This document shows positions 1 through 64,000 of a DNA stretch of 64,000 nucleotides, one piece after another (positions within the stretch are counted from its first letter, which is position 1; every line of letters begins with the position of its first letter). Position numbers and translations under genes: made by a program. Below the pieces are notes generated by a model that saw nothing but the letters and a program-made list of their open reading frames with translations, did no database searches and was not told the DNA's origin. The DNA comes from an uncultured Thermoleophilia bacterium (GTDB lineage Bacteria > Actinomycetota > Thermoleophilia > Gaiellales > Gaiellaceae), in assembly GCA_963762715.1 (NCBI GenBank), contig CAVXLT010000005.1, forward strand, positions 148,020 through 212,019, written 5' to 3'.

Positions 1-822
1 AACTTCGAGGCGAACCAGCGTCTCTGGCTCGCCCTCGCCCGGGAGGAGGCGGCGCCCCTCGCCGACGCCCTCCGCGACACGGCCGAGATCCCGGGCGCCG
101 ACCAGTGGGGGACGTTCCTGCGAAACAACGACGAGCTCGATCTCGGCCGGCTGTCGGACGATGACCGGCGCCTCGTGTTCCGGAAGTTCGCGCCGTCGCA
201 ACGCATGCAGCTGTACGGCCGTGGGATCCGGCGGCGGCTCGCCCCCATGCTCGGCGGCGACCGCCGGCGGGTCGAGCTGGCGTTCGCTCTCCTGCTCTCC
301 CTGCCGGGCACGCCGGTCCTCTACTACGGCGACGAGATCGGCATGGGTGAGGACCTGTCGCTTCGGGAGCGCGACTCGGTGCGCACGCCCATGCAGTGGT
401 CGAGCGGGCCGAACGGCGGGTTCTCCGCGGCGCCGCGCCGGCAGTGCGCGCTGCCCGTCCTCTCCCGCGGCGCCTACGGGTTCCGGCAGGTGAACGTCGC
501 CGACCAGCACCGGGACACGAGCTCGCTCCTGCATTTCGTCCGACGCGCGGTACGTGCGCGGCGAGAGCTGCGCGGCCTCGGCTCCGCCGCATGGGAGCAG
601 GTTCGGGTGCGGGAGCCGGCCGTGTTCGCCCTCCGCTACCGCCGCGACGACACGGAGCTACTCGCCGTGCACAACCTCGCGCGCACCCCCGTCCGCGTGC
701 GCGGCCTCGACGCGGAAGGGCTCGCCGATGCCTTTGCGAATCGCGACTACCCGACGCCCGGCAGGACCGTCGAGCTCGATGGCTTCGGCTTTCGCTGGCT
801 GCACGCGCCCGAAGCGTTCTGA
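1..822 (+). CDS. GH13 alpha-amylase family protein, trehalose synthase (TreS)-like, C-terminal part; 5' end lies outside window
   Basis: Frame 1 is open from base 1 to TGA 820-822. Translation has FLRNNDELDLGRL, GIRRRLAPMLGGDRRR and SLPGTPVLYYGDEIGMGED...VRTPMQW, motifs I recognise from TreS/GH13 enzymes. Strong GC3 bias. Confidence 0.8.
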   Translation, partial: NFEANQRLWLALAREEAAPLADALRDTAEIPGADQWGTFLRNNDELDLGRLSDDDRRLVFRKFAPSQRMQLYGRGIRRRLAPMLGGDRRRVELAFALLLSLPGTPVLYYGDEIGMGEDLSLRERDSVRTPMQWSSGPNGGFSAAPRRQCALPVLSRGAYGFRQVNVADQHRDTSSLLHFVRRAVRARRELRGLGSAAWEQVRVREPAVFALRYRRDDTELLAVHNLARTPVRVRGLDAEGLADAFANRDYPTPGRTVELDGFGFRWLHAPEAF

Positions 823-872
823 TCTGCGCGGCAGGAGCTGCGAGACGTACCGCCGAGTCGGCCGCTCGGGTG

Positions 873-1841
873 CTAGTGCCCGGAGACCGCGTGCGGGACG
901 TAGGGCTCCTCCAGCCGCGCGAGCTCGTCGGCCGAGAGTGACAGCTCGGCGGCGGCGAGCGCATCCTCGAGGTGCCCGAGCTTCGTCGCACCGACGATCG
1001 GAGCGGTCACCCCCGGCTTGTGCAGCAGCCACGCGAGCGCGACCTGCGCCGGCGGCACGCCGCGTGCCTCCGCCACCTCGGACGCGCGGTCGACGACCGG
1101 GAAGTCGAGGTCGGGGGTGTACAGCGAGTCGGCGAACTCGTCGGTCTGCGCGCGCGTCGTCCGTCGCTCGCCCTCACGTGTGCGGTTCCCGGCGAGCAGG
1201 CCGCGTGCGAGCGGGCTCCACGGCAGCACCGCGACGCCCTGGTCGATGCACTGCGGGATCATCTCCCGCTCCTCCTCGCGGTAGACGAGGTTGTAGTGGT
1301 TCTGCATCGACACGAACGGCGTCGGCGCGACCGACTGCGCCTTGGCGAACTGCCACGCGTACATGCTGCTCGCGCCGATGTACCGGGCCTTGCCCGCGCG
1401 GACGACGTCGTGGAGCGCCTCCATCGTCTCCTCGATCGGCGTACGCGGATCCCAGCGGTGGATCTGGTACAGGTCGACGTAGTCGAGCCCGAGCCGCTCG
1501 AGCGACGCGTCGATCGAGGCCAGGATGTGCTTGCGCGAGAGGCCGGCGCCGTTCTCGCCGGGCATCGTCCTGCCGTGCACCTTCGTCGCGACGACGTACT
1601 CCTCGCGCGTCTCGAACAGCTGCTTCAGCAGCCGCCCGGTGACCACCTCGCTCCGGCCGCCGTTGTAGACGTCGGCGGTGTCGAAGAAGATGATCCCTCC
1701 CTCGGCGGCCCCGCGCACGATCGGCTCGGCGGCGGCCTCGTCGATCGCCCACGGGCGCGACTCGTCCGCGCCGTAGCTCATCATCCCGAGGCAGACCCGC
1801 GACACGCGCAACCCCGTGGCGCCGAGATTCACGTACTCCAT
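873..1841 (-). CDS. aldo/keto reductase
   Basis: 322-aa ORF with GLRVSRVCLGMMSYG, FFDTADVYNGGRSE, ATKV and LPWSPLARGLL, all typical AKR motifs. Confidence 0.92.
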   Translation of the reverse strand: MEYVNLGATGLRVSRVCLGMMSYGADESRPWAIDEAAAEPIVRGAAEGGIIFFDTADVYNGGRSEVVTGRLLKQLFETREEYVVATKVHGRTMPGENGAGLSRKHILASIDASLERLGLDYVDLYQIHRWDPRTPIEETMEALHDVVRAGKARYIGASSMYAWQFAKAQSVAPTPFVSMQNHYNLVYREEEREMIPQCIDQGVAVLPWSPLARGLLAGNRTREGERRTTRAQTDEFADSLYTPDLDFPVVDRASEVAEARGVPPAQVALAWLLHKPGVTAPIVGATKLGHLEDALAAAELSLSADELARLEEPYVPHAVSGH

Positions 1842-1862
1842 GCTCGAACGCTACCGGGCGGC

Positions 1863-2477
1863 TCAGGCTGCGAGCTGCTCGAACGCGCGCCGGAAGACGT
1901 CGAGCGGCTGGGCGCCGAGGAGGATCAGCCGCCGGTCGAGCAGGAATGCCGGGATCGCGTTGATCCCGATCGACTGCGCCTGCGCCGTCGAGCCGTGCAC
2001 GACGTCCAGGTACGCCGACGGGTCGGCGATCACGTGCTCCACGTCCTCAGCCTCGAGCCCGACCTCCGCGGCGAGCCGCCGCAGCTCGTCCCGGTCACCG
2101 AGGTTCGTCGCCTCCGACCAGTACGCCTGCATCAGCCGGTCGTGAAACGGCTCGTGTAGCCCGTGCTCGCGCGCGAGCTCCGTCAGCCGCAGCGCGAGCT
2201 TCGTGTTCGGCACGGTCTCGGGGCGCTCGTAGACCAGCCCCGCCGCTTCGAAGCGGTCGCGCAGCGGGTCACGCTGCCCCGCCGAGAGCCCGTAACGGCG
2301 GTGGAGCTCGGCGAGCGGGATCCCCTCCTCCGGGTACTCCGGGTGCAGGTCGAACGGGAGCCAGGTCACCTCGGCGTCGAACTCGCGCCGCGCCTCCTCG
2401 GCCGTCACCTGGCCGAGCCGGCACCACGGTCAGAGGTAGTCGCTCCAGACGAGAATCGTGTGCTCCGCCACGGCCAC
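1863..2477 (-). CDS. DsbA/FrnE-like thiol:disulfide oxidoreductase with in-frame TGA (2430-2432) at the first Cys of CxxC; candidate selenoprotein, or a nonsense-disrupted gene
   Basis: ORF 1863..2408 is a DsbA-like body without an active site. The same frame upstream reads VAVAEHTILVWSDYL-TGA-PWCRLGQ, i.e. WSDxx[C->TGA]PWC. Possible GTG starts at 2477 or 2471. Confidence 0.6.
2397..2417 (-). promoter_or_regulatory. SECIS-like mRNA hairpin downstream of the in-frame UGA of the DsbA-like gene
   Basis: mRNA CUCGGCC-AGGUGAC-GGCCGAG: perfect 7-bp stem beginning 12 nt after the UGA, with GGU in the apical loop. Confidence 0.4.
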
Positions 2478-4853
2478 ATGTTCCCACGCGTCCCGTTCCT
2501 GTGCGAGGCTGCGCATCGGGTGGGCACAGGGGTTCGCGGAGTGGCAGCGAGGTTCGTCGCAGCGGCGGCGGTCGCCGCGCTTGCGCTCGGGGCGGCGGGA
2601 ACCGCCGCCCGTCCGGCCGCGGCGGGGTGCGCGCAACGCGGCGTGTCGTCGAGCTACGCCGGAGCGGTGGCGGGAGCCGCCGCCGCCGGGCGCGACCTCT
2701 GGGGCGGCGCGCTCGTGCGCAGAGCCGGCGGCCCGACGTACGAGGCCGCCCGCCGCTATCTGGCACCGCTCACGCAGGCGCTCCGGCGCGGCCCCCGGCC
2801 GCTCACGGCGAGCGGCTCGTACTACGTGCCGCTCTCGTATCCGTTCACGTCGTACGGCTCGCCGATGTACGCGCTCCACGTGGCCGACGGAAGCGAGATC
2901 GTCACCCGCCGTGTCGGCGGGCCCTCGCTGAAGCTCTTCGTCGGCGAGCTCGGCAAGGAGGCGTACGGCTCCTGTACCTCGCGGCTGCGGCCGGCGCGGC
3001 TCGCGCAGGGGTACCTGCCGATCCTGCAGACCACGTACGAGGACTCCGGCGGAGTTCGGTACGTACAGGAGTCGTTCGTCGGGCGCGCCTACGGCGCCTT
3101 CGGCGCGCGGTCGACGATCAGCTTCGTGCGGCTCGTCGTCGACGCGCGGCAAGCCTCGCGCGGCGCGCGGGTGCGGCTCGCTCCCTGGCGGCGGCTCGCG
3201 CACTCGGCGCCCGACCGACTCGCCCTCGACGGGCAGACGCGGCTGATCGTGAGCGACGGCGCGCAGTTCGTCGACGGCGTCGCCCGCTACCACGTACCGC
3301 AGGGGGAGAAGGAGACGATCTACGCCGAATGGCTGAACGCACCGTCGGACGCCGGCCACGTCCACGCCGACGCCGAGACCTACGACGCCGCGCGCGCGAC
3401 CGTCGTCAACTTCTGGCAGTCGCGGCTCGACGCGGGCGCGACGTTCTCGGTCCCGGAAGCCGCGACGCAGAACGCAGAGCTCGGCGTGCTCACCCAGCTG
3501 ATCTCCTTCGGCTGGCGCTACAGCGTCGGCAACCAGTACGAGGAGCTGTCGTACGCCGAGTCGCTCGACGCCGCCGAGGTCGCCGTCGAGTACGGCTACC
3601 CCTCCGTCGCCAGGTCGATCGTCGAGCTCGCGCTCCGCCGGATCCGGGCGGACCGGGCGGCGTTTCGCGCGTTCCGGGGCGGCCACCTCCTCGCGACTGC
3701 GGCGCTGTACGTGAGGTCGACCCGCGACCGCGCGTTCCTGCGGGCCGCGACACCGGCGCTCGCGGACGTCGTCGCGCGCATCGCCGCGCGGCAGCAGCGG
3801 ACCGGCAAGCTGCGCGGGCGGCTGATCCCGGAGGCGCTCTCCACCGACCTCGAGAACCAGGCTGTCGACAGCGTCCCCGGGCAGCTCGAGGCGATCGAGG
3901 GGCTGCGGGCGATCAGCCGCGTCTGGAGCGCCGCGGGCGTCCGGTCGCAGGCGGCCCGCGCAGCGGTGCTCGCGACGTCGATCGACCGGGCGGTGCGGCC
4001 GGCGCTCGCGCACGTCTCCCGGCGCCTGCACGACGGGACGCTGTTCGTCCCCGACCGGCTCACCGGCCAGAAGCCGTTCGGGCGGCTGACGGCCTCGCGC
4101 GACGGCTCCTACTGGAACCTGATGATGCCGTACGCGTTCTCGTCGGGGTGGTTCGCGCCGCACACGGCCGTGGCGCGCGGGATCCTCCGCTACCTCCTGC
4201 GGCACGGCTCCCGGCTCCTCGGCGTCACGCGCACCTATGCGGGCACCGTCTACGGCGACAAGGGAGGCGCCGGCATCGCGCCCGTCTACGGGCTCGGGAT
4301 GTCGCGCTTCTTCGCCGACAACGACCAGCCCGACCAGCTCGACCTGAGCCTGTACGGGATGCTCGCGACCGGGATGACCCAGGGCACGTACGTCTCGGGC
4401 GAGGCGGTGTCGTTGTTGCCGGTCGGCAGCGCGTCCGGGCGGGCGATGTTCATGCCGCCGAACGCCGGCGCGAACGCCTCGTACCTCGGCACCCTGCGGG
4501 AGCTGCTGGTGCACGAGCGCCGCGGCCCCCTCGGAGCCCCCGCCGGCCTCGACCTCGCCTTCTCGACGCCCCGTGCCTGGCTCGCCGACGGCCGGTCGAT
4601 CGAGGTGAGAGACGCGCCGACCAGCTTCGGCAAGCTCTCGTACTCGATCACCCGGAGCGGGTCGAGCGTGGTCGCACGGCTCGTCCTCCCGCGCACCGGC
4701 GACGTGCGGCTGCGGCTCCGCCTTCCCGCGGGCGAGAGGCTCACCCGGGTGCTCGTGGGCTCGAGCTCCGTCGCCCCGGGCGCCGCCGGGACGATCGACC
4801 TCGGCGCTCGGCACGGCACGCTCCTCGTGCGCGCCGCCGTCGGCGCGGGCTGA
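2478..4853 (+). CDS. large secreted or lipoprotein of unknown function (possibly glycoside-hydrolase-like)
   Basis: Long GC3-biased ORF. N-terminus VGTGVRGVAARFVAAAAVAALALGAAGTAARPAAAGC looks like a signal peptide with a lipobox-like AAGC. Start uncertain (ATG 2478 or GTG 2520). I do not recognise a family motif. Confidence 0.65.
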   Translation: MFPRVPFLCEAAHRVGTGVRGVAARFVAAAAVAALALGAAGTAARPAAAGCAQRGVSSSYAGAVAGAAAAGRDLWGGALVRRAGGPTYEAARRYLAPLTQALRRGPRPLTASGSYYVPLSYPFTSYGSPMYALHVADGSEIVTRRVGGPSLKLFVGELGKEAYGSCTSRLRPARLAQGYLPILQTTYEDSGGVRYVQESFVGRAYGAFGARSTISFVRLVVDARQASRGARVRLAPWRRLAHSAPDRLALDGQTRLIVSDGAQFVDGVARYHVPQGEKETIYAEWLNAPSDAGHVHADAETYDAARATVVNFWQSRLDAGATFSVPEAATQNAELGVLTQLISFGWRYSVGNQYEELSYAESLDAAEVAVEYGYPSVARSIVELALRRIRADRAAFRAFRGGHLLATAALYVRSTRDRAFLRAATPALADVVARIAARQQRTGKLRGRLIPEALSTDLENQAVDSVPGQLEAIEGLRAISRVWSAAGVRSQAARAAVLATSIDRAVRPALAHVSRRLHDGTLFVPDRLTGQKPFGRLTASRDGSYWNLMMPYAFSSGWFAPHTAVARGILRYLLRHGSRLLGVTRTYAGTVYGDKGGAGIAPVYGLGMSRFFADNDQPDQLDLSLYGMLATGMTQGTYVSGEAVSLLPVGSASGRAMFMPPNAGANASYLGTLRELLVHERRGPLGAPAGLDLAFSTPRAWLADGRSIEVRDAPTSFGKLSYSITRSGSSVVARLVLPRTGDVRLRLRLPAGERLTRVLVGSSSVAPGAAGTIDLGARHGTLLVRAAVGAG

Positions 4854-4879
4854 CGGCCGCGACGCTTCCGATCGGCACC

Positions 4880-5059
4880 GGCGGGTACCTCCGCCCCGTG
4901 CCCGCGCGGAGCCGCGGCGTCCCGCTCGACTCCGACCTCGCGGAGCTCGTGCTCGCCACGATCCATCCGAGCGCGGTGCTGCGGGGCGAGGACCGGGAGG
5001 AGCTCTTCGCGGGGCTCGTCGACGACCTGCGGGTCGTCACGAGGCTGATCGCCGCCTGA
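4880..5059 (+). pseudogene. C-terminal remnant of a family-4-type uracil-DNA glycosylase
   Basis: About 60 codons read ...LVLATIHPSAVLRGEDREELFAGLVDDLRVVTRLIAA-stop, resembling the conserved HPSA(L/I)LR C-terminus of UDG family 4. No N-terminal part exists because the upstream gene occupies that space. Confidence 0.35.
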
Positions 5060-5060
5060 G

Positions 5061-5099
5061 CCGCGCAATCCGCAGAAATATCGGCTGCGCAATGCGCAG
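5061..5099. promoter_or_regulatory. candidate operator pair upstream of gabT
   Basis: Perfect 7-1-7 palindrome CTGCGCA-A-TGCGCAG (5085-5099) and a related half-degenerate copy CCGCGCAATCCGCAG (5061-5075), separated by the AT-rich spacer aaatatcgg. Confidence 0.3.
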
Positions 5100-6399
5100 C
5101 GCGCACTATCCAGAACGAAACGCTGCGTATACAGTCGAGCGCGTCGTGTCGTTGCAGGAGCGCCGTGCCACGGAACGCGTGCAGGACGCTCGCGAGCGCT
5201 ACGTCGCACGCGGCGTCTCCACGCCGCCGCTCGTCGTCGAGCGCGCCGAAGGAGCCCGGATCTGGGACGTCGAGGGCCGCGAGTACGTCGACTTCGCCGG
5301 CGGCATCGGCTGCGCGAATGTCGGGCACAACCTGCCCGCGGTCGTCGACGCGGTGCACGCGCAGGTCGACCGCTACATGCACCAGTGCTTCATGGTCGGC
5401 ATGTACGAGCCCTACGTCGAGGTGTGCCGCCGGCTCGCCGAGCTGTCGCCGTGCCGCGGGGAGCAGCAGAAGTCGCTGCTGCTGAACTCCGGCGCCGAGG
5501 CGGTCGAGAACGCGGTCAAGATCGCGCGCGTCGCGACGGGGCGCCCGGCCGTGGTCGTCTTCGACAACGCCTTCCACGGCAGGACCCTGCTCGCGATGAC
5601 GATGACGTCGAAGGTCGTCCCGTACAAGGCGGGCTTCGGCCCGTTCGCGCCCGAGGTCTACCGCACGCCGGCTCCCTATCCGTTCCGCGGCGTCACCGAG
5701 GACGACGCGATCGAGGCGCTCCGGCATCTCTTCAAGGGAGACGTCGACCCGCAGTCGGTCGCCTGCGCCGTGCTCGAGCCGGTGCAGGGCGAGGGCGGCT
5801 TCATCCCGATGACTCCCGACTTCCCGAAGCGCCTCCAGGAGCTGCTCGACGCGCACGGCATCCTCTACGTCGACGACGAGGTGCAGTCGGGCTGCGGTCG
5901 CACCGGGCCGGTCTGGGCGATCGAGCACTACGGCGTCGAGCCCGACCTGCTCGTGTCGGGCAAGACGCTCGGTGGCGGGCTGCCGCTCGCCGCGGTCACG
6001 GGTCGAGCCGAGATCGTCGACGCGGTTCCGCCCGGCGGCCTCGGCGGCACGTTCGGCGGCAACCCGGTCTCGTGCGCCGCCGCGCTCGCGGTGCTCGACG
6101 CCCTCGGCGAGCAGCGCCCGCGTGCCGTCGAGGTCGGTGAGCGCGTACGAGCTCGCCTCGAGCAGATCGCGCCAGAGGGCGCGGACGTCCGCGGGCTCGG
6201 GCCGATGCTCGCGCTCGAGCTGCCCGAGCGCACCGGCGAGCAGGCGGGCCGCATCACCGCGGCCGCGCGCGAGCAGGGCCTGCTGCTGCTCTCCTGCGGG
6301 ATCTACGGCAACGTGATCAGGATCCTCGTCCCGTTCACCGTCTCCGACGAGGAGCTCGGGCGCGGCCTCGACATCCTCGAGCGCTGCCTCGCCGCCTAG
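5092..6399 (+). CDS. gabT: 4-aminobutyrate aminotransferase (class III PLP aminotransferase)
   Basis: WDVEGREYVDFAGGIGCANVGH, NSGAEAVENAVKIAR, DNAFHGRT, DEVQSGCGRTG, SGKTLGGGLP and GGTFGGNP motifs. The true start may be GTG 5146, since ATG 5092 lies inside the palindrome. Confidence 0.9.
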   Translation: MRSAHYPERNAAYTVERVVSLQERRATERVQDARERYVARGVSTPPLVVERAEGARIWDVEGREYVDFAGGIGCANVGHNLPAVVDAVHAQVDRYMHQCFMVGMYEPYVEVCRRLAELSPCRGEQQKSLLLNSGAEAVENAVKIARVATGRPAVVVFDNAFHGRTLLAMTMTSKVVPYKAGFGPFAPEVYRTPAPYPFRGVTEDDAIEALRHLFKGDVDPQSVACAVLEPVQGEGGFIPMTPDFPKRLQELLDAHGILYVDDEVQSGCGRTGPVWAIEHYGVEPDLLVSGKTLGGGLPLAAVTGRAEIVDAVPPGGLGGTFGGNPVSCAAALAVLDALGEQRPRAVEVGERVRARLEQIAPEGADVRGLGPMLALELPERTGEQAGRITAAAREQGLLLLSCGIYGNVIRILVPFTVSDEELGRGLDILERCLAA

Positions 6400-6565
6400 A
6401 GGCTTGATGCGCATTTGTGGGCATACGCGGCTGGTGCGCCTGACACGGCGCGGCTCGGCCGCGTCGGGCTTGCCCGTAGCCACCGCTACGCGCTGCGCCC
6501 GCCCCGCCCGATCCGCTCGGTCAGGCGCATCCCCGCGCACACCCCAATACACATCAAGCCTCTAG
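6396..6565. repeat. about 170-bp imperfect palindromic element (MITE-like or structured RNA)
   Basis: Perfect 14-bp inverted termini CTAGAGGCTTGATG (6396-6409) and CATCAAGCCTCTAG (6552-6565). Nested inner inverted repeats include GTGCGCCTGAC / GTCAGGCGCAT. The left end overlaps the gabT stop. Confidence 0.55.
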
Positions 6566-6570
6566 AGCCC

Positions 6571-7549
6571 GTGGCGGCGAGCGTCGACGTCGAGGGCATT
6601 CGAAAGACCTACGGCGAGGTCACGGCCGTCGCCGGCGTCGACCTGCACGTCGGCGAGAACGAGTTCTTCACGCTGCTCGGCCCCTCGGGGTCCGGCAAGA
6701 CGACCACGCTGCGCGTGATCGCCGGCTTCGAGCGGCCCGACGCGGGGCGCGTGATGCTGGGCGGCGAGGACATCACGCTGCGGCCGCCGTACTCGCGCGA
6801 CGTCAACACCGTGTTCCAGGACTACGCCCTCTTCCCGCACATGACCGTCGCCGACAACGTCGGCTACGGGTTGAAGGTGCGGCGGGTCGCCCGCACGGAG
6901 CGGCGGCAGCAGGTCGACGAGGTGCTGCGCATGGTCCGCCTCGACGGCTACGGGGACCGCAAGCCGATCCAGCTCTCCGGCGGGCAGCGGCAGCGTGTCG
7001 CGCTCGCGCGCGCGATCGTCAACCGCCCGAAGGTGCTGCTGCTCGACGAGCCGCTCGGCGCGCTCGACCTGAAGCTCCGGCAGGAGATGCAGGTGTTCCT
7101 GAAGTCGCTCCAGCGCGAGCTCGGCATGACGTTCGTCTACGTCACGCACGACCAGGAGGAGGCGCTGACGATGAGCGACCACGTCGCCGTGTTCAACGGC
7201 GGCCGGATCGAGCAGGTCGGGTCGCCGACCGAGGTGTACGAGCGCCCGGCGACCGCGTTCGTCGCCGGCTTCGTGGGCACCTCGAACATCCTCGAGCGCG
7301 GCGGGCGGCGCTTCTCGGTGCGGCCCGAGCGCATCCAGCTGAACGGTTCCGGCGAGCCGGGGACGGTCGCCGACGTGATCTTCGTCGGCTCCTTCATCCG
7401 GATTCTCGTCGACACGGACTCCGGCGACCGGCTCGACGGTCGTCCGGGCGAACGACGGCCCCCACGTCGAACGAGGGGCCCGCGTCCACGTCGCCTGGCG
7501 CGACGAGGACGCATACGAGATCGCATCCACCGAGCAGGAGGGCAGATGA
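6571..7549 (+). pseudogene. spermidine/putrescine ABC transporter ATPase (PotA-like), one apparent frameshift near 7430
   Basis: Walker A GPSGSGKTT, LSGGQRQRVALARA and LLLDEPLGALD. After ...DTDSGDRL the homologous C-terminus (VVRANDGPHVERGARVHVAWRDEDAYEI...GR-stop) continues in another frame and ends in an ATGA overlap with the next gene. Confidence 0.85.
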
Positions 7550-8661
7550 GCAAGAGCACGTGGGCAGTGGTCGCGGTGCTCGCGGCCGCACTCGCGTTTC
7601 CCGCAGCGGGCGTCACGAAGGCGCACGGCGGGACGCTGAACATGATCGCGTGGGAGGGCTACCTCCAGAAGCAATGGGTGCAGCCGTTCGTGAAGTCGAC
7701 GGGCTGCACGATCCACCCGAAGTACGCCGGCTCGTCCGACGAGATGGTGACGCTGATGCGCAGCGGCGGCGGCGGCCAGTACGACCTGGTCTCCGCCTCG
7801 GGCGACGCGTCGCTCCGCCTGATCTACGGCAAGGACGTGCAGGCGGTCGATCCGGCGAAGGTGCCCGACTTCAAGAACTTCGGCAAGGCGTTCCGGTCGC
7901 CGCCGAACAACACGGTCGGCGGGAAGCACTACGGCATCTCGCTGCAGTGGGGCCCGAACACCCTGATGTACAACACGAAGCAGGTGAAGCCCGCCCCGAC
8001 GTCGTGGGCGTCGATCTACTCGACGAAGTACAAGGGCAAGATCACCGTCCCCGACAACCCGATCCAGATCGCCGACGCGGCGCTCTACCTGATGAAGCAC
8101 CAGCGCTCGCTCGGGATCAAGGACCCGTACGAGCTGAACCCGAAGCAGTTCGGTGCCGCGATCAACCTGCTGAAGAAGCAGAAGCCGCTGATCAAGAAGT
8201 ACTGGGCGCTCGCCTCGGACGAGATCGACCTGTTCAAGAACGGTGACGCCGTGATCGGCGCGTCGTGGCCGTACCAGACGAACACGCTGATCGGCGCGAA
8301 GGCGCCGGTGAAGGACACGGTGCCGAAGGAGGGAGCGACGGGCTGGCTCGACACGTGGATGGTGTCGTCGAAGACGAAGAACCTCGACTGCGCCTACAAG
8401 TGGCTCGCCTACGTCTCGACCCCGAAGGTGCAGGCCGAGCAGGCGATCTACTTCGGCGAGACCCCCGTCAACAGCAAGGCCTGCAAGATCATGAACACCC
8501 TCTCCAAGGGCTCGTGCGCGCAGTACCACGCGAACGCGCCGCTCAAGTACTTCAAGCAGATCTACTTCTGGAAGACGCCGATCGCCGACTGCGGCAACGG
8601 CAAGAAGGACTGCATGGACTACACGAAGTGGCAGCAGGCCTGGACTCAGCTGAAGGGCTAG
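7546..8661 (+). CDS. spermidine/putrescine-binding periplasmic protein (PotD/PotF-like)
   Basis: Signal peptide MSKSTWAVVAVLAAALAFPAAG followed by a typical PotD-like body (IAWEGY, YDLVSASGD, WGPNTLMYN). Intact frame. Confidence 0.88.
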   Translation: MSKSTWAVVAVLAAALAFPAAGVTKAHGGTLNMIAWEGYLQKQWVQPFVKSTGCTIHPKYAGSSDEMVTLMRSGGGGQYDLVSASGDASLRLIYGKDVQAVDPAKVPDFKNFGKAFRSPPNNTVGGKHYGISLQWGPNTLMYNTKQVKPAPTSWASIYSTKYKGKITVPDNPIQIADAALYLMKHQRSLGIKDPYELNPKQFGAAINLLKKQKPLIKKYWALASDEIDLFKNGDAVIGASWPYQTNTLIGAKAPVKDTVPKEGATGWLDTWMVSSKTKNLDCAYKWLAYVSTPKVQAEQAIYFGETPVNSKACKIMNTLSKGSCAQYHANAPLKYFKQIYFWKTPIADCGNGKKDCMDYTKWQQAWTQLKG

Positions 8662-8663
8662 AG

Positions 8664-9553
8664 CCGTCGCGCTCCGGAGGGCGTCGCCGCCTCGGCGGCG
8701 CCCTCTGGCGGCGGCCCTGGCTGAAAGGGCTGTCGCTGCTCTCCCCGCCGGTGGTGGCGTTCCTCGCCGTCTACGTGACGGCGCTCGTGGCGCTCTTCGT
8801 CTCCTCCTTCTGGACGGTCGACCCGTTCACGTCGCAGACGGTGCACCACTGGACGCTCGACAACTTCCGCGAGCTGTGGCGGGGAGCCACCTACCACCGC
8901 GTCGCCCTGCGCACGGTCTCGATCGCGGCGGCGGTGACGGTGACCGACGCGATCATCGCGCTTCCCGTTCGCGTACTTCATGGCCCGGGTCGCGGGGCCG
9001 CGCACGCGTGCGGTGCTGTTCGTGCTCGTGCTGCTGCCGCTCTGGGCCTCGTACCTCGCCCGCGTCTACTCCTGGCGGCTGATCCTGAACTCGGACGGCC
9101 TGCTCAACTGGTCGCTGCACAGGGTCGGCCTGCCGTCGGCCGGGATCGCCTACACGAACACCGCGATGTGGATCGTCTTCTCCTACATCTGGCTGCCGTT
9201 CATGATCCTGCCCGTCTACTCGTCGCTCGAGCGCATCCCCCACTCCTACATCGAGGCGTCGCGCGACCTCGGCGCGCGCGGCGGACGGACGCTGCGCACC
9301 GTGATCCTGCCGCTCGCGCTGCCCGGCATCGTCGCCGGCTCGATCTTCACGTTCTCGCTCACGCTCGGCGACTACATCACGCCGATCCTGATCGGCGGCG
9401 CGTCCAGCCAGTTCATCGGCAACGTCGTCTACGACTCGGTCAACGGCTCCGGGAACCTGCCGTTCGGCGCCGCCTTCGCCGTCGTGCCGGTGGTCGTGAT
9501 GGGCGTCGTACCTCGTGATCGCGCGCCGGCTGGGAGCGTTCGACGCGCTGTGA
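8664..9553 (+). pseudogene. ABC transporter permease (PotB-like), at least 2 apparent frameshifts (~8965, ~9507); start undetermined
   Basis: The permease sequence (LLSPPVVAFLAVYV...; LLPLWASYLARVYSWRLIL...EASRDLGARGGRTLRTVILPLALPGI) is split over frames. No ATG/GTG is found in the first frame after the potD stop. Confidence 0.75.
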
Positions 9554-10351
9554 CCGGACGCGCGGGACGAAGATCGCGCTCGGCGTCTGGGTCGGCGCTC
9601 GTGCTGGCGTTCCTCTACGTGCCGATCGCGGTCATCTGCCTGTACGCGTTCAACAAGTCGAACGTGCAGAGCTGGCCGATCGCCGGCCTGACGACGCGCT
9701 GGTTCTCGCCGGCGATCCACAACCCCGAGCTGCGGCAGGCCCTCTGGCTGTCGTTGAAGGCGGGGGCCCTCGCGACGGCGATCGCGCTCGTGCTCGGCTC
9801 GATGGCGTCGTTCGGCGTGCACCGGTTCCGCTTCTTCGGCCGCGAGTCGGTGTCGTTCCTGCTCGTGCTGCCGATCGCGCTGCCCGGGATCATCACCGGC
9901 ATGGCGCTCAACTCCTACTTCACGTTCTGGAAGTTCAACTTCGGGCTCTGGACGATCGTGATCGGCCACGCCACCTTCTGCGTGGTCGTCGTCTACAACA
10001 ACGTGCTCGCCCGCCTGCGCCGCGTGCCGGGCTCGCTCACCGAGGCGTCGATGGATCTCGGCGCCGACGGGCTGGCAGACGTTCCGCTACGTCACGTTCC
10101 CGACGATCTCGACCGCGCTCATCTCGGGGGGGCTGCTCGCGTTCGCCCTCTCGTTCGACGAGGTGATCGTCACCACGTTCACCGCCGGCGCGCAGAACAC
10201 CCTGCCGATCTGGATCTTCGGCCAGATCCGGCTCGGCCAGCAGCTGCCGCAGGTGAACGTCGTCGTCTTCGTCATCCTTGCAATCACGATCATCCCGGTC
10301 GCGCTCGCCCAGCGCCTGACGAGCGAGAGCGGGATACTTCGAACCGAATAG
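9550..10351 (+). pseudogene. ABC transporter permease (PotC-like), apparent frameshift near 10070
   Basis: GTGA overlap with the previous gene. LAFLYVPIAVICLYAFN...EASMDLGADG is followed in another frame by WQTFRYVTFPTI...VTTFTAGAQNTLPIWIFGQ...stop. Confidence 0.78.
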
Positions 10352-10361
10352 GAGGTGTGAG

Positions 10362-11779
10362 ATGGCGACAGATCTCGATCGGCGGACGTGGACGAGCGAC
10401 GCCGGGAGACGATCGACCCGGCGACCGGCGAGACGATCGCCCAGGTGCCGAACATGTCGGCCGCCCAGAGTCGACGAGGCGGTCGAGAAGGCGAAGAAGG
10501 CACTGCCGGAGTGGCTCGACGCCACCCCGAAGCGAGCGTCGGAGCTGCTGCTGAAGCTGGCGGACGTGATCGACGACAACGCCGAGGAGCTCGCGGCAGA
10601 TCGAGTCGCGCAACGTCGGCAAGCCGCTGATGGCCTACGCGCGGACGAGATGCCGTTCTGCGCCGACAACCTGCGCTTCTTCGCCGGCGCCGCGCGGAAC
10701 CTCGAGGGGAAGGCGGCGGGCGAGTACATGCAAGGGCTACACGTCGATGATCCGCCGCGAGCCGATCGGCATCGTCGCCGGCATCGCCCGTGGAACTACC
10801 CGCTGATGATGGCGGTCTGGAAGATGGGCCCGGCGCTCGCGGCGGGCAACGTGCAGATCCTGAAGCCGTCGGAGCAGACGCCGATGTCGCTGCTCCGGTT
10901 CGTCGAGCTGGCGAAGGACGTGATTCCCGACGGGGTGCTGCAAGGTGGTGACGGGCGACGGCGTCCCCGTCGGGCGAGCGGATCGTCAGCATCCCGACAT
11001 CGGCCTCGTCTCGCTCACCGGCGACGTCGAGACCGGGAAGACGATCGCGCGCAGCGGCGCCGACACCTTCAAGCGCATGCATCTCGAGCTCGGCGGCAAG
11101 GCGCCGATGGTCGATCTTCGACGACGCCGACGTCGGAGGCGGTCGCGGAGGGGATCAAGCTCGCCGGCTACTGGAACTCCGGCCAGGACTGCACCGCCGG
11201 CTCGCGCATCATCGCCGGCCCGAAGATCTACGACAGCCTGCTCGAGGCGCTCGTGCCGGTGATCGAGGCGATCAAGGTGGGCGACTCCGGCCGACGGCGA
11301 CGAGTCGAGATGGGGCCCGTGATCACGCGAGGCTCAGCAGGAGCGGGTGCTCGGCTTCCTCGAGCGCGCCAAGGGCGCGACCGTGCTCACGGGCGGCTCC
11401 GCCCGGGGCGACCGCGGGTTCTTCGTCGAGCCGACGATCGTCACCGACGTCGCCCAGGACGACGAGATCGTCCAGCGCGAGGTGTTCGGGCCGGTCGTGA
11501 CCGTGCAGCGGTTCGCCGACGACGACCAGGCGATCGCGTGGGCGAACGACGTGCGCGTACGGCCTCGCCGCGTCGGTCTGGACGCGAGACGTCGGCCGCG
11601 CGTTGAACGCAGCGCGCAAACTCCAGTTCGGCACCGTCTGGGTGAACGACCACCTGCTGCCGATCACCTCGGAGATGCCGCACGGCGGCTACAAGCAGTC
11701 GGGGTACGGCAAGGACATGTCGATCTACTCGATGGAGGAGTACACGCAGCTGAAGCACGTGGCGCTGAAGATCGACTGA
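10362..11779 (+). pseudogene. aldehyde dehydrogenase (gamma-aminobutyraldehyde dehydrogenase-like) with about 16 apparent frame changes
   Basis: AGGAGG lies 6 nt upstream of ATG 10362. ALDH motifs are scattered over all three frames: ETIDPATGETIAQVP, PWNYPLMMAVWK, LELGGKAP, GQDCTAGSR, REVFGPVV, PHGGYKQSGYGKD. Confidence 0.85.
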
Positions 11780-11798
11780 GGGCCGCGCCCCGGTTCCC

Positions 11799-12006
11799 GG
11801 TGTCAGACACCTCGTGGTGTCTGACACCTAAAGGTGTCTGACACCAGTTCGGGTCGCGCTGCCGCACGTCCGCCGAGCCGCGGCGTACTACGCAACGGTG
11901 TCAGACACCAAAAGGTGTCTGACACCAGTTCGGCTCGCGCCACCGTGCGGCCCCGAGCCGCGGCGCAGTACGCAACGGTGTCAGGCACTAAAAGGTGTCT
12001 GACACC
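11799..12006. repeat. family-A hairpin repeat array (GGTGTC-N-GACACC pairs)
   Basis: 13-mers start at 11799, 11816, 11833, 11897, 11914, 11977 (degenerate) and 11994. Pairs are separated by 4 nt and recur every 80-81 bp with a conserved flank agttcgg.tcgcgc...gagccgcggcg. Lies between convergent genes. Confidence 0.85.
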
Positions 12007-12009
12007 GGT

Positions 12010-13326
12010 TCAGCGCAGGCGGAACGTCGGGTACGGCGTGAGGGAGACACAGCTCGTGTCGAGCCCTCGGGCCGTGCCCGCGTCGACGAAGTCGCGCACC
12101 ACGTTCGGCAGGCAGCCGAGCTGTTCCACGCCGTGGGCGCCGCCCGGGACGGTCACGACCTTCGCGTTCGGCATCGCACCGCCGATCCCGGCGACGTTCG
12201 CCGGCGGGTCCTTCGGGTCGGCGCCGCCGGCGAGCACCAGCACCGGCACGGCGGAGCGGACCCGCGACCAGTCCTCAGGCCCGGCGTCCGGCTGCGGCCA
12301 GGCCGCGCAGACCTCGTGCATCGTGTTCGCCCAGGCCGGCTGGTAGTAGGCGAGATAGGTGCCCCTGGCGTTCGCGGAGGTCTTGGCCGGGTCGGCCGCC
12401 GCCCAGGGCTCGGTGCACATGATCGCGAGCGGCATCACGCCGACCGTGGGGGCGAACAGCGCGTTCGCGCGGATCTGGCGCGCGAGCGGCGCGTAGGCGC
12501 CCGACTCGGCGCGTGCGAGCAGGAACGGAACCTGCACGGCTCCCGGTTGGGACGCCGTCAGCTCGCGGACGGTCGACGCGGTCGCGGCGGCATCGACCCT
12601 GGTGGAGCCGACGAGCGCCGGGTGGCGCGCGAGCTTTGCGAGCAGCGCGGGGAAACGCGCGTACCAGTGCGGGAACGCCCGCTCGCAGGCCGGATCGGCG
12701 CGGCAGCGCCGGTCGAGCAGCTTCAGCGCGCGCTGGCCGGTCGCGGCCCAGGTCTCGAACAGGGGCACGTCGAGGAGCGTCGCCCCGTCGAGGGTGACGG
12801 TGCGCACCGTCTCCGGGTGGCGGCGCAGGTAGACCTGCACGGCCGTCGCCCCGTAGGACGCGCCGTAGAGACTGATCCGCTCGTAGCCGAGCGCGCTGCG
12901 GACGGCGTTCAGGTCGTCCATCGCGTCGGGCGTGCGGTAGTGGCCCACGTCGGCGTCGAGCGACCCCAGGCACTGCGCGACGAGTTGCGCGATCGAGGTC
13001 GAGGTGGTCGCGAGTTGGCACCCGAGCGGATTCGAGCCGCCGACGCCGCGCTGGTCGACGAAGACGATGTCGTGGTGGGCGTTCAGCGGCGCGAACGACG
13101 CCGCGACGCCCGGAACGGTGTCCAGGTCGACGCCGCCGGGGCCGCCGGTGACGTAGAAGAGCGGCTCGCCGCGCCTGCCCGTCTTCTCCGTCGCGGGGAG
13201 CACAGCGACGCGGAGCGCGATCTGCCGGCCGTCGGGCCGGGCCCAGTTCTCGGGGACGTTCAGGCTGCCGCACTGGGCGGAGACGCCGCCGAGCGAGCAG
13301 GCGGCCAGCACGATCGCACCGAACAC
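12010..13326 (-). CDS. secreted alpha/beta hydrolase (tripeptidyl aminopeptidase-like)
   Basis: N-terminal hydrophobic/Cys segment, GGPGG, VFVDQRGVGGS, nucleophile elbow GASYGA, and a C-terminal GGAD...GGAHG. Confidence 0.8.
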   Translation of the reverse strand: MFGAIVLAACSLGGVSAQCGSLNVPENWARPDGRQIALRVAVLPATEKTGRRGEPLFYVTGGPGGVDLDTVPGVAASFAPLNAHHDIVFVDQRGVGGSNPLGCQLATTSTSIAQLVAQCLGSLDADVGHYRTPDAMDDLNAVRSALGYERISLYGASYGATAVQVYLRRHPETVRTVTLDGATLLDVPLFETWAATGQRALKLLDRRCRADPACERAFPHWYARFPALLAKLARHPALVGSTRVDAAATASTVRELTASQPGAVQVPFLLARAESGAYAPLARQIRANALFAPTVGVMPLAIMCTEPWAAADPAKTSANARGTYLAYYQPAWANTMHEVCAAWPQPDAGPEDWSRVRSAVPVLVLAGGADPKDPPANVAGIGGAMPNAKVVTVPGGAHGVEQLGCLPNVVRDFVDAGTARGLDTSCVSLTPYPTFRLR

Positions 13327-13369
13327 GAGGGGAAGGTCCTCCGGCGCGGGTCCTCCCGCATCGGGGATC

Positions 13370-14269
13370 TCACGCGTCGTTCTGCAGCAAGTCCGCGAGC
13401 TCGTCGGCGGACGGCTCCCAGTCGCCCGCCGCGGCGTTGGCGCGCGCCTGCTCGGGCTTGGTCGCCCCCGCGATCACCGAGACGACGGGCGAGACGGCGG
13501 CGAGACCGCCGATCGCGACGTCGAGCAGCGAGACGCCGTGCATCTCGCCCCAGGAACGCAGCCCCTCGACGCGGTCGAGGTCGGCGTCGTCGATCGCGCG
13601 GCCGTGCAGGCGCGAGTCCTCCGCCGGTGGCCGGTCGCGCGTGACCTTTCCGGTCAACAGACCGCGCGCGAGCGGGAAGAACGGGATGAAGCCAAGCCCG
13701 AGCCGCTTGCAGGCCGGGAGCAGCTCCGCCTCGGCGTCGCGGGCGAGCCACGAGTACTCGCTCTGCTCCGAGACGTAGGGGCCCTTCGCGAGCGCCCGCG
13801 CGCGCTCGAGGGTCGCGGGACGGTAGTTCGAGGTTCCGTAGGCGCGGATCTTCCCCTCGGCGACGAGCTCGTCGAGCGTGCCGATCGTCTCTTCGAGCGG
13901 CGTGCCTTCGTCCTCCTCGTGGTGCTGGTAGAGGTCGACGACGTCCGTCTGGAGGCGCCGCAGCGACGCCTCGAGCGCGGAGCGGATGTAGCCGGGGCTG
14001 CCGCGGCGCTCGCTCCCGTCCCCCATCGGCTTGCCGAACTTCGTCGCCAGGACGACGCGGTCGCGGCGGCCCGCGAGCACACGGCCGAGGAGCTCCTCGC
14101 TGCCGCCCTTGTTCCCGTAGATGTCGGCCGTGTCGAGGAACGTGACGCCGGCGTCGAGCGCCGCGTCGACGACGGCGCGTGTTCCCGCCTCGTCGAGACG
14201 GCCGCCGAAGTTGTTGCAGCCGAGGCCGACGACGGTCACCTCGAGCGGGCCGAGCTTCCGGGTGCGCAT
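13370..14269 (-). CDS. aldo/keto reductase
   Basis: MRTRKLGPLEVTVVGLGCNNFG, FLDTADIYGNKGGSEE, ATKFG and FFPLARGLLTGK. ATG at 14269 chosen inside the longer ORF 13370..14938. Confidence 0.9.
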   Translation of the reverse strand: MRTRKLGPLEVTVVGLGCNNFGGRLDEAGTRAVVDAALDAGVTFLDTADIYGNKGGSEELLGRVLAGRRDRVVLATKFGKPMGDGSERRGSPGYIRSALEASLRRLQTDVVDLYQHHEEDEGTPLEETIGTLDELVAEGKIRAYGTSNYRPATLERARALAKGPYVSEQSEYSWLARDAEAELLPACKRLGLGFIPFFPLARGLLTGKVTRDRPPAEDSRLHGRAIDDADLDRVEGLRSWGEMHGVSLLDVAIGGLAAVSPVVSVIAGATKPEQARANAAAGDWEPSADELADLLQNDA

Positions 14270-14299
14270 CGAGCGACCGTAGCGATAGCGTGCCGGGTC

Positions 14300-14740
14300 A
14301 TGCGCTGGTTCGAGGATTTCACGCCGGGCGAGGTGACCGAGATCGGGCCGATCGAGGTCTCGGAGGCGGAGATCCTCGAGTTCGCCCGCCGCTACGACCC
14401 GCAGCCGTTCCACATCGACCCGGTCGCGGCACAGGACGGCCCCTTCGGCGGCCTGATCGCAAGCGGCTGGCACACCGCCGCCCTCTTCATGGGCATGTTC
14501 GTGCGGGACATCCTGCTCGACTCGGCCTCCATGGGCTCGCCCGGCGTGGAGGAGATCCGCTGGACCGCGCCGGTGCGGCCCGGCGACGTGCTCCGCGGCC
14601 GCGTCACCGTCACCGACGTGCAGCCGTCGTCGAAGAATGCCGGCCGCGGCACGGTGTTCACGTCGAGCGAGGTCCATACCGAGGACGGAACGCTCGTGAT
14701 GACGCTGAAGGCGCGCGGCTTCTTCGCCCGCCGACCCTGA
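14300..14740 (+). CDS. MaoC-like (R)-hydratase, hotdog-fold protein
   Basis: FARRYDPQPFHIDPVAA...GGLIASGWHT motif. 146 aa. Confidence 0.85.
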   Translation: MRWFEDFTPGEVTEIGPIEVSEAEILEFARRYDPQPFHIDPVAAQDGPFGGLIASGWHTAALFMGMFVRDILLDSASMGSPGVEEIRWTAPVRPGDVLRGRVTVTDVQPSSKNAGRGTVFTSSEVHTEDGTLVMTLKARGFFARRP

Positions 14741-14785
14741 GCAAGCCACCCTCCCGCGTCCCGGCCCCCCGCCGAGCAGTCCAAC

Positions 14786-15059
14786 GGTGACTCCCAGCGG
14801 TGACTGGCACCGGCCGCCGCGCCCCGACCGCCGGCCCCAAGCCGAATCCGCGACCCCGTCACACACTCGTAACGGTGACTGGCACCAGCCGCCGCGCCCC
14901 GACCGCCGGCCCCAAGCCGAATCCGCGACCCCCGTCACACACTCGTAACGGTGACTGGCACCGGCCCGCGCGCCGCCAACGCCGGCCGCACGCCAGCGTC
15001 TTCGGTTCTCGTCGCACTCCTGTGACCGTGACTGGCACCGGGGAGGCGGTGACTGGCAC
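14786..15059. repeat. family-B tandem repeat (GGTGACTGGCACC core, about 76-bp period)
   Basis: Core copies start at 14786 (degenerate), 14799, 14874, 14950, 15026 and 15047. Two units are near-identical across the whole ~76-bp unit (...ccccgaccgccggccccaagccgaatccgcgacc..cgtcacacactcgtaac). Confidence 0.85.
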
Positions 15060-15127
15060 CGGCCGGGCGAACGTGACAGCGGGGGCGCAAGGGCGTAGAG
15101 TCGGCGCGCCCAGGCTCACCCTGTCCA

Positions 15128-15430
15128 ATGCGCGGGAAGGAGTTCGGCATGACCGTCGGTATCCGCATCAAGATCCCCGGTGTCACCCAGGAGCAGTTCG
15201 ACGCCGTGCACGATCACGTCAATCCGGTTCGCGACCCGCCGAGCGGGCTCCTGTTCCATGCTTCCGGCCCGATCGAGGACGGCTGGGGGATCATCGACTT
15301 CTGGGAGTCGCGGGCCGACTTCGACGCGTTCGCCGGACGGATCACCGCGGGCATCGAGGCGGCCGGCGTCCACCCGTCGGGCCCGCCCGACATCAAGGAG
15401 TTCCCCGTCCACGAGACGATCAGCGGCTGA
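15128..15430 (+). CDS. small dimeric alpha/beta-barrel (ABM-like) protein
   Basis: 100-aa GC3-biased ORF. Start could be ATG 15149 (MTVGIRIK...). No diagnostic catalytic motif. Confidence 0.55.
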   Translation: MRGKEFGMTVGIRIKIPGVTQEQFDAVHDHVNPVRDPPSGLLFHASGPIEDGWGIIDFWESRADFDAFAGRITAGIEAAGVHPSGPPDIKEFPVHETISG

Positions 15431-15446
15431 CCGCGATCGCCGTCGT

Positions 15447-15992
15447 CTAGGGAAGCAGGCCCTCCCGGTAGGGCGCCATCCGCGACTCGCCGAAGCGGGC
15501 ATACGCCGTGTCGGGGTCGCTCGTCTCCTCCTCGACGCCGACGCCGCGCCGGACGGCCGTCTCGTCGACCGTGTAGGCGCCCCAGTCGGGCCCGGTGGAA
15601 CGGTCGCGCGCGCCGACCGCGAGCACGAGACAGCCCTCGCCGCTGCCGACGATCGTGTGCGCGGTGCCCGGCGGGCAGTGCACGAGATCCCACTTTCGGA
15701 GCTCCCGCTCCGCTCCCTCCACCACGAGCAGCGCGGTGCCGCCGAGGACGAGGAAGTCCTCCTGGTCGGCCTCCCAGTGGTAGATGCTCATCGGCTCTCC
15801 CGGCCCGAGCGCCTGGATGTTGATGCCGAGCTGCTCGAAGTCGGCCCTGCCGTCGGAGCCCTCGAACTCGCAGTAGGCGCCACGCCCGTCCCGTTCGCGC
15901 CACGGCGCCTCGCGGGCGTTCAGCACGAACCAGCCCGGCCCCGTCGGCACCAGCCCATGCTCGGTCTGCTCGAGGGGCGACTCCGGAACCAT
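15447..15992 (-). CDS. cupin domain protein
   Basis: 181 aa. HWEADQEDFLVLGGTALLVVEGAERELRKWDLVHCPPGTAH is a cupin-type motif pair. ATG 15992 chosen within ORF 15447..16088. Confidence 0.75.
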   Translation of the reverse strand: MVPESPLEQTEHGLVPTGPGWFVLNAREAPWRERDGRGAYCEFEGSDGRADFEQLGINIQALGPGEPMSIYHWEADQEDFLVLGGTALLVVEGAERELRKWDLVHCPPGTAHTIVGSGEGCLVLAVGARDRSTGPDWGAYTVDETAVRRGVGVEEETSDPDTAYARFGESRMAPYREGLLP

Positions 15993-16011
15993 CACCCGGA
16001 AGTATCCCGGA

Positions 16012-16653
16012 TCAGACGTGCGCGAGCACGCCTCGCAGGGGTCGCGGCACGTCGTCCGGCTCGAGCGCCTGCACGAGCAGACGCGCATACCGGATCTTCC
16101 GCCGGTCGGCGCTGCCCATGAACCGTCGCAGCTGCTCCTCCACGCGCCGCCCGCGCCAGGCGGGCTGCTTCTGGAACGTCCGGAAGGAGCCCAGGTCGCC
16201 TTCCGCGTCGATCACCGTCTCGACGGACGTCGCGCCGTGCGCCCTGATCAGCTCGTCCTCCAGGTCGTCGACGCACACGTGGAAGCCGAGACGCTCCATC
16301 CCCTCACGCGTCAGCGGAGCGCCGAGACCGAAGCCCGCCGCCTCCAGCCCGCGACGGAACACCGCCTCCTCCCCCGCGTCGCACAACCCCGCCAGGTGCG
16401 TCGCGCACTCTCCGGCGGCGAACCGCGCCAGGAACCGGCCGATCGCCTGGGCGCCGCCGATCGGGACGATCGCCACGCCCTCCGTGGCCAGGTCGCGACC
16501 CGTGCGCGCCGCGAGCGTCTCCAGGGCCACCTGGTCGCTGATGCCCTCGACGAGGACGATCGCGCGCGCCTCGCCGGCCCGCGCGAGCGCGCGCACGGTC
16601 GCCGGCGGGCCTCCGCGCGGGAGCATCGACCGGTCGGGACGCTGTCGTGCCAT
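16012..16653 (-). CDS. stand-alone TOPRIM (OLD-nuclease-type) domain protein
   Basis: AIVLVEGISDQVALETLA...VAIVPIGGA...CVDDLEDELI resembles the Toprim E...DxD signature of OLD-family nucleases. No ATPase domain is present. Confidence 0.7.
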   Translation of the reverse strand: MARQRPDRSMLPRGGPPATVRALARAGEARAIVLVEGISDQVALETLAARTGRDLATEGVAIVPIGGAQAIGRFLARFAAGECATHLAGLCDAGEEAVFRRGLEAAGFGLGAPLTREGMERLGFHVCVDDLEDELIRAHGATSVETVIDAEGDLGSFRTFQKQPAWRGRRVEEQLRRFMGSADRRKIRYARLLVQALEPDDVPRPLRGVLAHV

Positions 16654-16696
16654 CGAACCGGAACGGTAACCGGGCGCGGCGCCTATCCTCGAGGCC

Positions 16697-17221
16697 GTGT
16701 CGAAGCCGCCGCGCGATCCTTACCCGCCCGATCTCGACGCCGACGACGAGCAGGCCGCCCCTGCGGAGCTCGACGACCTGGTCGACGTCGTCGCAACCGA
16801 CCGCGACTGGTCGAACGTGCGGCCCGGCCGGATCGGCGCCCTCCGCGCGGAGCTACGCCGCTGCAGGCTCACGGGTGCCGAGCTCGCGGAGGCGACCCTT
16901 CGCGACGTCACCTTCGACGAGTGCCGGGTCGACCTGGCCGGGATGCGTTTCGCGCGGCTCGACCGCGTCGTCTTCCGGGAGTGCCGGATGGGCGAGTGCG
17001 ACTTCTACGGCGCGTTGCTCTTGGACGTGCTCTTCGAGGGCTGCGAGCTGCGCGAGGCGACGTTCTCGGGCTGCAAGATCGAGCGGGTCGAGTTCCGGGG
17101 CTGCGACCTGACGGGGCTCCGCGGCGCCGAGGCGCTGCGGGGCGCTCGGCTGCCGTGGAGCGACGTGGTCGAGAACGCGGCGCTGTTCGCAACCGCGCTC
17201 GGCGTCGAGATCGTCGACTAG
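16697..17221 (+). CDS. pentapeptide repeat protein
   Basis: Successive A(D/N)LxX-type pentapeptides (LRRCRLTGAELAEATLRDVTFDECRVDLAGMRFARLDRVVFRECRMGECDFYGALLLDVLFEGCELREATFSGCKI...). Confidence 0.85.
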   Translation: MSKPPRDPYPPDLDADDEQAAPAELDDLVDVVATDRDWSNVRPGRIGALRAELRRCRLTGAELAEATLRDVTFDECRVDLAGMRFARLDRVVFRECRMGECDFYGALLLDVLFEGCELREATFSGCKIERVEFRGCDLTGLRGAEALRGARLPWSDVVENAALFATALGVEIVD

Positions 17222-17227
17222 CTCGCC

Positions 17228-18193
17228 TCACCAGGTAGCGCGCAGGACGCGCAGCCAGTTCTCGTGTGTGATCGACGCCAGCGCCCGCTCGTCGTAGCCT
17301 GCGTCACGGAGCGCGTCGACGAGCTTCGGGAAGTCCTGGGCGCCGGCGAGCTCGGCCGGCACGTCGGCGCCGTCGAAGTCGGAGCCGAAGGCCACGTGCT
17401 CGATGCCCATCCGGTCGACGAGGTAGTCGATGTGGCGCACGATCTCGTCGAGCCCGGTCTCGGCGGGCAGGACGCTGCCGTCCTCGCGCAGGAACGAGAC
17501 GGCGAAGTTGACGCCGACGACGCCGCCCGAGGCGGCGACCGCGTCGAGTTGCTCGTCGGTGAGGTTGCGCGTCGCCGCACAGAGGGCGTGGGCGTTCGAG
17601 TGGGTGGCGACGAGCGGCGCCTCCGAGAGCCCTGCGACGTCCCAGAAGCCACGCTCGTTGAGGTGTGACAGGTCGACGAGGATCCCGAGCCGGTTGCACG
17701 CGCGCACGAGCTCCCGCCCCGCGGCGGTGAGGCCCGAACCGGTGTCCGGCGAGCCCGGGAAGCAGAACGGCACGCCCTCCGCGAACGCGTTCGGCCGCGA
17801 CCAGACGAGCCCCACCGACCGGAGCCCGCGCCCGTACCAGTGCTCGAGATTGGCGAGGTCGGCACGGATCGCCTCGGCGCCCTCGAAGTGGAGGATCGCC
17901 GTGACCCGGGCGGGCGCGAAGTCGTCGGCCGACGTCGCACGGTCGACGGGCAGCGAGCAGAACACCTCGTACAGCTGCTCGGCGGTCGCCGACGCCTCCT
18001 CGAACGGGATCGGCTCCGGAAGCGGCAGGGCGTACGGGATGGAGGTGGGGTCCGGCGGCCGCGGCGACGGGACGTAGAGCGCGAAGAACCCGCCCGCGAA
18101 GCCCGCTGCCCGCGCGGCCTCGAGATCCATGTGCCGCGTCGGCTCGCCGCGCCACCGGTGGAGCACGAGGTCGTTGTGCCCGTCGATGACCAC
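17228..18193 (-). CDS. membrane dipeptidase (peptidase M19)
   Basis: MVIDGHNDL, VDLSHLN, ATHSNA and FGSDFDG motifs. Confidence 0.88.
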   Translation of the reverse strand: MVIDGHNDLVLHRWRGEPTRHMDLEAARAAGFAGGFFALYVPSPRPPDPTSIPYALPLPEPIPFEEASATAEQLYEVFCSLPVDRATSADDFAPARVTAILHFEGAEAIRADLANLEHWYGRGLRSVGLVWSRPNAFAEGVPFCFPGSPDTGSGLTAAGRELVRACNRLGILVDLSHLNERGFWDVAGLSEAPLVATHSNAHALCAATRNLTDEQLDAVAASGGVVGVNFAVSFLREDGSVLPAETGLDEIVRHIDYLVDRMGIEHVAFGSDFDGADVPAELAGAQDFPKLVDALRDAGYDERALASITHENWLRVLRATW

Positions 18194-18234
18194 TGCCGCA
18201 TCCTACGGGCGCCCTGTGGCAGGGTCCCGGGGCT

Positions 18235-18642
18235 GTGACCGACACTCCGCTGCGCATCGTGATCTGCGAGGACGACGAGCGCCTCGCCGCCCTCGTCGAG
18301 GAGGTGCTCGCCGACGATGCGCGCTTCGACGTCGTCGGCCGCGCCCGGGACGGCGACGAGGCGGTCGCCCTGGCGGCCGAGCACGACCCCGACCTCGTGC
18401 TGATGGACATCGGCCTCCCCGGCCGCGACGGAATCGAGGCGACCGCGGCGATCCACGCCGACGACCCCCGCCGGCACGTCGTCATCTACACGGGCTCGGA
18501 TGCCTACGACGACGTCGCCCGTGCCGACGCCGCCGGGGCGGTGGGCTTTCTGCACAAGGATGCGCTCACCTCGCCGGCACTCCCCGACGCGCTCGACATC
18601 CTGCACGTCAACTACCTCGCCGGCACCCCCGACCCGGGCTGA
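18235..18642 (+). CDS. single-domain response regulator (receiver only)
   Basis: IVICEDDE...DLVLMDIGLPGRDGIE... receiver motifs. No output domain. Confidence 0.8.
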   Translation: MTDTPLRIVICEDDERLAALVEEVLADDARFDVVGRARDGDEAVALAAEHDPDLVLMDIGLPGRDGIEATAAIHADDPRRHVVIYTGSDAYDDVARADAAGAVGFLHKDALTSPALPDALDILHVNYLAGTPDPG

Positions 18643-18665
18643 ACTCGATCCCGTAACGTCACGCC

Positions 18666-20030
18666 GTGGAATTCGACGTGATCGTGGTCGGAGCCGGCCC
18701 GGCCGGTGAGGTCTGCGCCGGACGGCTGGCCGAGGCAGGTCTCGAGGTGGCGGTCGTCGAGAGCCGGCTGGTGGGCGGCGAATGCTCGTTCTACGCCTGC
18801 ATGCCGTCGAAGGCGCTGCTGCGCCCGGGCGAAGCGCTCGACGAGGTCGCCCGCATCCCGGGAGCGGCCGAAGCGGTCACCGGCCGGCTCGACGTCGAGG
18901 CGGTGCTGCGGCGCCGCGACGAGGTGGTGCACGGGCTCGACGACTCCGAGCAGCTGCCGTGGCTCGAGCAGCGAGGCGTCCGCGTGCTGCGCGGGCACGC
19001 GCGGCTGGACGGCGAGCGCCGCGTGTCGGTGGACGGCGAGCCCCACACCGCCCGCCGTGCGGTCGTGATCGCGACGGGCAGCGAGCCGCTCGTGCCGCCC
19101 GTCCCCGGGCTCGTCGAGGCACACGGCTGGACGAACCGCGAGGGCACGGTCTCGAGCACGGTGCCGGGCCGCCTGCTCGTGCTCGGCGGCGGGGTCGTCG
19201 GAGTCGAGCTCGGCCAGGCCTGGTCGTCGCTCGGTTCCGAGGTGGCGATCGTGGAGGCAGGGCCGCGCCTCCTCGCCCGGGAGGAGGAGTTCGCGGCGCG
19301 GCTGGTGCACGAGTCGCTCGAGCGGCGCGGGGTCGAGATCCACACCGGTTCACCCGCCGTGCGCGTGGCCCGCGACGCCGCGGGCGTGACGCTGACCCTC
19401 GACTCGGGCGCCGAGCTCCACGGGGACGAGATCCTCGTCGGCGTCGGGCGCCGCCCGGCGACCGGGGAGCTGGGGCTCGAGACCGTCGGCCTCGAGCCGG
19501 GACGGCCGATCGCGGTCGACAGCCACCTGCGCTCGCAGGCGGGCGACTGGCTGTACGCGATCGGCGACGCAAACGGGCGCGTGCTGCTCACCCACATGGG
19601 CAAGTACCAGGGCCGGATCGCGGCCGACGCGATCCTGGGCAAGGAGGCCTCGATCGACCCGCTGAGCGACGGCCCGCTGTCGCCGCGGGTGATCTTCACG
19701 GATCCGCAGATCGCCGCGGTCGGACATACGCTGGCCTCGGCCGGCGAGGCGGGGATCGACGCCCGGGCGGTCGACTACGGCACCTCCGACGTCGCGGGCG
19801 GCAGCTTCTACGGGCGGGGTGCGCCCGGGATCTCCCGGCTCGTCGTCGACGAGCGGCGGCGCGTGCTCGCGGGCGCCACCTTCTGCGGCGCCGAGGTGGC
19901 CGAGTTCGTGCACGCGGCGACGATCGCCGTCGTCGGCGAGGTGCCGCTGCAGCGGCTCTGGCACGCCGTGCCGTCGTTCCCGACGCGCAGCGAGGTGTGG
20001 CTGCGCCTGCTCGAGACCTACGGCCTGTAG
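18666..20030 (+). CDS. FAD-dependent pyridine nucleotide-disulfide oxidoreductase
   Basis: FDVIVVGAGPAGE, redox-active GGECSFYACMPSK, second GxGxxG LLVLGGGVVGVE, AIGDANG. Confidence 0.88.
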   Translation: MEFDVIVVGAGPAGEVCAGRLAEAGLEVAVVESRLVGGECSFYACMPSKALLRPGEALDEVARIPGAAEAVTGRLDVEAVLRRRDEVVHGLDDSEQLPWLEQRGVRVLRGHARLDGERRVSVDGEPHTARRAVVIATGSEPLVPPVPGLVEAHGWTNREGTVSSTVPGRLLVLGGGVVGVELGQAWSSLGSEVAIVEAGPRLLAREEEFAARLVHESLERRGVEIHTGSPAVRVARDAAGVTLTLDSGAELHGDEILVGVGRRPATGELGLETVGLEPGRPIAVDSHLRSQAGDWLYAIGDANGRVLLTHMGKYQGRIAADAILGKEASIDPLSDGPLSPRVIFTDPQIAAVGHTLASAGEAGIDARAVDYGTSDVAGGSFYGRGAPGISRLVVDERRRVLAGATFCGAEVAEFVHAATIAVVGEVPLQRLWHAVPSFPTRSEVWLRLLETYGL

Positions 20031-20048
20031 CCGGGGACCGTCGACCTC

Positions 20049-20345
20049 CTACGTGGGCATCGCCGGCGGCTGGCTCGAGTCGTAGGTCTCGGCCACCGGG
20101 GCGGCGGCGGGAGCGCTCACCGGCCCGTCGTCCGCCAGCTTCTCGTTCAGCTCGCGAATCTTGGCCGCGGCCGCGTCCAGACGGGGGTCGGTGACCTCGC
20201 CTGCCTCGATCAGCTCGAACGTCGCCTTGCCCAGCTCGTTGTAGCTCTGACTCAGCTCGCGCTTCGCCTGGACGTCGTCGACGCCCTCCTTCGCCCTTGC
20301 GGCCGCCTGCTCGGCAGCCGCCTTCGCCTTGTCCAACAAGCCCAT
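20049..20345 (-). CDS. small coiled-coil protein, unknown function
   Basis: MGLLDKAKAAAEQAAARAKEGVDDVQAKRELSQSYNELGK... ATG 20345 lies 12 nt downstream of the preceding gene. GC3-biased. Confidence 0.6.
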   Translation of the reverse strand: MGLLDKAKAAAEQAAARAKEGVDDVQAKRELSQSYNELGKATFELIEAGEVTDPRLDAAAAKIRELNEKLADDGPVSAPAAAPVAETYDSSQPPAMPT

Positions 20346-20356
20346 GGTCCGCCTTC

Positions 20357-21085
20357 CTACTCGAGGATGCCGCCGAGGATACCCGCCACGCCGCCGCCCG
20401 TTTCGTCGCGGCCCCCGCCGGCGGCGGCGAGGACGCGGCGGGCGGTCCGCGAGAACGGCAGCGTCTGCAGCGTCACGTGGCCGGGCCCCGTCATGTGCAC
20501 CAGGAAGAGGCCCTCGCCGCCGAACAGGCTCTTGGCGACGCCGCCCTGCATCTTCACCTCGTACTTGACCGTCGGCTCGATCATCACCATGCAGCCGGTG
20601 TCGATGATCAGCCGCTGACCCGCGGCGAGGTCGAAGTCGAGGAAGTCGCCGCCGCCGTGCAGCCAGACGGTGCCGCTGCCGCGCAGCCGTTGCAGGAAGA
20701 ACCCCTCGCCGCCGCCGCGGATCCCCATCCCGAGCTTCTGGGCGAACGCGCTCTCGATCTCGATCTCGCCGAAGTGGCCGAGGTAGGCGTGCTTCTCGCA
20801 GATGATCTCGCCGTCGAGCTCGTGCTGCCTGATCGAGCCGGGAAACGGGCCGGTGATGCCGACGGCGCCGCCGCTGTTCGCGACGTACCGCGTCAGGAAC
20901 ATGCTCTCCCCGGCGAGCAGCTTCCGCTTCAGCCCGCCCATCAGGCCGCCGGGCATCTCGACGTCCATCGCGATGTCTCCCGAGAGGAACATCATCGCGC
21001 CGGCCTCCGAGGTCAGCCGCTCGCCCGGCTGCAGGCTGACGATCACAGCCGGGGCCTGACCCTCGCGAACGGTCGCCTCCATCAC
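20357..21085 (-). CDS. TIGR00266/AIM24 (DUF124) family protein
   Basis: 242 aa. GESMFLTRY..., GEGFFLQRLRGSGTVWL and GGEGLFLVHMTGPGHVTLQ are typical of this family. Confidence 0.8.
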   Translation of the reverse strand: MMEATVREGQAPAVIVSLQPGERLTSEAGAMMFLSGDIAMDVEMPGGLMGGLKRKLLAGESMFLTRYVANSGGAVGITGPFPGSIRQHELDGEIICEKHAYLGHFGEIEIESAFAQKLGMGIRGGGEGFFLQRLRGSGTVWLHGGGDFLDFDLAAGQRLIIDTGCMVMIEPTVKYEVKMQGGVAKSLFGGEGLFLVHMTGPGHVTLQTLPFSRTARRVLAAAGGGRDETGGGVAGILGGILE

Positions 21086-21133
21086 CGACGACTGTAAACC
21101 ACTCGGCGGCGCGGCCCAAGCCGCCTGGTGGGT

Positions 21134-21866
21134 TCAGCCCGAGTGAGCGAGCGGCGCCGCCTGTAGCTCCCGCTCGATCGCCTGCTCGAGCTCGTGCGGC
21201 TTGAACCCGAACGGCCCTTCGCCGCCCTGATAGGCGATGCGTCCGTCCGCGCCGACGAGGTAGAGGCGGTCCGGCCAGCCGCCGTAGGCGGAGGCGACGG
21301 CGTTGTCGAGCTCGTCGACCACGGCGGGCATCGTCAGCTCCAGCCTGGCGGCGCAGGTGGAGGCGACCGCGTGCCGCTCGGCCGCCGTCACGCGGCTCCC
21401 GCACGGCGATCCCGGAGCGACGGTTCTCGGGGATGATCCAGCCGTCCTCGGGATGCGCCTCGCGGATGTAGACGGCCAGGAAGTGCACGCGGTCGCCGTA
21501 CCGCACGGCCAGATTCTCCAGCGTCCCAACCTGGGCGCGGAACGGTGGTCAGGTGTAGGAGCCGAAGACGAGCGCCACCGGCCGCTCGGCGACGAGCGAG
21601 CCGAGGCACAGCATGCCGGCGCCGTCGAGCCGTGCGAGCTCGAAGTCGGGCGCGGGGTCGCCGACCACGACCTTCGCCGTCATCAGGTTCCGGTAGTCCT
21701 CGCTCGCGAGCACGTCCTGCATCGTCAGCGGCGAGTCGTCCGGCGCCCCGCCCCGGCCGTGGCGGAGCTGCGAGACGAGCATGCCGGGAACCGACCAGCG
21801 CGGGTCGACAGGGCTGCCGCGCGAGACGGTCCGCATGTAGGCGAGGATGTCGCGCGGCGAGGGCAC
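21134..21866 (-). pseudogene. iodothyronine-deiodinase-like thioredoxin-fold protein with in-frame TGA (21549-21551) at the Sec position, plus one apparent frameshift (~21392)
   Basis: ORF 21549..21866 ends ...VALVFGSYT-TGA. The same frame continues PPFRAQVGTLENLAVRYGDRVHFLAVYIREAHPEDGW, so the motif is FGSxT-U-PPF. The C-terminal DELDNAVASAYGGWPDRLYLVGADGRIAYQGGEGPFGF lies in the frame of ORF 21134..21529. Confidence 0.6.
21517..21541 (-). promoter_or_regulatory. SECIS-like mRNA hairpin downstream of the in-frame UGA of the deiodinase-like gene
   Basis: mRNA UCCGCGCCC-AGGUU-GGGaCGCuGGA: 9 bp with two single-nt bulges, starting 7 nt after the UGA. The loop GGU sits about 21-23 nt after the UGA. 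Confidence 0.4.
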
Positions 21867-21965
21867 GAGACGAGCCTAGCCGAGGCGGCTGCGGTTTTCG
21901 AGGGCTTGATCCCGCCGCTGCCTTCACTCGGGAGATCGCCCGACGATGGCTACGAGGAGCGGTGG

Positions 21966-22295
21966 CTACGACCGCGGGTCGCTCTCCTCGACCTGCGCGC
22001 GCGTCTCGACGTGCTTCTCCACGACGAGGTAGCGGTCGTTGCGGTCGACGACGTCCTCGATGTGGGGAACCTCGTGTCCCGGCAGGACGACGAAGTGGTG
22101 TGCGTTCCGCCGAACCAGCTCGTACTCGCGCAACGTCGCCGTGACGCGCTGCGTGCACTCCACCTGGGCGCACTCGCAGACGAGGTCGAGCTCGCCGCCC
22201 CACGCGTCGCTCAGCTCCACGATCCGCTCGTTGACCTGGCGGAATAGCTCTTCGTTGGCGGCGAGCCGCTCTTCGCGAGAGGACATCCGCGACAC
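21966..22295 (-). CDS. small conserved Cys-containing protein (CEC-x3-C), unknown function; paralog of 22376..22660
   Basis: 109 aa. ANEELFRQVNERI...LVCECAQVECTQ...VVLPGHEVPHIEDVV...YLVVEK aligns with the divergent neighbour. Confidence 0.65.
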   Translation of the reverse strand: MSRMSSREERLAANEELFRQVNERIVELSDAWGGELDLVCECAQVECTQRVTATLREYELVRRNAHHFVVLPGHEVPHIEDVVDRNDRYLVVEKHVETRAQVEESDPRS

Positions 22296-22375
22296 GGTAT
22301 CGCCACCGGGCGAATTTGCCCACCTTCAGATGTGGTGGTTGAGCCGGGCCGCAAACGGGAAAGTCCGAAACCTCG

Positions 22376-22660
22376 ATGCAGCGAGCGGAGATCGACCGGA
22401 GGCGAATGAACGAGGAGACGTTCGCCGGTGCCAACGAGCAGATTCGCGAGGCAGCCGAACACCATCGCGTCGATCCGGTGCCCTTTCTCTGCGAGTGCTC
22501 CGCGACGAACTGCAAGGACCTGCTCTCCCTCCCCCTCGACGCCTACCGGAAGGCACGGGCGACCGGCGGCTTCATCATCCGTCCCGACCACGACGATCCG
22601 CACGTGGAGCACGTGATCGAGGATCACGGGACCTACCAGGTCGTCAAGAAGTTCCGGTAG
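22376..22660 (+). CDS. small conserved Cys-containing protein (CEC-x3-C), unknown function; paralog of 21966..22295
   Basis: 94 aa. MNEETFAGANEQI...FLCECSATNCKD...IIRPDHDDPHVEHVI...YQVVKK. Confidence 0.65.
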   Translation: MQRAEIDRRRMNEETFAGANEQIREAAEHHRVDPVPFLCECSATNCKDLLSLPLDAYRKARATGGFIIRPDHDDPHVEHVIEDHGTYQVVKKFR

Positions 22661-22727
22661 CGCTCGGCTTCGCCGCCGCAAGGAGTCCCGATCGGGGTCT
22701 CGCACGGCGTGGCGGAGTCGAGAATCA

Positions 22728-22801
22728 AGCGGATGATGGGACTCGAACCCACGACCTTCTGCATGGCAAGCAGACGCTCTAGCCAACTGAGCTACATCCG
22801 C
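22728..22801 (-). tRNA. tRNA-Gly (anticodon GCC)
   Basis: Reverse complement GCGGATGTAGCTCAGTTGGCTAGAGCGTCTGCTTGCCATGCAGAAGGTCGTGGGTTCGAGTCCCATCATCCGCT folds as a cloverleaf. Anticodon loop is TTGCCAT. No encoded CCA. Confidence 0.93.
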
Positions 22802-22824
22802 GCGGGTGGGAAGTATAGCCGCGG

Positions 22825-23199
22825 TCAGGCGAGGCCGAGACGTTCCGCCATCGCGCCGGCGACCGCCTGCAGGCCCGAGAGCGGGCGGATCATCACGGTG
22901 AAACGCTCGATCAGGCCGTCGTCGTTCTCCTCGAGGATGTCGATCCCCTGCAGGTCGCGCTCGCCCACACTCGCCTCGAAGAAGAGGATCGTCGTCTGCC
23001 CGTCGCGCCACTCGTTCACGTAGCGGAAGTTCTCGAAGACGGTGGCGACGAGGCGCAGGATCTGCTCGACCTGCTGCTTGCCCTCGTACGGCTTGTAGAC
23101 CGCCGGGCTCCGGAAGACGACGCTCTCGGCGATCGTCGCGAGCGCCGCGTCCTCGTCGCCCGCCTCGATCGCCCGCCCGAACGGATGCGAGACGCTCAT
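22825..23199 (-). CDS. SnoaL/NTF2-like fold protein
   Basis: 124 aa. Size and pattern (FRSPAVYKPYEGKQQV...FENFRY...) resemble NTF2-like proteins. Assignment is weak. Confidence 0.55.
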   Translation of the reverse strand: MSVSHPFGRAIEAGDEDAALATIAESVVFRSPAVYKPYEGKQQVEQILRLVATVFENFRYVNEWRDGQTTILFFEASVGERDLQGIDILEENDDGLIERFTVMIRPLSGLQAVAGAMAERLGLA

Positions 23200-23287
23200 A
23201 GGTCGACCTCCGGTTGACCTATGACTGCCGCTCCGGCGCCGGCAAAGCCGGCGCCTGCGCTCGTGGTGAGCTCCGTCGAGCCTACGC

Positions 23288-23686
23288 TCACGCGGCGTCC
23301 AGTGCCTCGTTGACGAGCCTGTCCGCGAGCTCGTTGTGGGCGCGCTTCACATGCCGATACTCCACGCCCGAGAGCTGCCGCGCAAGTCCGCTCGCCTCGA
23401 CGAAGAGCCCGCGCAGGGCCTCGTTCTTGACGCGGTACTCGCCGCGCATCTGCTTCACCATCAGCTCGGAGTCGGAGACGACCTCCACCTCGGGCACCTG
23501 CAGCTCGAGCGCCTTGCGCAGCCCCTCGACGAGACCGCGGTACTCGGCGACGTTGTTGGTCGCCGTGCCGATCGCGACGCCTTCCGCCGCGAGCACGGTG
23601 CCGTCGTCGGCCTCGAGTACGAAGCCGTAGGCGGCCGGGCCGGGGTTGCCGCGCGCACCGCCGTCGGTGAAGAGCCTTGCCTTCAC
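23288..23686 (-). CDS. ribonuclease H (RNase HI family)
   Basis: FTDGGARGNPGPAAYGFVL, TNNVAEYRGL and DSELMVKQM motifs (D-E-D catalytic pattern). Confidence 0.85.
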   Translation of the reverse strand: MKARLFTDGGARGNPGPAAYGFVLEADDGTVLAAEGVAIGTATNNVAEYRGLVEGLRKALELQVPEVEVVSDSELMVKQMRGEYRVKNEALRGLFVEASGLARQLSGVEYRHVKRAHNELADRLVNEALDAA

Positions 23687-24006
23687 GAGAGCAGCTCGTA
23701 CACGTCGAAGGCCGGCTCCTCGTACGGATGCGCGAGCCGGAGCGCCGCGATCACCGCATCGTGCTTCTCGGCGGGAAACACCGTCTCGAGCCGGAGCTCG
23801 GGCACGCGCTCCTCCACCCCGGGCTCGCCGACCGCCGGCGACGTCCCGTCACCGCCGAGGAAGGTGCCTGTTCCCGCCGTGTACCACGAGCAGCGCCGGT
23901 AGTCGCCGATCTCGCCCGCGCCGGCGCCGAACAGCGCGTCGCGGACCGGGTCGAGCGACTCGGTTGGGACGAAGACGACGAGCTTCCGGTTCACGGTTAC
24001 GGACAC
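23683..24006 (-). CDS. NIF3/YqfO cap-domain-like small protein
   Basis: 107 aa. KLVVFVP...VRDALFGAGAGEIGDY..CSW...GTF.....P.VGE...E.V.E.RLE...HPYEEPAFDVY. ATGA overlap with the RNase H gene. Confidence 0.55.
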   Translation of the reverse strand: MSVTVNRKLVVFVPTESLDPVRDALFGAGAGEIGDYRRCSWYTAGTGTFLGGDGTSPAVGEPGVEERVPELRLETVFPAEKHDAVIAALRLAHPYEEPAFDVYELLS

Positions 24007-24029
24007 TAGCGGCGGGGTAGGCGAGGCTC

Positions 24030-24401
24030 ATGGCGACACTTCACGTCCAACCGCGGCCGACACCCGAGGAGCGCGCCGGCGACGACCTCCAGCTCGAGGT
24101 CGACGAGGATCTCACCGTCTTCGCCTCGACACTCGAGGAGTGGACGACGCCCCGTCAATCCTGGGAGTTCACGCTCCACGAGGGGCACGACTTCGGCCGT
24201 GCGAACAACGTCGAGGGCCGGCTGCTCTTCGTCCAGGGCGAGCAGACCTCGTCGGCCCGCTTCCGGCTCGACCAGCTCGACTCGGTCGACGACTACCAGG
24301 ACACGCTCGTGCTCCGCTTCGAGGAGCGCGACGGCATCTGCAAGGCGATCTCGTGCACCTCGAACGGGCTCGAGATCGACCTGCACCACATCCTGCTGTA
24401 G
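24030..24401 (+). CDS. hypothetical acidic protein
   Basis: 123-aa GC3-biased ORF. No recognised motif. Confidence 0.5.
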   Translation: MATLHVQPRPTPEERAGDDLQLEVDEDLTVFASTLEEWTTPRQSWEFTLHEGHDFGRANNVEGRLLFVQGEQTSSARFRLDQLDSVDDYQDTLVLRFEERDGICKAISCTSNGLEIDLHHILL

Positions 24402-24447
24402 CCGGACCCTGAACCTGGTTCGCGCAGCGAACCAGGTCACCCGACTA

Positions 24448-25887
24448 CTACGGCGCCGGGTGCTCCTGGTTGTCGATCTGCGCGCGCTGCAGCTTGCCGC
24501 TGTAGTCGACGTAGATCGACTTCCACTCGGTGAAGACGTCGAGCGCCGCCTGGCCCGCCTCCCGGTGGCCGTTGCCGGTCTGCTTCATGCCGCCGAACGG
24601 CAGATGCACCTCGGCGCCGGTCGTGCCGGCGTTCACGTAGGTGATGCCGGTCTGCAGGTCGCGCATCGCGGCGAAGGCCTTGTTCACGTCGCGCGTGAAG
24701 ATCGACGACGAGAGGCCGTACTGCACGCTGTTCGCCGCGCGGACCGCGTCCTCGAACGTGTCGACCGGGATCAGCGCGGTCGTGGGGCCGAAGATCTCCT
24801 CCTGGGCGATCCGCATCTGCGGCTCCACCTCGGCGAACACCGTCGGGCGGTAGTAGAAGCCGTGACCCGAGACGCGCTCGCCGCCGGTGAGGAGCTTCGC
24901 TCCCTCGTCGCGGCCGATCTCGGTGTACGAGTGGATCTTCTCCACCGCCGTCTCGTTGATCACCGGCCCGATCTCGGTGTCGTCCTCCCAGGGGGCGCCG
25001 ATGCGCATCTGCTCGGCGCGCGCCACGAGCTTCCGCTGCAGCTCCTCGTACACCCCGCGCTGGACGATCACGCGCGAGGCGGCGGTGCAGCGCTGCCCCG
25101 CCGTGCCGAAGGCCGACCAGACGATGCCGTCGACGGCGAGGTCGACGTCGGCGTCGTCCATCACGATGATCGCGTTCTTGCCGCCCAGCTCGAGGTGCAC
25201 GTGCTTGAGCCGGTCGGCGGCGTTCTTGGTGACGAGCACGCCCGTCTCGCGGGAGCCGGTGAAGGTGATGATCGGCACGTCGGGGTGGCGCACGAGCGCG
25301 TCGCCCGCCTCCTCGCCGAAGCCGTGGACGATCTGCACGACGCCCTCCGGCATGCCCGCCTCGTGCAGCAGCTCGACGAAGCGCTGGGCGAGCAGCGGCG
25401 TGTCCTCGGCCGGCTTCAGCACGACCGTGTTCCCGCACACGAGCGCCGGGCAGAGCTTCCACGCGGGGATCGCGATCGGGAAGTTCCACGGGGTGATCGC
25501 GCCGACGACGCCCACGGGCATCCGCACGCTCATCATGAACTTGTCGCGGAGCTCGGAGGGCGTGGTATGCCCGAAGAGGCGCCTGCCCTCGCCGCCCATG
25601 TAGTAGCTCATGTCGATCGCTTCCTGCACGTCGCCGCCCGCCTCCGCCTTCACCTTCCCCATCTCGCGGGTCATCAGGTCGGAGAGCTCGGGCTTCGAGC
25701 GCTCGAGCAGCTGCGCGAAGCGGAAGAGGATGTTGCCGCGCTCGGGCGCCGGCACGAGCCGCCAGTCCTCCCAGGCCGCACGCGCGGTCGCGACGGCGCG
25801 GTCGACGTCGTCGGCGCCGGAGCGCGGGAACGTCTCGATCACCTCGCCGGTGGAGGGGTTGAGCGATTCGAAGGTCGCGTTCGCCAT
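24448..25887 (-). CDS. NAD(P)-dependent aldehyde dehydrogenase
   Basis: 479 aa, intact. ITPWNFPIAIPAWK, LELGGKNA, GQRCTAASR and EEIFGP motifs. Confidence 0.92.
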   Translation of the reverse strand: MANATFESLNPSTGEVIETFPRSGADDVDRAVATARAAWEDWRLVPAPERGNILFRFAQLLERSKPELSDLMTREMGKVKAEAGGDVQEAIDMSYYMGGEGRRLFGHTTPSELRDKFMMSVRMPVGVVGAITPWNFPIAIPAWKLCPALVCGNTVVLKPAEDTPLLAQRFVELLHEAGMPEGVVQIVHGFGEEAGDALVRHPDVPIITFTGSRETGVLVTKNAADRLKHVHLELGGKNAIIVMDDADVDLAVDGIVWSAFGTAGQRCTAASRVIVQRGVYEELQRKLVARAEQMRIGAPWEDDTEIGPVINETAVEKIHSYTEIGRDEGAKLLTGGERVSGHGFYYRPTVFAEVEPQMRIAQEEIFGPTTALIPVDTFEDAVRAANSVQYGLSSSIFTRDVNKAFAAMRDLQTGITYVNAGTTGAEVHLPFGGMKQTGNGHREAGQAALDVFTEWKSIYVDYSGKLQRAQIDNQEHPAP

Positions 25888-25907
25888 CAGGCGAACCCTA
25901 GACGAGG

Positions 25908-26135
25908 CTACTCGTCCGGCGGTTCGACGTCCGGGAACGTGCCGCTCACACGGGGCCGGCGGCGGTCGCGCGTCTCACGGCGCTCCCGGAACGATCCCCC
26001 GTCCTCGCCGTGGCGCCGGTCGGGCCCTTCGCGACGGTCGACGATCACCGTCACGTTCGGATTGCCCTCGTAGTAGGCGACCATCTTGTCGTAGAGCTCG
26101 GCCTCGAGCTCGCGGGGGACAACGCAGTAGATCAC
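25908..26135 (-). CDS. small hypothetical protein with an Arg/Asp-rich tail
   Basis: 75 aa, MIYCVVPRELEAELYDKMVAYYEGNPNVTVIVDRREGPDRR... GC3-biased and co-directional with its neighbours. Confidence 0.5.
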   Translation of the reverse strand: MIYCVVPRELEAELYDKMVAYYEGNPNVTVIVDRREGPDRRHGEDGGSFRERRETRDRRRPRVSGTFPDVEPPDE

Positions 26136-26183
26136 CTGCTCAGTGTACGGCCAGACCCGGGCGGCGCCAGCCCCCGAGGTGAT

Positions 26184-26810
26184 CTACACACGGGCGATGT
26201 CGGGCACCACGCGGCCGTCCTCGCGCATGTGCGCGTTCCACGCGACGAACGCGCTCTCGAGGTCGTCGGGATCGTGGCCCCGGTCTTCCAGCCGCACCGG
26301 GTTGTCCGAGTCGGGCGAGACGCGGTACTGGTACCAGGAGATGTCCCAGGCGACCGTGACGACCACCTCGGCGTTGACGCCGGAGAGGCGGACGATCGAG
26401 ACGCGGGGCTCGCCGAGCGACTTCGCGATCCCGCCGACGGTGCGGCGGTACTGCGACGCGTTGAACAGGTCGGCCGCCTCGACGATCGCCAGCTCCTGCT
26501 CGGAGAGACGACGCAGGATCGGCTCGGAGGCGACGGTCTCCTCCGCGGCCCGCCGGCGGGTGCCGAGCAGGGCGGAGAGCAGCCCGGCGCCGCCGCCGCG
26601 GCGCCTGCGTTCGGCCGGCACCGTCGGGGACGTGGGCGCTCCCTCCCGGATCCAGCCGTACTCGATCGCCGTCTCCGCACAGAGCGGGCAGACGTCGACG
26701 TAGTCGGAGCCGCCGTTGGGCGAGAACCGAACCGCCCGCTCGCCCATCAGCAGCGTGCGCTCGCAGATCGCGCAGGAGCGATCCAGGGTCACGCGTGTCA
26801 CCCGCGTCAT
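26184..26810 (-). CDS. hypothetical protein with an N-terminal zinc-ribbon (CxxC...CxxC)
   Basis: CAICERTLL...VDVCPLCAE at the N-terminus. The C-terminal domain is unrecognised. Confidence 0.6.
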   Translation of the reverse strand: MTRVTRVTLDRSCAICERTLLMGERAVRFSPNGGSDYVDVCPLCAETAIEYGWIREGAPTSPTVPAERRRRGGGAGLLSALLGTRRRAAEETVASEPILRRLSEQELAIVEAADLFNASQYRRTVGGIAKSLGEPRVSIVRLSGVNAEVVVTVAWDISWYQYRVSPDSDNPVRLEDRGHDPDDLESAFVAWNAHMREDGRVVPDIARV

Positions 26811-26850
26811 GCGGACAGGGTAACCGAGGAAAACGCGTTCGAGCTGTCTC

Positions 26851-28896
26851 TCAGGCCGGGACGGCCTCGTGCTCCTTCCGCGCCTGCTCGATCAGCTTCT
26901 GGGCGATGTGCGCAGGCACCTCCTCGTAGCGGAGGAACTGCATGTGGTAGTCGCCGCGACCGCCCGTCAGCGAGACGAGCGCCTGGTTGTAGGTCAGCAC
27001 CTCGGCCATCGGCACCTCGGCCTTGATCGTCGTCGCGCCGCCCTTCGGCTCCATGCCGAGCAGCCGGCCGCGACGCGAGTTGAGGTCGCCGTTGATCGCC
27101 CCGACCGAATCGTCGGGCACCGTGACCTCGAGCTCCATCACCGGCTCGAGCAGCGCGGGCTGCGCCTTCTCGTACGCCGAGCGGAACGCCATCGAGCCGG
27201 CGATCTTGAAGGCCATCTCGGAGGAGTCGACCGAGTGGTAGCTGCCGTCGACGAGCTTCACGCGCACCCCCTGCACCGGGGCACCGGCGAGCTCCCCGTG
27301 CTGCATCGCCTCCTGGATCCCCTTGTCGACCGCGGGGCGGAAGCCCTGCGGGATCACCCCGCCGACGATCTTGTCGACGAACTCGTAGCCCACGTGGTCG
27401 TCGAGGGGCTCGAGCTCGATGTGACAGTCGCCGAACTGGCCGCGGCCGCCGGTCTGCTTCTTGTAGCGGCCCTGCGCACGGGCGGAGCCCTTGATCGTCT
27501 CGACGTAGGGCACCCGCGGCTGGTGCAGCTCCATCTCGACGCCGAACCGCCGTCGCGCGCGCTCGACGGCGACCTCGACGTGCACCTGGCTCATCCCCGA
27601 GAGCAGCTCCTCCCCGGTCCGCTGGTCGCGCGAGACGTGCAGGGTCGGATCCTCCTCGGACAGCCGCCGCAGCGCCTGCACGACCTTGTCCTCGTCGCCC
27701 TTCGTCTTCGCCGTCACGGCGAAGCTCATCACCGGCTCCGCGAAGCCGAGCGGCGGCGGGTCGAGGTCGTGCTCGGAGTCGACGAGCACGTCGCCGGTCT
27801 GCACGTCCTTCAGCTTCGCGACGGCGCCGAGGTCGCCGGCGCCGAAGCCGTCGGCCTTCTCGTGCTCCTTGCCCTCCAGCGTCATCAGCGACCCGAGCCG
27901 CTCCTTCGAATGGTCGCGATGGTTGACGAGCGTCGTGTCCGAGCGCACCTCGCCCGCGTAGACGCGGAAGACGGAGATGCGGCCGGCGAACGGGTCGGCG
28001 ACCGTCTTGAAGACGAAGGCCGCGACGCTGGCGTCGGTTTCGATCGGGGAGCCCTTCTTCGCGGGGCTCGGCACGCCCTCGACGAGCAGGTCGAGCAGCG
28101 CGTGCGTCCCCAGATTCTTCGTCGCCACGCCGCAGGAGACCGGGTAGATCTCGTCGCGCGTGACCGCGTTCTTGAGGGCGGCGGCGATGTCCTCGGCGGG
28201 AATCTCCTCGCCGCCGAGGTACCGCTCCATCAGCTCCTCGTCGGTCTCGACGACCGCGTCGAGCAGCTTCGTCCGGTACTCGGCGACGAGCTCGGCCAGC
28301 TCGCCCGGGATCTCGACCGGGTCGCCCTCCCGCTCGCCGCCCGGATCCAGGTAGGCGCAGTTGTGCAGGAGGTCGACCACGCCGCGCAGCTCGTGCTCCG
28401 CCCCGATCGGCAGCTGGATCGCGATGCAGCGGTCGGACAGCTGCTCCTGGATCGCGGCGAGCGTCCGGTAGAAGTCGGCCCGCTCGCGGTCGAGCATGTT
28501 GACGACGACGACCCGCGAGAGCTCGAGCTCCTCCGCGCGCTCCCACACGCGGGAGGTGTTGACCTCGACGCCCATCACGCCCGAGACGACGACGAGCGCC
28601 CCTTCGACCACGCGCAACGACGCGACGGTGTCTGCCTGGAAGCCGGTGTCGCCGGGGGTGTCGATCAGGTTGATCTTCCGCCCCTGCCACTCGCAGTTCG
28701 CGAGCGACGCCGAGAGCGACATCTGCCGCCGCTGCTCCTCCTCGTCCCAGTCGGTGACGGTGGTCCCTGCCTCGACGGTGCCCAGCCGGTTCGTCTTTCC
28801 CGCCTGGAAGAGCATCGCTTCGACGAGCGAGGTCTTGCCCGTTCCGCGGTGGCCGACGACAGCGACGTTGCGGATCTTCCCGGCTTCGATGGGCAT
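26851..28896 (-). CDS. elongation factor G paralog (EF-G2-like GTPase)
   Basis: 681 aa. IRNVAVVGHRGTGKTSLVEAML, INLIDTPGDTGF and full EF-G domain order. Divergent G1 motif compared with canonical AHIDAGKTT. Confidence 0.88.
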   Translation of the reverse strand: MPIEAGKIRNVAVVGHRGTGKTSLVEAMLFQAGKTNRLGTVEAGTTVTDWDEEEQRRQMSLSASLANCEWQGRKINLIDTPGDTGFQADTVASLRVVEGALVVVSGVMGVEVNTSRVWERAEELELSRVVVVNMLDRERADFYRTLAAIQEQLSDRCIAIQLPIGAEHELRGVVDLLHNCAYLDPGGEREGDPVEIPGELAELVAEYRTKLLDAVVETDEELMERYLGGEEIPAEDIAAALKNAVTRDEIYPVSCGVATKNLGTHALLDLLVEGVPSPAKKGSPIETDASVAAFVFKTVADPFAGRISVFRVYAGEVRSDTTLVNHRDHSKERLGSLMTLEGKEHEKADGFGAGDLGAVAKLKDVQTGDVLVDSEHDLDPPPLGFAEPVMSFAVTAKTKGDEDKVVQALRRLSEEDPTLHVSRDQRTGEELLSGMSQVHVEVAVERARRRFGVEMELHQPRVPYVETIKGSARAQGRYKKQTGGRGQFGDCHIELEPLDDHVGYEFVDKIVGGVIPQGFRPAVDKGIQEAMQHGELAGAPVQGVRVKLVDGSYHSVDSSEMAFKIAGSMAFRSAYEKAQPALLEPVMELEVTVPDDSVGAINGDLNSRRGRLLGMEPKGGATTIKAEVPMAEVLTYNQALVSLTGGRGDYHMQFLRYEEVPAHIAQKLIEQARKEHEAVPA

Positions 28897-28935
28897 CGAG
28901 TCCTCCTCGGCGAGCTGACGGTTCCGACCGAAATC

Positions 28936-29878
28936 CTATGCGCCGCCGCGCTGCACCGCGACGCGTCCGGTGACGTGCCTGCTCTCGTCGATCCGCCAGT
29001 CGATCCGGACGGAGCTGCGGCCGCACGAGCCCGAGAGCCCGGCTGCGCCGAGCCGGTCGACCGTTCCGCTGCACGAGGCGCCGGAGGGGAAGTCGATCTG
29101 GAGCGCGCTCTGCTCGACCTGCCCCCGGTCGACGAGCAGGTCGACGCGGAGCGCCGCCCCGCGCGGCGCGGCCGAGCACCGAGACGACGGGATCCCGGCT
29201 GACGACCGTCCCGACGAGCGCGCTGCTGAAGGACGACGGCACGCCGCCCGCCGCGGCGGCGACCGCCGACGGCCGCGCCGGCGCCGGCGGCTGGGGCGCG
29301 AACGCCAGCGCCAGCACGCTCGCGGCCGCAGCGGCGCCGACGAGCGCGATCGCTGCGGGCCCGGCTGCCTTTGCGAAGCGCACGAGGAACGCGAGCGCGA
29401 CCGCCGACACGGCGATCGCGAGCAGGGCGATGAACCACGAGTCGCGCCGGTCGGTGCCCGCGAGCAGCGCGTGCGCGGTCGCCGCCAGCCAGACGCCGAT
29501 CGTCAGGTAGTGGCTGCGCCGCCAGAGGCGGTACGGGAGCCGCCCGCGTAGGGCGTTCGCGACCGCCACCGCGGCGGCGAGCTCGGCTGCGGCGACGCCC
29601 AGCCCGACGGCGAAGGGACGGTAGGGCGACGTGAACGGCACGACCGCCTGGGCGAGCGAGAGCGGCACGACGGTGTCGAGCACGAGGGTCAGCCCGTGCA
29701 GCGCGATGAAGACGGCCATCACGATCGTGATGAAGCGGTGCACGTCCTCGATCGCGAAGCGCGGCCAGGCAAAGCGGGCCCGCGCCGACATCAGGACGCC
29801 GAGCACGACGCCGGCCGAGAGCAGCAGGTAGGCGACGATCCCGGCGGAGCGGGCGACGTACCAGGTCGTGGCGCTCAC
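28936..29878 (-). pseudogene. ferric-reductase-like (MsrQ-type) transmembrane protein with a C-terminal beta-rich domain; apparent frameshift ~29158
   Basis: VSATTWYVARSAGIVAYLLLS...RFAWPRFAIEDVHRFITIVMAVFIALHG...YLTIGVWLAATAHALL. The C-terminal ALRVDLLVDRGQVEQSALQIDFPSG... lies in a second frame and ends at TAG 28936-28938. Paralog of 41270..42361. Confidence 0.75.
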
Positions 29879-30715
29879 GCGGCGAGCGGCGCCTGTTCGA
29901 GCGACCGGCTCCAGGCACCGTTGTGGACGAGGGCGCCGTCCGCGGCGACGAACCGGCCCGGGAGGCCTCGCTCGTCGAGCCAGCCGGGCCCGCGACGCCC
30001 GAGCAGCAGCGCGGCCTTGGCGGCGACGTCGGCGCGGGCGCAGCTCGAGGCGCACACCGTCACGTCGCGCCAGGGCGTGGCGGCCGGCGCTCCCGTGGCG
30101 GGGTCGATCAGGTGGTGCTGCCGCTCGGCCGCCGCGCAGCCAGGCACGGCGACCGGTGCTCGAGGTGGCGAGGCCGCCGGCGTCGAGCGTCACCGCGCCG
30201 CCGCCGGGGAGCCCGACGGTGACGGGCATGGTCGTCGCGAGGTCGCCGCCCGCCGACACCCACCCGGTTCCGAGCAGGGCGACGGCGTCGTCGACGGTCT
30301 GGCCCTTGACGACCCCGTTCAGGTCGAGCGTCATCGGCACCGTGCGCAGCAGCGCGCACCCGCGCAGCGAGAGCGATTCGAGAGAGGGCACGCCGGCCGG
30401 CCCGACCGCGTCGCCGTCAAGGGGCAGGTCGGCGAAGTCGCGGTCGTAGCCGGCGGCGAGCACCGCGGCGCCGACGGCCGGGGTGACCAGCCCGTCGGTG
30501 GCGCGGGCCGCGTCGAGAGCAAGGGAGAGCATCGACGCGAACTCCTCCGAGAGCAGCGCCAGGCCGAGAGGGGAGCCGTTGACGCGGTTCAGCTCGGAGG
30601 AAGGGTGAAAGCGGCTGAAGCGGCGGTCGCGCCGCTCGAAGAGGGCCTGCACCGGCGCGAGGGCGGCCGGGTCGGAGAGCGCGACCTCGCACCCCATCGA
30701 GCGAAAGCCGGTCAC
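29875..30715 (-). pseudogene. FAD:protein FMN transferase (ApbE), no signal peptide; apparent frameshift ~30130
   Basis: VTGFRSMGCEVAL...LNGVVKGQTVDD...GGLATSSTGRRAW, then in another frame QHHLIDPATGAPAATPWRDVTV. GTGA overlaps at both ends. Confidence 0.78.
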
Positions 30716-31011
30716 GAGCCACCACTCTGCACGGAGGGAGCGCCCTGGCTCGGCGGCGAGATCGAGCCGCCGCTGCTGCCGCCGTCGCCGAAGAACGACC
30801 CGTCCGACTGGGACTGCTGGGCGCCGAACGCGCTCGAGGGCATCGCCGCCTGAGCGCCGCTGCCCGACGTGCCGGCCGAGGCATGCCCGGGATGCGCTGC
30901 GCGTACGGCGAGGCCCGCGCCCGCAAAGCCGAGGGCCGCGGCGACGCCGATGCCGTAGCGGGTGAGGCGAAGCCGGCGCTTCGCGACGTCGATCCGGGAC
31001 GGTTCCTGCAT
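30712..31011 (-). CDS. small membrane-anchored low-complexity (Ser/Gly/Ala/Gln) protein ending in SGGS
   Basis: Basic N-terminus, one TM (YGIGVAAALGFAGAGLAV), then a low-complexity tail. Stop overlaps the GTG start of ApbE. Same architecture as 39974..40348. Confidence 0.6.
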   Translation of the reverse strand: MQEPSRIDVAKRRLRLTRYGIGVAAALGFAGAGLAVRAAHPGHASAGTSGSGAQAAMPSSAFGAQQSQSDGSFFGDGGSSGGSISPPSQGAPSVQSGGS

Positions 31012-31076
31012 GACGCAAGCATTCCCGGCCGGCCTAAGCCGAGGCTAAGACGCGGGTACGGATTCGCTGAGCGTGC

Positions 31077-31847
31077 TCAGACGCGCGCGGCGGCGCCCGC
31101 CAGGCGCACCTTGAGGCGCAGGATCGCCTTCGTGTGCAGCTGCGAGACGCGCGACTCGGTCACGCCGAGCACCTCGCCGATCTCCCGCAGGGTCAGCTCC
31201 TCGTAGTAGTAGAGGGTGACCACGAGCTTCTCGCGTTCCGGCAGGCGGGAGATCGCATCGGCGAGGGCCTCGCGCATCTCGGTCTCGTCGAGCGCGTCGG
31301 CGGGACGGACGCCGGAGGTGTCCTCGATCGTGTCCATCAGCGAGATCTGGTCGCCGTCGCCCGACACCGACCACAGCTCGTCGAGCGCCGCGATCGACGA
31401 GCGGGAGATGTCGGTGAGGGAATCCTCGAGCTCCTCGACCGTGATTCCGACCTTCTCGGCGATCTGCTCGTCGGTGGGCGCGGTCCCGAGCTTCGCCTCG
31501 AGCTCGCCGATCGCCCGCTCGATCTCGCGGGCCCGCGAGCGGACCGAACGGGGGACCCAGTCGAGGGCGCGCAGCTCGTCGATGATCGCGCCCTTGATGC
31601 GCGCGATCGCGTAGGTCTCGAACTTGATGTCCCGCTCCGGGTCGTAGCGCTCGATCGCGCCGATCAGGCCCAGCAGGCCGTACGAGACGAGATCCCCCTC
31701 GTCGACGTGGGCGGGCAGCCCCGAGCCGAGCCGGCCGGCGACGTACTTGACGAGCGGCGCATAGGTGAGGATCAGCTGGTCGCGCAGCGTTTTGTCGTGC
31801 GTGCGCCGAAACTCGAGCCACAGCGCCTGCGTGTCCTGAGCCGCCAC
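31077..31847 (-). CDS. FliA/WhiG-family RNA polymerase sigma factor
   Basis: Regions 2-4 are present: YAPLVKYVAGRL, DLVSYGLLGLIGAIERYDP..KFETYAIARIKGAIIDELR, LTLREIGEVLGVTESRVSQLHTKA. Confidence 0.9.
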   Translation of the reverse strand: MAAQDTQALWLEFRRTHDKTLRDQLILTYAPLVKYVAGRLGSGLPAHVDEGDLVSYGLLGLIGAIERYDPERDIKFETYAIARIKGAIIDELRALDWVPRSVRSRAREIERAIGELEAKLGTAPTDEQIAEKVGITVEELEDSLTDISRSSIAALDELWSVSGDGDQISLMDTIEDTSGVRPADALDETEMREALADAISRLPEREKLVVTLYYYEELTLREIGEVLGVTESRVSQLHTKAILRLKVRLAGAAARV

Positions 31848-31863
31848 GGAAAGAGAATACGCG

Positions 31864-32025
31864 CTAGGAACGCATTCTCCTCAGTGCAGATGCCACGAGC
31901 GTCGCCATCCAGACCGCGAGCGCGGCCGCGGCGGCCGCGATCGGCCACTGGTGGGCCGACCCCGCCCAGTAGGCGAGGGCGGCGAAGCCGAGCGTGATCA
32001 GCGAGAAGAGCACCGCCAGGGGCAC
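31864..32025 (-). CDS. possible small two-TM membrane protein (53 aa)
   Basis: Reads GTG...VPLAVLFSLITLGFAALAYWAGSAHQWPIAAAAAALAVWMATLVASALRRMRS-stop. Below the ORF-track size cutoff. GC3-biased. Confidence 0.35.
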   Translation of the reverse strand: MPLAVLFSLITLGFAALAYWAGSAHQWPIAAAAAALAVWMATLVASALRRMRS

Positions 32026-32050
32026 CCGGCGATGCTACTGCCCGATCCCG

Positions 32051-32203
32051 CTACCGATCGGCCTCGAGCGCGTCGTCGCGCTCGCCCTCGTCGTCTCCGT
32101 AGCCCTTCCCCTCCTGCTCCGAGAGCAGGTCGTCGTCGTCCGGGCGTTCTTCCTCGGTGGTGCTCACGGCCGGGTCCTGCCCGCAAGCCGCCGATACAAT
32201 CAT
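32051..32203 (-). CDS. possible small acidic protein (50 aa)
   Basis: MIVSAACGQDPAVSTTEEERPDDDDLLSEQEGKGYGDDEGERDDALEADR with strong GC3 bias. The longer ORF-track form (to 32251) would overlap tRNA-Trp. Confidence 0.35.
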   Translation of the reverse strand: MIVSAACGQDPAVSTTEEERPDDDDLLSEQEGKGYGDDEGERDDALEADR

Positions 32204-32214
32204 CCGCGCAACCG

Positions 32215-32287
32215 AGGGGCGTGGCGCAATTGGTAGCGCACCGGTCTCCAAAACCGGGGGTTGCAGGTTCGAGTCCTGTCGCCCCTG
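32215..32287 (+). tRNA. tRNA-Trp (anticodon CCA)
   Basis: AGGGGCGTGGCGCAATTGGTAGCGCACCGGTCTCCAAAACCGGGGGTTGCAGGTTCGAGTCCTGTCGCCCCTG folds as a cloverleaf. Anticodon loop is CTCCAAA. Confidence 0.93.
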
Positions 32288-32293
32288 TCGCTC

Positions 32294-32328
32294 GGAAAGC
32301 CGCCAACCCGGGCGGCTTTCCCTTTGTC
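32294..32328 (+). terminator. intrinsic-terminator-like hairpin after tRNA-Trp
   Basis: GGAAAGCCGCC-aacccg-GGCGGCTTTCC (11-bp perfect stem) followed by CTTTGTC. Confidence 0.6.
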
Positions 32329-32571
32329 TACGAGGAGCTCGACGCCTGCGTTGTGGCAGGTGTTGCGTTTTCGGGTACGGCTCCTACACTGAGGCTGACG
32401 CTGCGGCAGCTCGTACGGGGAGGGGAGCTGGATGCAGTCGCACGTGGGTGCCGGTCGGCCGATGACGACACCCGCTGCCCTCGCAGGTCAGACGACGCCT
32501 CGTCGCGCGCAGCCGCGATACCCGCGACCGCGGGTCGCATCGCTTCGACGTCCACCACGGAGGGAGCCGTA

Positions 32572-32811
32572 ATGGAACGGCAGGTTCGTGCTCGTTACTG
32601 GGTCGAGTGTGCGGCAGGTGCCGCGTCGGGCTTGCTGGCGGTGCTGACGGTGGTCTGGAGAGACTGGATCGAGCTCGTGACGGGCCTCGACCCTGACCAC
32701 CACAGCGGCGCGCTCGAGTGGCTCCTCGTAGCCGTCTTCTGCGGTGTTGCCGTCTCGGCGCTCGCCGGCGCGCGGCTCGAATGGCAGCGGCGGGACGCAG
32801 TTCTTTCCTGA
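32572..32811 (+). CDS. small membrane protein (2 TM), unknown function
   Basis: GGAGGGA lies upstream of ATG 32572. MERQVRARYWVECAAGAASGLLAVLTVVW...WLLVAVFCGVAVSALAG. Confidence 0.6.
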   Translation: MERQVRARYWVECAAGAASGLLAVLTVVWRDWIELVTGLDPDHHSGALEWLLVAVFCGVAVSALAGARLEWQRRDAVLS

Positions 32812-32874
32812 GCCCGACGATGAACGACGCTGCGGCCGATTGCTTCTCGAACTGACCCGAAAGCGAGGCCACCG

Positions 32875-33418
32875 GTGCCACCAAGGAAGAGAGCCACGAA
32901 GACGACCGCGAAGAGCGCCACCGCGAAGAAGGCGACCGCGAAGAAGGCAACCGCCAAGAGGACGAGCACGAAGAGGAAGGCGTCCTCGAGCCCGGCGGTG
33001 AAGAAGCACCTGGCGCCGGGGCTCGTCGGCGGGCCGGCGCTGGAGCGGCTGAAGGCGGCTCCGGCGGGCAGCTCGGCGGAGGCCGCCGTCGTGGAGACAC
33101 TGCAGGCGTTCGACGTCGAGGAGTTGAAGGCGGCGCTCGCGAGCTCAGAGGGCAAGGACCGCCGCCAGCTGTTCGCCGCCGTGCCGCGCGATCAGCTGCG
33201 GAACGTGGTCGCCTCGCTGCCGGAGGCGGTGATCGGGCCGAGCAAGCCGCCGGCGCCGGCGCCGCCTCCCGCGCCGGTCGGCGGCCCACCGGCGACGATC
33301 CTGCAGACGACCTACGAGAACATGCGCTACGCGCCCGCGGAGAGCGACCCGCTCTGGGCGCAGAAGATCAGCGGCGGATCGACGATCGGGCTCACTTCGC
33401 CACCCGCCCTGGGAGTGG
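32875..33418 (+). CDS. histone-H1-like Lys/Ala-rich N-terminal region plus linker; probably the 5' part of one gene continuing at 33419 after a frameshift (~33390)
   Basis: MPPRKRATKTTAKSATAKKATAKKATAKRTSTKRKASS..., then a Pro-rich linker and ATILQTTYENMRYAPAESDPLWAQKISGGSTIG. Beyond about 33400 this frame becomes Arg/Gly-rich nonsense. Confidence 0.55.
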
Positions 33419-34612
33419 GTGTCGGTCTACGACACGACGGCGGAGAAGGAGGGGTCGCTCAACAATCCGGTCGCGGGTCTGACCGGCTGGGTGGTCGCCG
33501 CCGATCATCCGATCTCCGGCGCCGACGTCTGGTTCGTTCATCCATGGGGCAACGACTTCGAGTACTTCGTCGCGCCGGATCCGCAGTACGAGTCGCTCTG
33601 CTCCGCCTCCAACACCGGCATCACACCCGGCACCGGCAAGAAGGACACGGAGTTCTACGACGCCACGCAGCATGCCCAGAACGTGCTGAAGCTACCGGCG
33701 CCGAAAGGGGTGATCGGGGTCGAGATCGACCAGGGCCTGGTCCCGCGCTCCTTCCAGAACGTGGTCACCGACGGTGCCCGGATCGCAACGTTCGGCCGCT
33801 GGATCGTCGACTGCGGTCACGACGACTTCCACACCGAGATCCATCCGCCGCTGCTGACGGCGGTCGCAAAGCCGGAGCCTCCCCCCGCCGGCGTCGTCGG
33901 CGCCTCGCAGATGACCCATGTCGAGCTGATGTCGCGTCCGTTCAGCACCAGCCAGGCGTTCGCCGAGGGAAACTTCGTCGACCATCTCCTCGCCGAGGTC
34001 GCAAAGGTGGAAGACACGACCTTCGGCGTGCCGCACTCCTGGCGGGTGGAAGCGCACCCGCACATCTTCACGCCGCCCTACGACGGGCGTCCCTACATCA
34101 AGCTGCTCGTCCAGCCACCGGTGCCCCGTGGCCACATGGGCCCGGTCTTCCAGCAGCAGCGGCTGATCGTGAACTTCCACTTCACCTGCCGCGAAGGCGT
34201 TGCCGTGCGTGTCTTCGACGCCGGCCACGACACCGTCGGCATTCTGATCGTCCTCGGCGACCTCAACCCCTCTCCCCTGCCCCGCAAGCACGACCTGACC
34301 GTGGACTGGGACGAGCTGGGCGGCTACTACCACTGGGTGATCGACGCACTCGAGATCGTCGACATCCTCACCCTGAACATCCTCCCGGCGGTCGTCCTGA
34401 ACCGCGGAATCCTCACCGACCTCTACGACCCACCGCAGGCCGTCAGCCCATTCGACAACCAGAACGTCGCGCAGCCGGTCGCGATCGACGCGCTCGACGC
34501 CGCGGCCGGGATCTCGATCGACGACAGCCAGCCGTTCCCGATCTACGGCTGGCTGAAGACGTACTGGCAGACCTCCGACCTCGTCGTCCACCCCGGCCCC
34601 GCGATCGGCTGA
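33419..34612 (+). CDS. conserved-looking globular domain of unknown function (about 400 aa)
   Basis: GC3-biased with balanced composition. WFVHPWGNDFEYFVAPDPQYESLC and GRWIVDCGHDDFHTEIHPP look like catalytic-style Cys/His/Asp clusters. I cannot place the family. Confidence 0.65.
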   Translation: MSVYDTTAEKEGSLNNPVAGLTGWVVAADHPISGADVWFVHPWGNDFEYFVAPDPQYESLCSASNTGITPGTGKKDTEFYDATQHAQNVLKLPAPKGVIGVEIDQGLVPRSFQNVVTDGARIATFGRWIVDCGHDDFHTEIHPPLLTAVAKPEPPPAGVVGASQMTHVELMSRPFSTSQAFAEGNFVDHLLAEVAKVEDTTFGVPHSWRVEAHPHIFTPPYDGRPYIKLLVQPPVPRGHMGPVFQQQRLIVNFHFTCREGVAVRVFDAGHDTVGILIVLGDLNPSPLPRKHDLTVDWDELGGYYHWVIDALEIVDILTLNILPAVVLNRGILTDLYDPPQAVSPFDNQNVAQPVAIDALDAAAGISIDDSQPFPIYGWLKTYWQTSDLVVHPGPAIG

Positions 34613-34730
34613 ACGCCACAGCCGCTCTGAGCCCCGAACCTGGTTCGCCGCAGGCGAACCAGGTTCGGGCGCCGGGCACGGCGGGGCGGCGCCGGCTCTC
34701 ACCCACCCCGTTTGTGCCATCATCGAGCGC

Positions 34731-35543
34731 GTGTCGCGGCTCGATGCGAAAGCGCGCGCGAAGCTCCCCGACAGCGCCTTCGCCTACGTCGACTCGCAGG
34801 GCAAGCGGCGGCTGCCGATCAACGACGCGTCCCACGTGCGAAACGCGCTCGCCCGCTTCAACCAGGTGCTCTTCGAGGACGAGGCAGCCCGCGACCAGGC
34901 ACGCCTCCGCCTGCTCCGGGCTGCCCGCAGGCACGGTGTCGTCCCGATCGGCTTCATCAGCGCCCAGCTGCAGCCGCAGCGGCGGCTCCCGAAGGGCCAC
35001 GTCACCTTCCTGCTGACGGACATCGAGGGGTCGACCACCCTGCTCGCGCAGCTCGACGACGGGTACGCGCGGCTGACGACGTCGGTTCGCCGGATCGTGC
35101 GGGCCGCGCTTCGCCGCCACGGCGGGCACGAGGTGGACGCGCGCGGCGACGAGTTCTTCGCCGCCTTCGAGCGAGCGCCGGGAGCGCTCGAGGCTGCGCT
35201 CGCGGTTCAGCGCGCCCTGCGGGCGGAGCGCTGGCCGAAGGGCGTCGAGGTGCGGATGCGGATGGGCATCCACAGCGGCCGCCCCACGCTCACCGAGACC
35301 GGCTACGTGGGCCTCGCCGTCCATGCGGCCGCACGGATCTGTTACTGCGCCCACGGCGGGCAGATCGTCGTCTCGTCGACGGCCCGCGCGGCGATGTTCG
35401 AAGCGCTCGCCGACGGGGTGACGCTGCGCGACCTCGGCTCCTGGCGCTTCAAGGGCCTGCGCGACCCGGAGACGCTGTTCCAGGTCGAGAGCCACGACCT
35501 GCTCGCGAAGTTCCCGCCGCTCCGCGCCGTCGAGCCTGCTTAG
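34731..35543 (+). CDS. class III adenylate/guanylate cyclase with an N-terminal about 90-aa domain of unknown function
   Basis: Cyclase core VTFLLTDIEGSTTLL...EVDARGDEFFAAF...MGIHSG...GYVGLAVHAAARI. N-terminus KLPDSAFAYVDSQGKRRLPINDASHVRNALARFNQ. Confidence 0.85.
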   Translation: MSRLDAKARAKLPDSAFAYVDSQGKRRLPINDASHVRNALARFNQVLFEDEAARDQARLRLLRAARRHGVVPIGFISAQLQPQRRLPKGHVTFLLTDIEGSTTLLAQLDDGYARLTTSVRRIVRAALRRHGGHEVDARGDEFFAAFERAPGALEAALAVQRALRAERWPKGVEVRMRMGIHSGRPTLTETGYVGLAVHAAARICYCAHGGQIVVSSTARAAMFEALADGVTLRDLGSWRFKGLRDPETLFQVESHDLLAKFPPLRAVEPA

Positions 35544-36736
35544 GCGCGTCCCGGCTGGGCGACACCGGGCGGCGAGCCCAGCGTCGGCGCCGCGGCCGCC
35601 GGACGGGGCAGGCGCAGCGAGAAGACGACGCCCAGCACGGGCGCGACCGCGCTGATCGTGAGGGCGGTCTTCAGGTCGACGGCGTCGGCGACGGCGCCGA
35701 GGACGACCGCGGCGACCCCGCCGATTCCCATCGCGAGACCCACCGAGATGCCGGAGGCCATGCCGATGTGCTGCGGCAGGTAGAGCTGGCTCAGCACCAT
35801 CGTGACGCCGAACGTGCCCACCACGCAGACGCCGACGAGCATCAGGCCGACCACGCCGGCGGCGCCGCCGAGGTAGATGAAGGTGAGCATCAGCGGCGGG
35901 ATCGCGGCCTGCGTGACGACGAGCGTGCGCCGCAGGCCGACGCGGTCGGCGACAGGGCCGAGCAGCAGCGTTCCCGCGGCGCCGGAGATCAGCATCAGGA
36001 AGAGCAGCGTGCTGCCGTATGCCTTCGAGTGGCCGAGCGAGACGACCCACAGCGGTACGAACGCGAGCAGCGTGAACCAGGAGACGCTGCGCAGCGCAAT
36101 CACCGCCCCGAGCAGCGCCATCGCGCCGCGGTCGTCGGTGCCGCGCCGGAAGGAGGTGTCGCCGCGCGCCGGTGACAGCTGCTTCAGGTACGGCGCAACG
36201 CGCGCCAACCCGAGCGCCGCCGCCAGCACCGGCACCATCGCGAGCAGGCCGCCGACGAGCCCGAGCCACACGACGAGCTGGCCTGTCACGAGCGCGCCCA
36301 GGGCGTAGCCCGTGTTGCCGCCGATGTTGAAGTACGACATGCCGCTCGCCCGCTTGCGGCCGCTCGCGTACGTCGCGAACTTCGCGCCCTCGGGATGGAA
36401 GGCGGCGACGCCGAGGCCTCCCGCCAGCACCAGCACGAGCACGACCGGGTAAAGCGGCGAGACGGCCGCCCCGCCGATGCCGACCGCGGCCAGCAGGGTG
36501 CCGCCGGGGATCAGCCACAGCGCGCCGCGGCGGTCCGACCAGAGCCCGAAGAGCGGCTGGACGAGCGACGAGGAGGCGGTCGCGGCGAGCAGCAGCATCG
36601 CCGCGAGGGCGTAGCCCAGGTGGAAGCGGTCGGTGAGGAACGGGATCAGCGCCGGCACGCTGCCCGAGGCGAAGTCGACGGCGAGGTGCCCGCCGGAAAG
36701 CGCGGCCATCGCGCGCCGGTCGATCCGCTCCCTCAT
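35540..36736 (-). CDS. MFS transporter
   Basis: 398 aa, about 12 hydrophobic segments. LWSDRRG-type loop motif. Confidence 0.85.
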   Translation of the reverse strand: MRERIDRRAMAALSGGHLAVDFASGSVPALIPFLTDRFHLGYALAAMLLLAATASSSLVQPLFGLWSDRRGALWLIPGGTLLAAVGIGGAAVSPLYPVVLVLVLAGGLGVAAFHPEGAKFATYASGRKRASGMSYFNIGGNTGYALGALVTGQLVVWLGLVGGLLAMVPVLAAALGLARVAPYLKQLSPARGDTSFRRGTDDRGAMALLGAVIALRSVSWFTLLAFVPLWVVSLGHSKAYGSTLLFLMLISGAAGTLLLGPVADRVGLRRTLVVTQAAIPPLMLTFIYLGGAAGVVGLMLVGVCVVGTFGVTMVLSQLYLPQHIGMASGISVGLAMGIGGVAAVVLGAVADAVDLKTALTISAVAPVLGVVFSLRLPRPAAAAPTLGSPPGVAQPGRA

Positions 36737-36770
36737 CGCGCCGCCACGGCTTCGATGCTAGCGACCAGGC

Positions 36771-36950
36771 GGTGTCAGGCCACTACGACACGAGCCGCGC
36801 GCCAGGCCGAACTGGTGTCAGACACCTTTAGGTGTCAGACACCATTACGAGCACGAGCCGCGCCGCGGGCCGAACCGGTGTCAGACACCTTTAGGTGTCA
36901 GACACCATTGCGACACGAGGCGCGCGCCGGCCCGAACCGCATCAGACACC
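36771..36950. repeat. family-A repeat array (second locus, opposite orientation)
   Basis: GGTGTCAGACACC starts at 36814, 36831, 36877 and 36894 (pairs separated by ttta, 63-bp period). Degenerate copies at 36771 and 36938. Each pair is preceded by ggccgaac(t/c). Confidence 0.85.
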
Positions 36951-36955
36951 ACCGC

Positions 36956-37483
36956 TCACAGGCTGTACTCCCAGCCCGGTTGCCAGAGAAACGGCGTCGC
37001 GGCCAGCTGCTCGAGCGTCGCGCCGGCGCGCTGTTCGAGCGCCCAATGGGTCGCGATGTGCCCGATCAGGACGACGCGGCCTGCCTCCTCGGCAACGAGC
37101 TCGTCGAGCAACCCGCCGACGCGCGCGACCGCCGCCCGCCAGCTCTCGCCGCCCGGCCAGGGGTCGTCGATGTGGCCGTTCCGCTCGGCTTCGAGCTGCT
37201 CTCGCGGCATCCCGTCCAGCGAGCCGTAGTTGCACTCGCGCAGCCGCCAGTCGAGCAGCACGGGGATCTCCGTCTCCTCGAAGGCGATCCGCGCCGTCTC
37301 GACCGCCCGCGCCAGGTCGGAGGTGATCACGAGCTCGACGCCGTCGTCGCGCCTGCGGCGGCCCAGCTCCTCGGCCTGCGCGCGCCCCGTCTCCGACAGG
37401 TGGCTGCCGCGCCAGCCGCTCGCGACCCCGCGCTCGTTGTCCTCGCTCGTCGAGTGGGTCTCGAAGACGACGCGGACGCTCAC
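36956..37483 (-). CDS. histidine phosphatase family protein
   Basis: VVFETHSTSEDNERGVASGW (RHG-like motif variant), ...VITSDLARAVETA..., IGHIATHWAL. Confidence 0.75.
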   Translation of the reverse strand: MSVRVVFETHSTSEDNERGVASGWRGSHLSETGRAQAEELGRRRRDDGVELVITSDLARAVETARIAFEETEIPVLLDWRLRECNYGSLDGMPREQLEAERNGHIDDPWPGGESWRAAVARVGGLLDELVAEEAGRVVLIGHIATHWALEQRAGATLEQLAATPFLWQPGWEYSL

Positions 37484-37839
37484 CGACGCGAGCCGACGTA
37501 CACGCGGATGCCGTTCGGGTCGAGGACGGCGCCCATCCGCTCGCCCCACTCCTGCTCGCCCGGCTCGAGCACGATCGTCGCACCGGCCGCTCGCAGCCGC
37601 TCGATCTCCCCGTCGACGTCGTCGGCGTACAGCCAGAGGTCGACGCGGCCTGCTTCCTCCTCGTCCTCGGTGCGGACAAGACCGAGCGAGAGGCCGCCGA
37701 GGCCGACGACGAGGAAGGCGGGCGTCCCCTCCTCGGGGAAGCGGTAACCGCGCTCGAACCCGAGCCGGTCGCAGTAGAACAACGCGGTGCCCTCGACGTC
37801 GAGCGTGTGCACCAGGGGAAACGGGTCGGCGATCGCCAC
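37480..37839 (-). CDS. VOC/glyoxalase-family protein
   Basis: 119 aa. FYCDRLGFERGYRFP...GATIVLEPGEQEWGERMGAVLDPNGIRV. Confidence 0.8.
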   Translation of the reverse strand: MAIADPFPLVHTLDVEGTALFYCDRLGFERGYRFPEEGTPAFLVVGLGGLSLGLVRTEDEEEAGRVDLWLYADDVDGEIERLRAAGATIVLEPGEQEWGERMGAVLDPNGIRVYVGSRR

Positions 37840-37916
37840 AACCTGAACCTTGCCCGAAATGAGAGCCGCGTGAAAGTGACGATGCGGCCGGGGCCTGTGG
37901 CCCCCACAATGCCGCC

Positions 37917-38594
37917 ATGAGAATCTTGATCGTCGAGGACGAGCCGAAGATGGCCGCGCTCGTCGCCCGCGCGCTGCGCGAGGAGGGTCATGCGGCCGAC
38001 ATCGCCGGCCGGGGCGAGGACGCCCTTTGGATGGCTGAGTCCGCCCCGTACGACGCGATCGTGCTCGACATCATGCTGCCCGGCATCGACGGAGTCGAGG
38101 TGCTGCGGAAGCTCCGCGAACGGCGCGTCTGGACGCCGGTGCTGATGCTGACCGCACGGGACGCCGTCGGCGACCGGGTGGGCGGCCTCGACGCCGGCGC
38201 CGACGACTACCTGACGAAGCCGTTCTCGTTCGAGGAGCTGCTCGCCCGCCTCCGGGCCGTCGTGCGCCGCGGCCCCGTCGAGCGGCCGACGACGCTGGAG
38301 GCAGGCGACCTGCGCCTCGACCCGGCGAGCCATCGCGCCTGGCGCGGCGAGGCCGAGCTCGAGCTCTCGCAACGCGAGTTCGCCCTGCTCGAGCTGTTCA
38401 TGCGCAACCCGGGCAAGACCCTCACCCGCGTGCAGCTGCTCGACGGCGCCTGGGACATGTCGTTCGAAAGCCGCTCGAACGTCGTCGACGTCTACATGCG
38501 CTACCTGCGGGAGAAGATCGACCGGCCGTTCGGACGCCGCTCGATCGAGACCGTGCGCGGCGTCGGCTACCGGCTGCGCGAGGACGGCGCGTGA
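37917..38594 (+). CDS. OmpR-family response regulator
   Basis: MRILIVEDEP...VLDIMLPGIDG...DDYLTKPF plus a winged-helix C-terminus (RVQLLDGAW...VDVYMRYLREKI...IETVRGVGYRL). Confidence 0.92.
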   Translation: MRILIVEDEPKMAALVARALREEGHAADIAGRGEDALWMAESAPYDAIVLDIMLPGIDGVEVLRKLRERRVWTPVLMLTARDAVGDRVGGLDAGADDYLTKPFSFEELLARLRAVVRRGPVERPTTLEAGDLRLDPASHRAWRGEAELELSQREFALLELFMRNPGKTLTRVQLLDGAWDMSFESRSNVVDVYMRYLREKIDRPFGRRSIETVRGVGYRLREDGA

Positions 38595-39931
38595 GCCGGC
38601 TCCCGATCCGCGTCCGGCTCACCCTCCCGTTCGCGGTCGCGATGGCGCTGGTGCTCGCCGCGATGGGCTTCTTCATCTACCACCGGGTCGGCGGCCAGCT
38701 GCTCACCTCGGTCGACTCCAACCTGCGCGGGCAACTCGAGGAGACGAAGCGGAGCGCCGCGGCCGGGCGTCCGCTCGTCGACCCCGACGCGAGCGAAGGA
38801 CCGGTCGTCGCCGCCGTCGAGCACCCGGACGGCACGATGTACGTGGGGACTCCGGCGACGCTCGCGCCGATCCCGCTTCACGACGGCGGCACCGGCAGCG
38901 CGCTCTTCACGACGCACCTGACGGGCTTGCAGGGCGACTGGCGGGTGCTCCAGGAACCCGGCGTGGTCGACGGTCACGACGTCGTCGTGCTGGTCGCGCG
39001 GTCGCTCGCCGCGCGCCACGAGACGCTCGACCATCTCGGCCGCGAGTTCCTGCTCGCCGCGCCGGCGGCGCTGCTGCTCGCGATCCTCGCCGGCTACGGG
39101 CTCGCGGCCGCAGCGCTCCACCCCGTCGAGGCGATGCGCCGCCGCGCCGAGGCGGTGACGCTCACCGAGCCGGGTCGCCGCCTGCCCGTGCCGCCGGCCC
39201 GCGACGAGGTGCACGCGCTCGCGGTGACGCTCAACGACATGCTCGCCCGCATCGAGGCTGCGTTCGAGCACGAGCGGCGCTTCCTGAGCGACGCCAGCCA
39301 CGAGCTCCGCACGCCGCTCGCGCTGCTGCGCGCCGAGCTCGAGCTCGCGCTGCGGCGCCCGCGGAGCCATGCCGAGCTGGAGTCCGCGCTGCGGTCGGCC
39401 GCCGAGGAGACCGAGCGCCTCACCCGCCTTGCCGAGGATCTGCTGCTGCTCGCCCGCTCCGAGCAGGGCCGCCTGCCGATCCGACCCGAACGGCTCGAGG
39501 CGCACGACGTGCTCGAACGGGTGCGCGACCGCTTCACCCCGCGCGCGACCGAGCTGCGGCGGGCGGTGCACGTCGAGGCGGGCGAGCCGGTGCGGCTGGA
39601 CGCCGACGCGATGCGCGTGGAGCAGGCGCTCGCGAATCTCGTCACGAACGCCTTCGAGTACGGCGACGGGGCGGTCGAGTTGCGTGCCCAGGTCGAGAAC
39701 GGGAACGTCGAGCTGCACGTGCTCGACGAGGGCTCGGGCTTCCCGCAGCCGTTCATCGAGCGCGCCTTCGACCGGTTCAGCCGGGCCGACGACGCCCGCG
39801 GGTCGGGAGGGACGGGTCTGGGGCTCGCGATCGTCGACCTGATCGCGCGCGCGCACGGCGGCGAGGCCCACGTCGCGAATCGTCCGGAAGGCGGCTCGGA
39901 CGCGTGGATCTCGCTGCCGCGACAGCCGTGA
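38591..39931 (+). CDS. sensor histidine kinase
   Basis: 4-nt overlap with the RR gene. H-box SHELRTPLALL, N-box LANLVTNAFEYG, G-boxes DEGSGF and GTGLGLAIV. Two TM segments. Confidence 0.9.
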   Translation: MSRLPIRVRLTLPFAVAMALVLAAMGFFIYHRVGGQLLTSVDSNLRGQLEETKRSAAAGRPLVDPDASEGPVVAAVEHPDGTMYVGTPATLAPIPLHDGGTGSALFTTHLTGLQGDWRVLQEPGVVDGHDVVVLVARSLAARHETLDHLGREFLLAAPAALLLAILAGYGLAAAALHPVEAMRRRAEAVTLTEPGRRLPVPPARDEVHALAVTLNDMLARIEAAFEHERRFLSDASHELRTPLALLRAELELALRRPRSHAELESALRSAAEETERLTRLAEDLLLLARSEQGRLPIRPERLEAHDVLERVRDRFTPRATELRRAVHVEAGEPVRLDADAMRVEQALANLVTNAFEYGDGAVELRAQVENGNVELHVLDEGSGFPQPFIERAFDRFSRADDARGSGGTGLGLAIVDLIARAHGGEAHVANRPEGGSDAWISLPRQP

Positions 39932-39973
39932 CCCGTTCTTAGGTCGCTCCCAGCGCCCGCTCATTGGCGTCTC

Positions 39974-40344
39974 ATGCGCTCCGGGCACGCTCGAACCATG
40001 AGATCCGACGTTCAGCGAGCCGTCGCCGCGCGCAACGCGGCCTTCTCGCGCGTCCGCCTCGCGACCGGAATCACGGTTGGGGTCGGCGCCGCGCTCACCG
40101 CCGCGTTCAGCGCGCTCGCCGCCGGCTCGACCCACCTCAAGAAGACGGTCGCCACGAAGGCTACGACGACCACGACGACCGCCGCCACGAAGCCGAAGGC
40201 CGCACCGCCCGTCACGGCGCCGGCGCCGCCGCTCGTCTCCGTGCAGAGCGACAACCCCTCCCCCACGGCGCCGCCGGCTCAGGCTCCTGCCTCACCGACG
40301 CCGGCGGCGCCGGCCTCCCCGCCGGTGGTCGTCTCGGGCGGATC

Positions 40345-40348
<4 letters not shown>
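39974..40348 (+). CDS. small membrane-anchored low-complexity (Thr/Pro/Ala) protein ending in SGGS
   Basis: Basic N-terminus, TM GITVGVGAALTAAFSALAAG, then a T/P/A-rich tail. Stop overlaps the GTG start of ApbE (GTGA). Counterpart of 30712..31011. Confidence 0.6.
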
Positions 40349-41269
<921 letters not shown>

Positions 41270-41273
<4 letters not shown>

Positions 41274-42361
41274 CGAAGACCGCGCTCTGGTACCTCACGC
41301 GCGGCAGCGGTGTCGTTGCGCTCGTGCTCCTCACCGCCGCGGTGGTGCTGGGGATCCTCGCCTCGCTGCGCGTACGCGGGGAGCGCTGGCCGCGGTTCGC
41401 GGTCGGCTCGCTGCACCGCAACCTGACGCTGCTCTCGATCGTCTTCGTCGTGCTGCACGTCGTCACGACGGTCGCCGACGGCTACGCGCCGATCGGCCTG
41501 AAGGACGCGATCGTCCCCTTCGCCTCCCCCTACCGGCCGATCTGGCTCGGCCTCGGTGCGGTGGCCTTCGACCTGCTGCTCGCGCTCGTCGTCACGAGCT
41601 ACCTCCGCCACCGGATCGGCGCCGGCATGTGGCGGGGGATCCACTGGCTCGCCTACGTCTCGTGGCCCGTCGCGCTCGTGCACGCGCTCGGCACCGGCAG
41701 CGACGCGCGCACCGGCTGGCTCTTCGCCCTCGGCGCCGCGTCGCTACTCGCCGTCGTGCTCTCCGTGCTCGCCCGGATCGCGGTCGGCGGCGGCGTACCC
41801 GCCGTTCGCTTCAGTGGCGCCGCCGCCGCGGTGCTCGTGCCGATCCTGGTGTTCGTCTGGTACCAGGGCGGCCCCGCGCAGCATGGCTGGGCCTCGCGTG
41901 CCGGGACGCCGACTCGGCTGATCGCCTCCAAGCGGACCGCGGCCCGTCCGGCGACTCCGGCGCCCGGCGTGCTCACGAGCGCGCAGTCGCCGCCGGCGTC
42001 ATTCAGCTCGTACGCACGCGGCACGATCACCCAGACCTCCGGCTCCGGCGACACGGTCAAGGTGATCGTGAAGCTACGGCTGTCGGCCGCACCGCACGGG
42101 GAGCTCCGCATCGACCTCCAGGGCTTCCCGAGCGACGGCGGCGTGTCGATGAACGCGAGCGGCGTCTCCTTCGTGCCCGCGACGACACGGGCGGTCTACT
42201 ACGGCAGCGTCACCGGCCTGCAGGGGAACCAGGTCGCCGCGACGGTCAAGGACGCGAACGGCGACCAGCTCGACCTGAATGTGAACCTGTCGATCGACAA
42301 CCGGGCAGGTACCGCCTCGGGCATCGTCGATGCAAGCTCGTCGTCCGGCGGCTCCGGATGA
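41270..42361 (+). CDS. ferric-reductase-like (MsrQ-type) transmembrane protein with a C-terminal beta-rich domain
   Basis: Intact, 363 aa. WYLTRGSGVVALVLLT...RWPRFAVGSLHRNLTLLSIVFVVLHV...IHWLAYVSWPVALVHAL (His pairs for heme b), then about 130 aa of GELRIDLQGFPSDGG... Confidence 0.8.
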
Positions 42362-43561
42362 CCGCCACGGCGGAACAGCGCCGTGTGCGCCCGCCCGAGG
42401 GGTCGGCGCGGCTCCTGGCGGGCGTCGGCCATCCCCCCACGCTCGCCCGCCATCTGGCGCTCTTCGGGCCGCCCCGGCAGCGTGCCGACCTGATCGAGAC
42501 GGTCGAGGCCGCCGCGCTGCACGGCCGCGGCGGCGCCGCGTTCCCGACCGCGACCAAGCTTGCCGTGCTCGCAGCCGGGCGCGGGCGGCCCGTGGTCGTC
42601 GCCAACGGAGCCGAGGGCGAGCCGGCCTCGAAGAAGGATCGCTCGCTGCTCCGGGTGGCACCCCACCTCGTGCTCGACGGCGCCGCGCTCGCCGCCCGGG
42701 CGATCGGCGCGCGCGACGTGGTCGTGGGCGATCTCCCGCCCCGCGCCCGAGCTCGAGGCCGCCGTGCGCGAACGGGAGAGCCGCAATCTCGACACGGTCC
42801 GATTCGAGGTCCGCGACGGTGCCCGACCGGTTCGTCGCCGGCGAGGAGACGGCGCTTCTGCAGGCGCTGGACGGCGGCCCGGCCAAGCCGACGCTGAAGC
42901 CCCCCTACCCTTTCGAGCGCGGTCTCGGCGGCGCGCGCACGCTGGTGCAGAACGTCGAGACGTTCGCGCACGTCGCGCTGATCGACCGGTTCGGCGCGGA
43001 GTGGTTCGGCGACCGGGACGGCGCTGCTCACGCTCGGCGGCTCGGTCGCGCAGCCGGGTGTGCACGAGGTGCCGATCGGCGGCACGCTGGAGCGGACGCT
43101 CGCCGCTTGCGGCGGCACGGAAGGCCCGGTCGCGGCGTATCTCGTCGGCGGCTACTTCGGGCGCTGGTACTCCGCGGCAGACGCGGCGCAGCTGCAGCTG
43201 ACCCCGCAGACGCTGGGCGCCGGGCGCGATCGTGGCGCTGCCGGCCTCCACCTGCGCCGCGGCCGAGTGCGCGCGTGTCGTGCGCTACCTGGCGGGCGAG
43301 AGCGCCGGCCAGTGCGGTCCGTGCGTGCACGGCCTGGCGGCGATCGCGGATGCGATGTCGTTCGACCGGCGCGGCGACCGCCGTGACGAGCTGCTCCGTC
43401 TCTCCGCGCTCGTCGACGGGCGCGGCGCCTGCCGGCATCCCGACGGCGTCGCGCGCTTCGTCCGCAGCGCGCTGGAGGTGTTCGCCGACGAGTTCGCCCG
43501 GCACGCGTCGCATCGCGGCTGCGGCCGGAGCATGCGGGCGATCCTGCCGGTGCCGCGATGA
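42358..43561 (+). pseudogene. NuoF-like protein (SLBB plus 4Fe-4S binding region), about 4 apparent frameshifts (~42725, ~42815, ~43020, ~43218)
   Basis: LHGRGGAAFPTATKL, VVVANGAEGEPASKKD, FVAGEETALLQALDG, LVQNVETFAHV and ESAGQCGPCVHG, spread over four frames. ATGA overlaps at both ends. Confidence 0.75.
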
Positions 43562-43779
43562 AGGAGCCGACGACGATTCGCGTCGACCCGATCGCCTGCG
43601 ACGGCCACGGTCTCTGCGCGGAGCTCTTTCCCGAGCGCATCGAGCTCGACGACTGGGGCTTTCCGGTGATCGACCCGACGCCGATCCCTCGCACGCTCGA
43701 CGAGCACGCCCGCCGCGCGGTCGCCGAGTGCCCGAAGCATGCGTTGCGGCTGGCGGCCGCCTCGCGCGTGCGCTCCTAG
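43558..43779 (+). CDS. small ferredoxin
   Basis: 73 aa. CDGHGLC...ECP cluster-binding pattern. Confidence 0.8.
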   Translation: MKEPTTIRVDPIACDGHGLCAELFPERIELDDWGFPVIDPTPIPRTLDEHARRAVAECPKHALRLAAASRVRS

Positions 43780-43827
43780 CCGGCTTCCGCCGGAGGCGCA
43801 GCTTGCCTCCGCCGGCGCCACGCGCCA

Positions 43828-44049
43828 TTGTCGCAACGGTGGCGCGTGCCGCTCAGATCCGCCGAACGCTGCGCGGGGCTGCTCCGCGAGGTGCCGCGCA
43901 CCGCGACCGTCACGACCACGACGCACTGCACGCTACTGACACTCGACAAGGAGTCGTTCCTGACCGCCGTGACGGGGAACGCAGCGGTGCACGAGTCGGT
44001 CACCGGCATCGCCGGCGCGCGGCTCGCGGGAGCCTCGGCGGGCGCGTGA
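43828..44049 (+). pseudogene. C-terminal remnant of a cyclic-nucleotide-binding domain
   Basis: GLLREVPRTATVTTTTHCTLLTLDKESFLTAVTGN matches the end of cNMP-binding domains (PRTATV...LL.LD...F). No N-terminal half is present. Confidence 0.35.
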
Positions 44050-44161
44050 GCCGGCCCTCCGCGAGGATGGCCGGGCGCCCCTGAGGATTCGCCACGCACG
44101 CACCCGGGCGCGCACGAACGCAGCCGGCCCAGCCGCGGTCCCAGAGCCGCATCGAGCTGCA

Positions 44162-44581
44162 AGTAACAGACTGTTACAAGCAACGTGTCCGCCCCACGGA
44201 AAGCCGCCCGTCGAAGCCGGACCTTTCGGCGAGCGGCCGGCGGCAGTCCGCCCCCTCCCTAGTAACAGACTGTTACAAGCAAGGGTCCGACTCACGGAAT
44301 GCCGCCGCCGGAGCCGAATCCCCTCGACGAGCGCCCGGCGACAGTCCGCACCCCTGGCTAGTAACAGACTGTTACAAGCAAGGGGTCCGACCCACGGAAT
44401 GCCGCCGCCGGAGCCGAATCCCCTCGACGAGCGCCCGGCGACAGTCCGCACCCCTGGCTAGTAACAGACTGTTACAAGCAAGGGGTTCGGCTCACGGAAT
44501 GCCGCTGCCGGAGCCGGACGACCCTTCGGCGGCCGGCAGGTGACAGTCCGGACCCCGGGCTTGTAACAGTCTGTTACTAGC
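44162..44581. repeat. family-C tandem array: 4 direct heads and 1 inverted tail of (CTA)GTAACAGACTGTTACAAGC, about 99-100-bp period
   Basis: Heads start at 44162, 44261, 44360 and 44460. The inverted copy GCTTGTAACAGTCTGTTACTAGC is at 44559-44581. Units 2 and 3 are near-identical over the whole unit. Confidence 0.88.
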
Positions 44582-44715
44582 TTGGCTCGGGGGTCGCCGG
44601 CGCTGAGTTTCGAACTCCCCCGCTCCGGAACGGCGGCGGCGCACGGGCGGCGCGATCGAGGAGCCGCGTCGTGCGGGTCGCGATGCTCGCACCGACAGTG
44701 CCTCCCTCCCCCGCG

Positions 44716-45449
44716 TCAGACGGCCGCGGCCGCGTAGGCGGCGCCGAAGGCGAACGCGAGCACCGCGAACGCCGGCAGCGCGCGGCCGAGGCCGCGCTCG
44801 ACGCGGGGCAGGCCGAGGGCCAGGCCGAGCCCGGCCGAGACGACGGCCATCGAAAGCGCCGTCGCGACGGCGAAGACGAGCAGGGCACCGGTTGCGACGA
44901 GACGGTCGCCGATCCCTGCGAGCAGGAGCAGCGCGATTCCGGCCGAGCCGCCGACGCCGTGGACGAGCCCGATCCCGAAGGCGGTCGCCGGCGAGCGGAC
45001 GGCGTGGGAATGCGCGTGGTCGTCCTCCTCGGGATGCGGGTGCAGGTGACGGTGCACCACCGGCCCTGCTCGTGCTCATGCTCGTGCTCGTGGGCGTGGA
45101 ACGCGCCGGCCTGCCACCGCCGGTAGAGGCGCACGGCGAGCAGCATGATCATCGCGCCGACGAGGCCCTCCGCGGCCCGCCGGTAGCCGTCGGCCAGCAC
45201 GGCCGCCACGAGCACGAACGGCAGCCCGAGCACGAGCAGCGACGTGGCGTGCCCGGCACCCCAGGCGAGCCCCAGGGTGCCCGCGGTGCGCGCACGCCGG
45301 TCGCGCTCCGTGGCGACGACGGTGGAGACGGCGACGAGGTGATCCGGGTCGGTCGCGTGCCGGAGGCCGAGCAGCACGGCGACCGCCAGCACGACCATGG
45401 GGCTGCCCCCGCGGCCGAGCCCGGAGATCAGCTCGTCGAGACCGAACAC
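44716..45449 (-). pseudogene. nickel/cobalt transporter (NiCoT/NicO-like), apparent frameshift ~45062
   Basis: LGLRHATDPDHLVAVS signature and a His-rich loop HAHEHEHEHEQG. The C-terminal half (HPHPEEDDHAHSH...GLVHGVGGSAG) is in another frame. Confidence 0.7.
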
Positions 45450-45457
45450 TCTGCGGG

Positions 45458-47603
45458 ATGATGGCGCGCATGGAACGCCGGCGCATCCGGGTGGTGGGCG
45501 TGGTGCAGGGCGTGGGTTTCCGCCCGTTCGTCTACGGCCTTGCCCGGAGGCAGAACCTCGCCGGCTGGGTGCTGAACGACGGCGAGGGAGTACTGCTCGA
45601 GGCCGAGGGCGAGCCGCGCGCGCTCGACGAGCTCGTGCGCGCGCTCCGGGAGGAGGCGCCGCCGCTCGCGCGCGTCGACGGCGTCGACTGGCAGGGGACG
45701 CAGCCGCTCGGAGAGACGTCCTTCGAGATCCGGCTGAGCGCCCCCACCGGCGGCACGGCGCTGATCCCGGCGGACGTCGCCACCTGCGACGACTGCCTTC
45801 GCGAGCTGTTCGACCCGGCCGACCGTCGCTTCCGGTACCCGTTCACGAACTGCACGCAGTGCGGCCCGCGCTTCACGATCGTGCGCGGCGTCCCCTACGA
45901 CCGGGCGCTGACGACGATGGCCGACTTCCCGCTCTGCGCCGACTGCCGGCGCGAGTACGAGGACCCGCTCGACCGCCGCTTCCACGCCGAGCCGGTCTGC
46001 TGCCCCGTCTGCGGGCCACGGCTCTCGCTACCGCTCGAGCGCGCCGTCTCGCTGCTCGCCGACGGGACGCATCGTCGCCGTCAAGGGGCTCGGCGGCTAC
46101 CACCTCGCCTGCGACGCAGCCGACGAGGACGCGGTCGCACGGCTGCGCGCGCGGAAGGTGCGTGAGGACAAACCGTTCGCGCTGATGAGCGCGACCCCCG
46201 AGCTGCTCGTGGAGCTCGACGCCGGCGAGGACGCGCTGCTCCGCTCGCGCGAGCGCCCGGTCGTGCTCGCGCGGCGCCGCACCGGTGCGCCCGTCGCTCC
46301 CTCGGTCGCACCCGGCACCGCCTGGCTCGGGGTGATGCTCCCCTACACCCCGCTCCACCATCTGCTGCTGCACGACTTCGGCGGCGCGCTCGTGATGACG
46401 AGCGGCAACCGCTCCGACGAGCCCATCGCCTTCGACGACGGCGAGGCACGCTCGCGTCTCGCCGGCATCGCCGACGCGTTCCTGGCGCACGACCGCCCGA
46501 TCCACCGCCGCTGCGAGGACTCCGTCGTCCGCGCCGACTTTCCCGTGCGCCGCTCCCGCGGCTTCGCGCCGGGCGCGGTCGCGCTCCCCGTCGCGGCGCG
46601 ACGACCGATCGTCGCCGCGGGCGCCGAGCTGAAGTCGACGTTCTGCGTCGCACGCGGCACCGACGCGTTCCTCTCGCCGCACCTCGGCGACCTCGACTCC
46701 GAGGAGGCCTACACGGCCTACCGCACCGATCTCGCGCTGTACCTCGAGATGCTCGGCGTCCGGCCCGAGGTGGTGGCGCACGACCTGCATCCCGAGTACC
46801 TCGCGACCAAGTGGGCAGTCGAGCAGGACGCCGAGCTCGTCGGCGTCCAGCACCACCACGCGCACGCGGCCGCCTGCCTCGCCGAGCACGGAGAGGGCGG
46901 GCCGGCGCTGGCACTCGTCTTCGACGGGACCGGCTTCGGCACCGACGGCACGCTCTGGGGCGGCGAGCTCCTCCGCTGCGACCTGACCGACTTCGAGCGG
47001 CTCGCCCACCTGGTGCCGGTGCCGCTGCCGGGCGGCGAGGCGGCGATCCGCCAGCCGTGGCGCACCGCTGCCTCCTATCTCGAGGCCGCCGGGCGCCCCG
47101 TGCCGTGGGCGCGCTGGGACGCGGTGCGGGCGAGCCTGCGGGCGAACGCGCCGCTCTCCTCCGGGATGGGCCGCCTCTTCGATGCGGTCTCCGCGCTGCT
47201 GGGCGTGCGGGAAGAGGTGAGCTACGAGGGGCAGGCGGCGATCGAGCTCGAGCAGCTGGCCGAGGGCGTGACGACCGAGCCGTGGCCGTGGCGGTTCGGC
47301 GACGGCCCGGCGCTCGTCGCGACCGTGCACGACGAGCTGGCGGCCGGACGAACCAGGCCGGAGCTCGCCGCCGCCTTCCACGAGACGGTCGCCGCGGCGG
47401 CCGCGGCCGCCTGCGCGGCCGAAGGCGACGGCACGGTCGTGCTCTCGGGCGGCAGCTTCCAGAACCTGCGCCTGCTCGCCTCGACCCGCGCTCGGCTCGA
47501 GGCGCACGGCAAGCGTGTGCTGTCGCACCGGGTGGTGCCGCCGAACGACGGCGGCGTCAGCTACGGGCAGGCGGCGGTCGCCGCGGCCCGCACTACGCGG
47601 TGA
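45458..47603 (+). pseudogene. hypF: [NiFe]-hydrogenase maturation carbamoyltransferase HypF, apparent frameshift ~46067
   Basis: Acylphosphatase domain VQGVGFRPFVY, two Zn-finger pairs (CDDCLRE...CTQCGPRF; CADCRRE...CPVCGPRL), YrdC-like VKGLGGYHLACDA, and Kae1-like C-terminus. Confidence 0.85.
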
Positions 47604-48636
47604 GCGCGGCCGGCCGCTCGGCCCGGCGGTAGGCGACCTTGTAGCCGAGCGAGCGCGGCACGGCCAGCAGGCTCTCCAGGTCGAGATCGATCTTCGCGCC
47701 TGCCTTCTGGGTCACCTCGTCCTCGATCGGCAGGTCGAAGTCGTCGGCGCCGAACTCGAGCGCGCGGAATGCGTCCTCGTTCAGCGTCAGCACCGACGTG
47801 CGCACGTGCCCGACGTTGTCGAGGAAGATCCGCGAGAGAGCGATGTGCCGCCAGTACTCGCGTGCCGAGATCTCGCGCCCGCCGAACGCGGTCCCGTAGG
47901 GCTTGTACGTCCAGCAGAGGAACGAGAAGAGGCCGTCGTGGCCGGCCCGCAGGCAGTCGTCCTGGAAATCACGCGTGCGCTGCAGGTGCTCGAGCCGCTC
48001 GTCGAGCGTCTCGTCGAAGCCGATCACCATCGTCGCGGTGGTGCGCATGCCGCTCTCGACGATCGCGCGCTGGGCGTCGAAGTAGTCGCTGACGAGGTAC
48101 TTGAACTTGGCGTGCCGCTTGCGGAAGTCCTCGGTGAGGATCTCGCTGCCTCCGCCCGTCACCCAGTGCACGCCGGAGTCGCGCAGGCGCGCAGCCGCCT
48201 CGGCGTGGGTCAGCCCGGCGCGGTCGGCGAGGTAGAGGAACTCGGCGATCGTCAGCGCGTAGAACTCGACGCGGTCGCCGTAGCGCTCGCGCACGGCGGC
48301 GAAGAGGTCGCAGTAGTAGTCGAGCGGCAGGCGCGGGTTGAAGCCGCCGTTGAAGCCGACGAGGTCGCCTCCCGCCTCGAGCAGCTCGTCGATCTTGGCG
48401 AACACGTCGTCGCGCGAGAGCACGTAGCCGCCCTCGGCGTTCGGCAGCACGTAGAACGCGCAGTAGTCGCACTGGGCGACGCAGACGTTCGTGTAGTTGA
48501 TGATCCGCATCACCATGTAGGTGGCCTCGTCGGGCCGGTGGTAGCGGGCGCGCACCGCCTGCGCGCGCTCCTTCAGCTCCTCGTCGGAGGCCGACTGCCA
48601 GAGCTCCCGTGCCTCCTCGACGCCGATCCGCGTCAC
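47593..48636 (-). CDS. radical SAM enzyme, CofH/MqnC/MqnE-like
   Basis: NYTNVCVAQCDYCAFY (CxxxCxxC), GGFNP, and a TIM-barrel-type layout. GTGA overlap with the upstream gene. Confidence 0.75.
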   Translation of the reverse strand: MTRIGVEEARELWQSASDEELKERAQAVRARYHRPDEATYMVMRIINYTNVCVAQCDYCAFYVLPNAEGGYVLSRDDVFAKIDELLEAGGDLVGFNGGFNPRLPLDYYCDLFAAVRERYGDRVEFYALTIAEFLYLADRAGLTHAEAAARLRDSGVHWVTGGGSEILTEDFRKRHAKFKYLVSDYFDAQRAIVESGMRTTATMVIGFDETLDERLEHLQRTRDFQDDCLRAGHDGLFSFLCWTYKPYGTAFGGREISAREYWRHIALSRIFLDNVGHVRTSVLTLNEDAFRALEFGADDFDLPIEDEVTQKAGAKIDLDLESLLAVPRSLGYKVAYRRAERPAALTA

Positions 48637-49952
48637 GCGGCGACCGCCTCGGGCTCGAGCGTGTCCATGAACGAGCTGACCGAGAAGACGGCGTTGCCCG
48701 CGCCCGCGACGCCGTAGCCCGGCGGCGGCTTCAGGCCGTGCCGCTCGAGCGTCTCGCGGTAGATCTCGAGCAGGCGGATGTGGTACTCGAGCGGCGCCCC
48801 CTCCGGGTTGTCCTTCCCCAGCGGCGTCGCCGGCTCGGGGCACCAGGTCGTGAAGCGCGGGGTGACGCCGCGGCTCATGAAGAAGTCGAGCCCCTCGCCC
48901 GTCGAGCGGATCGCCTCGTCGACGTCCGTGAACCCGAACGGCTTCGCCATCTCGACGCCGGCCACGAAGTTCGGGATCACGTAGCGCGGCCCGAAGATCT
49001 CGGCCGAGTCGAGGATCCGGCGGTGCCACTCGGCGCGGCCGACGTAGCGCTCCTTGCCCGGGCAGATGATCGAGAAGAGCCGCTCGTCCCAGACCTCGTA
49101 GTTCGGGTGGTAGATCTTGATCCCGTAGTCGTGGTAGCGCTGCACGTCGGCGCGCGGCAGCGCCTGCGCGACCACCTTGCCGATCCAGCGGTTCGGGAAG
49201 CGGGCCTCGATCGCCTCGGCGTAGCGGCCGTAGAAGTCGGCCTCGGCGAGACCGTCGACCTTCGAGGTGACCGAGCCGCCGGTGAGCGTATAGGCGCGGC
49301 TCGCGTGCTCACTGTCGTAGCGGTCGATCAGGGCGAGCGCCTCGAGCACGTCGTCCACCGGCTTCACGCCCGTGTACGGGCGGCCGGCCGCCTTGTGCTG
49401 GCGCCAGTTGTGGTTGATGTCGCAGAAGCGGCACTCCTCCTTCGCGCCGAAGTACTGGCAGAGGCGGAGCACGGTGAGGTAGATCAGGTAGCCCCACTGG
49501 ATCGTCGGCGCGGTCTCCATCACGGTCTTGCCGTTGGAGAGCGGGTGCCGGTAGTAGTCGGGCATCGGGGGTAGGCCGACGGCGGCGATCGGGCGGCCGT
49601 CGAGCGAGAGCTCGAGCACGCCCTCGGCGCTGCGGGTGACGCGGTACGGCGAGTCGGGGTTGAGGCGCACCGAGACGATCGTGCGGCGCAACTCGTAGGG
49701 ACCGCCGGTGAGGGCGACCTCCTCCGGCGGCCGGCGGGTCGCGGCCTCGCCCAGCTCCTTCAGCGGCTTCTGGTCGAAGGAGAAGATGAAGTACGACTTC
49801 GGCTTCACCTCGCCCTCGAGGTTGTCGGTGAGCGCGTCGAGGCCGAAGTCGATGCCGGTGCGGAGCAGGTCCTCCTTCAGCACCGCCTCGCGCGGGATGT
49901 GCGGGAACCGCTCCATCAGCGACTCGATCAGGGCGGTGCGCGACTCGGCCAC
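48633..49952 (-). CDS. radical-SAM-like protein with atypical Cys spacing (C-x8-C-x2-C), family not recognised
   Basis: 439 aa, intact. LRLCQYFGAKEECRFCDINHN followed by YTLTGGS. About 130-aa N-terminal extension. Confidence 0.55.
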   Translation of the reverse strand: MAESRTALIESLMERFPHIPREAVLKEDLLRTGIDFGLDALTDNLEGEVKPKSYFIFSFDQKPLKELGEAATRRPPEEVALTGGPYELRRTIVSVRLNPDSPYRVTRSAEGVLELSLDGRPIAAVGLPPMPDYYRHPLSNGKTVMETAPTIQWGYLIYLTVLRLCQYFGAKEECRFCDINHNWRQHKAAGRPYTGVKPVDDVLEALALIDRYDSEHASRAYTLTGGSVTSKVDGLAEADFYGRYAEAIEARFPNRWIGKVVAQALPRADVQRYHDYGIKIYHPNYEVWDERLFSIICPGKERYVGRAEWHRRILDSAEIFGPRYVIPNFVAGVEMAKPFGFTDVDEAIRSTGEGLDFFMSRGVTPRFTTWCPEPATPLGKDNPEGAPLEYHIRLLEIYRETLERHGLKPPPGYGVAGAGNAVFSVSSFMDTLEPEAVAA

Positions 49953-49972
49953 GCCTGGAGTGTAGAGCCGTC

Positions 49973-50845
49973 CTAGGGCTCGGCGACCGGGTCGGGGCCC
50001 CGGCCGGTGGCGAGCACGCTGCCGCCGAGGATCAGGGCGAAGCCGACGAGCATCCCCGCGGTCAGGTGCTCGCTGAGGATCGCCACGCCGAGCACAGCGG
50101 CGACCGCCGGGTTCACGTAGGTGATCACGGTCGCCCGCACGGGCCCGACCTCGGAGATCAACGCGAAGAAGACGAGGAACGCCAGCGCCGTGCAGACCGC
50201 GGCGAGCCCGAGCACCGACTCGACGACGTGCGCCGACGGCATCGACGAGGGAAGGTCGAACGCCGCGAACGGCGCGTAGGCGATGGTCGCGATCACGAGC
50301 GAGGCGGCGACGACGCCGAGCGCCGGCACGTCGTTCAGCCGGCGGGCGAGGATGATCGGGCCGACCGCGTAGCAGACCGCGACGCAGGCGATCTCGCCGA
50401 GCGCGAGCAGGCTGACGCGCCCGAGGTCGAGGCCGACCAGCGCGGCGACGCCGACGAGCCCGATCCCGAGCCCGAGCCAGCGGCGTCCACCCTGCCGCTC
50501 GCGCTCACCGGTCACCGTCACGACGACCGCGCCGACGAGCGGCACCGCGGCGATCAGCAGCCCGGTGAGCGAGCTCGAGAGCCGCGTCTCGGCGTGCGCG
50601 AGCAGCACCCACGGGATCGAGACCTCGATCACCGTGTAGGCGAGCAGCGGCCGCCAGCTGCCGGCGAGCGGCCGCAGCGTGCCGCGTGCCGCCGCGAAGG
50701 GCAGCAGCAGCAGCGCCCCGATCGCCGTCCGCAGGAACACGAGCGTCACCGGCGCGAGCTCGCGCACCGCGACACGGATCATCAGGTACGGGATCCCCCA
50801 GATCACGCACATCACCGCGAAGAGCAGCAGTCCGCGTCTGGTCAT
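49973..50845 (-). CDS. EamA/DMT-family transporter
   Basis: 290 aa, 10 hydrophobic segments. IWGIPYLMIRVAV and a duplicated EamA pattern. Confidence 0.85.
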   Translation of the reverse strand: MTRRGLLLFAVMCVIWGIPYLMIRVAVRELAPVTLVFLRTAIGALLLLPFAAARGTLRPLAGSWRPLLAYTVIEVSIPWVLLAHAETRLSSSLTGLLIAAVPLVGAVVVTVTGERERQGGRRWLGLGIGLVGVAALVGLDLGRVSLLALGEIACVAVCYAVGPIILARRLNDVPALGVVAASLVIATIAYAPFAAFDLPSSMPSAHVVESVLGLAAVCTALAFLVFFALISEVGPVRATVITYVNPAVAAVLGVAILSEHLTAGMLVGFALILGGSVLATGRGPDPVAEP

Positions 50846-51249
50846 GCGTGCTGGTCGGGCTCGGTCAACATCCTCACCATGCTCAACGCGCAAACGAGCG
50901 CAATCGTGAGATCGTTCCCGAGGCACCACTGGCAGACGGCGCCGATCGGCCCGAGCTGCGCCCACAGCAGGTAGCCGCTGAAGGCGACGCCGACGAGCGC
51001 CAGCAGCACGCACGCGAACGCCCAGAGGAGGCCCGTGCGAAGCGTCGTCAGCAGGATCGCCGCGTAGGCGGCCAGGCCGAGCGTGGCGACCGGGATGCCG
51101 GCAAGGGTGGCGTAGGAGGAGTGCTGCACCTTCTCGCAGCCACCGGTCGTGCAGACCGGTGCGATGTGGGCGTAGTGCACGTAGGTGAGGTACGCCGCGA
51201 TCCCGCCGCCCACGACTGCGAGCGCCGCGATCGTCGCGCGCAGCCTCAC
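50842..51249 (-). CDS. vitamin K epoxide reductase (VKOR) family protein
   Basis: CTTGGCEKVQHSSYA...GIPVA..G and the AVCQWC motif. GTGA overlap with the upstream DsbA gene. Confidence 0.8.
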   Translation of the reverse strand: MRLRATIAALAVVGGGIAAYLTYVHYAHIAPVCTTGGCEKVQHSSYATLAGIPVATLGLAAYAAILLTTLRTGLLWAFACVLLALVGVAFSGYLLWAQLGPIGAVCQWCLGNDLTIALVCALSMVRMLTEPDQHA

Positions 51250-52046
51250 TGGAGCGCGTTGCGCAGGGCGGCCGAGAACGTGGCGGCGTCGAGCGAAGGC
51301 ACGCTCAGCTGCACCGGCCGGGCAAGTTGCTTCTGCAGGATGAAGGTGGGCGAGCCGTTGACGCCCCACGCGGACGACTGCTGCTCGACCTTCTTCCACA
51401 TGTTGAGGATCTTCTGGGTGGGGATCGCGTCGACGACGAGCTGCGGGCTCGCGCCGGCCTCCTTCGCCGAGGCGCGGATGACGGCGTCGGAGATCCAGCC
51501 CGAGTTCTCGGAGCCCTGACGCTCGAAGAGCGCCTCGAGCATGTTCCAGGCCTTGTTCTGGAGCGACGCGGCGTAGACGGCGCGGATCCCGGGCTGGGAG
51601 AGCTGGCCGATGATCTCGACCGGCTGCAGCTCGAGCCTGACGCGCCCGGTGCGCACGAACTCGCGAACGACGGTCGGCAGCGCGCCGAGATCCCAGTCGC
51701 GGCAGTACGGGCACTGCGGGTCCTCGAAGACGTAGAGCGTTGCCGGGGCGGCGACGTTCCCGAGCCGCAGCCCCTTCTGGGGCACACCCTTGAAGATGCC
51801 CTCGCCGGTCACCACGGTCGTGCCGGTACCGGTCTTGCGTGTGGCCGACGTCGTCGTGGCGGCGCTCTTGCCGCCGGTGCCGACGAAGGCGAGGACGACG
51901 CCGACGCAACCCGCGGCGACGAGCACCGCGACGCCGAGCAGGATCAGACGCTGCCTGTTCACCCCTCCAGCATGCCGAAACCGCCGGAGCCCACCGTCGG
52001 GAATCTGCCGCAGGCCCGATTGCCGCGGAACGAAGCGACCTGCCAC
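51246..52046 (-). CDS. DsbA-family thioredoxin-fold protein (CPYC), membrane-anchored/secreted
   Basis: [12 protein letters not shown] active site and a TM anchor [21 protein letters not shown]. The start may be GTG 51962 rather than ATG 52046. Confidence 0.85.
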
Positions 52047-52072
52047 CCGGAACCGTCGTTAGGGTCCGCGCA

Positions 52073-53632
52073 ATGTCCCTGCTCTCGAGCCGCCTCGAGC
52101 ACGACGAAGGCAGCGCGCGCCGCGCGGAGCGGATGGCCGGGCTTGTGGCCGAGCTGCAGGCCCGGAGCGCGCAGGTCGCGGCGGGCGGCGGCGAGCGGGC
52201 GGTCGAGCGGCATCGCTCGCGGGGAAAGCTGCTCGCGCGGGAGCGGATCGACCGGCTGGTCGACCCGGGGACGGCGTTCCTCGAGCTGAACGCGCTCGCC
52301 GCCTGGGAGATCTACGACGGCGACGCGCCGAGTGCGGGGATCGTCACCGGCATCGGCGTCGTCGAGGGGCGCGAGTGCGTCGTCGTCGCGAACGACGCGA
52401 CCGTGAAGGGCGGCTCGTACTTCCCGCTCACCGTCAAGAAGCATCTGCGCGCGCAGGAGGTGGCCGAGCAGAACCGGCTGCCGTGCATCTACCTCGTCGA
52501 CTCGGGCGGAGCGTTCCTGCCGCTACAGGCCGAGGTGTTCCCCGACCGCGAGCACTTCGGGCGGATCTTCTACAACCAGGCGCGCATGTCGGCGAAGGGG
52601 ATCCCGCAGATCGCCGTCGTGATGGGGTCGTGCACCGCGGGCGGCGCTTACGTGCCGGCGATGAGCGACGAGACCGTGATCGTGCGCGGCACCGGCACGA
52701 TCTTCATCGGCGGGCCGCCGCTCGTGAAGGCCGCCACGGGCCAGGACGTGACGGCCGAGGAGCTGGGCGGCGCCGACGTGCACGCGCGGCAGTCGGGAGT
52801 CGCCGACCACTACGCCACCTCCGACGAGCATGCGCTCGCGATCGCGCGCAGGATCGTCGCCTCGACGCAGGGGCGACGTCCCGAGCCGCCGTGGGAGCGC
52901 GCCGCTCCCGAGCCGCCCGCGGTCGACCCGGCCGATCTCCACGCCCTCGTCCCCGACGACCACCGCACGCAGATCGACGCGCGGGAGCTGATCGCGCGGC
53001 TCGTCGACGGCTCGCGCTTCGACGAGTTCAAGCAGCTCTACGGCGAGACGCTCGTCTGCGGCTGGGCGCACGTCGAGGGCTTCCCGGTGGGGATCCTCGC
53101 CTCGAACGGCGTCCTCTTCGCGGAGAGCGCGCAGAAGGGCGCGCACTTCATCGAGCTCGCGTGCGCGCGCCGGGTGCCGCTCGTGTTCCTGCAGAACATC
53201 ACGGGCTTCATGGTCGGCAAGGAGTACGAGGCGGGCGGCATCGCACGCGACGGCGCAAAGCTCGTGATGGCGGTGGCGTGCGCCGAGGTGCCGAAGTTCA
53301 CGGTCGTCGTCGGCGGCTCGTTCGGCGCCGGCAACTACGGGATGTGCGGACGGGCGTACTCGCCGCGGCAGCTGTGGATGTGGCCGAACGCGCGCATCTC
53401 GGTGATGGGCGGCGAGCAGGCGGCGACGGTGCTGACGATGGTCGGCGACGCCGACGCCGACGAGATCCGCGCCAAGTACGAGGCGGAGGGCAACCCGTAC
53501 TACTCGACCGCGCGCCTCTGGGACGACGGGATCATCGACCCGCTCGACACACGGCGCGTGCTGGCGCTCGGTCTGGCCGCGGCGCTGAACGCGCCGATTC
53601 CCGAGACGTCGTTCGGCGTCTTCAGGATGTAG
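52073..53632 (+). CDS. acyl-CoA carboxylase carboxyltransferase (beta) subunit, methylcrotonyl-CoA carboxylase-like
   Basis: 519 aa. [57 protein letters not shown]. Confidence 0.9.
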
Positions 53633-53634
53633 CG

Positions 53635-53955
53635 GTGGTCGTCCGCCTCGTCCTCTGGAGCCTCGCGGACTCGCTCACGAACGTCGGCGAGCTGCGCCGC
53701 TACCTCGCCGACGAGTCCGTCGAGCAGTTCGAGCAGGTGCCCGGGCTCTTGTTCACGTCGTGGGTGTCCGACGAGCTCGGCGAGCGCTGGGGTGCGTTCT
53801 ACGTGTGGGAGTCGCGGGAGGCGAGCGAGCAACCGCTGCCGTCACGCGCTCGCGAGCTGATCGGGAAGGAACCGGAGATCGTCGAGCTGTTCGACCTCGA
53901 GGCCACGGTCTCGGCGGCGCCGGAGCTCGGCCGGCTGGGGCTGGCGTTCGAATGA
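53635..53955 (+). CDS. small ABM/YdhR-like protein
   Basis: 106 aa, GTG start 3 nt after the previous stop. VVRLVLWSL...GAFYVWESREA. Confidence 0.5.
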   Translation: MVVRLVLWSLADSLTNVGELRRYLADESVEQFEQVPGLLFTSWVSDELGERWGAFYVWESREASEQPLPSRARELIGKEPEIVELFDLEATVSAAPELGRLGLAFE

Positions 53956-54695
53956 GCGCGCTGCGCGTCGAACGGGACGGTGCGGTACTGAGGGTGACGC
54001 TGGCGCGGCCCGACCGTCGCAACGCGTTCGACGCGGCGCTGATCGCCGAGCTCACCGAGGCGTTCGCGGACGTGGGCGACGCGCGCGCGGTCGTACTCTC
54101 AGGCGACGGCCCGTCCTTCTCCGCGGGCGCCGACGTCGAGTGGATGCGCTCCTCGGTCGACCTCTCCTACGAGGAGAACGTCGCGGACGCGCTGCGGCTG
54201 CGCGCGATGCTCGAGGCGATCGACGGCTGCCCGGCTCCGGTGGTCGCGCGGGTGCAGGGCCATGCGCTCGGCGGCGGCGTCGGCCTGGTCGCGTGCTGCG
54301 ACGTCGCCGTCTGTACACCCGGCACGGTGTTCGCGTTCAGCGAGGTGAAGCTGGGGATCGTGCCGGCGGTGATCTCGCCCTTCGCGCTCGCGAAGGTCGG
54401 CACCTCGGCGGCGCGGCGCTACTTCGTCACCGGTGAGCGGTTCGACGCCGCCGTCGCGCTGCGGATCGGCCTGGTGCACGAAGTGGCCGACGACCTCGAC
54501 GAGGCCGTCGGCCGGGTGCTCGCAGAGCTCGGCACGGCAGGTCCCGAGGCGACCCGCGGCGCGAAGGAGCTCGCCCGTCGCCCGCTCGACGCCGAGGAGA
54601 CCGCCCGCCGCATCGCGGCGCACCGCACCTCGGCGGAGGGGCAGGAGGGCCTCCGGGCCTTCCTCGAGAAGCGCGCCGCGGGCTGGCGCTCGTAA
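53952..54695 (+). CDS. enoyl-CoA hydratase/isomerase (methylglutaconyl-CoA hydratase-like)
   Basis: RPDRRNAF, GDGPSFSAGADV, VQGHALGGGVGL and FSEVKLGIVP. The stop TAA lies inside a family-C repeat. Confidence 0.9.
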   Translation: MSALRVERDGAVLRVTLARPDRRNAFDAALIAELTEAFADVGDARAVVLSGDGPSFSAGADVEWMRSSVDLSYEENVADALRLRAMLEAIDGCPAPVVARVQGHALGGGVGLVACCDVAVCTPGTVFAFSEVKLGIVPAVISPFALAKVGTSAARRYFVTGERFDAAVALRIGLVHEVADDLDEAVGRVLAELGTAGPEATRGAKELARRPLDAEETARRIAAHRTSAEGQEGLRAFLEKRAAGWRS

Positions 54696-54710
54696 CAGAC
54701 TGTTACAAGC
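54692..54710. repeat. family-C repeat, solitary head
   Basis: GTAACAGACTGTTACAAGC; overlaps the stop codon of the hydratase gene. Confidence 0.8.
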
Positions 54711-54712
54711 GG

Positions 54713-55045
54713 CTCTTGCGCGCTGCGGCGCGGCTCGTTGTGGGCGTTCGGCCGCCACGGGAGCGGGTCGCCCCAGAGGTAGTTCGGCAGGTCGTAGGCG
54801 GGCCTGGTCCGCCACCAGATGTCGAAGAGGATCGCCTTCGTCGAGACGGAGCGGACCGGCGCCTCGACCCTCGACGCCTCGCGCAGCAGCACGCGAATCT
54901 GCTGGTAGCTCGGGCGCGGGAGCCCGATCCGGTTCGCGGCGTCACCGACCGTCCGCGTCAGCTCCGCCGCCGTCGCCGTGCGCGGTGCCTCGTCGATCAG
55001 CCGGCGCAACCGGTCGTCGATCCTCGGCGCGGAGCGAGTCGCCAC
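54713..55045 (-). CDS. small hypothetical protein (possible HTH); 3' end undefined
   Basis: MATRSAPRIDDRLRRLIDEAPRTATAAELTRTVGDAANRIGLPRPSYQQIRVLLRE... is GC3-biased. There is no in-frame stop before the repeat, so the formal ORF runs on to 54419, antisense to the hydratase gene. Confidence 0.45.
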
Positions 55046-55106
55046 CGCTCCAGTGTCGCCCGCGACTCGTCAGGCGTTCGTGCCGATTCGGGGCCGAAAC
55101 CGTGTC

Positions 55107-55128
55107 CTAGTAACAGACTGTTACAAGC
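55107..55128. repeat. family-C repeat, solitary head
   Basis: CTAGTAACAGACTGTTACAAGC, in the same orientation as the copy at 54692. Confidence 0.8.
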
Positions 55129-55165
55129 GACTGGAGCGGCCGTCGGAGGGCGAGCGGCCGGCCGT

Positions 55166-55755
55166 TCAGGTCGCGTCGGTGAGCCGGAGGGCGCGGGCGG
55201 TGGCGTTCAGGCTGCCGGCCAGCAGCACGAGGCCCGCGAGGACGCCGCTGACGAACGGGATCCAGTCCGATGCGGAGGTGCCGGCAAGGGCGAGCCCGGC
55301 CATGCCGAGCACGATCAGCGAGCGCGGCGCTCCGCACGATCGCGCCGCGCCACACGCCGGCGAGCTGGAACGCCACGAAGTGGACGCCGACGACGAGAAC
55401 CGTCCACGGCAGGAAGGTGTTGCTCGGCGCGCCGATCGCCGCGATCACGGCGTAGCCGACCGCGAGCGCGACGACCTCGCCCGCCACGATCCGCCAGTAG
55501 CTGCGGCCGAACAGCTCCATTCGCTCGGTCGGCTCGCGGACGCGGCCGCGTACCGCCCGACGAAGCGCCTGACGCCGGGCGAGCGCCAGCGCGACGAAGC
55601 CGGCGACTCCGAGCGCGCGGAAGAGGTCGGCGGCGACGCGGCCGAGCGGCGTGCCGGCGTTCGCGAGCACGAACACGAGCCCGAACGCGCCGCCGATCAG
55701 GGCGCCGCGCAGCCGGCCGCGGATCGCACTGCGCGGATCGGCGGCGCGCGGTCAC
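55166..55755 (-). pseudogene. membrane protein, unknown function, at least 2 apparent frameshifts
   Basis: GTGA overlap start. ...IRGRLRGALIGGAFGLVFVLANAG...VVGVHFVAFQLAGVW, then in another frame LIVLGMAGLALAGTSASDWIPFVSGVLAGLVLLAGSLNATARALRLTDAT-stop. Confidence 0.55.
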
Positions 55756-56170
55756 CGCGACGTCTCCTCCGCCGGCTCCCGCACCCGCGCTCGCCCGTCG
55801 CCCGGACGCGGCTCGGGCTTCGGCTTCAGCAACCGCTCGCCCGTCGCGTACACGAGCGCGTGGTAGGCGAGCGAGAGCGCGGCGAGGGCGATTCCGGCGG
55901 CCGGCCGGCCCGCCGCGTACAGCGCGACCGCTGCCAGCGCCGAGACCACGAGCTCCTGCACGAGCCGCGCCGGCTCGGCAAGCCGCCCTGCCTGGTGGAA
56001 GTCGATCGGCGCCCCAGAAGCCGAACCCGATCGCGGGCGCACCGATGCCGAGTGCGATCTTCCCGGCCGTGCTGCCGCCGGCGTGCACGCCCCAGTAGGC
56101 AAGGCCGGCGACGACGCCCAGCTCCAGCACGCGCGCGCAGCACGAGGTTCAGCCGCTCGGCGGCGCGCAT
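55752..56170 (-). pseudogene. YrdB/DUF2568-like small membrane protein, about 2 apparent frameshifts
   Basis: LELGVVAGLAYWGVHAGGSTAGKIALGIGAPAIGFGFWGA and DFHQAGRLAEPARLVQELVVSALAAVALYAAG lie in different frames. Confidence 0.55.
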
Positions 56171-56904
56171 CAGCGTGCCTCCCCGCGACCGGCGACCGAG
56201 CCGCCGTTCGGGGCGACGAGGCTCCACGCGAGCCACCAGCAGCCGGCGAGCATCAGCAAGCCGTGCGCGATGCGGATCGACTGCGGCCCGGTGAACTGCG
56301 GGATGTAGAGCGCCAGCCCGGCCGCCAGCGGCACGCCCGCCCAGCGGTTGATCGATCCCGAGCGCCACACGCGCCGTCGCGAGCACGATCGCGCCCACGG
56401 CGAGGAGCAGCAGGCCGAGGACGATGAACCAGATGCCGACGTCCCAGCGGATGGCATGCGTCAGCGGGTCGACGAGCCCGGGCTGGTTGTGGTCGACCGC
56501 CCGCGCGCCGACCGCGTGCAGCCCGAACACCTCCGCCCCGTAGTAGGGAAGCGTCAGCCCGACGCCGATCCAGGTGAGCACGAGAGCAAGCCGCGCGCGG
56601 CCCTCGCGTCGCGGCGCCGCGCAGCCGGACGTGCATGCCGAGCGCTCCGAGCGCGAGCAGGATGAATCCGAGGATCCCGAGCGTGTGCGCGACGATCCAC
56701 GACGAGGAGCGCGAACGCCCGCGCCCCGTCCGAGCCGACCTCGCTCGAGAACGGCCGGATCGCGGGGTAAAGCACGAAGAAGAGCCCCGCGAGGGCGAAA
56801 GCCGTCGCGAAGCCGGCGACGTTCGCGTCGACCCGAGTGCCGACGCGCGGTCCGGCGGCTTGCTCGACCCGCCCGGCGCGCTTGGATTGCAACGTTTCGG
56901 TCAT
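56170..56904 (-). pseudogene. membrane protein, unknown function, several apparent frameshifts
   Basis: MTETLQSKRAG...FATAFALAGLFFVLYPAIRPF; ...LTWIGVGLTLPYYGAEVFGLHAVG...; ...INRWAGVPLAAGLALYIPQF... fall in three frames. Confidence 0.5.
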
Positions 56905-57037
56905 CGGCGCCTCCCTTGTCTCGATTTGGCGGTCCCCGGCGTAAGAGACCGATGCGGTCCGCGCGAGGGACGAGCGAGGTGGGACGACTGCCGGGGTCAC
57001 TGTATCGCACCACGAACTTCGGCGCGAACCCACCACG

Positions 57038-57147
57038 CTAGTAACAGACTGTTACAAACGAATGGGCGCGGTCGAACACGGCCGCCACCCCTTCGTTGCA
57101 GACGTTTTCGGCGCTTCGACCGCCGCTTGTAACAGTCTGTTACTAGC
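57038..57147. mobile_element. MITE-like family-C unit (110 bp) with 22-bp terminal inverted repeats
   Basis: CTAGTAACAGACTGTTACAAAC ... GCTTGTAACAGTCTGTTACTAGC flank about 65 bp. Same architecture as the last unit of the 44162-44581 array. No coding capacity. Confidence 0.6.
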
Positions 57148-57169
57148 TGCTCTGCGGTCGCGGACTGCG

Positions 57170-58725
57170 CTACGGGCCCGTCGCGTGCACCCGCACCGAG
57201 ACGGGCAGCGAGATCCTCGCCGCGTAGGCGGCGTCGCCCGGCACGCTGACGCGATAGCTGCCCGGGCGCACGCGGCCGTCGAAGCTGCCCGTGGAGGTGG
57301 CGACCGGACGCCAGTGCGCGTGCGTCAGCCGCTCCACCCGCAGCGGCAGGCGCGGGCTGACGAGCGCCCGCAACTTCGCGCCGACCGCGCGCACCTTGAC
57401 GCGCGGGACGACGCGCAGCGAAACCGGCGTGCCGGCGACGTCGTTGTAGGCGACCCGTAGCTCGGTGGAGCGCGACGCCTTGACGCTGACCGCGAACGTG
57501 CCGCGCGGCGTCACATGGAGGTCGCGCAGCCTGTGCCACCCCGACGCCGTCTGCTCCTCGAGCCGGGCGCGGCCGAGGCCGCGCACGAACCCGGTCACCC
57601 TCACATTCGCTCCGTACTCGGAGCGGCCGCGGATCGGATCGAGCCCGAGCGCGTGCACGTCGAAGTCCGTCGAGCCGAGGTCGAAGCGCTCCTGCACCGT
57701 CTGCGCCGGGAACGTGCGCCAGCCGCCCGCGATGCGCACGCGCACCGCCTTCGCCCGCTGCGAGGAGTTCTCGACCACGCGCACGTCGCGCACGCCGCTC
57801 ACCCCGAGCACCCGCCCGACCTGCTCGGGCGTCAGCACGCGCGTCGGCCAGACGTGGTGGGGCGAGATGTAGTCGTACGGATCCGCGACCGAGACGAGGT
57901 AGGGAACCTGGTGCGCCGTCGGGAACGCGTCGTGCACCGACGAGGTCCAGTCCGCCCGACGACGAGAAGTACATCGCCTCGGCGATCCGGTCGCGCCAGA
58001 CGAGCACCTGCCCTGCGGTCGCGCCGAGTGCCGCGCTCGTGTCGGGCCGCTCCGCGGCGATGCCGCCGTACACCTGCGAGCGCTCGTCGGCGTACAGGTC
58101 GAAGTCGGGGCCGGGATGGAGCCGCGCGAGCGTGTACGAGCGCGACGCCACCGCCTGCGCCTCGTAGGCGGCGGTGTGCCAGCCGACCGGCGCCTCCGAC
58201 GGGCACGACACCGCGCAGGTAGCGGTCGAGCGGCAGCTCGTTCACCACCTCCAGGCCGTCCGGCTTCGCCCGCACCCACACGTCGCCGCGGTAGCCCGCG
58301 AACGAGACCTGCAACGGCTGCGCGCCGGGCTCGAAATGCAGTGGCGGCGTCAGCGCACGCCGGCGCAGCCGGAGGCGCCGGTCGACGACCACCGACCGCG
58401 CCGGCAGATGCAGCTTGCGGCCGCGCGCGTCGACGACGAGGAACGGCGCCGCCGAGCCGATCCGCACCCGCTCCTGCCCCTCGGCGAGCAGCACGCGCAC
58501 CGGCCGGTCGGGCGCGATCCCGATGTGCGTGCCCGGGTAGTAGTGGGCGAGGATCCGGCGGTAGCCGAACCCGTGGCGCGCATAGCCCTCCGCGCCCCAC
58601 TGGCTCATGCCGACCCCGTGACCCCAGCCGCGCCCGTCGAGCAGGTAGACGGTGCCCGCCCGCGCCACCGCCGCCGGCAGCACGAGCACGAGCGCGGCGA
58701 TCGCTGCAGCGGCCCAGACCCTCAT
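57170..58725 (-). pseudogene. SpoIID/LytB-domain protein (secreted), 2 apparent frameshifts (~58205, ~57955)
   Basis: Signal peptide, then GWGHGVGMSQWGA, YLRGVVP | SE.P..W..AAYEAQAVASRSY, YFSSSGG | T...V, PYLVSVADPYD, in three frames. Confidence 0.75.
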
Positions 58726-58755
58726 CGCGAGGGCGAAAGGGTAGCGTCGAGCGCC

Positions 58756-59953
58756 ATGCGTGGCCTGCTCCTGCTCACGAGCGCGGTCGTCCTCGTCGAC
58801 ACGATCTTCTTCGCGGCGCTGACGCCGCTGCTCCCCACTTCGCGCACACGCTCCACCTCGGCAAGTCGGGCGCCGGCGTGCTCACCGCCGCGTACCCTGC
58901 CGGCACGCTCCTCGGCGCCATCCCGAGCGGGATCGTCGCCGCCCGGCTCGGCGTGAAACCGACCGTGCTCGTCGGCGTCGCGCGCGGTCGGTGTCTGCAC
59001 CCTGCTCTTCGGTCTCGCCGACTCGGCCTGGCAGCTCGACCTCGCCCGCTTCCTGCAGGGGCTCGGCAGCTCGTTCTCGTGGACCGGCGCCCTCGCCTGG
59101 CTCGTCGCGGCGACCCCGCCGGAGCGGCGAGGCGCGATGATCGGCACCGCGTTCGCCGCCGCCGTCGGCGGGTCGCTGCTCGGACCGGTCGTCGGCGCCG
59201 TCGCCTCGGTCGCGGGGATCGCACCGACGTTCGGCGGCATCGCCGCGCTCTCGCTCGTGCTCGCCGTCTGGGCCGGGCTGCACCCCGGCGAAGCGCCCCG
59301 AGCAGCCGCAGTCGCCGCGGGTGCTCGTGGACGCGTTCCGCGACCGGCGCATCCGCTTCGGCGTCTGGTTCGTCGCCCTGCCGGCGCTCGCGTTCGGCAC
59401 GCTGTCGGTGCTCGCACCGCTGCGCCTCTCGGCGCTCGGCCTCGGCGCGGCGGCGATCGGCGGCGTCTTCCTCTGCGCCGCCGCGCTCGAATCCGCCGGC
59501 AACGTGCTGCTGGGACGCATCTCGGATCGCGTCGGCCCCGTCGTCCCGCTGCTCGGCGGCCTCGTCGCCTCGGCGATCGTGGCGGCGCTCCTGCCCTGGC
59601 CGCGCGAGCGGTTCGTGCTCGCGGCGCTCGTGGTCGCGACCGTGCTCGCGTTCGGTGCGTTCTTCACGCCCGGCATGACCCTCCTGAGCCGGCTCGGCGA
59701 GCAGCGCGGGCTCGACTTCGGCTACGCCTTCGCCCTGATCAACCTCGCCTGGGCGCCGGGCCAGACGGTCGGCGCGGCGGGCGGCGGCGCGATCGCGCAG
59801 GCGACGGGGGACGCGGTGCCCTACCTCCTCCTCGCCGGGGCGTGTGCGCTTACGCTTGCGGCGCTGTGGAGACGCCGAGACTCGATCGGATCGACGACAA
59901 GGTCGGCGGAGCCGTCGAGCGGCTCGTCCTCGCCCACCACCACCGCCGCCTGA
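58756..59953 (+). pseudogene. MFS transporter, about 3 apparent frameshifts (~58835, ~58975, ~59298)
   Basis: Hydrophobic MFS-like segments continue across four reading-frame pieces (LLLLTSAVVLVDTIFFAALTPLLP | HFAHTLHLGKSGAGVL... | ...FLQGLGSSFSW... | ...VWFVALPALAFG...). Confidence 0.65.
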
Positions 59954-61249
59954 GCAGGCACGGCTGGGCGCACGCCTACGACCCGCCCGACGACACCCTC
60001 TGGTGCGCCGGCGACGCCGCCGCCGCGCGAGGGCAACGCGCTCGAGATCCTCGTCGACGGCTCCGAGGCGCTGCCGCGGCTCGAGCAGGACATCGCCGCC
60101 GCCGAGCACTCGGTGCTGCTCGCCGGCTGGCACTTCCAGCCCGACTTCCGCCTCTCGCGCGGCGGCCCGACGCTCCGCGAACTGCTCGCCGGCACGGCCG
60201 AGCGGGCCGACGTGCGCGTGCTCGCCTGGGCCGGAGCGCCGCTGCCGCTCTTCACGCCCGCCCGCGGCCGGGTGCGTGCCGAGCGCGAGACGCTCATACG
60301 CGGCACGAAGATCCGCATGGCGCTCGACGCGAAGGAGCGCCCGATGCACTGCCACCACGAGAAGCTCGCGGTGATCGACGGCCGCATCGCCTACGTCGGC
60401 GGCATCGACCTGACCGCCCTCGCCGGCGACCGGCTCGACACGCCGGAGCATCCCGCGCGCGGCGCGATCGGCTGGCACGACGCCTCGAGCCGCGCCGAGG
60501 GGCCGCTCGTCGACGACGTCGCCGCGCACTTCGCGTTCCGCTGGCGCGCCGTCACCGGCGAGCAGCTCGAGCTCCCCGACGTCCCGCAGCCGCGCGCCGG
60601 CGAGGTGACGGCCCAGTTCGTGCGCACGATCCCGGATCACATGTACGACGCGCTGCCCGACGGCGACTTCCGCATCCTCGAGGCGTACATCCGCGCGCTC
60701 CGCTCCGCGCAGCGGCTCGTCTACCTCGAGAGCCAGTTCCTCTGGTCGGAGACGCTCGTCGGGATCCTGGCGGAGAAGCTGCGTCACCCGCCGAGCGACG
60801 AGTTCCACGTCGTCCTGCTGCTGCCGGCGAAGCCGAACAACGGCGCCGACGACACCCGCGGGCAGCTCGGCGTGCTCGTCGCCGCCGACCGCCATCGGCG
60901 GCTGCAGGCCGCGACCCTCTACCAGCCCGGCCGCGCCGAGCAGGTGTACGTGCACGCGAAGGTCTCGATCGTCGACGACCGCTGGCTCGCGATCGGCTCC
61001 GCGAACCTGAACGAGCACTCGTTCCTGAACGACACCGAGGCGTGCGTGATCAGCTGCGACGAGGAGCTTGCCCGGACGACACGCGAGCGCCTCTGGCGGG
61101 AGCATCTGCGGGCCGACGAGGTGAGCGTGGAGCTGTGGAAGGAGCGCGTCGACGACGACGCCTACGAGCGGCTCGCGCTGCTGCCGCACGTCTCGCGCCG
61201 CGCGCGCCGCTTCCTCGGCCCGTTCAACGACCTGATCGTCGATGGCTGA
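59868..61249 (+). pseudogene. phospholipase D-superfamily protein (two HKD motifs), apparent frameshift ~60015; start uncertain
   Basis: HCHHEKLAVIDGRIAYVGGIDL and YVHAKVSIVDDRWLAIGSANLN. The N-terminal piece (…GNALEILVDGSEALPRLEQDI...) joins from another frame. Confidence 0.7.
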
Positions 61250-62852
61250 CGTGCGCAGGGTGCTGGTCGCGAACCGCGGCGAGATCGCGCTGCGCGTCTT
61301 TCGAGCCGCCCGTGCGCTCGGCCTCGGCACCGTCGCCGTGGTCGCGCCCGACGACCGGGGCTCGCTGCACGCACGCTCGGCCGACGAGCTGGTGGAGATC
61401 TCCTCGTACCTCGACGGCGCCGAGCACGTCCGCGCCGCCCACGAGGCGGACGCCGACGCGGTGCACCCGGGCTACGGCTTCCTCGCCGAGAGCGCCGACT
61501 TCGCCGAGCAGGTCCTCGCCGCCGGCCTGACGTGGATCGGGCCTCCGCCCGAGGCGTTGCGCGCCGGCGGCGACAAGCTCGCGGCCAAGCGGCTGGCGGG
61601 CGAGGCCGGGGTGCCGACGATCCCCGAAGCGACGGAGCCGCCGCTGATCGTGAAGGCGGCGGCCGGCGGCGGCGGGCGCGGCATGCGCGTCGTGCGCACG
61701 GCGACGGAGCTCGACGAGGCGCTCGCAGCCGCGCGGCGCGAGGCTGCCGCGGCGTTCGGCGACGACCGCGTGTACCTCGAGCGCTACGTCGAGCGCCCGC
61801 GGCACGTGGAGATCCAGCTGCTGGCCGACTCGCACGGCACCGTGCTCGCGCTCGGCGAGCGCGACTGCTCGGTGCAGCGCCGCCACCAGAAGGTGCTCGA
61901 GGAGTCGCCCTCCCCCGCCCTCGACGCCGACCTGCGCGCCCGCATCGGCGACGCGGCCGTCCGCTTCGCCCGCGCGATCGGCTACGTGGGCGCCGGCACC
62001 GCCGAGTTCATGCTCGACGGCCGGGAGTTCTTCTTCCTCGAGTTGAACGGCCGCATCCAGGTAGAGCACCCGGTGACCGAGGCGGTGACAGGGCTCGACC
62101 TCGTCCAGTGGCAGCTGCGGATCGCGCGCGGGGAGCGGCTCGAACCGGGCCTCGCCGGGCCGTTGCAGGGCCACGCAGTCGAGGTGCGCCTCTACGCCGA
62201 GGATCCACGGACGTTCCTGCCGCAGGCGGGCCGCCTCGAGACGCTGCGCCTGCCGGCGTCGGTGCGCGTCGACACCGGTGTCGCCGAGGGCGACGAGGTG
62301 GGCACCGGCTACGACCCGCTGATCGCGAAGCTGATCGCGAGCGGCGCGACGCGCGACGAGGCGCTCGACCGGCTCGCCGCGGCGCTCGCCGAGACCGAGG
62401 TGCGCGGCGTCACCACCAACCTGCCGTTCCTCCGCTGGCTCGTCGCCCACCCGGCGCTGCGCGCCGGCGAGGCGACGACGGCGTTCCTCGTCGAGTACCC
62501 GCCGCTCTCGGCGCCGCCTGCCCGGCTTCCTGACGCGGTCTGGCGGGGCGGCTTCCGGCTCAACCTGCCCGCGGCGCCGCCCGCGGCTCCCCCGGACGTC
62601 GACGCGGCGGCGCACGAGCACGGCCCCGGCGAGGAGTCGAGCGCGCTCGTCGCGCCGATGCCGGGGACGGTGATCAAGGTGCTGGTGGAGCCGGGGTCGA
62701 CGGTCGCCGCACGCGACCCGCTGCTCGTGCTCGAGGCGATGAAGATGGAGACGCCGCTCCTCTCCCCCTACGACGCCACGGTGCGCGCGGTGCACGTCGA
62801 GGAGGGCGACCGGGTGGCCGGGGGCACCCTCCTCGTCGAGCTCGACGACTAG
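61242..62852 (+). CDS. acyl-CoA carboxylase alpha subunit (biotin carboxylase plus biotinyl domain)
   Basis: VLVANRGEIALRV, GYGFLAE, KAAAGGGGRGMRVV, ELNGRIQVEHPVTE and a C-terminal EAMKME biotinylation motif. Confidence 0.9.
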   Translation: MADVRRVLVANRGEIALRVFRAARALGLGTVAVVAPDDRGSLHARSADELVEISSYLDGAEHVRAAHEADADAVHPGYGFLAESADFAEQVLAAGLTWIGPPPEALRAGGDKLAAKRLAGEAGVPTIPEATEPPLIVKAAAGGGGRGMRVVRTATELDEALAAARREAAAAFGDDRVYLERYVERPRHVEIQLLADSHGTVLALGERDCSVQRRHQKVLEESPSPALDADLRARIGDAAVRFARAIGYVGAGTAEFMLDGREFFFLELNGRIQVEHPVTEAVTGLDLVQWQLRIARGERLEPGLAGPLQGHAVEVRLYAEDPRTFLPQAGRLETLRLPASVRVDTGVAEGDEVGTGYDPLIAKLIASGATRDEALDRLAAALAETEVRGVTTNLPFLRWLVAHPALRAGEATTAFLVEYPPLSAPPARLPDAVWRGGFRLNLPAAPPAAPPDVDAAAHEHGPGEESSALVAPMPGTVIKVLVEPGSTVAARDPLLVLEAMKMETPLLSPYDATVRAVHVEEGDRVAGGTLLVELDD

Positions 62853-62860
62853 CGGATCTC

Positions 62861-63163
62861 CTAGAAGATCTTCTGGAGCTTCATGGCCGCGCCCATGTCG
62901 CCCTTGATCTTCAGCTTGCCGGTCATGTAGGCGGTCGTCGGGTTCTGCTCCCCGGCGACGATCTTGTCGAACGTCTCGCTCGAGGTGGTGATCGTCGCGT
63001 CTGCGTCGCCTTCCCCCTCGGAGACGTCGATCTTGCCGTCGGCGACCGTGACCAGCCACTTCCCCTCTTCCTCGATGTCGAAGAGGTAGGAGTTGTTCAT
63101 GCCGGCGAGCTTCGACTCGTCGGCGCGCGACTCGAGGCTGTCGAAGAAGTCCTTGGCTGCCAC
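62861..63163 (-). CDS. SCP2 sterol-binding-domain protein
   Basis: 100 aa. ...AYMTGKLKIKGDMGAAMKLQKIF is a typical SCP2 C-terminus. Confidence 0.8.
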   Translation of the reverse strand: MAAKDFFDSLESRADESKLAGMNNSYLFDIEEEGKWLVTVADGKIDVSEGEGDADATITTSSETFDKIVAGEQNPTTAYMTGKLKIKGDMGAAMKLQKIF

Positions 63164-63213
63164 CGCTCGGTGCTCCTTTTTCGTCGATTGCGCGTACGTG
63201 CGACCGCAACCTA

Positions 63214-63423
63214 CTACGCAGTCGCGGGGCGTGGCAGGTGGCGCTCGATCAGAAGCGCCGAGAGGCGGCTCTGCGCGGCCGTCAGCCGCCGGCGGTTCTC
63301 CTCCAGGGTCGCCGCGTCGGCGCCGGCCGCGCGCAAGTCCTGGCGCTCACCGACGATCCGGGCGATTTCGTCGCTCAGGCTCTCGACCGTCTGCCGCATC
63401 ATCGACGTGTCGTTGCTGCCCAT
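63214..63423 (-). CDS. small hypothetical coiled-coil protein
   Basis: 69-aa GC3-biased ORF. No motif recognised. Confidence 0.4.
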   Translation of the reverse strand: MGSNDTSMMRQTVESLSDEIARIVGERQDLRAAGADAATLEENRRRLTAAQSRLSALLIERHLPRPATA

Positions 63424-63485
63424 CGGATCTCCGAGGAAGAAGCTTCGGCACGTCGGCCCCGATTCCTCGGCTAGAGTCGCCTTTC

Positions 63486-64000
63486 GTGCGGGTGGAGACC
63501 AGGCCCCCGGCGCCCGACGACGTCACGGCGCGACTCGACCTCGAGCTGCAGCCCGGCGAGGTCGTCCGCGCCGACTCGGAGATCCGCGTCGGCGCCCCGA
63601 AGCTTCCGGGGGACGACGGCCTGCGCACGGCCGCCGCCCACGCTGCCCGCACGCTGCGGAGCCGCGGCGGCACGATCGCCTGGCGGGCCGAGCGGGCCGA
63701 GGAGGTGCGCGCGGTCGTCGAGGGGACCGGCTACGGCGCCTACGACCCGGGGCTCTTCAAGCGGGGCTACGCAGAGCGGCCCGAGCTGACGCTCGCGCTC
63801 GACGCGCCCGAGGAGCTGCAGGAGCACGCGCACCGTGCGGCGCTCGTGATGCGGCACCTCGACGCGGCGCGCGACCTCGCGAACCGCCCCGCCAACGACC
63901 TGACACCCGAGGCGCTCGCCGAGCATGCGCACGCCCTCGCCGGCGGCGCGCTGACGGTGGAGGCGCACGGGCGCGACTGGATCGAGTCGCAGGGCATGGG
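63486..64000 (+). CDS. leucyl aminopeptidase (M17), N-terminal part; 3' end outside window
   Basis: Absent from the ORF track because no stop lies within the window. Frame from GTG 63486 reads ...AARDLANRPANDLTPEALAEHA...LTVEAHGRDWIESQGMG, typical of the PepA N-domain/linker. Confidence 0.7.
   Translation, partial: MRVETRPPAPDDVTARLDLELQPGEVVRADSEIRVGAPKLPGDDGLRTAAAHAARTLRSRGGTIAWRAERAEEVRAVVEGTGYGAYDPGLFKRGYAERPELTLALDAPEELQEHAHRAALVMRHLDAARDLANRPANDLTPEALAEHAHALAGGALTVEAHGRDWIESQGM

Follow-up and report, generated by a model that had tools for sequence, protein, structure and literature searches.

The window analyzed here, a stretch of 64,000 nucleotides from an uncultured bacterium of the Gaiellaceae with a G+C content of 72%, very probably carries a genuine selenoprotein gene on its minus strand. 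The predicted product is a 202-residue oxidoreductase of the FrnE branch of the DsbA family, in which a UGA codon followed by a hairpin would be recoded as selenocysteine (Sec) at the nucleophilic position of the active site. An initial annotation made from the letters of the window had described the listed open reading frame at 1863..2408 as a DsbA/FrnE-like body without its active site, and had placed the missing motif upstream of it, across an in-frame TGA. The minus-strand frame does remain open 5′ of the annotated start of this ORF. Its translation confirmed the proposed extension and reads H-V(GTG 2477)-A-V(GTG 2471)-A-E-H-T-I-L-V-W-S-D-Y-L-[TGA 2432..2430]-P-W-C-R-L-G-Q-V-T-A-E-E, continuing to a second TGA at 1865..1863. 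The features of the gene are listed below with the evidence on which each was placed.

1863..2471, minus strand: coding sequence of the FrnE/DsbA-like predicted selenoprotein, 202 residues plus stop, with the putative Sec as residue 14 (translation, Pfam DSBA, homologues)
2469..2471, minus strand: start codon GTG (M1) (start position in homologues, the relative L082, gene caller, third-position G+C)
2430..2432, minus strand: in-frame TGA, predicted U14, at the nucleophilic position of U-P-W-C (aligned to the first Cys of CPWC; 76 of 78 species genomes)
2421..2423, minus strand: TGC for Cys17, the presumed resolving residue of UxxC (sole Cys of the protein; invariant in 78 of 78 homologues)
2397..2417, minus strand: SECIS-like hairpin CUCGGCC-AGGUGAC-GGCCGAG (folding, bSECIS model, 76 of 76 TGA homologues)
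1950..1952, minus strand: Pro174 in G-I-N-A-I-P-A-F (aligned to G-V-P-F-F of FrnE and SCO1869; invariant in a 32-sequence alignment)
1863..1865, minus strand: true stop codon, TGA (translation)

Two GTG codons, at 2477 and 2471, had been put forward as candidate starts. The second is the start codon, while the first did not stand. An ATG or GTG is found exactly 13 codons 5′ of the TGA in 62 of the 76 homologues that have the TGA, and about 40 of these 76 have an in-frame stop 14-23 codons 5′ of it. The relative L082, which is about 95% identical at the nucleotide level and has the same gene order, carries GTC at the position of 2477 and keeps GTG at that of 2471. In P0002/L083, a contig where a sense codon replaces the TGA, the gene caller begins at the codon equivalent to 2471. 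Together, the starts of the homologues, the comparison with L082 and the start called in L083 place the start of translation at GTG 2471 and the gene at 2471..1863. The third-position G+C is 0.92 in codons 2-13, that is, from GTG 2471 to the TGA, and it falls further 5′. Across these 12 codons there were 27 synonymous differences versus 40 mostly conservative ones. A minus-strand ORF that ends at the TGA (2430..4814) was considered as an upstream extension of the gene and rejected, since its G+C by codon position (0.94/0.56/0.72) is a mirror image and marks it as the antisense shadow of a plus-strand gene. A scan for promoters and terminators found none. The neighboring genes, for an aldo/keto reductase and an alpha-amylase, are common only to the very close relatives L082 and L083 and are not found in the 80 species-level loci described below, so that the gene context holds no functional clue.

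The family of the protein was examined with Cys written at the TGA. Residues 7-199 of this read-through protein matched positions 1-190 of the 191 positions of the Pfam DSBA profile (PF01323) with an E value of 2.2e-29. A complete DSBA domain therefore runs across the TGA. The best sequence matches in the PDB were Streptomyces coelicolor SCO1869 (3GL5, E = 5.6e-27) and Deinococcus radiodurans FrnE (5CNW, E = 1e-24), both over the full length, in agreement with the initial family assignment. Alignment with these two proteins placed their WSDIACPWC on WSDYL-U-PWC and their G-V-P-F-F on A-I-P-A-F. The redox motif U14-P-W-C17 near the N-terminus thus fits the FrnE-type CP(W/F)C with Sec for the first Cys, and the loop around Pro174 is likely to be the cis-Pro loop of thioredoxin-fold proteins. 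An AlphaFold2 model was mediocre (pLDDT 65.6, residues 1-20 below 50); its poor N-terminus is attributed to the database homologues, which are cut short there. When this model was used in Foldseek, FrnE and SCO1869 ranked first with a TM of about 0.6, followed by cytosolic DsbA-like proteins (HCCA isomerase, kappa-class GST and DsbM), with periplasmic DsbA far lower; we take this ranking as weak support for the family assignment.

Just 13 residues precede the active site. Judging from this length, the protein has neither a signal peptide nor a membrane anchor and is predicted to be cytoplasmic. It ends at residue 202 without a C-terminal CxxxxC tail, and C17 is its single Cys. Given this short N-terminus, the absence of a tail and the lone Cys, it appears to be a minimal FrnE-type enzyme with a U-x-x-C pair. 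The missing tail implies that its recycling route must differ from that of FrnE. It is compatible with membership in the FrnE subfamily (COG2761 / cd03024), since the FrnE proteins of S. roseofulvus and D. maricopensis are also tail-less (PMC8945050). The same window encodes an ordinary, anchored Cys-type DsbA with the motif FEDPQCPYC at 51249..52058, suggesting that the Sec protein is not the exported disulfide oxidase of the cell.

We explored whether the TGA is authentic and how far it is conserved. Over 1280 nt, the short-read assembly of run ERR11571143 (Logan; L081), which is independent of the window, was 100% identical to it, the TGA included, and in L082 the TGA is retained together with the hairpin. 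When one genome per species was scanned, 80 loci were obtained; every one belongs to a MAG of the Gaiellaceae, Gaiellales or Thermoleophilia, and 78 of them include the TGA site. Codon 14 is TGA in 76 of these 78 genomes and a Cys codon in the other two (TGT in L063 and TGC in L071), which bears out the original proposal that the TGA stands in place of the first, nucleophilic Cys of CPWC. The patterns used in the scan were not biased to TGA, and one of them required Cys; the excess of TGA was therefore not produced by the search. Both flanks of the codon are conserved as WSDY(I/T/L)-TGA-P(F/Y/W)-C among proteins that are 43-82% identical. In the metagenomic contig L083, the site is GGA (Gly) and the hairpin is intact, indicating that the position is able to change. 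About 115 of the 120 best database matches (78-96% identity) are proteins of 181 aa that cover 89% of the query, as gene callers cut them at the same point. There is no NCBIfam model that recognizes the family; the sole match, to a seleno-lipoprotein model of an unrelated kind, fell well short of the cut-off of that model.

These observations bear on two other readings of the codon. In one, a TGC or TGT was misread or misassembled as TGA in the long-read metagenome assembly. The assembly is not error-free, for there is an apparent 1-nt frameshift near 21390, within a deiodinase-like gene of the same window. Even so, such an error is scarcely credible at codon 14, where the initial annotation had called for a check for TGC: the independent short-read assembly reads TGA, the TGA recurs in 76 genomes that were assembled separately within many projects, and database homologues are truncated at this very codon. 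The other reading is that the TGA is a genuine stop and that the locus is a pseudogene or makes a truncated DsbA-like protein from GTG 2408, perhaps after a 13-codon upstream ORF. This would agree with the 181-aa product given by gene callers in nearly all close homologues, with TGA being a normal stop in this genome and with the fact that Sec machinery was not seen in the window or the related loci. We consider it very improbable nevertheless. The truncated product would be without beta-1 and the entire redox motif, whereas the 13 upstream codons encode the WSDY half of an active site and are kept in 76 species with a start at -13. GTG 2408, the annotated start, sits within the loop of the hairpin, and many homologues (L005-L009, for example) have CAG, CGC or some other codon that is not a start in its place, so that translation solely from this codon, raised initially as the outcome that would speak against a selenoprotein, is not supported. 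Nor would a nonsense mutation stay at a single codon in lineages as divergent as these, with identities of only 43-82%.

Of 42 confident ORFs in the window, 23 end in TGA, more than in any other stop, and the selenoprotein gene is one of them. As the commonest genuine stop, it cannot have been reassigned in the genetic code, and any recoding at codon 14 must depend on context. The genes for Sec decoding were sought in the same DNA. tRNA-Sec (selC) was not found in the 64 kb window, for which ARAGORN and Rfam gave only tRNA-Gly and tRNA-Trp, and motif scans for SelB, SelD and SelA together with Pfam searches of 18 further large ORFs found none of selA, selB and selD there. An EF-G-like ORF at 26854..28935 was considered as a SelB candidate and rejected, as Pfam identified it as EF-G. 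selA, selB, selC and selD were likewise not found in the 1.35 Mb of the 80 related loci, a small sample in which little was expected. The cultured Thermoleophilia Solirubrobacter, Patulibacter and Conexibacter Iso977N carry SelD, SelA and SelB (PMC5029168 Table S1), which speaks indirectly for Sec decoding in the organism of the window.

The hairpin downstream of the UGA was analyzed by folding. At 2417..2397, CUCGGCC-AGGUGAC-GGCCGAG forms the perfect 7-bp stem initially reported twelve nt after the UGA, with a 7-nt loop, a G at loop position 2 and a free energy of -14 kcal/mol; the distance from the UGA to the loop is 19 nt. The bSECIS model specifies a loop of 3-9 nt, a stem of at least 4 bp, a G in the first two loop positions, a spacing of 16-37 nt and an MFE of -7.5 kcal/mol or lower (PMC13188914). 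The window hairpin agrees with this model on every point, as do those of 52 of 69 distinct family sequences; in the remaining 17, the upper stem is short or the first two loop positions lack a G. The 71-nt region of the window, folded by itself, is unexceptional for DNA of 72% G+C (z = -1.5). Each of the 76 TGA genes has a hairpin of 6-10 bp that starts at a distance of 10-13 nt from the UGA and has a free energy of -10 to -19 kcal/mol. There are at least three sequence solutions for the stem in two registers, namely CUCGGCC/GGCCGAG, GUCGGCC/GGCCGAC and CGUCGCCC/GGGCGACG. Some of the changes in the stem alter the peptide on both arms jointly, such as Leu to Val together with Glu to Asp.

RNAalifold on 76 aligned sequences returned no consensus but a trivial 3-bp structure. 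When pairs were counted in a fixed register, 81% of the cells were paired, and double changes occurred in 2 pairs and 7 cells only. The missing consensus and the weak column covariation are explained by the stem, which changes register between subgroups. We henceforth used per-sequence folding, synonymous resampling and a positional scan in place of RNAalifold and fixed-column covariation. Resampling of synonymous codons for the same peptides, with the codon usage of the family, gave a mean of -9.9 kcal/mol, compared with an observed mean of -14.5 kcal/mol. All 58 distinct sequences folded more stably than their own resampled mean, although these are related sequences rather than independent trials. 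As the resampled mean is already -9.9 kcal/mol, in the coding sequence of a genome with 72% G+C, part of the stability of the hairpin comes from the peptide itself. In the positional scan of 75 distinct homologous genes, the 30-nt windows that start 9-12 nt after the UGA were the most stable of the gene; they averaged -15.4 and -14.2 kcal/mol, compared with -7.9 kcal/mol for the gene as a whole (SD of position means 2.05). The two Cys homologues folded more weakly at this site (-7.0 and -11.0 kcal/mol). As indirect tests, the resampling and the positional scan indicate a hairpin under selection.

The window contains a second gene with a UGA at a redox position, as the initial annotation had pointed out. 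This deiodinase-like gene reads FGSYT-TGA-PPF with the TGA at 21551..21549. With U written as Cys and the frameshift repaired, it matched Pfam T4_deiodinase with an E value of 5.1e-34, and its UGA is followed by a CCCA-GGU-UGGG hairpin. Its close homologues are cut at the TGA, one of them being named as a Gaiellaceae deiodinase-like protein, and most database clusters are N-terminally cut fragments without the active site. This is the same truncation pattern as for the FrnE-like gene and provides indirect support for the possibility that the organism decodes Sec. At the corresponding codon of the deiodinase-like gene, a W is shown in some JGI gene models, most likely as a result of the translation table used. 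A scan of the related loci for other genes with UGA at a redox motif gave nothing convincing.

A conserved UGA with a hairpin does not by itself tell which residue enters. The UGA could be read through without Sec, by near-cognate Trp or Cys decoding or by other hairpin-stimulated recoding, to yield a W/C-P-W-C protein, and the W printed in some JGI models at the deiodinase-like site may be cited in its favor, if only as the probable product of a translation table. We regard this as unlikely, though less so than a genuine stop. The UGA falls exactly on the nucleophilic Cys of the CxxC motif, and its alternatives among the homologues are Cys in two genomes and Gly in one contig. The hairpin has the spacing, the loop size and the loop G that the bSECIS model calls for, and the protein family is one already known with Sec. 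Moreover, a Trp at this site would abolish the redox chemistry. Sec therefore remains the residue that we favor at position 14, and its insertion is likely to be SelB-dependent.

We propose the following model for the expression and function of this gene. Translation would begin at GTG 2471. Once the ribosome reaches the UGA at 2432..2430, the hairpin at 2417..2397 would serve as a bacterial SECIS, recruiting SelB-GTP-Sec-tRNA(Sec) such that Sec is inserted and translation does not terminate. In the protein, the selenolate of U14 at the N-terminus of the active-site helix may attack substrate disulfides or other oxidized thiols, and C17 would then resolve the mixed selenenylsulfide. The oxidized U-C pair is presumably re-reduced by a cellular reductant, by a route other than the tail of FrnE. 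Homology to FrnE suggests a role of the enzyme as a reductase or an isomerase.

Gaiellales are abundant, widespread and mostly aerobic soil Actinomycetota. We tentatively suggest a broader picture, one that is rather doubtful in all its parts jointly: that Sec is essentially fixed in a FrnE-type oxidoreductase across the order (76 of 78), that these bacteria may depend on selenium for thiol-redox housekeeping, and that their SelB may accept an unusually plastic SECIS, with several stem registers and one quarter of the hairpins outside the loop rule, possibly helped by a second conserved hairpin 30-40 nt beyond, which lies at 2390..2372 in the window. The finding would extend the use of Sec beyond formate dehydrogenase to Gaiellales. 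It matters chiefly for annotation and for the selenium ecology of soil Actinomycetota, and it leaves the understanding of the Sec decoding mechanism as before. Many public gene models of this family lack the N-terminal active site, and a curated family model would repair these gene calls. The contrast of L063 and L071 with the rest offers a natural Sec/Cys pair for the study of Sec retention in a disulfide oxidoreductase.

DsbA-like UxxC selenoproteins themselves are already known, as had been stated at the outset. Selenoproteins of this kind, DsbA-like members of COG2761 with UxxC, were first described in 2005 in the Sargasso Sea metagenome (PMC1088965) and were later found in Deltaproteobacteria and Clostridia (PMC1794560). 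In a 2026 review they appear as ‘DsbA-like protein form 1, PF01323, UxxC’ (PMC13188914), and their published representatives include NIP15863.1 and AACY01178397. The gene described here resembles this form in its Pfam domain, its COG-level family, its UxxC motif with Sec first and its SECIS-like element directly downstream within the coding sequence; the placement is made from the shared PF01323/COG2761 membership and UxxC. It differs from the form as described in its host, a member of the soil Gaiellales (Actinomycetota), and our literature search found no paper linking Gaiellales or Thermoleophilia to a DsbA-like selenoprotein. Cys forms are described as widespread in the DsbA-like family, whereas in the Gaiellales gene Sec appears nearly fixed, in 76 of 78 species. 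The pairing of Cys and Sec at a catalytic position is the signature that defines selenoproteins (PMC13188914). What is new here is limited to the Gaiellales lineage, a Sec that is close to fixed in the order, a Sec codon placed very early in the gene, and the failure of public gene models and NCBIfam to capture it.

Among the proteins of known structure, SCO1869 (3GL5), a putative DsbA oxidoreductase, is the best sequence match. It comes from the same phylum and has CPWC at the same position, but it is a Cys protein of 239 aa. D. radiodurans FrnE (DR_0659; 5CNW/5CP1) works in the cytoplasm as a disulfide reductase/isomerase, and cadmium, radiation and desiccation induce it (PMC8945050). The window protein is homologous to it over the full length with about 33% identity, and the two share WSDxxCPWC near the N-terminus, with Sec in place of the first Cys in the window protein as predicted, the lack of a signal peptide and the G-(V/I)-P loop. 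They differ in that the active site of FrnE is Cys22/Cys25 and that of the window protein is, by prediction, Sec14/Cys17. In addition, FrnE has a 239-CxxxxC-244 tail that is implicated in the regeneration of its active site (PMC8945050), while the window protein has none. The hairpin resembles the bSECIS consensus (bSECISearch model; E. coli fdhF/fdnG type) as a stem-loop directly after the UGA with a loop G followed by G or U (AGGU). The family as a whole departs from this consensus in that about one quarter of its hairpins are without the loop G or have a short upper stem, and in that the register of the stem varies from one subgroup to another.

Downstream of the SECIS-like hairpin, the transcript of the FrnE/DsbA-like selenoprotein gene can form another stem-loop.

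2390..2372, minus strand: second hairpin, CGGCGCGAGUUCGACGCCG, downstream of the SECIS in the FrnE/DsbA-like selenoprotein gene

Across 75 homologous genes, the windows 30–39 nt past the UGA formed the second-most-stable region, at about −14 kcal/mol compared with −7.9 kcal/mol gene-wide. The UGA-to-loop distance of this hairpin is ~47 nt, which is beyond the usual bSECIS range. The structure may aid recoding or may simply reflect conservation of the encoded peptide, R-R-(E/R)-F-(D/G)-A.

Variants and additional copies of the gene were found in other assemblies. In L083, a contig from JGI metagenome 3300047099, GGA (Gly) replaces the TGA at 654..656 while the hairpin is unchanged. This is the sole full-length gene model among the best 120 matches to the FrnE/DsbA-like protein, and the substitution may stem from a sequencing error or mark an allele that has recently lost function. 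A single MAG contig (L079) carries a second, fragmentary WSDYI-TGA-PFC N-terminus ~4 kb from the intact gene (positions ~6143 and ~10028), and two contigs belonging to one MAG (L064 and L065) hold identical copies.

The gene is flanked by a divergent reading frame, and farther along the window lie two ORFs with recognizable domains.

~2556..4853, plus strand: large ORF of ~765 aa, divergent from the FrnE/DsbA-like selenoprotein gene
6403..8658, plus strand: single frame of 752 codons with an ABC-transporter ATPase (ABC_tran and TOBE_2) and a periplasmic solute-binding domain (SBP_bac_8/6/1)
45912..47600, plus strand: HypF-type carbamoyltransferase ([NiFe]-hydrogenase maturation)

The divergent ORF has a strong coding signal (third-position G+C of 0.92) and an Ala-rich N-terminus that resembles a signal peptide, and it found no match in Pfam. 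On the minus strand, its antisense shadow appears as a misleading open frame of 794 codons that terminates at the Sec TGA. There are two readings of the transporter frame, an unusual fusion or a pair of genes joined through assembly error; in L082, a close relative, this combination of domains occurs in a gene of 616 aa. The HypF-type product suggests that a hydrogenase cluster is nearby.

Other redox genes were also present in the window.

51249..52058, minus strand: conventional anchored Cys-type DsbA (Thioredoxin_4/DSBA, motif FEDPQCPYC)
18657..20027, plus strand: pyridine-nucleotide disulfide oxidoreductase with dimerisation domain
~21836..21137, minus strand: deiodinase-like selenoprotein candidate (FGSYT-TGA-PPF, TGA 21551..21549)

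With the conventional DsbA, the genome encodes an exported disulfide oxidase distinct from the FrnE/DsbA-like protein. The pyridine-nucleotide enzyme, of the glutathione/mycothione-reductase or lipoamide-dehydrogenase type, is encoded ~1.5 kb away from the gene for the deiodinase-like protein and might supply reductant to the thiol/selenol enzymes. The window copy of the deiodinase-like gene switches frame after ...GIAVREPR, near 21395..21388. Since a close relative (P0129) is encoded in one uninterrupted frame, this change is probably an erroneous 1-nt indel from assembly or a recent inactivation. Database homologues are mostly fragments of 110–127 aa that start downstream of the TGA, and three JGI models print the Sec site as W. 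With the frame repaired, the candidate matches the Pfam family T4_deiodinase with an E value of 5.1e-34.

Follow-up and report, generated by a model that had tools for sequence, protein, structure and literature searches.

A probable deiodinase-like selenoprotein gene with a conserved SECIS-type hairpin in a Gaiellaceae-like actinobacterium

Gene layout and family membership

The window (the whole stretch of 64 kb of DNA that was analysed, 72% GC) carries on its minus strand two genes of thioredoxin-fold proteins with an in-frame TGA, a deiodinase-like gene and, 19 kb apart from it, a separate DsbA-like gene. The features to which the text refers are the following:

21134 to 21866, minus strand: whole deiodinase-like gene, predicted to encode a selenoprotein, from GTG 21866 or ATG 21836 to the stop TGA 21136-21134
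21552 to 21866, minus strand: N-terminal part up to ...RPVALVFGSYT, the ORF before the UGA
21549 to 21551, minus strand: in-frame UGA, predicted Sec (U106), in the column of the homologues' Cys and of Sec170Cys in Dio3
21516 to 21542, minus strand: SECIS-type hairpin UUCCGCGCCCAGGUUGGGACGCUGGAG, +10 to +36 counted from the U of the UGA
21521 to 21538, minus strand: upper stem-loop of the hairpin, apical GGU at 21529-21531
21389 to 21392, minus strand: site of the extra base, CGTG within GAGCCGCGTGACGG, with a +1 frame shift seen in orthologue alignments
21134 to 21388, minus strand: C-terminal part in the shifted frame, stop included (TAAERHAVASTCAARLELTMPAVVDELDN...GGWPDRLYLVGADGRIAYQGGEGPFGFKP...), dN/dS 0.18-0.39 against six orthologues
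1863 to 2471, minus strand: DsbA-like gene, MAEHTILVWSDYL-U-PWC..., with its UGA at 2432-2430 (Pfam DSBA, E=2.1e-29)
2397 to 2417, minus strand: hairpin of the DsbA-like gene found by folding, CUCGGCC-AGGUGAC-GGCCGAG, with a GGU loop

An earlier note on this DNA had described a minus-strand ORF that ends in FGSYT-TGA and whose frame continues behind the TGA. The TGA does lie at 21551-21549, and the frame past it stays open through PPFRAQVGTLENLAVRYGDRVHFLAVYIREAHPEDGW (PPFRAQVG...REPR) up to the frameshift. After removal of the extra base, the product comprises 243 amino acids.

The protein belongs to the deiodinase family, as the earlier note had proposed. It scores 117.4 bits with the Pfam model T4_deiodinase (PF00837), whose cutoff is 27 (E=8.1e-34), and this match aligns residues 62-233 with profile positions 69-235 of 237 and therefore spans both the UGA and the frameshift. 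In agreement with this, a profile built from 19 family members and compared with the PDB recovered the mouse structures of Dio3 (4TR3, E=2.3e-36) and Dio2 (9H48, E=2e-32), in both cases along the entire catalytic domain. The NCBIfam model NF038285 (deiodinase_rel) gave 218.1 bits, below its curated cutoff of 250, with model positions 178-340 of 347 matched. The Peroxiredoxin, AhpC-TSA and Redoxin families, thioredoxin-fold proteins with their nucleophile at the same structural position as U106, produced weak Pfam matches to the same region (E around 3e-5; 24.6 and 24.2 against gathering thresholds of 26 and 26.6), whereas the deiodinase model fits the protein far better.

The TGA falls exactly on the Sec/Cys column of the family, where the earlier note had placed it. 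In the comparison of profile and structure, FGSYT[C/U]PPF is column-matched to FGSCT[Sec170Cys]PPF of mouse Dio3, and in the alignment with Cys homologues the column reads FGSYTCPPFR, with Ser in a few of them.

The UGA codon and the downstream hairpin in related sequences

Three close orthologues (L001-L003; 75-79% identity, one of them on a 1.3-Mb contig) carry TGA at the same codon and lack the frameshift, and a DNA pattern scan recovered at least 121 independent metagenome contigs with TGA at this codon followed by a downstream ORF. The local motif U-P-P-F is common to the window and all of the at least 121 pattern matches listed. Of these matches, 100 contigs extend as far as a downstream stop, and in 94 of them the in-frame continuation is 120-160 codons long (median 132). 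Both sides of the UGA are under purifying selection, as judged from six orthologues, with dN/dS values of 0.24-0.31 before the UGA, 0.13-0.34 between the UGA and the frameshift, and the range listed above, 0.18-0.39, after it. The hairpin accompanies the TGA in essentially all of these Sec forms, a combination that the earlier note had suggested looking for in orthologues.

The hairpin is formed, with the U of the UGA counted as 1, by the pairs U10-G36, U11-A35, C12-G34, C13-G33, G14-C31, C15-G30 and C29-G16 and by the upper pairs C17-G27, C18-G26 and C19-G25, with A20-U24 as an optional further pair; the bulged nucleotides are A28 and U32, and G21, G22 and U23 make up the loop. Folding reproduced the structure that had been drawn earlier from the letters, with a 7 nt spacer and UCCGCGCCC-AGGUU-GGGaCGCuGGA. 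The paradigm of SelB-dependent bacterial SECIS elements, that of E. coli fdhF, is a hairpin within the coding sequence that starts about 10-11 nt past the UGA and has its loop G-U about 21-24 nt from it, the loop being GGUC at +22 to +25. The hairpin of the window resembles the fdhF element in its start, in the distance of the loop G-U and in a bulged nucleotide in the upper stem, whereas its primary sequence is unrelated and its loop, at +21 to +23, reads GGU (or AGGUU). It also has what defines bacterial SECIS elements according to Zhang, Fomenko and Gladyshev, namely a position immediately downstream of the UGA and a G in a small apical loop (PMC1088965).

Taken as a single sequence, the hairpin is not significant in DNA of 72% GC (z = -0.67; 51 of 200 shuffles fold equally well), and MFE z-scores of 48-nt segments are uninformative at this GC content. 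Its significance comes from the comparison with related sequences, that is, the at least 121 TGA contigs, an MFE minimum at +10 and a covariation exceeding that of 500 shuffles. Essentially all Sec forms have a hairpin at the same place with differing stem sequences; among the matches listed, the loop contains G in 116 of 116 distinct loops and GU in 96 of 116, and it mostly starts at +20 to +24. Averaged across 96 genes, the MFE of 30-nt segments reaches its global minimum at +10, with -10.4 versus roughly -6.5 kcal/mol elsewhere. At equal GC, the Sec forms fold more stably than 15 Cys forms (z of -0.99 versus +0.22; Mann-Whitney p=7.5e-5). A scan of genome contigs with [FL]GSYT[CWS]P[PA]FR, a pattern that cannot encode TGA, gave 15 loci, all of the Cys type.

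With 52 sequences, an ungapped column-pair matrix and an RNAalifold run yielded a consensus of only 5 pairs because subfamilies differ in registers and bulges, and a covariance model was therefore used instead. This model (R1) has a sole match in the window, at 21504-21551 (62 bits, E=2e-15). In the alignment fitted to the model, in which several hairpin registers are mixed, 75.9% of cells are paired versus 67.2% after shuffling, cells with double changes number 59 versus 27.7, and both-sided changes occur in 6 of the 10 hairpin pairs. The covariation score is 0.166 versus 0.089 in shuffled alignments, none of the 500 shuffles reaches any of the pairing measures, and slid registers all score lower (covariation at most 0.111). 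The SECIS-like hairpin of the earlier note is thus conserved and covarying across the family.

These comparisons bear on another possibility, namely that the TGA is a plain stop codon or arose by chance as a nonsense mutation, that the parts before and behind it are two ORFs without relation or belong to a dead gene, and that the hairpin is a chance GC-rich fold. The z-score of the window hairpin alone would fit such a case, as would the Sec machinery not being found within the 64-kb window. Nevertheless, we regard it as very improbable, since at least 124 sequences share the TGA at this codon and continue in frame, under purifying selection, for about 132 codons, since the Pfam domain spans it, and since the position and pairing of the hairpin are conserved with compensatory changes in the Sec forms and the hairpin is missing from the Cys homologues.

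The frameshift, the second TGA gene and selenocysteine decoding

Compared with five orthologues (L001, L002, L003, L038 and L118), the window has an extra base within C21392 G21391 T21390 G21389; each of the five nucleotide alignments contains a single one-base gap here or at most about 10 nt downstream, and none of the five orthologues carries the frameshift. Removal of T21390 gives ...REPRTAAERHAVAS..., which aligns to the orthologues without gaps, and the deiodinase-like gene contains no other lesion such as a stop codon or a deletion. Frame breaks also occur elsewhere in the window, where at least six other genes are split between frames, among them an Aldedh gene at 10.3-11.8 kb whose single domain is spread over three frames, a gene for a NuoF-like protein that is likewise distributed over three frames, and the genes for an ABC permease, ApbE and HypF. 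A relative of about 95% identity shows, over 12.4 kb of alignment with the window, 77 one-base gaps and 2 gaps of multiple-of-three length, and its pattern of breaks is unlike that of the window.

Because at least six other window genes are frame-split and the orthologues are intact, the frameshift is probably assembly noise; the extra base most likely stems from an indel error in a noisy assembly that was probably made from long reads, and the real gene is probably intact. Hence, the one-base frameshift that the earlier note had seen near 21392 stands, at 21389-21392, while its caveat of gene decay is weakened by the many frame breaks of the window and by the intact orthologues. It is unlikely, in our judgement, that the gene descends from a selenoprotein gene but has truly been inactivated, the extra base being a recent real mutation and the gene a young pseudogene. 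The frameshift does stand in the sequence as given, and pairwise dN/dS at dS of about 0.5-0.8 is blind to a very recent event. However, the continuation is intact in all five aligned orthologues and in 94 of 100 metagenome homologues among the matches listed, the same 64 kb holds frame breaks in at least six further genes, some of them for conserved enzymes, the 77 one-base gaps against the close relative are what consensus indel errors, and not mutations, typically produce, and no stop codon or deletion lies elsewhere in the gene. Programmed ribosomal frameshifting, by which the +1 frame change at 21389-21392 would be used in translation, could account for the coding signal in both frames around the site; it is extremely improbable given its absence from orthologues, a context (GAG CCG CGT GAC) that is neither slippery nor a stop codon, a zero frame that stays open for hundreds of codons and the frequency of frame breaks across the window. 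An assembly error in an intact gene thus remains the preferred explanation.

The second thioredoxin-fold gene with a TGA, which the earlier note had reported 19 kb away, is present at 2471-1863, has a DSBA domain and retains its TGA in relatives. Its frame reads ...WSDYL-TGA(2432-2430)-PWCRLGQ, so that the UGA takes the place of the first Cys of C-P-W-C. The TGA is kept in the relative L139 and in the Logan contig L140, a separate assembly that is 100% identical over 1280 bp, TGA included. The best 120 homologues are nearly all called as proteins of about 181 amino acids, the length expected if the TGA removes the first 21 codons; in P0121, P0123, P0148 and others the called start is the GTG after the TGA, while P0122 shows G at the TGA. 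Like the published DsbA-like (COG2761/PF01323) selenoproteins of the U-x-x-C type (PMC1088965), the gene has U-P-W-C, a DSBA domain and a hairpin behind the UGA, and on these features it can be taken as evidence that UGA may be decoded as Sec in this organism.

Apart from the deiodinase-like and DsbA-like genes, a scan of the window gave no further candidates for an in-frame TGA; those at 21136, 55754, 59951, 61233 and 939 are ordinary gene ends or lie in non-coding frames. TGA otherwise serves as a normal stop in the window, where the ORFs for Peptidase_M19, EF-G and HypF end at TGA with complete domains. Within the same 64 kb, ARAGORN and Rfam gave tRNA-Gly and tRNA-Trp only and no tRNA-Sec, and Pfam scans of the tested ORFs did not find selA, selB or selD; in 40 related loci, ARAGORN found no tRNA-Sec adjoining the gene.

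A different genetic code, in which TGA would stand for Trp or Gly throughout the organism, is suggested at first sight by JGI translations that have W (P0001-P0004) or G (P0122) at the TGA position. These residues come, however, from gene callers that, on short contigs, settled on code 4 or 25, while the DNA reads TGA. Moreover, TGA ends many genes with complete domains in the window, the genome is that of an actinobacterium of 72% GC, and W or G would stand in for the catalytic nucleophile, which together leaves an altered code with next to no probability.

On the established bacterial Sec pathway, the UGA at 21551-21549 would instead be read as selenocysteine, and the hairpin 10-36 nt past it, with G21, G22 and U23 at its apex, would act as a bacterial SECIS element. 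SelB-GTP with Sec-tRNA(Sec) would bind this hairpin, so that Sec is supplied when the UGA occupies the A site of the ribosome. Selenium incorporation, the function of SelB and SECIS, the enzymatic activity of the product and the origin of the frameshift in an error are what we infer. We put the probability at about 0.85 that the locus is a functional-type bacterial deiodinase-like (PF00837) selenoprotein gene of a Gaiellaceae-like actinobacterial MAG, with its UGA encoding Sec and its frameshift due to an assembly error, all taken jointly.

Relation to known selenoproteins, predicted chemistry and annotation

Deiodinase-like and DsbA-like proteins of bacteria that contain Sec, together with their bacterial SECIS elements, have been in the literature since the Sargasso Sea study of 2005 (Zhang, Fomenko and Gladyshev; PMC1088965), and they also appear in current reviews (PMC9312934, PMC13188914). 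The prokaryotic deiodinase-like family and the gene of the window have in common PF00837, a UGA-encoded predicted Sec at the deiodinase active site, Cys homologues and a SECIS-type hairpin immediately downstream with a G in its small apical loop (PMC1088965). In contrast, the host of the window is a high-GC soil actinobacterium (Gaiellaceae-like) while the 2005 family was found in marine plankton, the motif of the window is U-P-P-F while the family representative of the reviews has U-x-x-C (PMC9312934, PMC13188914), and the copy of the window, unlike the known family, has a one-base frameshift as assembled. With regard to selenoproteins of Gaiellales or Thermoleophilia, nothing relevant was found in the literature. 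What the locus adds is a high-GC soil actinobacterial member of a selenoprotein family that metagenomic data have documented since 2005.

The animal enzymes Dio1-3 share with the window protein the motif FGS-x-T-Sec-PPF and the segment Y-I-x-E-A-H-P-x-D-G-W. They differ in that the SECIS of animal Dio1-3 is a eukaryotic element in the 3'-UTR whereas the hairpin of the window is of bacterial type and lies within the ORF, and in that the N-terminal approximately 60 amino acids of the window protein have no similarity to the N-terminal parts of the animal enzymes.

The predicted U106, in FGSYT-U-PPF, would lie at the start of helix alpha1. Roles have been described in Dio2 and Dio3 for a Ser/Thr/Tyr/Glu/His relay and for the Trp of YIxEAHPxDGW (PMC11592359), and Ser103, Thr105, Tyr133, Glu136, His138 and Trp143 of the window protein align to these counterparts; S103, Y133, E136 and H138 are invariant among 19 aligned members, and T105 and W143 are kept in at least 90% of them. 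Since most residues of the hydrogen-bond and proton relay of deiodinases and Trp143 are conserved, the protein likely relies on Sec for a peroxiredoxin-like redox chemistry or for dehalogenation, and a redox function is also presumed for the prokaryotic family (PMC1088965, PMC13188914). Two further positions of the animal enzymes, Arg275 as the proposed clamp of the substrate carboxylate in Dio3 and His182 as a second relay His in Dio2 (PMC11592359), have no equivalent in the alignment: Arg275 (position 162 of the 4TR3 chain) falls on the Glu of the consensus sgeGPfgf, E216 in the window, and His182 aligns with a Pro in REPRT. As the clamp for the thyroid-hormone carboxylate is absent (Glu216 for Arg275), iodothyronines are not expected to be the substrates.

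The gene neighbourhood gave no functional clue in the window or in the orthologue L001. In the window, an AIM24-family gene lies downstream of the deiodinase-like gene and a small Cys-rich ORF upstream, unlike in L001, where the neighbours are a methyltransferase and an acetyltransferase gene.

More speculatively, the two Sec genes in one window and the calls of about 181 amino acids for nearly all of the best 120 DsbA-like homologues could point to a sizeable undocumented selenoproteome of Gaiellaceae-type soil bacteria. The deiodinase-like enzyme might then be a Sec-dependent reductive dehalogenase of environmental organohalogens and not a generic thiol peroxidase, and the SECIS elements might fall into two architectures, one whose loop is GGU/AGUU and lies at +20 to +24, the other with a CGUGC loop at +24 to +28; that all of this holds together seems improbable to us.

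The scientific value of the locus is modest and its practical value is larger, owing to the way in which such genes are mishandled by annotation. With at least 120 SECIS hairpins aligned, the material for a SECIS model specific to this family is at hand. A noisy assembly can give an intact selenoprotein gene a decayed look. Furthermore, public annotation cuts such genes at the UGA into two fragments, fuses them to upstream ORFs or uses code 4 or 25, which places W or G at the catalytic position. That gene callers would split or truncate the gene had been foreseen in the earlier note and is borne out by split or mistranslated database entries, among them P0038, P0042, P0094 and P0110, orthologous fragments that each end exactly at FGSYT.

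Reading frame, TGA codon and active site of the deiodinase-like gene

The minus-strand deiodinase-like gene (21866-21134) is interrupted by an in-frame TGA and by a frameshift, with the following features in window positions (hairpin numbering counts the U of the UGA as +1).

Features of the deiodinase-like gene
21866 (GTG) or 21836 (ATG), minus strand: start of the ORF, reading ...DFELARLDGAGMLCLGSLVAERPVALVFGSYT up to the TGA
21551-21549, minus strand: in-frame TGA (predicted residue U106), same-frame continuation PPFRAQVGTLENLAVRYGDRVHFLAVYIREAHPEDGWIIPENRRSGIAVREPR
21542-21516, minus strand: hairpin at +10 to +36, stem of 11 bp, A28 and U32 bulged, G21-G22-U23 loop
Stop at 21136-21134, minus strand: C-terminal part in the +1 frame, TAAERHAVASTCAARLELTMPAVVDELDNAVASAYGGWPDRLYLVGADGRIAYQGGEGPFGFKPHELEQAIERELQAAPLAHSG

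Analysed as a 243-aa protein, with the extra base deleted and Cys substituted for the TGA, the product matches Pfam T4_deiodinase over residues 62-233 (E=8.1e-34, 117 bits vs a cutoff of 27), a match that extends across TGA and frameshift alike. AhpC-TSA and Redoxin gave sub-threshold Pfam matches only, and NCBIfam deiodinase_rel scored 218 bits, under its cutoff of 250, with just the C-terminal half of the model covered. A profile of 19 family members matches the mouse Dio3 (4TR3, E=2.3e-36) and Dio2 (9H48, E=2e-32) catalytic domains over their whole length. These matches assign the predicted protein to the deiodinase fold family, as the earlier note had claimed. Its TGA falls exactly on the deiodinase Sec position, also as claimed there, aligning with the Cys of FGSYTCPPFR homologues and, where bacterial FGSYT(C/U)PPFR meets FGSCT-C-PPF of Dio3, with the engineered Sec170Cys. 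The deiodinase proton relay consists of Ser, Thr, Tyr, Glu and His (PMC11592359), and the corresponding S103, T105, Y133, E136 and H138, together with W143, show little or no variation among the aligned bacterial sequences. In contrast, Arg275 of Dio3 and His182 of Dio2, both tied to thyronine handling, are replaced by Glu216 and aligned with Pro, respectively. Since these two residues are not conserved, the alignment gives no reason to think that thyroid hormones would be the substrate, the same conclusion as reached for bacterial deiodinase-like proteins by Zhang et al. 2005 (PMC1088965).

The TGA is shared by relatives. The three closest orthologues (75-79% identity in the protein alignment of the family), one of them on a 1.3-Mb contig, carry TGA at the identical codon followed by an unbroken continuation, and a search of metagenomes with the DNA pattern F-G-S-Y-T-TGA-P-P-F returned at least 120 matching stretches. 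Among the matches listed, the in-frame continuation spans 120-160 codons in 94 of the 100 contigs that reach the downstream stop (median 132). Comparison with six orthologues gave dN/dS values of 0.24-0.31 for the part before the UGA, 0.13-0.34 from the UGA to the frameshift and 0.18-0.39 beyond it; because the downstream values (0.13-0.39) are low and the continuation is conserved, translation beyond the UGA is under selection. A recoded genetic code, with TGA as a sense codon throughout, is excluded because TGA is an ordinary stop elsewhere in the window, where it terminates many complete-domain genes.

Among database homologues there are three groups, Cys forms of full length (FGSYTCPPFR; a few have Ser instead), N-terminal fragments stopping exactly at FGSYT (P0038, P0042, P0094, P0110) and C-terminal fragments of about 135 aa, which bears out the expectation that standard gene callers split or truncate this gene. 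The entry P0042 is fused to an upstream methyltransferase ORF; others are truncated at the TGA. Four JGI entries (P0001-P0004) have W at the Sec position, an artefact of the gene caller choosing code 4, since the underlying DNA, seen for two of them (loci L002 and L003), reads TGA. Likewise P0122, a JGI homologue of the DsbA-like gene described below, has G at the TGA position from code 25; on short contigs, a gene caller's choice of code 4 or 25 thus places Trp or Gly at the Sec position.

The SECIS-type hairpin and probable Sec decoding in the host

The SECIS-like hairpin described just after the UGA was recovered as the same fold at +10 to +36. A stem about 10 nt past the UGA and a G-U loop at about +22 fit the E. 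coli fdhF SECIS element. The arrangement here, in which the loop with the G-U is small, also agrees with how bacterial SECIS elements have been described (PMC1088965). Taken alone, the window hairpin folds no more stably than shuffled versions of its GC-rich sequence (z = -0.67). Among relatives, a hairpin occupies the same place in essentially every Sec form while the stem sequences differ (CGCGCCC/GGGaCGC, GGCGCC/GGCGCC, GGGCGUC/GACGCCC, GCCGAUC/GAUCGGC, CAGGC/GCCUG, CAUGC/GCAUG). In the 116 distinct loops among the matches listed, G is present in all and GU in 96, and most loops start between +20 and +24. When 30-nt segments of 96 genes were folded from -150 to +330, the lowest mean energy of the whole scan fell at +10 (-10.4 kcal/mol). 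Sec forms are also more stably folded (mean z -0.99) than 15 Cys forms at equal GC (+0.22; p=7.5e-5). A covariance model of the window-type structure finds exactly one window site (21504-21551, 62 bits). The 76-sequence alignment from this model, which is model-fitted and mixes subfamilies with different bulges, has 75.9% pairing cells vs 67.2% shuffled, 59 double-change cells vs 27.7, a covariation score of 0.166 vs 0.089, and both-side changes in 6 of 10 pairs; none of 500 shuffles reached the observed pairing, double changes or covariation, and slid registers were all lower. RNAalifold, run ungapped, gave five consensus pairs only. The comparative evidence argues strongly for the hairpin. 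Overall, the earlier interpretation of a deiodinase-like selenoprotein with TGA as Sec is supported.

At least two SECIS layouts were seen in the first 45 nt past the TGA of loci L019-L138. In one, that of the window's clade, the stem of 6-7 bp lies at +13/14 and the loop, GGU, AGUU(G) or GGUC, at +20 to +24; in the other (36 sequences) the core GGCC-GUGC-GCC, coding A-V-R, is invariant, the loop is CGUGC at +24 to +28 and the outer stem varies.

The second gene with the same pattern, 19 kb away, was confirmed.

Features of the DsbA-like gene
2471-1863, minus strand: DSBA/PF01323 domain (Pfam E=2.1e-29)
2432-2430, minus strand: TGA, reading MAEHTILVWSDYL-TGA-PWCRLGQ, U-x-x-C motif (U-P-W-C)
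2397-2417, minus strand: 7-bp hairpin CUCGGCC-AGGUGAC-GGCCGAG, GGU at +24 to +26

Its TGA is retained in the ~95% identical relative L139 and in Logan contig L140 (run ERR11571143), a separate assembly with 100% identity over 1280 bp. Nearly all of the best 120 database homologues are calls of ~181 aa, and those inspected begin just past the TGA. Because two thioredoxin-fold genes each have a UGA on the nucleophile column and a GGU-loop hairpin, their sequences argue that the host decodes Sec. The window scan found no further in-frame-TGA Sec candidates and no selA, selB or selD among the ORFs scanned within the 64 kb; the only RNA genes detected there are tRNA-Gly(GCC) (22728-22801, minus strand) and tRNA-Trp(CCA) (32215-32287, plus strand).

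Bacterial deiodinase-like proteins (Pfam00837) of both Sec and Cys type, with bacterial SECIS elements, were described in 2005 from Sargasso Sea metagenome data, as were DsbA-like U-x-x-C selenoproteins (PMC1088965), and both families are listed in the 2022 and 2026 prokaryotic selenoproteome reviews (PMC9312934, PMC13188914). This kind of gene has therefore been known since 2005, and the window copy is an additional member. It shares the defining features of the known family with one exception, the motif, since the reviews' representative is U-x-x-C whereas the window gene and the pattern matches listed are U-P-P-F. Locus L030, a metagenome contig, carries two divergent Sec-type deiodinase-like genes ~1.6 kb apart (1595-1621, minus strand; 3230-3256, plus strand).

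Frameshift and assembly quality

The earlier note had placed a single-base frameshift near 21392 and allowed for decay. The first part stands: a nucleotide alignment with five orthologues, all lacking the frameshift, shows the window to have one base too many, which four of the five place within C21392-G21389. Further breaks occur in the window, at least nine in the 64 kb, within single domains or obligate single-chain proteins.

Examples of genes broken between frames
9962-10348, plus strand: second ABC permease (BPD_transp_1), split between frames
10320-11838 (10.3-11.8 kb), plus strand: Aldedh, one domain across three frames
39943-41270, plus strand: ApbE, profile positions 2-145 and 184-257 in separate frames
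42502-43558, plus strand: NuoF-like protein (Complex1_51K and NADH_4Fe-4S), three frames
45149-47600, plus strand: HypF, acylphosphatase and zinc-finger part separate in frame from YrdC and Kae1-like part

The syntenic relative L139 (ERZ25039483 contig_67252), whose assembly is of a like kind (contig_N names, ERZ2503948x accessions), shows 77 one-base gaps but only two multiple-of-three gaps against window positions 1-12660, in 12.4 kb. The broken genes also differ between the two, an aminotransferase being broken in L139 and intact in the window. Such an excess and such differing breaks are typical of consensus indel error rather than of mutation under selection, and point to an indel-noisy window assembly. 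Given the intact orthologues, the many other breaks and the one-base-gap pattern, the frameshift is very probably an assembly artefact, which is likelier than decay; a very recent real mutation is the less probable reading.

A thioredoxin/DsbA-like domain (51329-51770, minus strand) is directly followed by a VKOR domain (50880-51231) in another frame; the two may be neighbouring genes of a disulfide-forming system, or else one more fusion broken by a frameshift.

Host and gene neighbourhood

The window has a GC content of 72%, two database entries (P0241, P0253) match window proteins at 100% identity, and for its acyl-CoA carboxylase the closest relatives with a name come from Gaiellaceae MAGs (82-84% identity). 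Downstream of the deiodinase-like gene lies an AIM24-family gene, and upstream a small ORF containing Cys. At locus L001 the orthologue is flanked by different genes, so there is no clue to function from an operon. Two small divergent ORFs just upstream (21966-22295, minus strand, 109 aa; 22376-22660, plus strand, 94 aa), neither with a Pfam match, are paralogues (31% identity, E=4e-13) with a common C-E-C-x3-C motif and P-x-H-x2-P-H-x-E segment.
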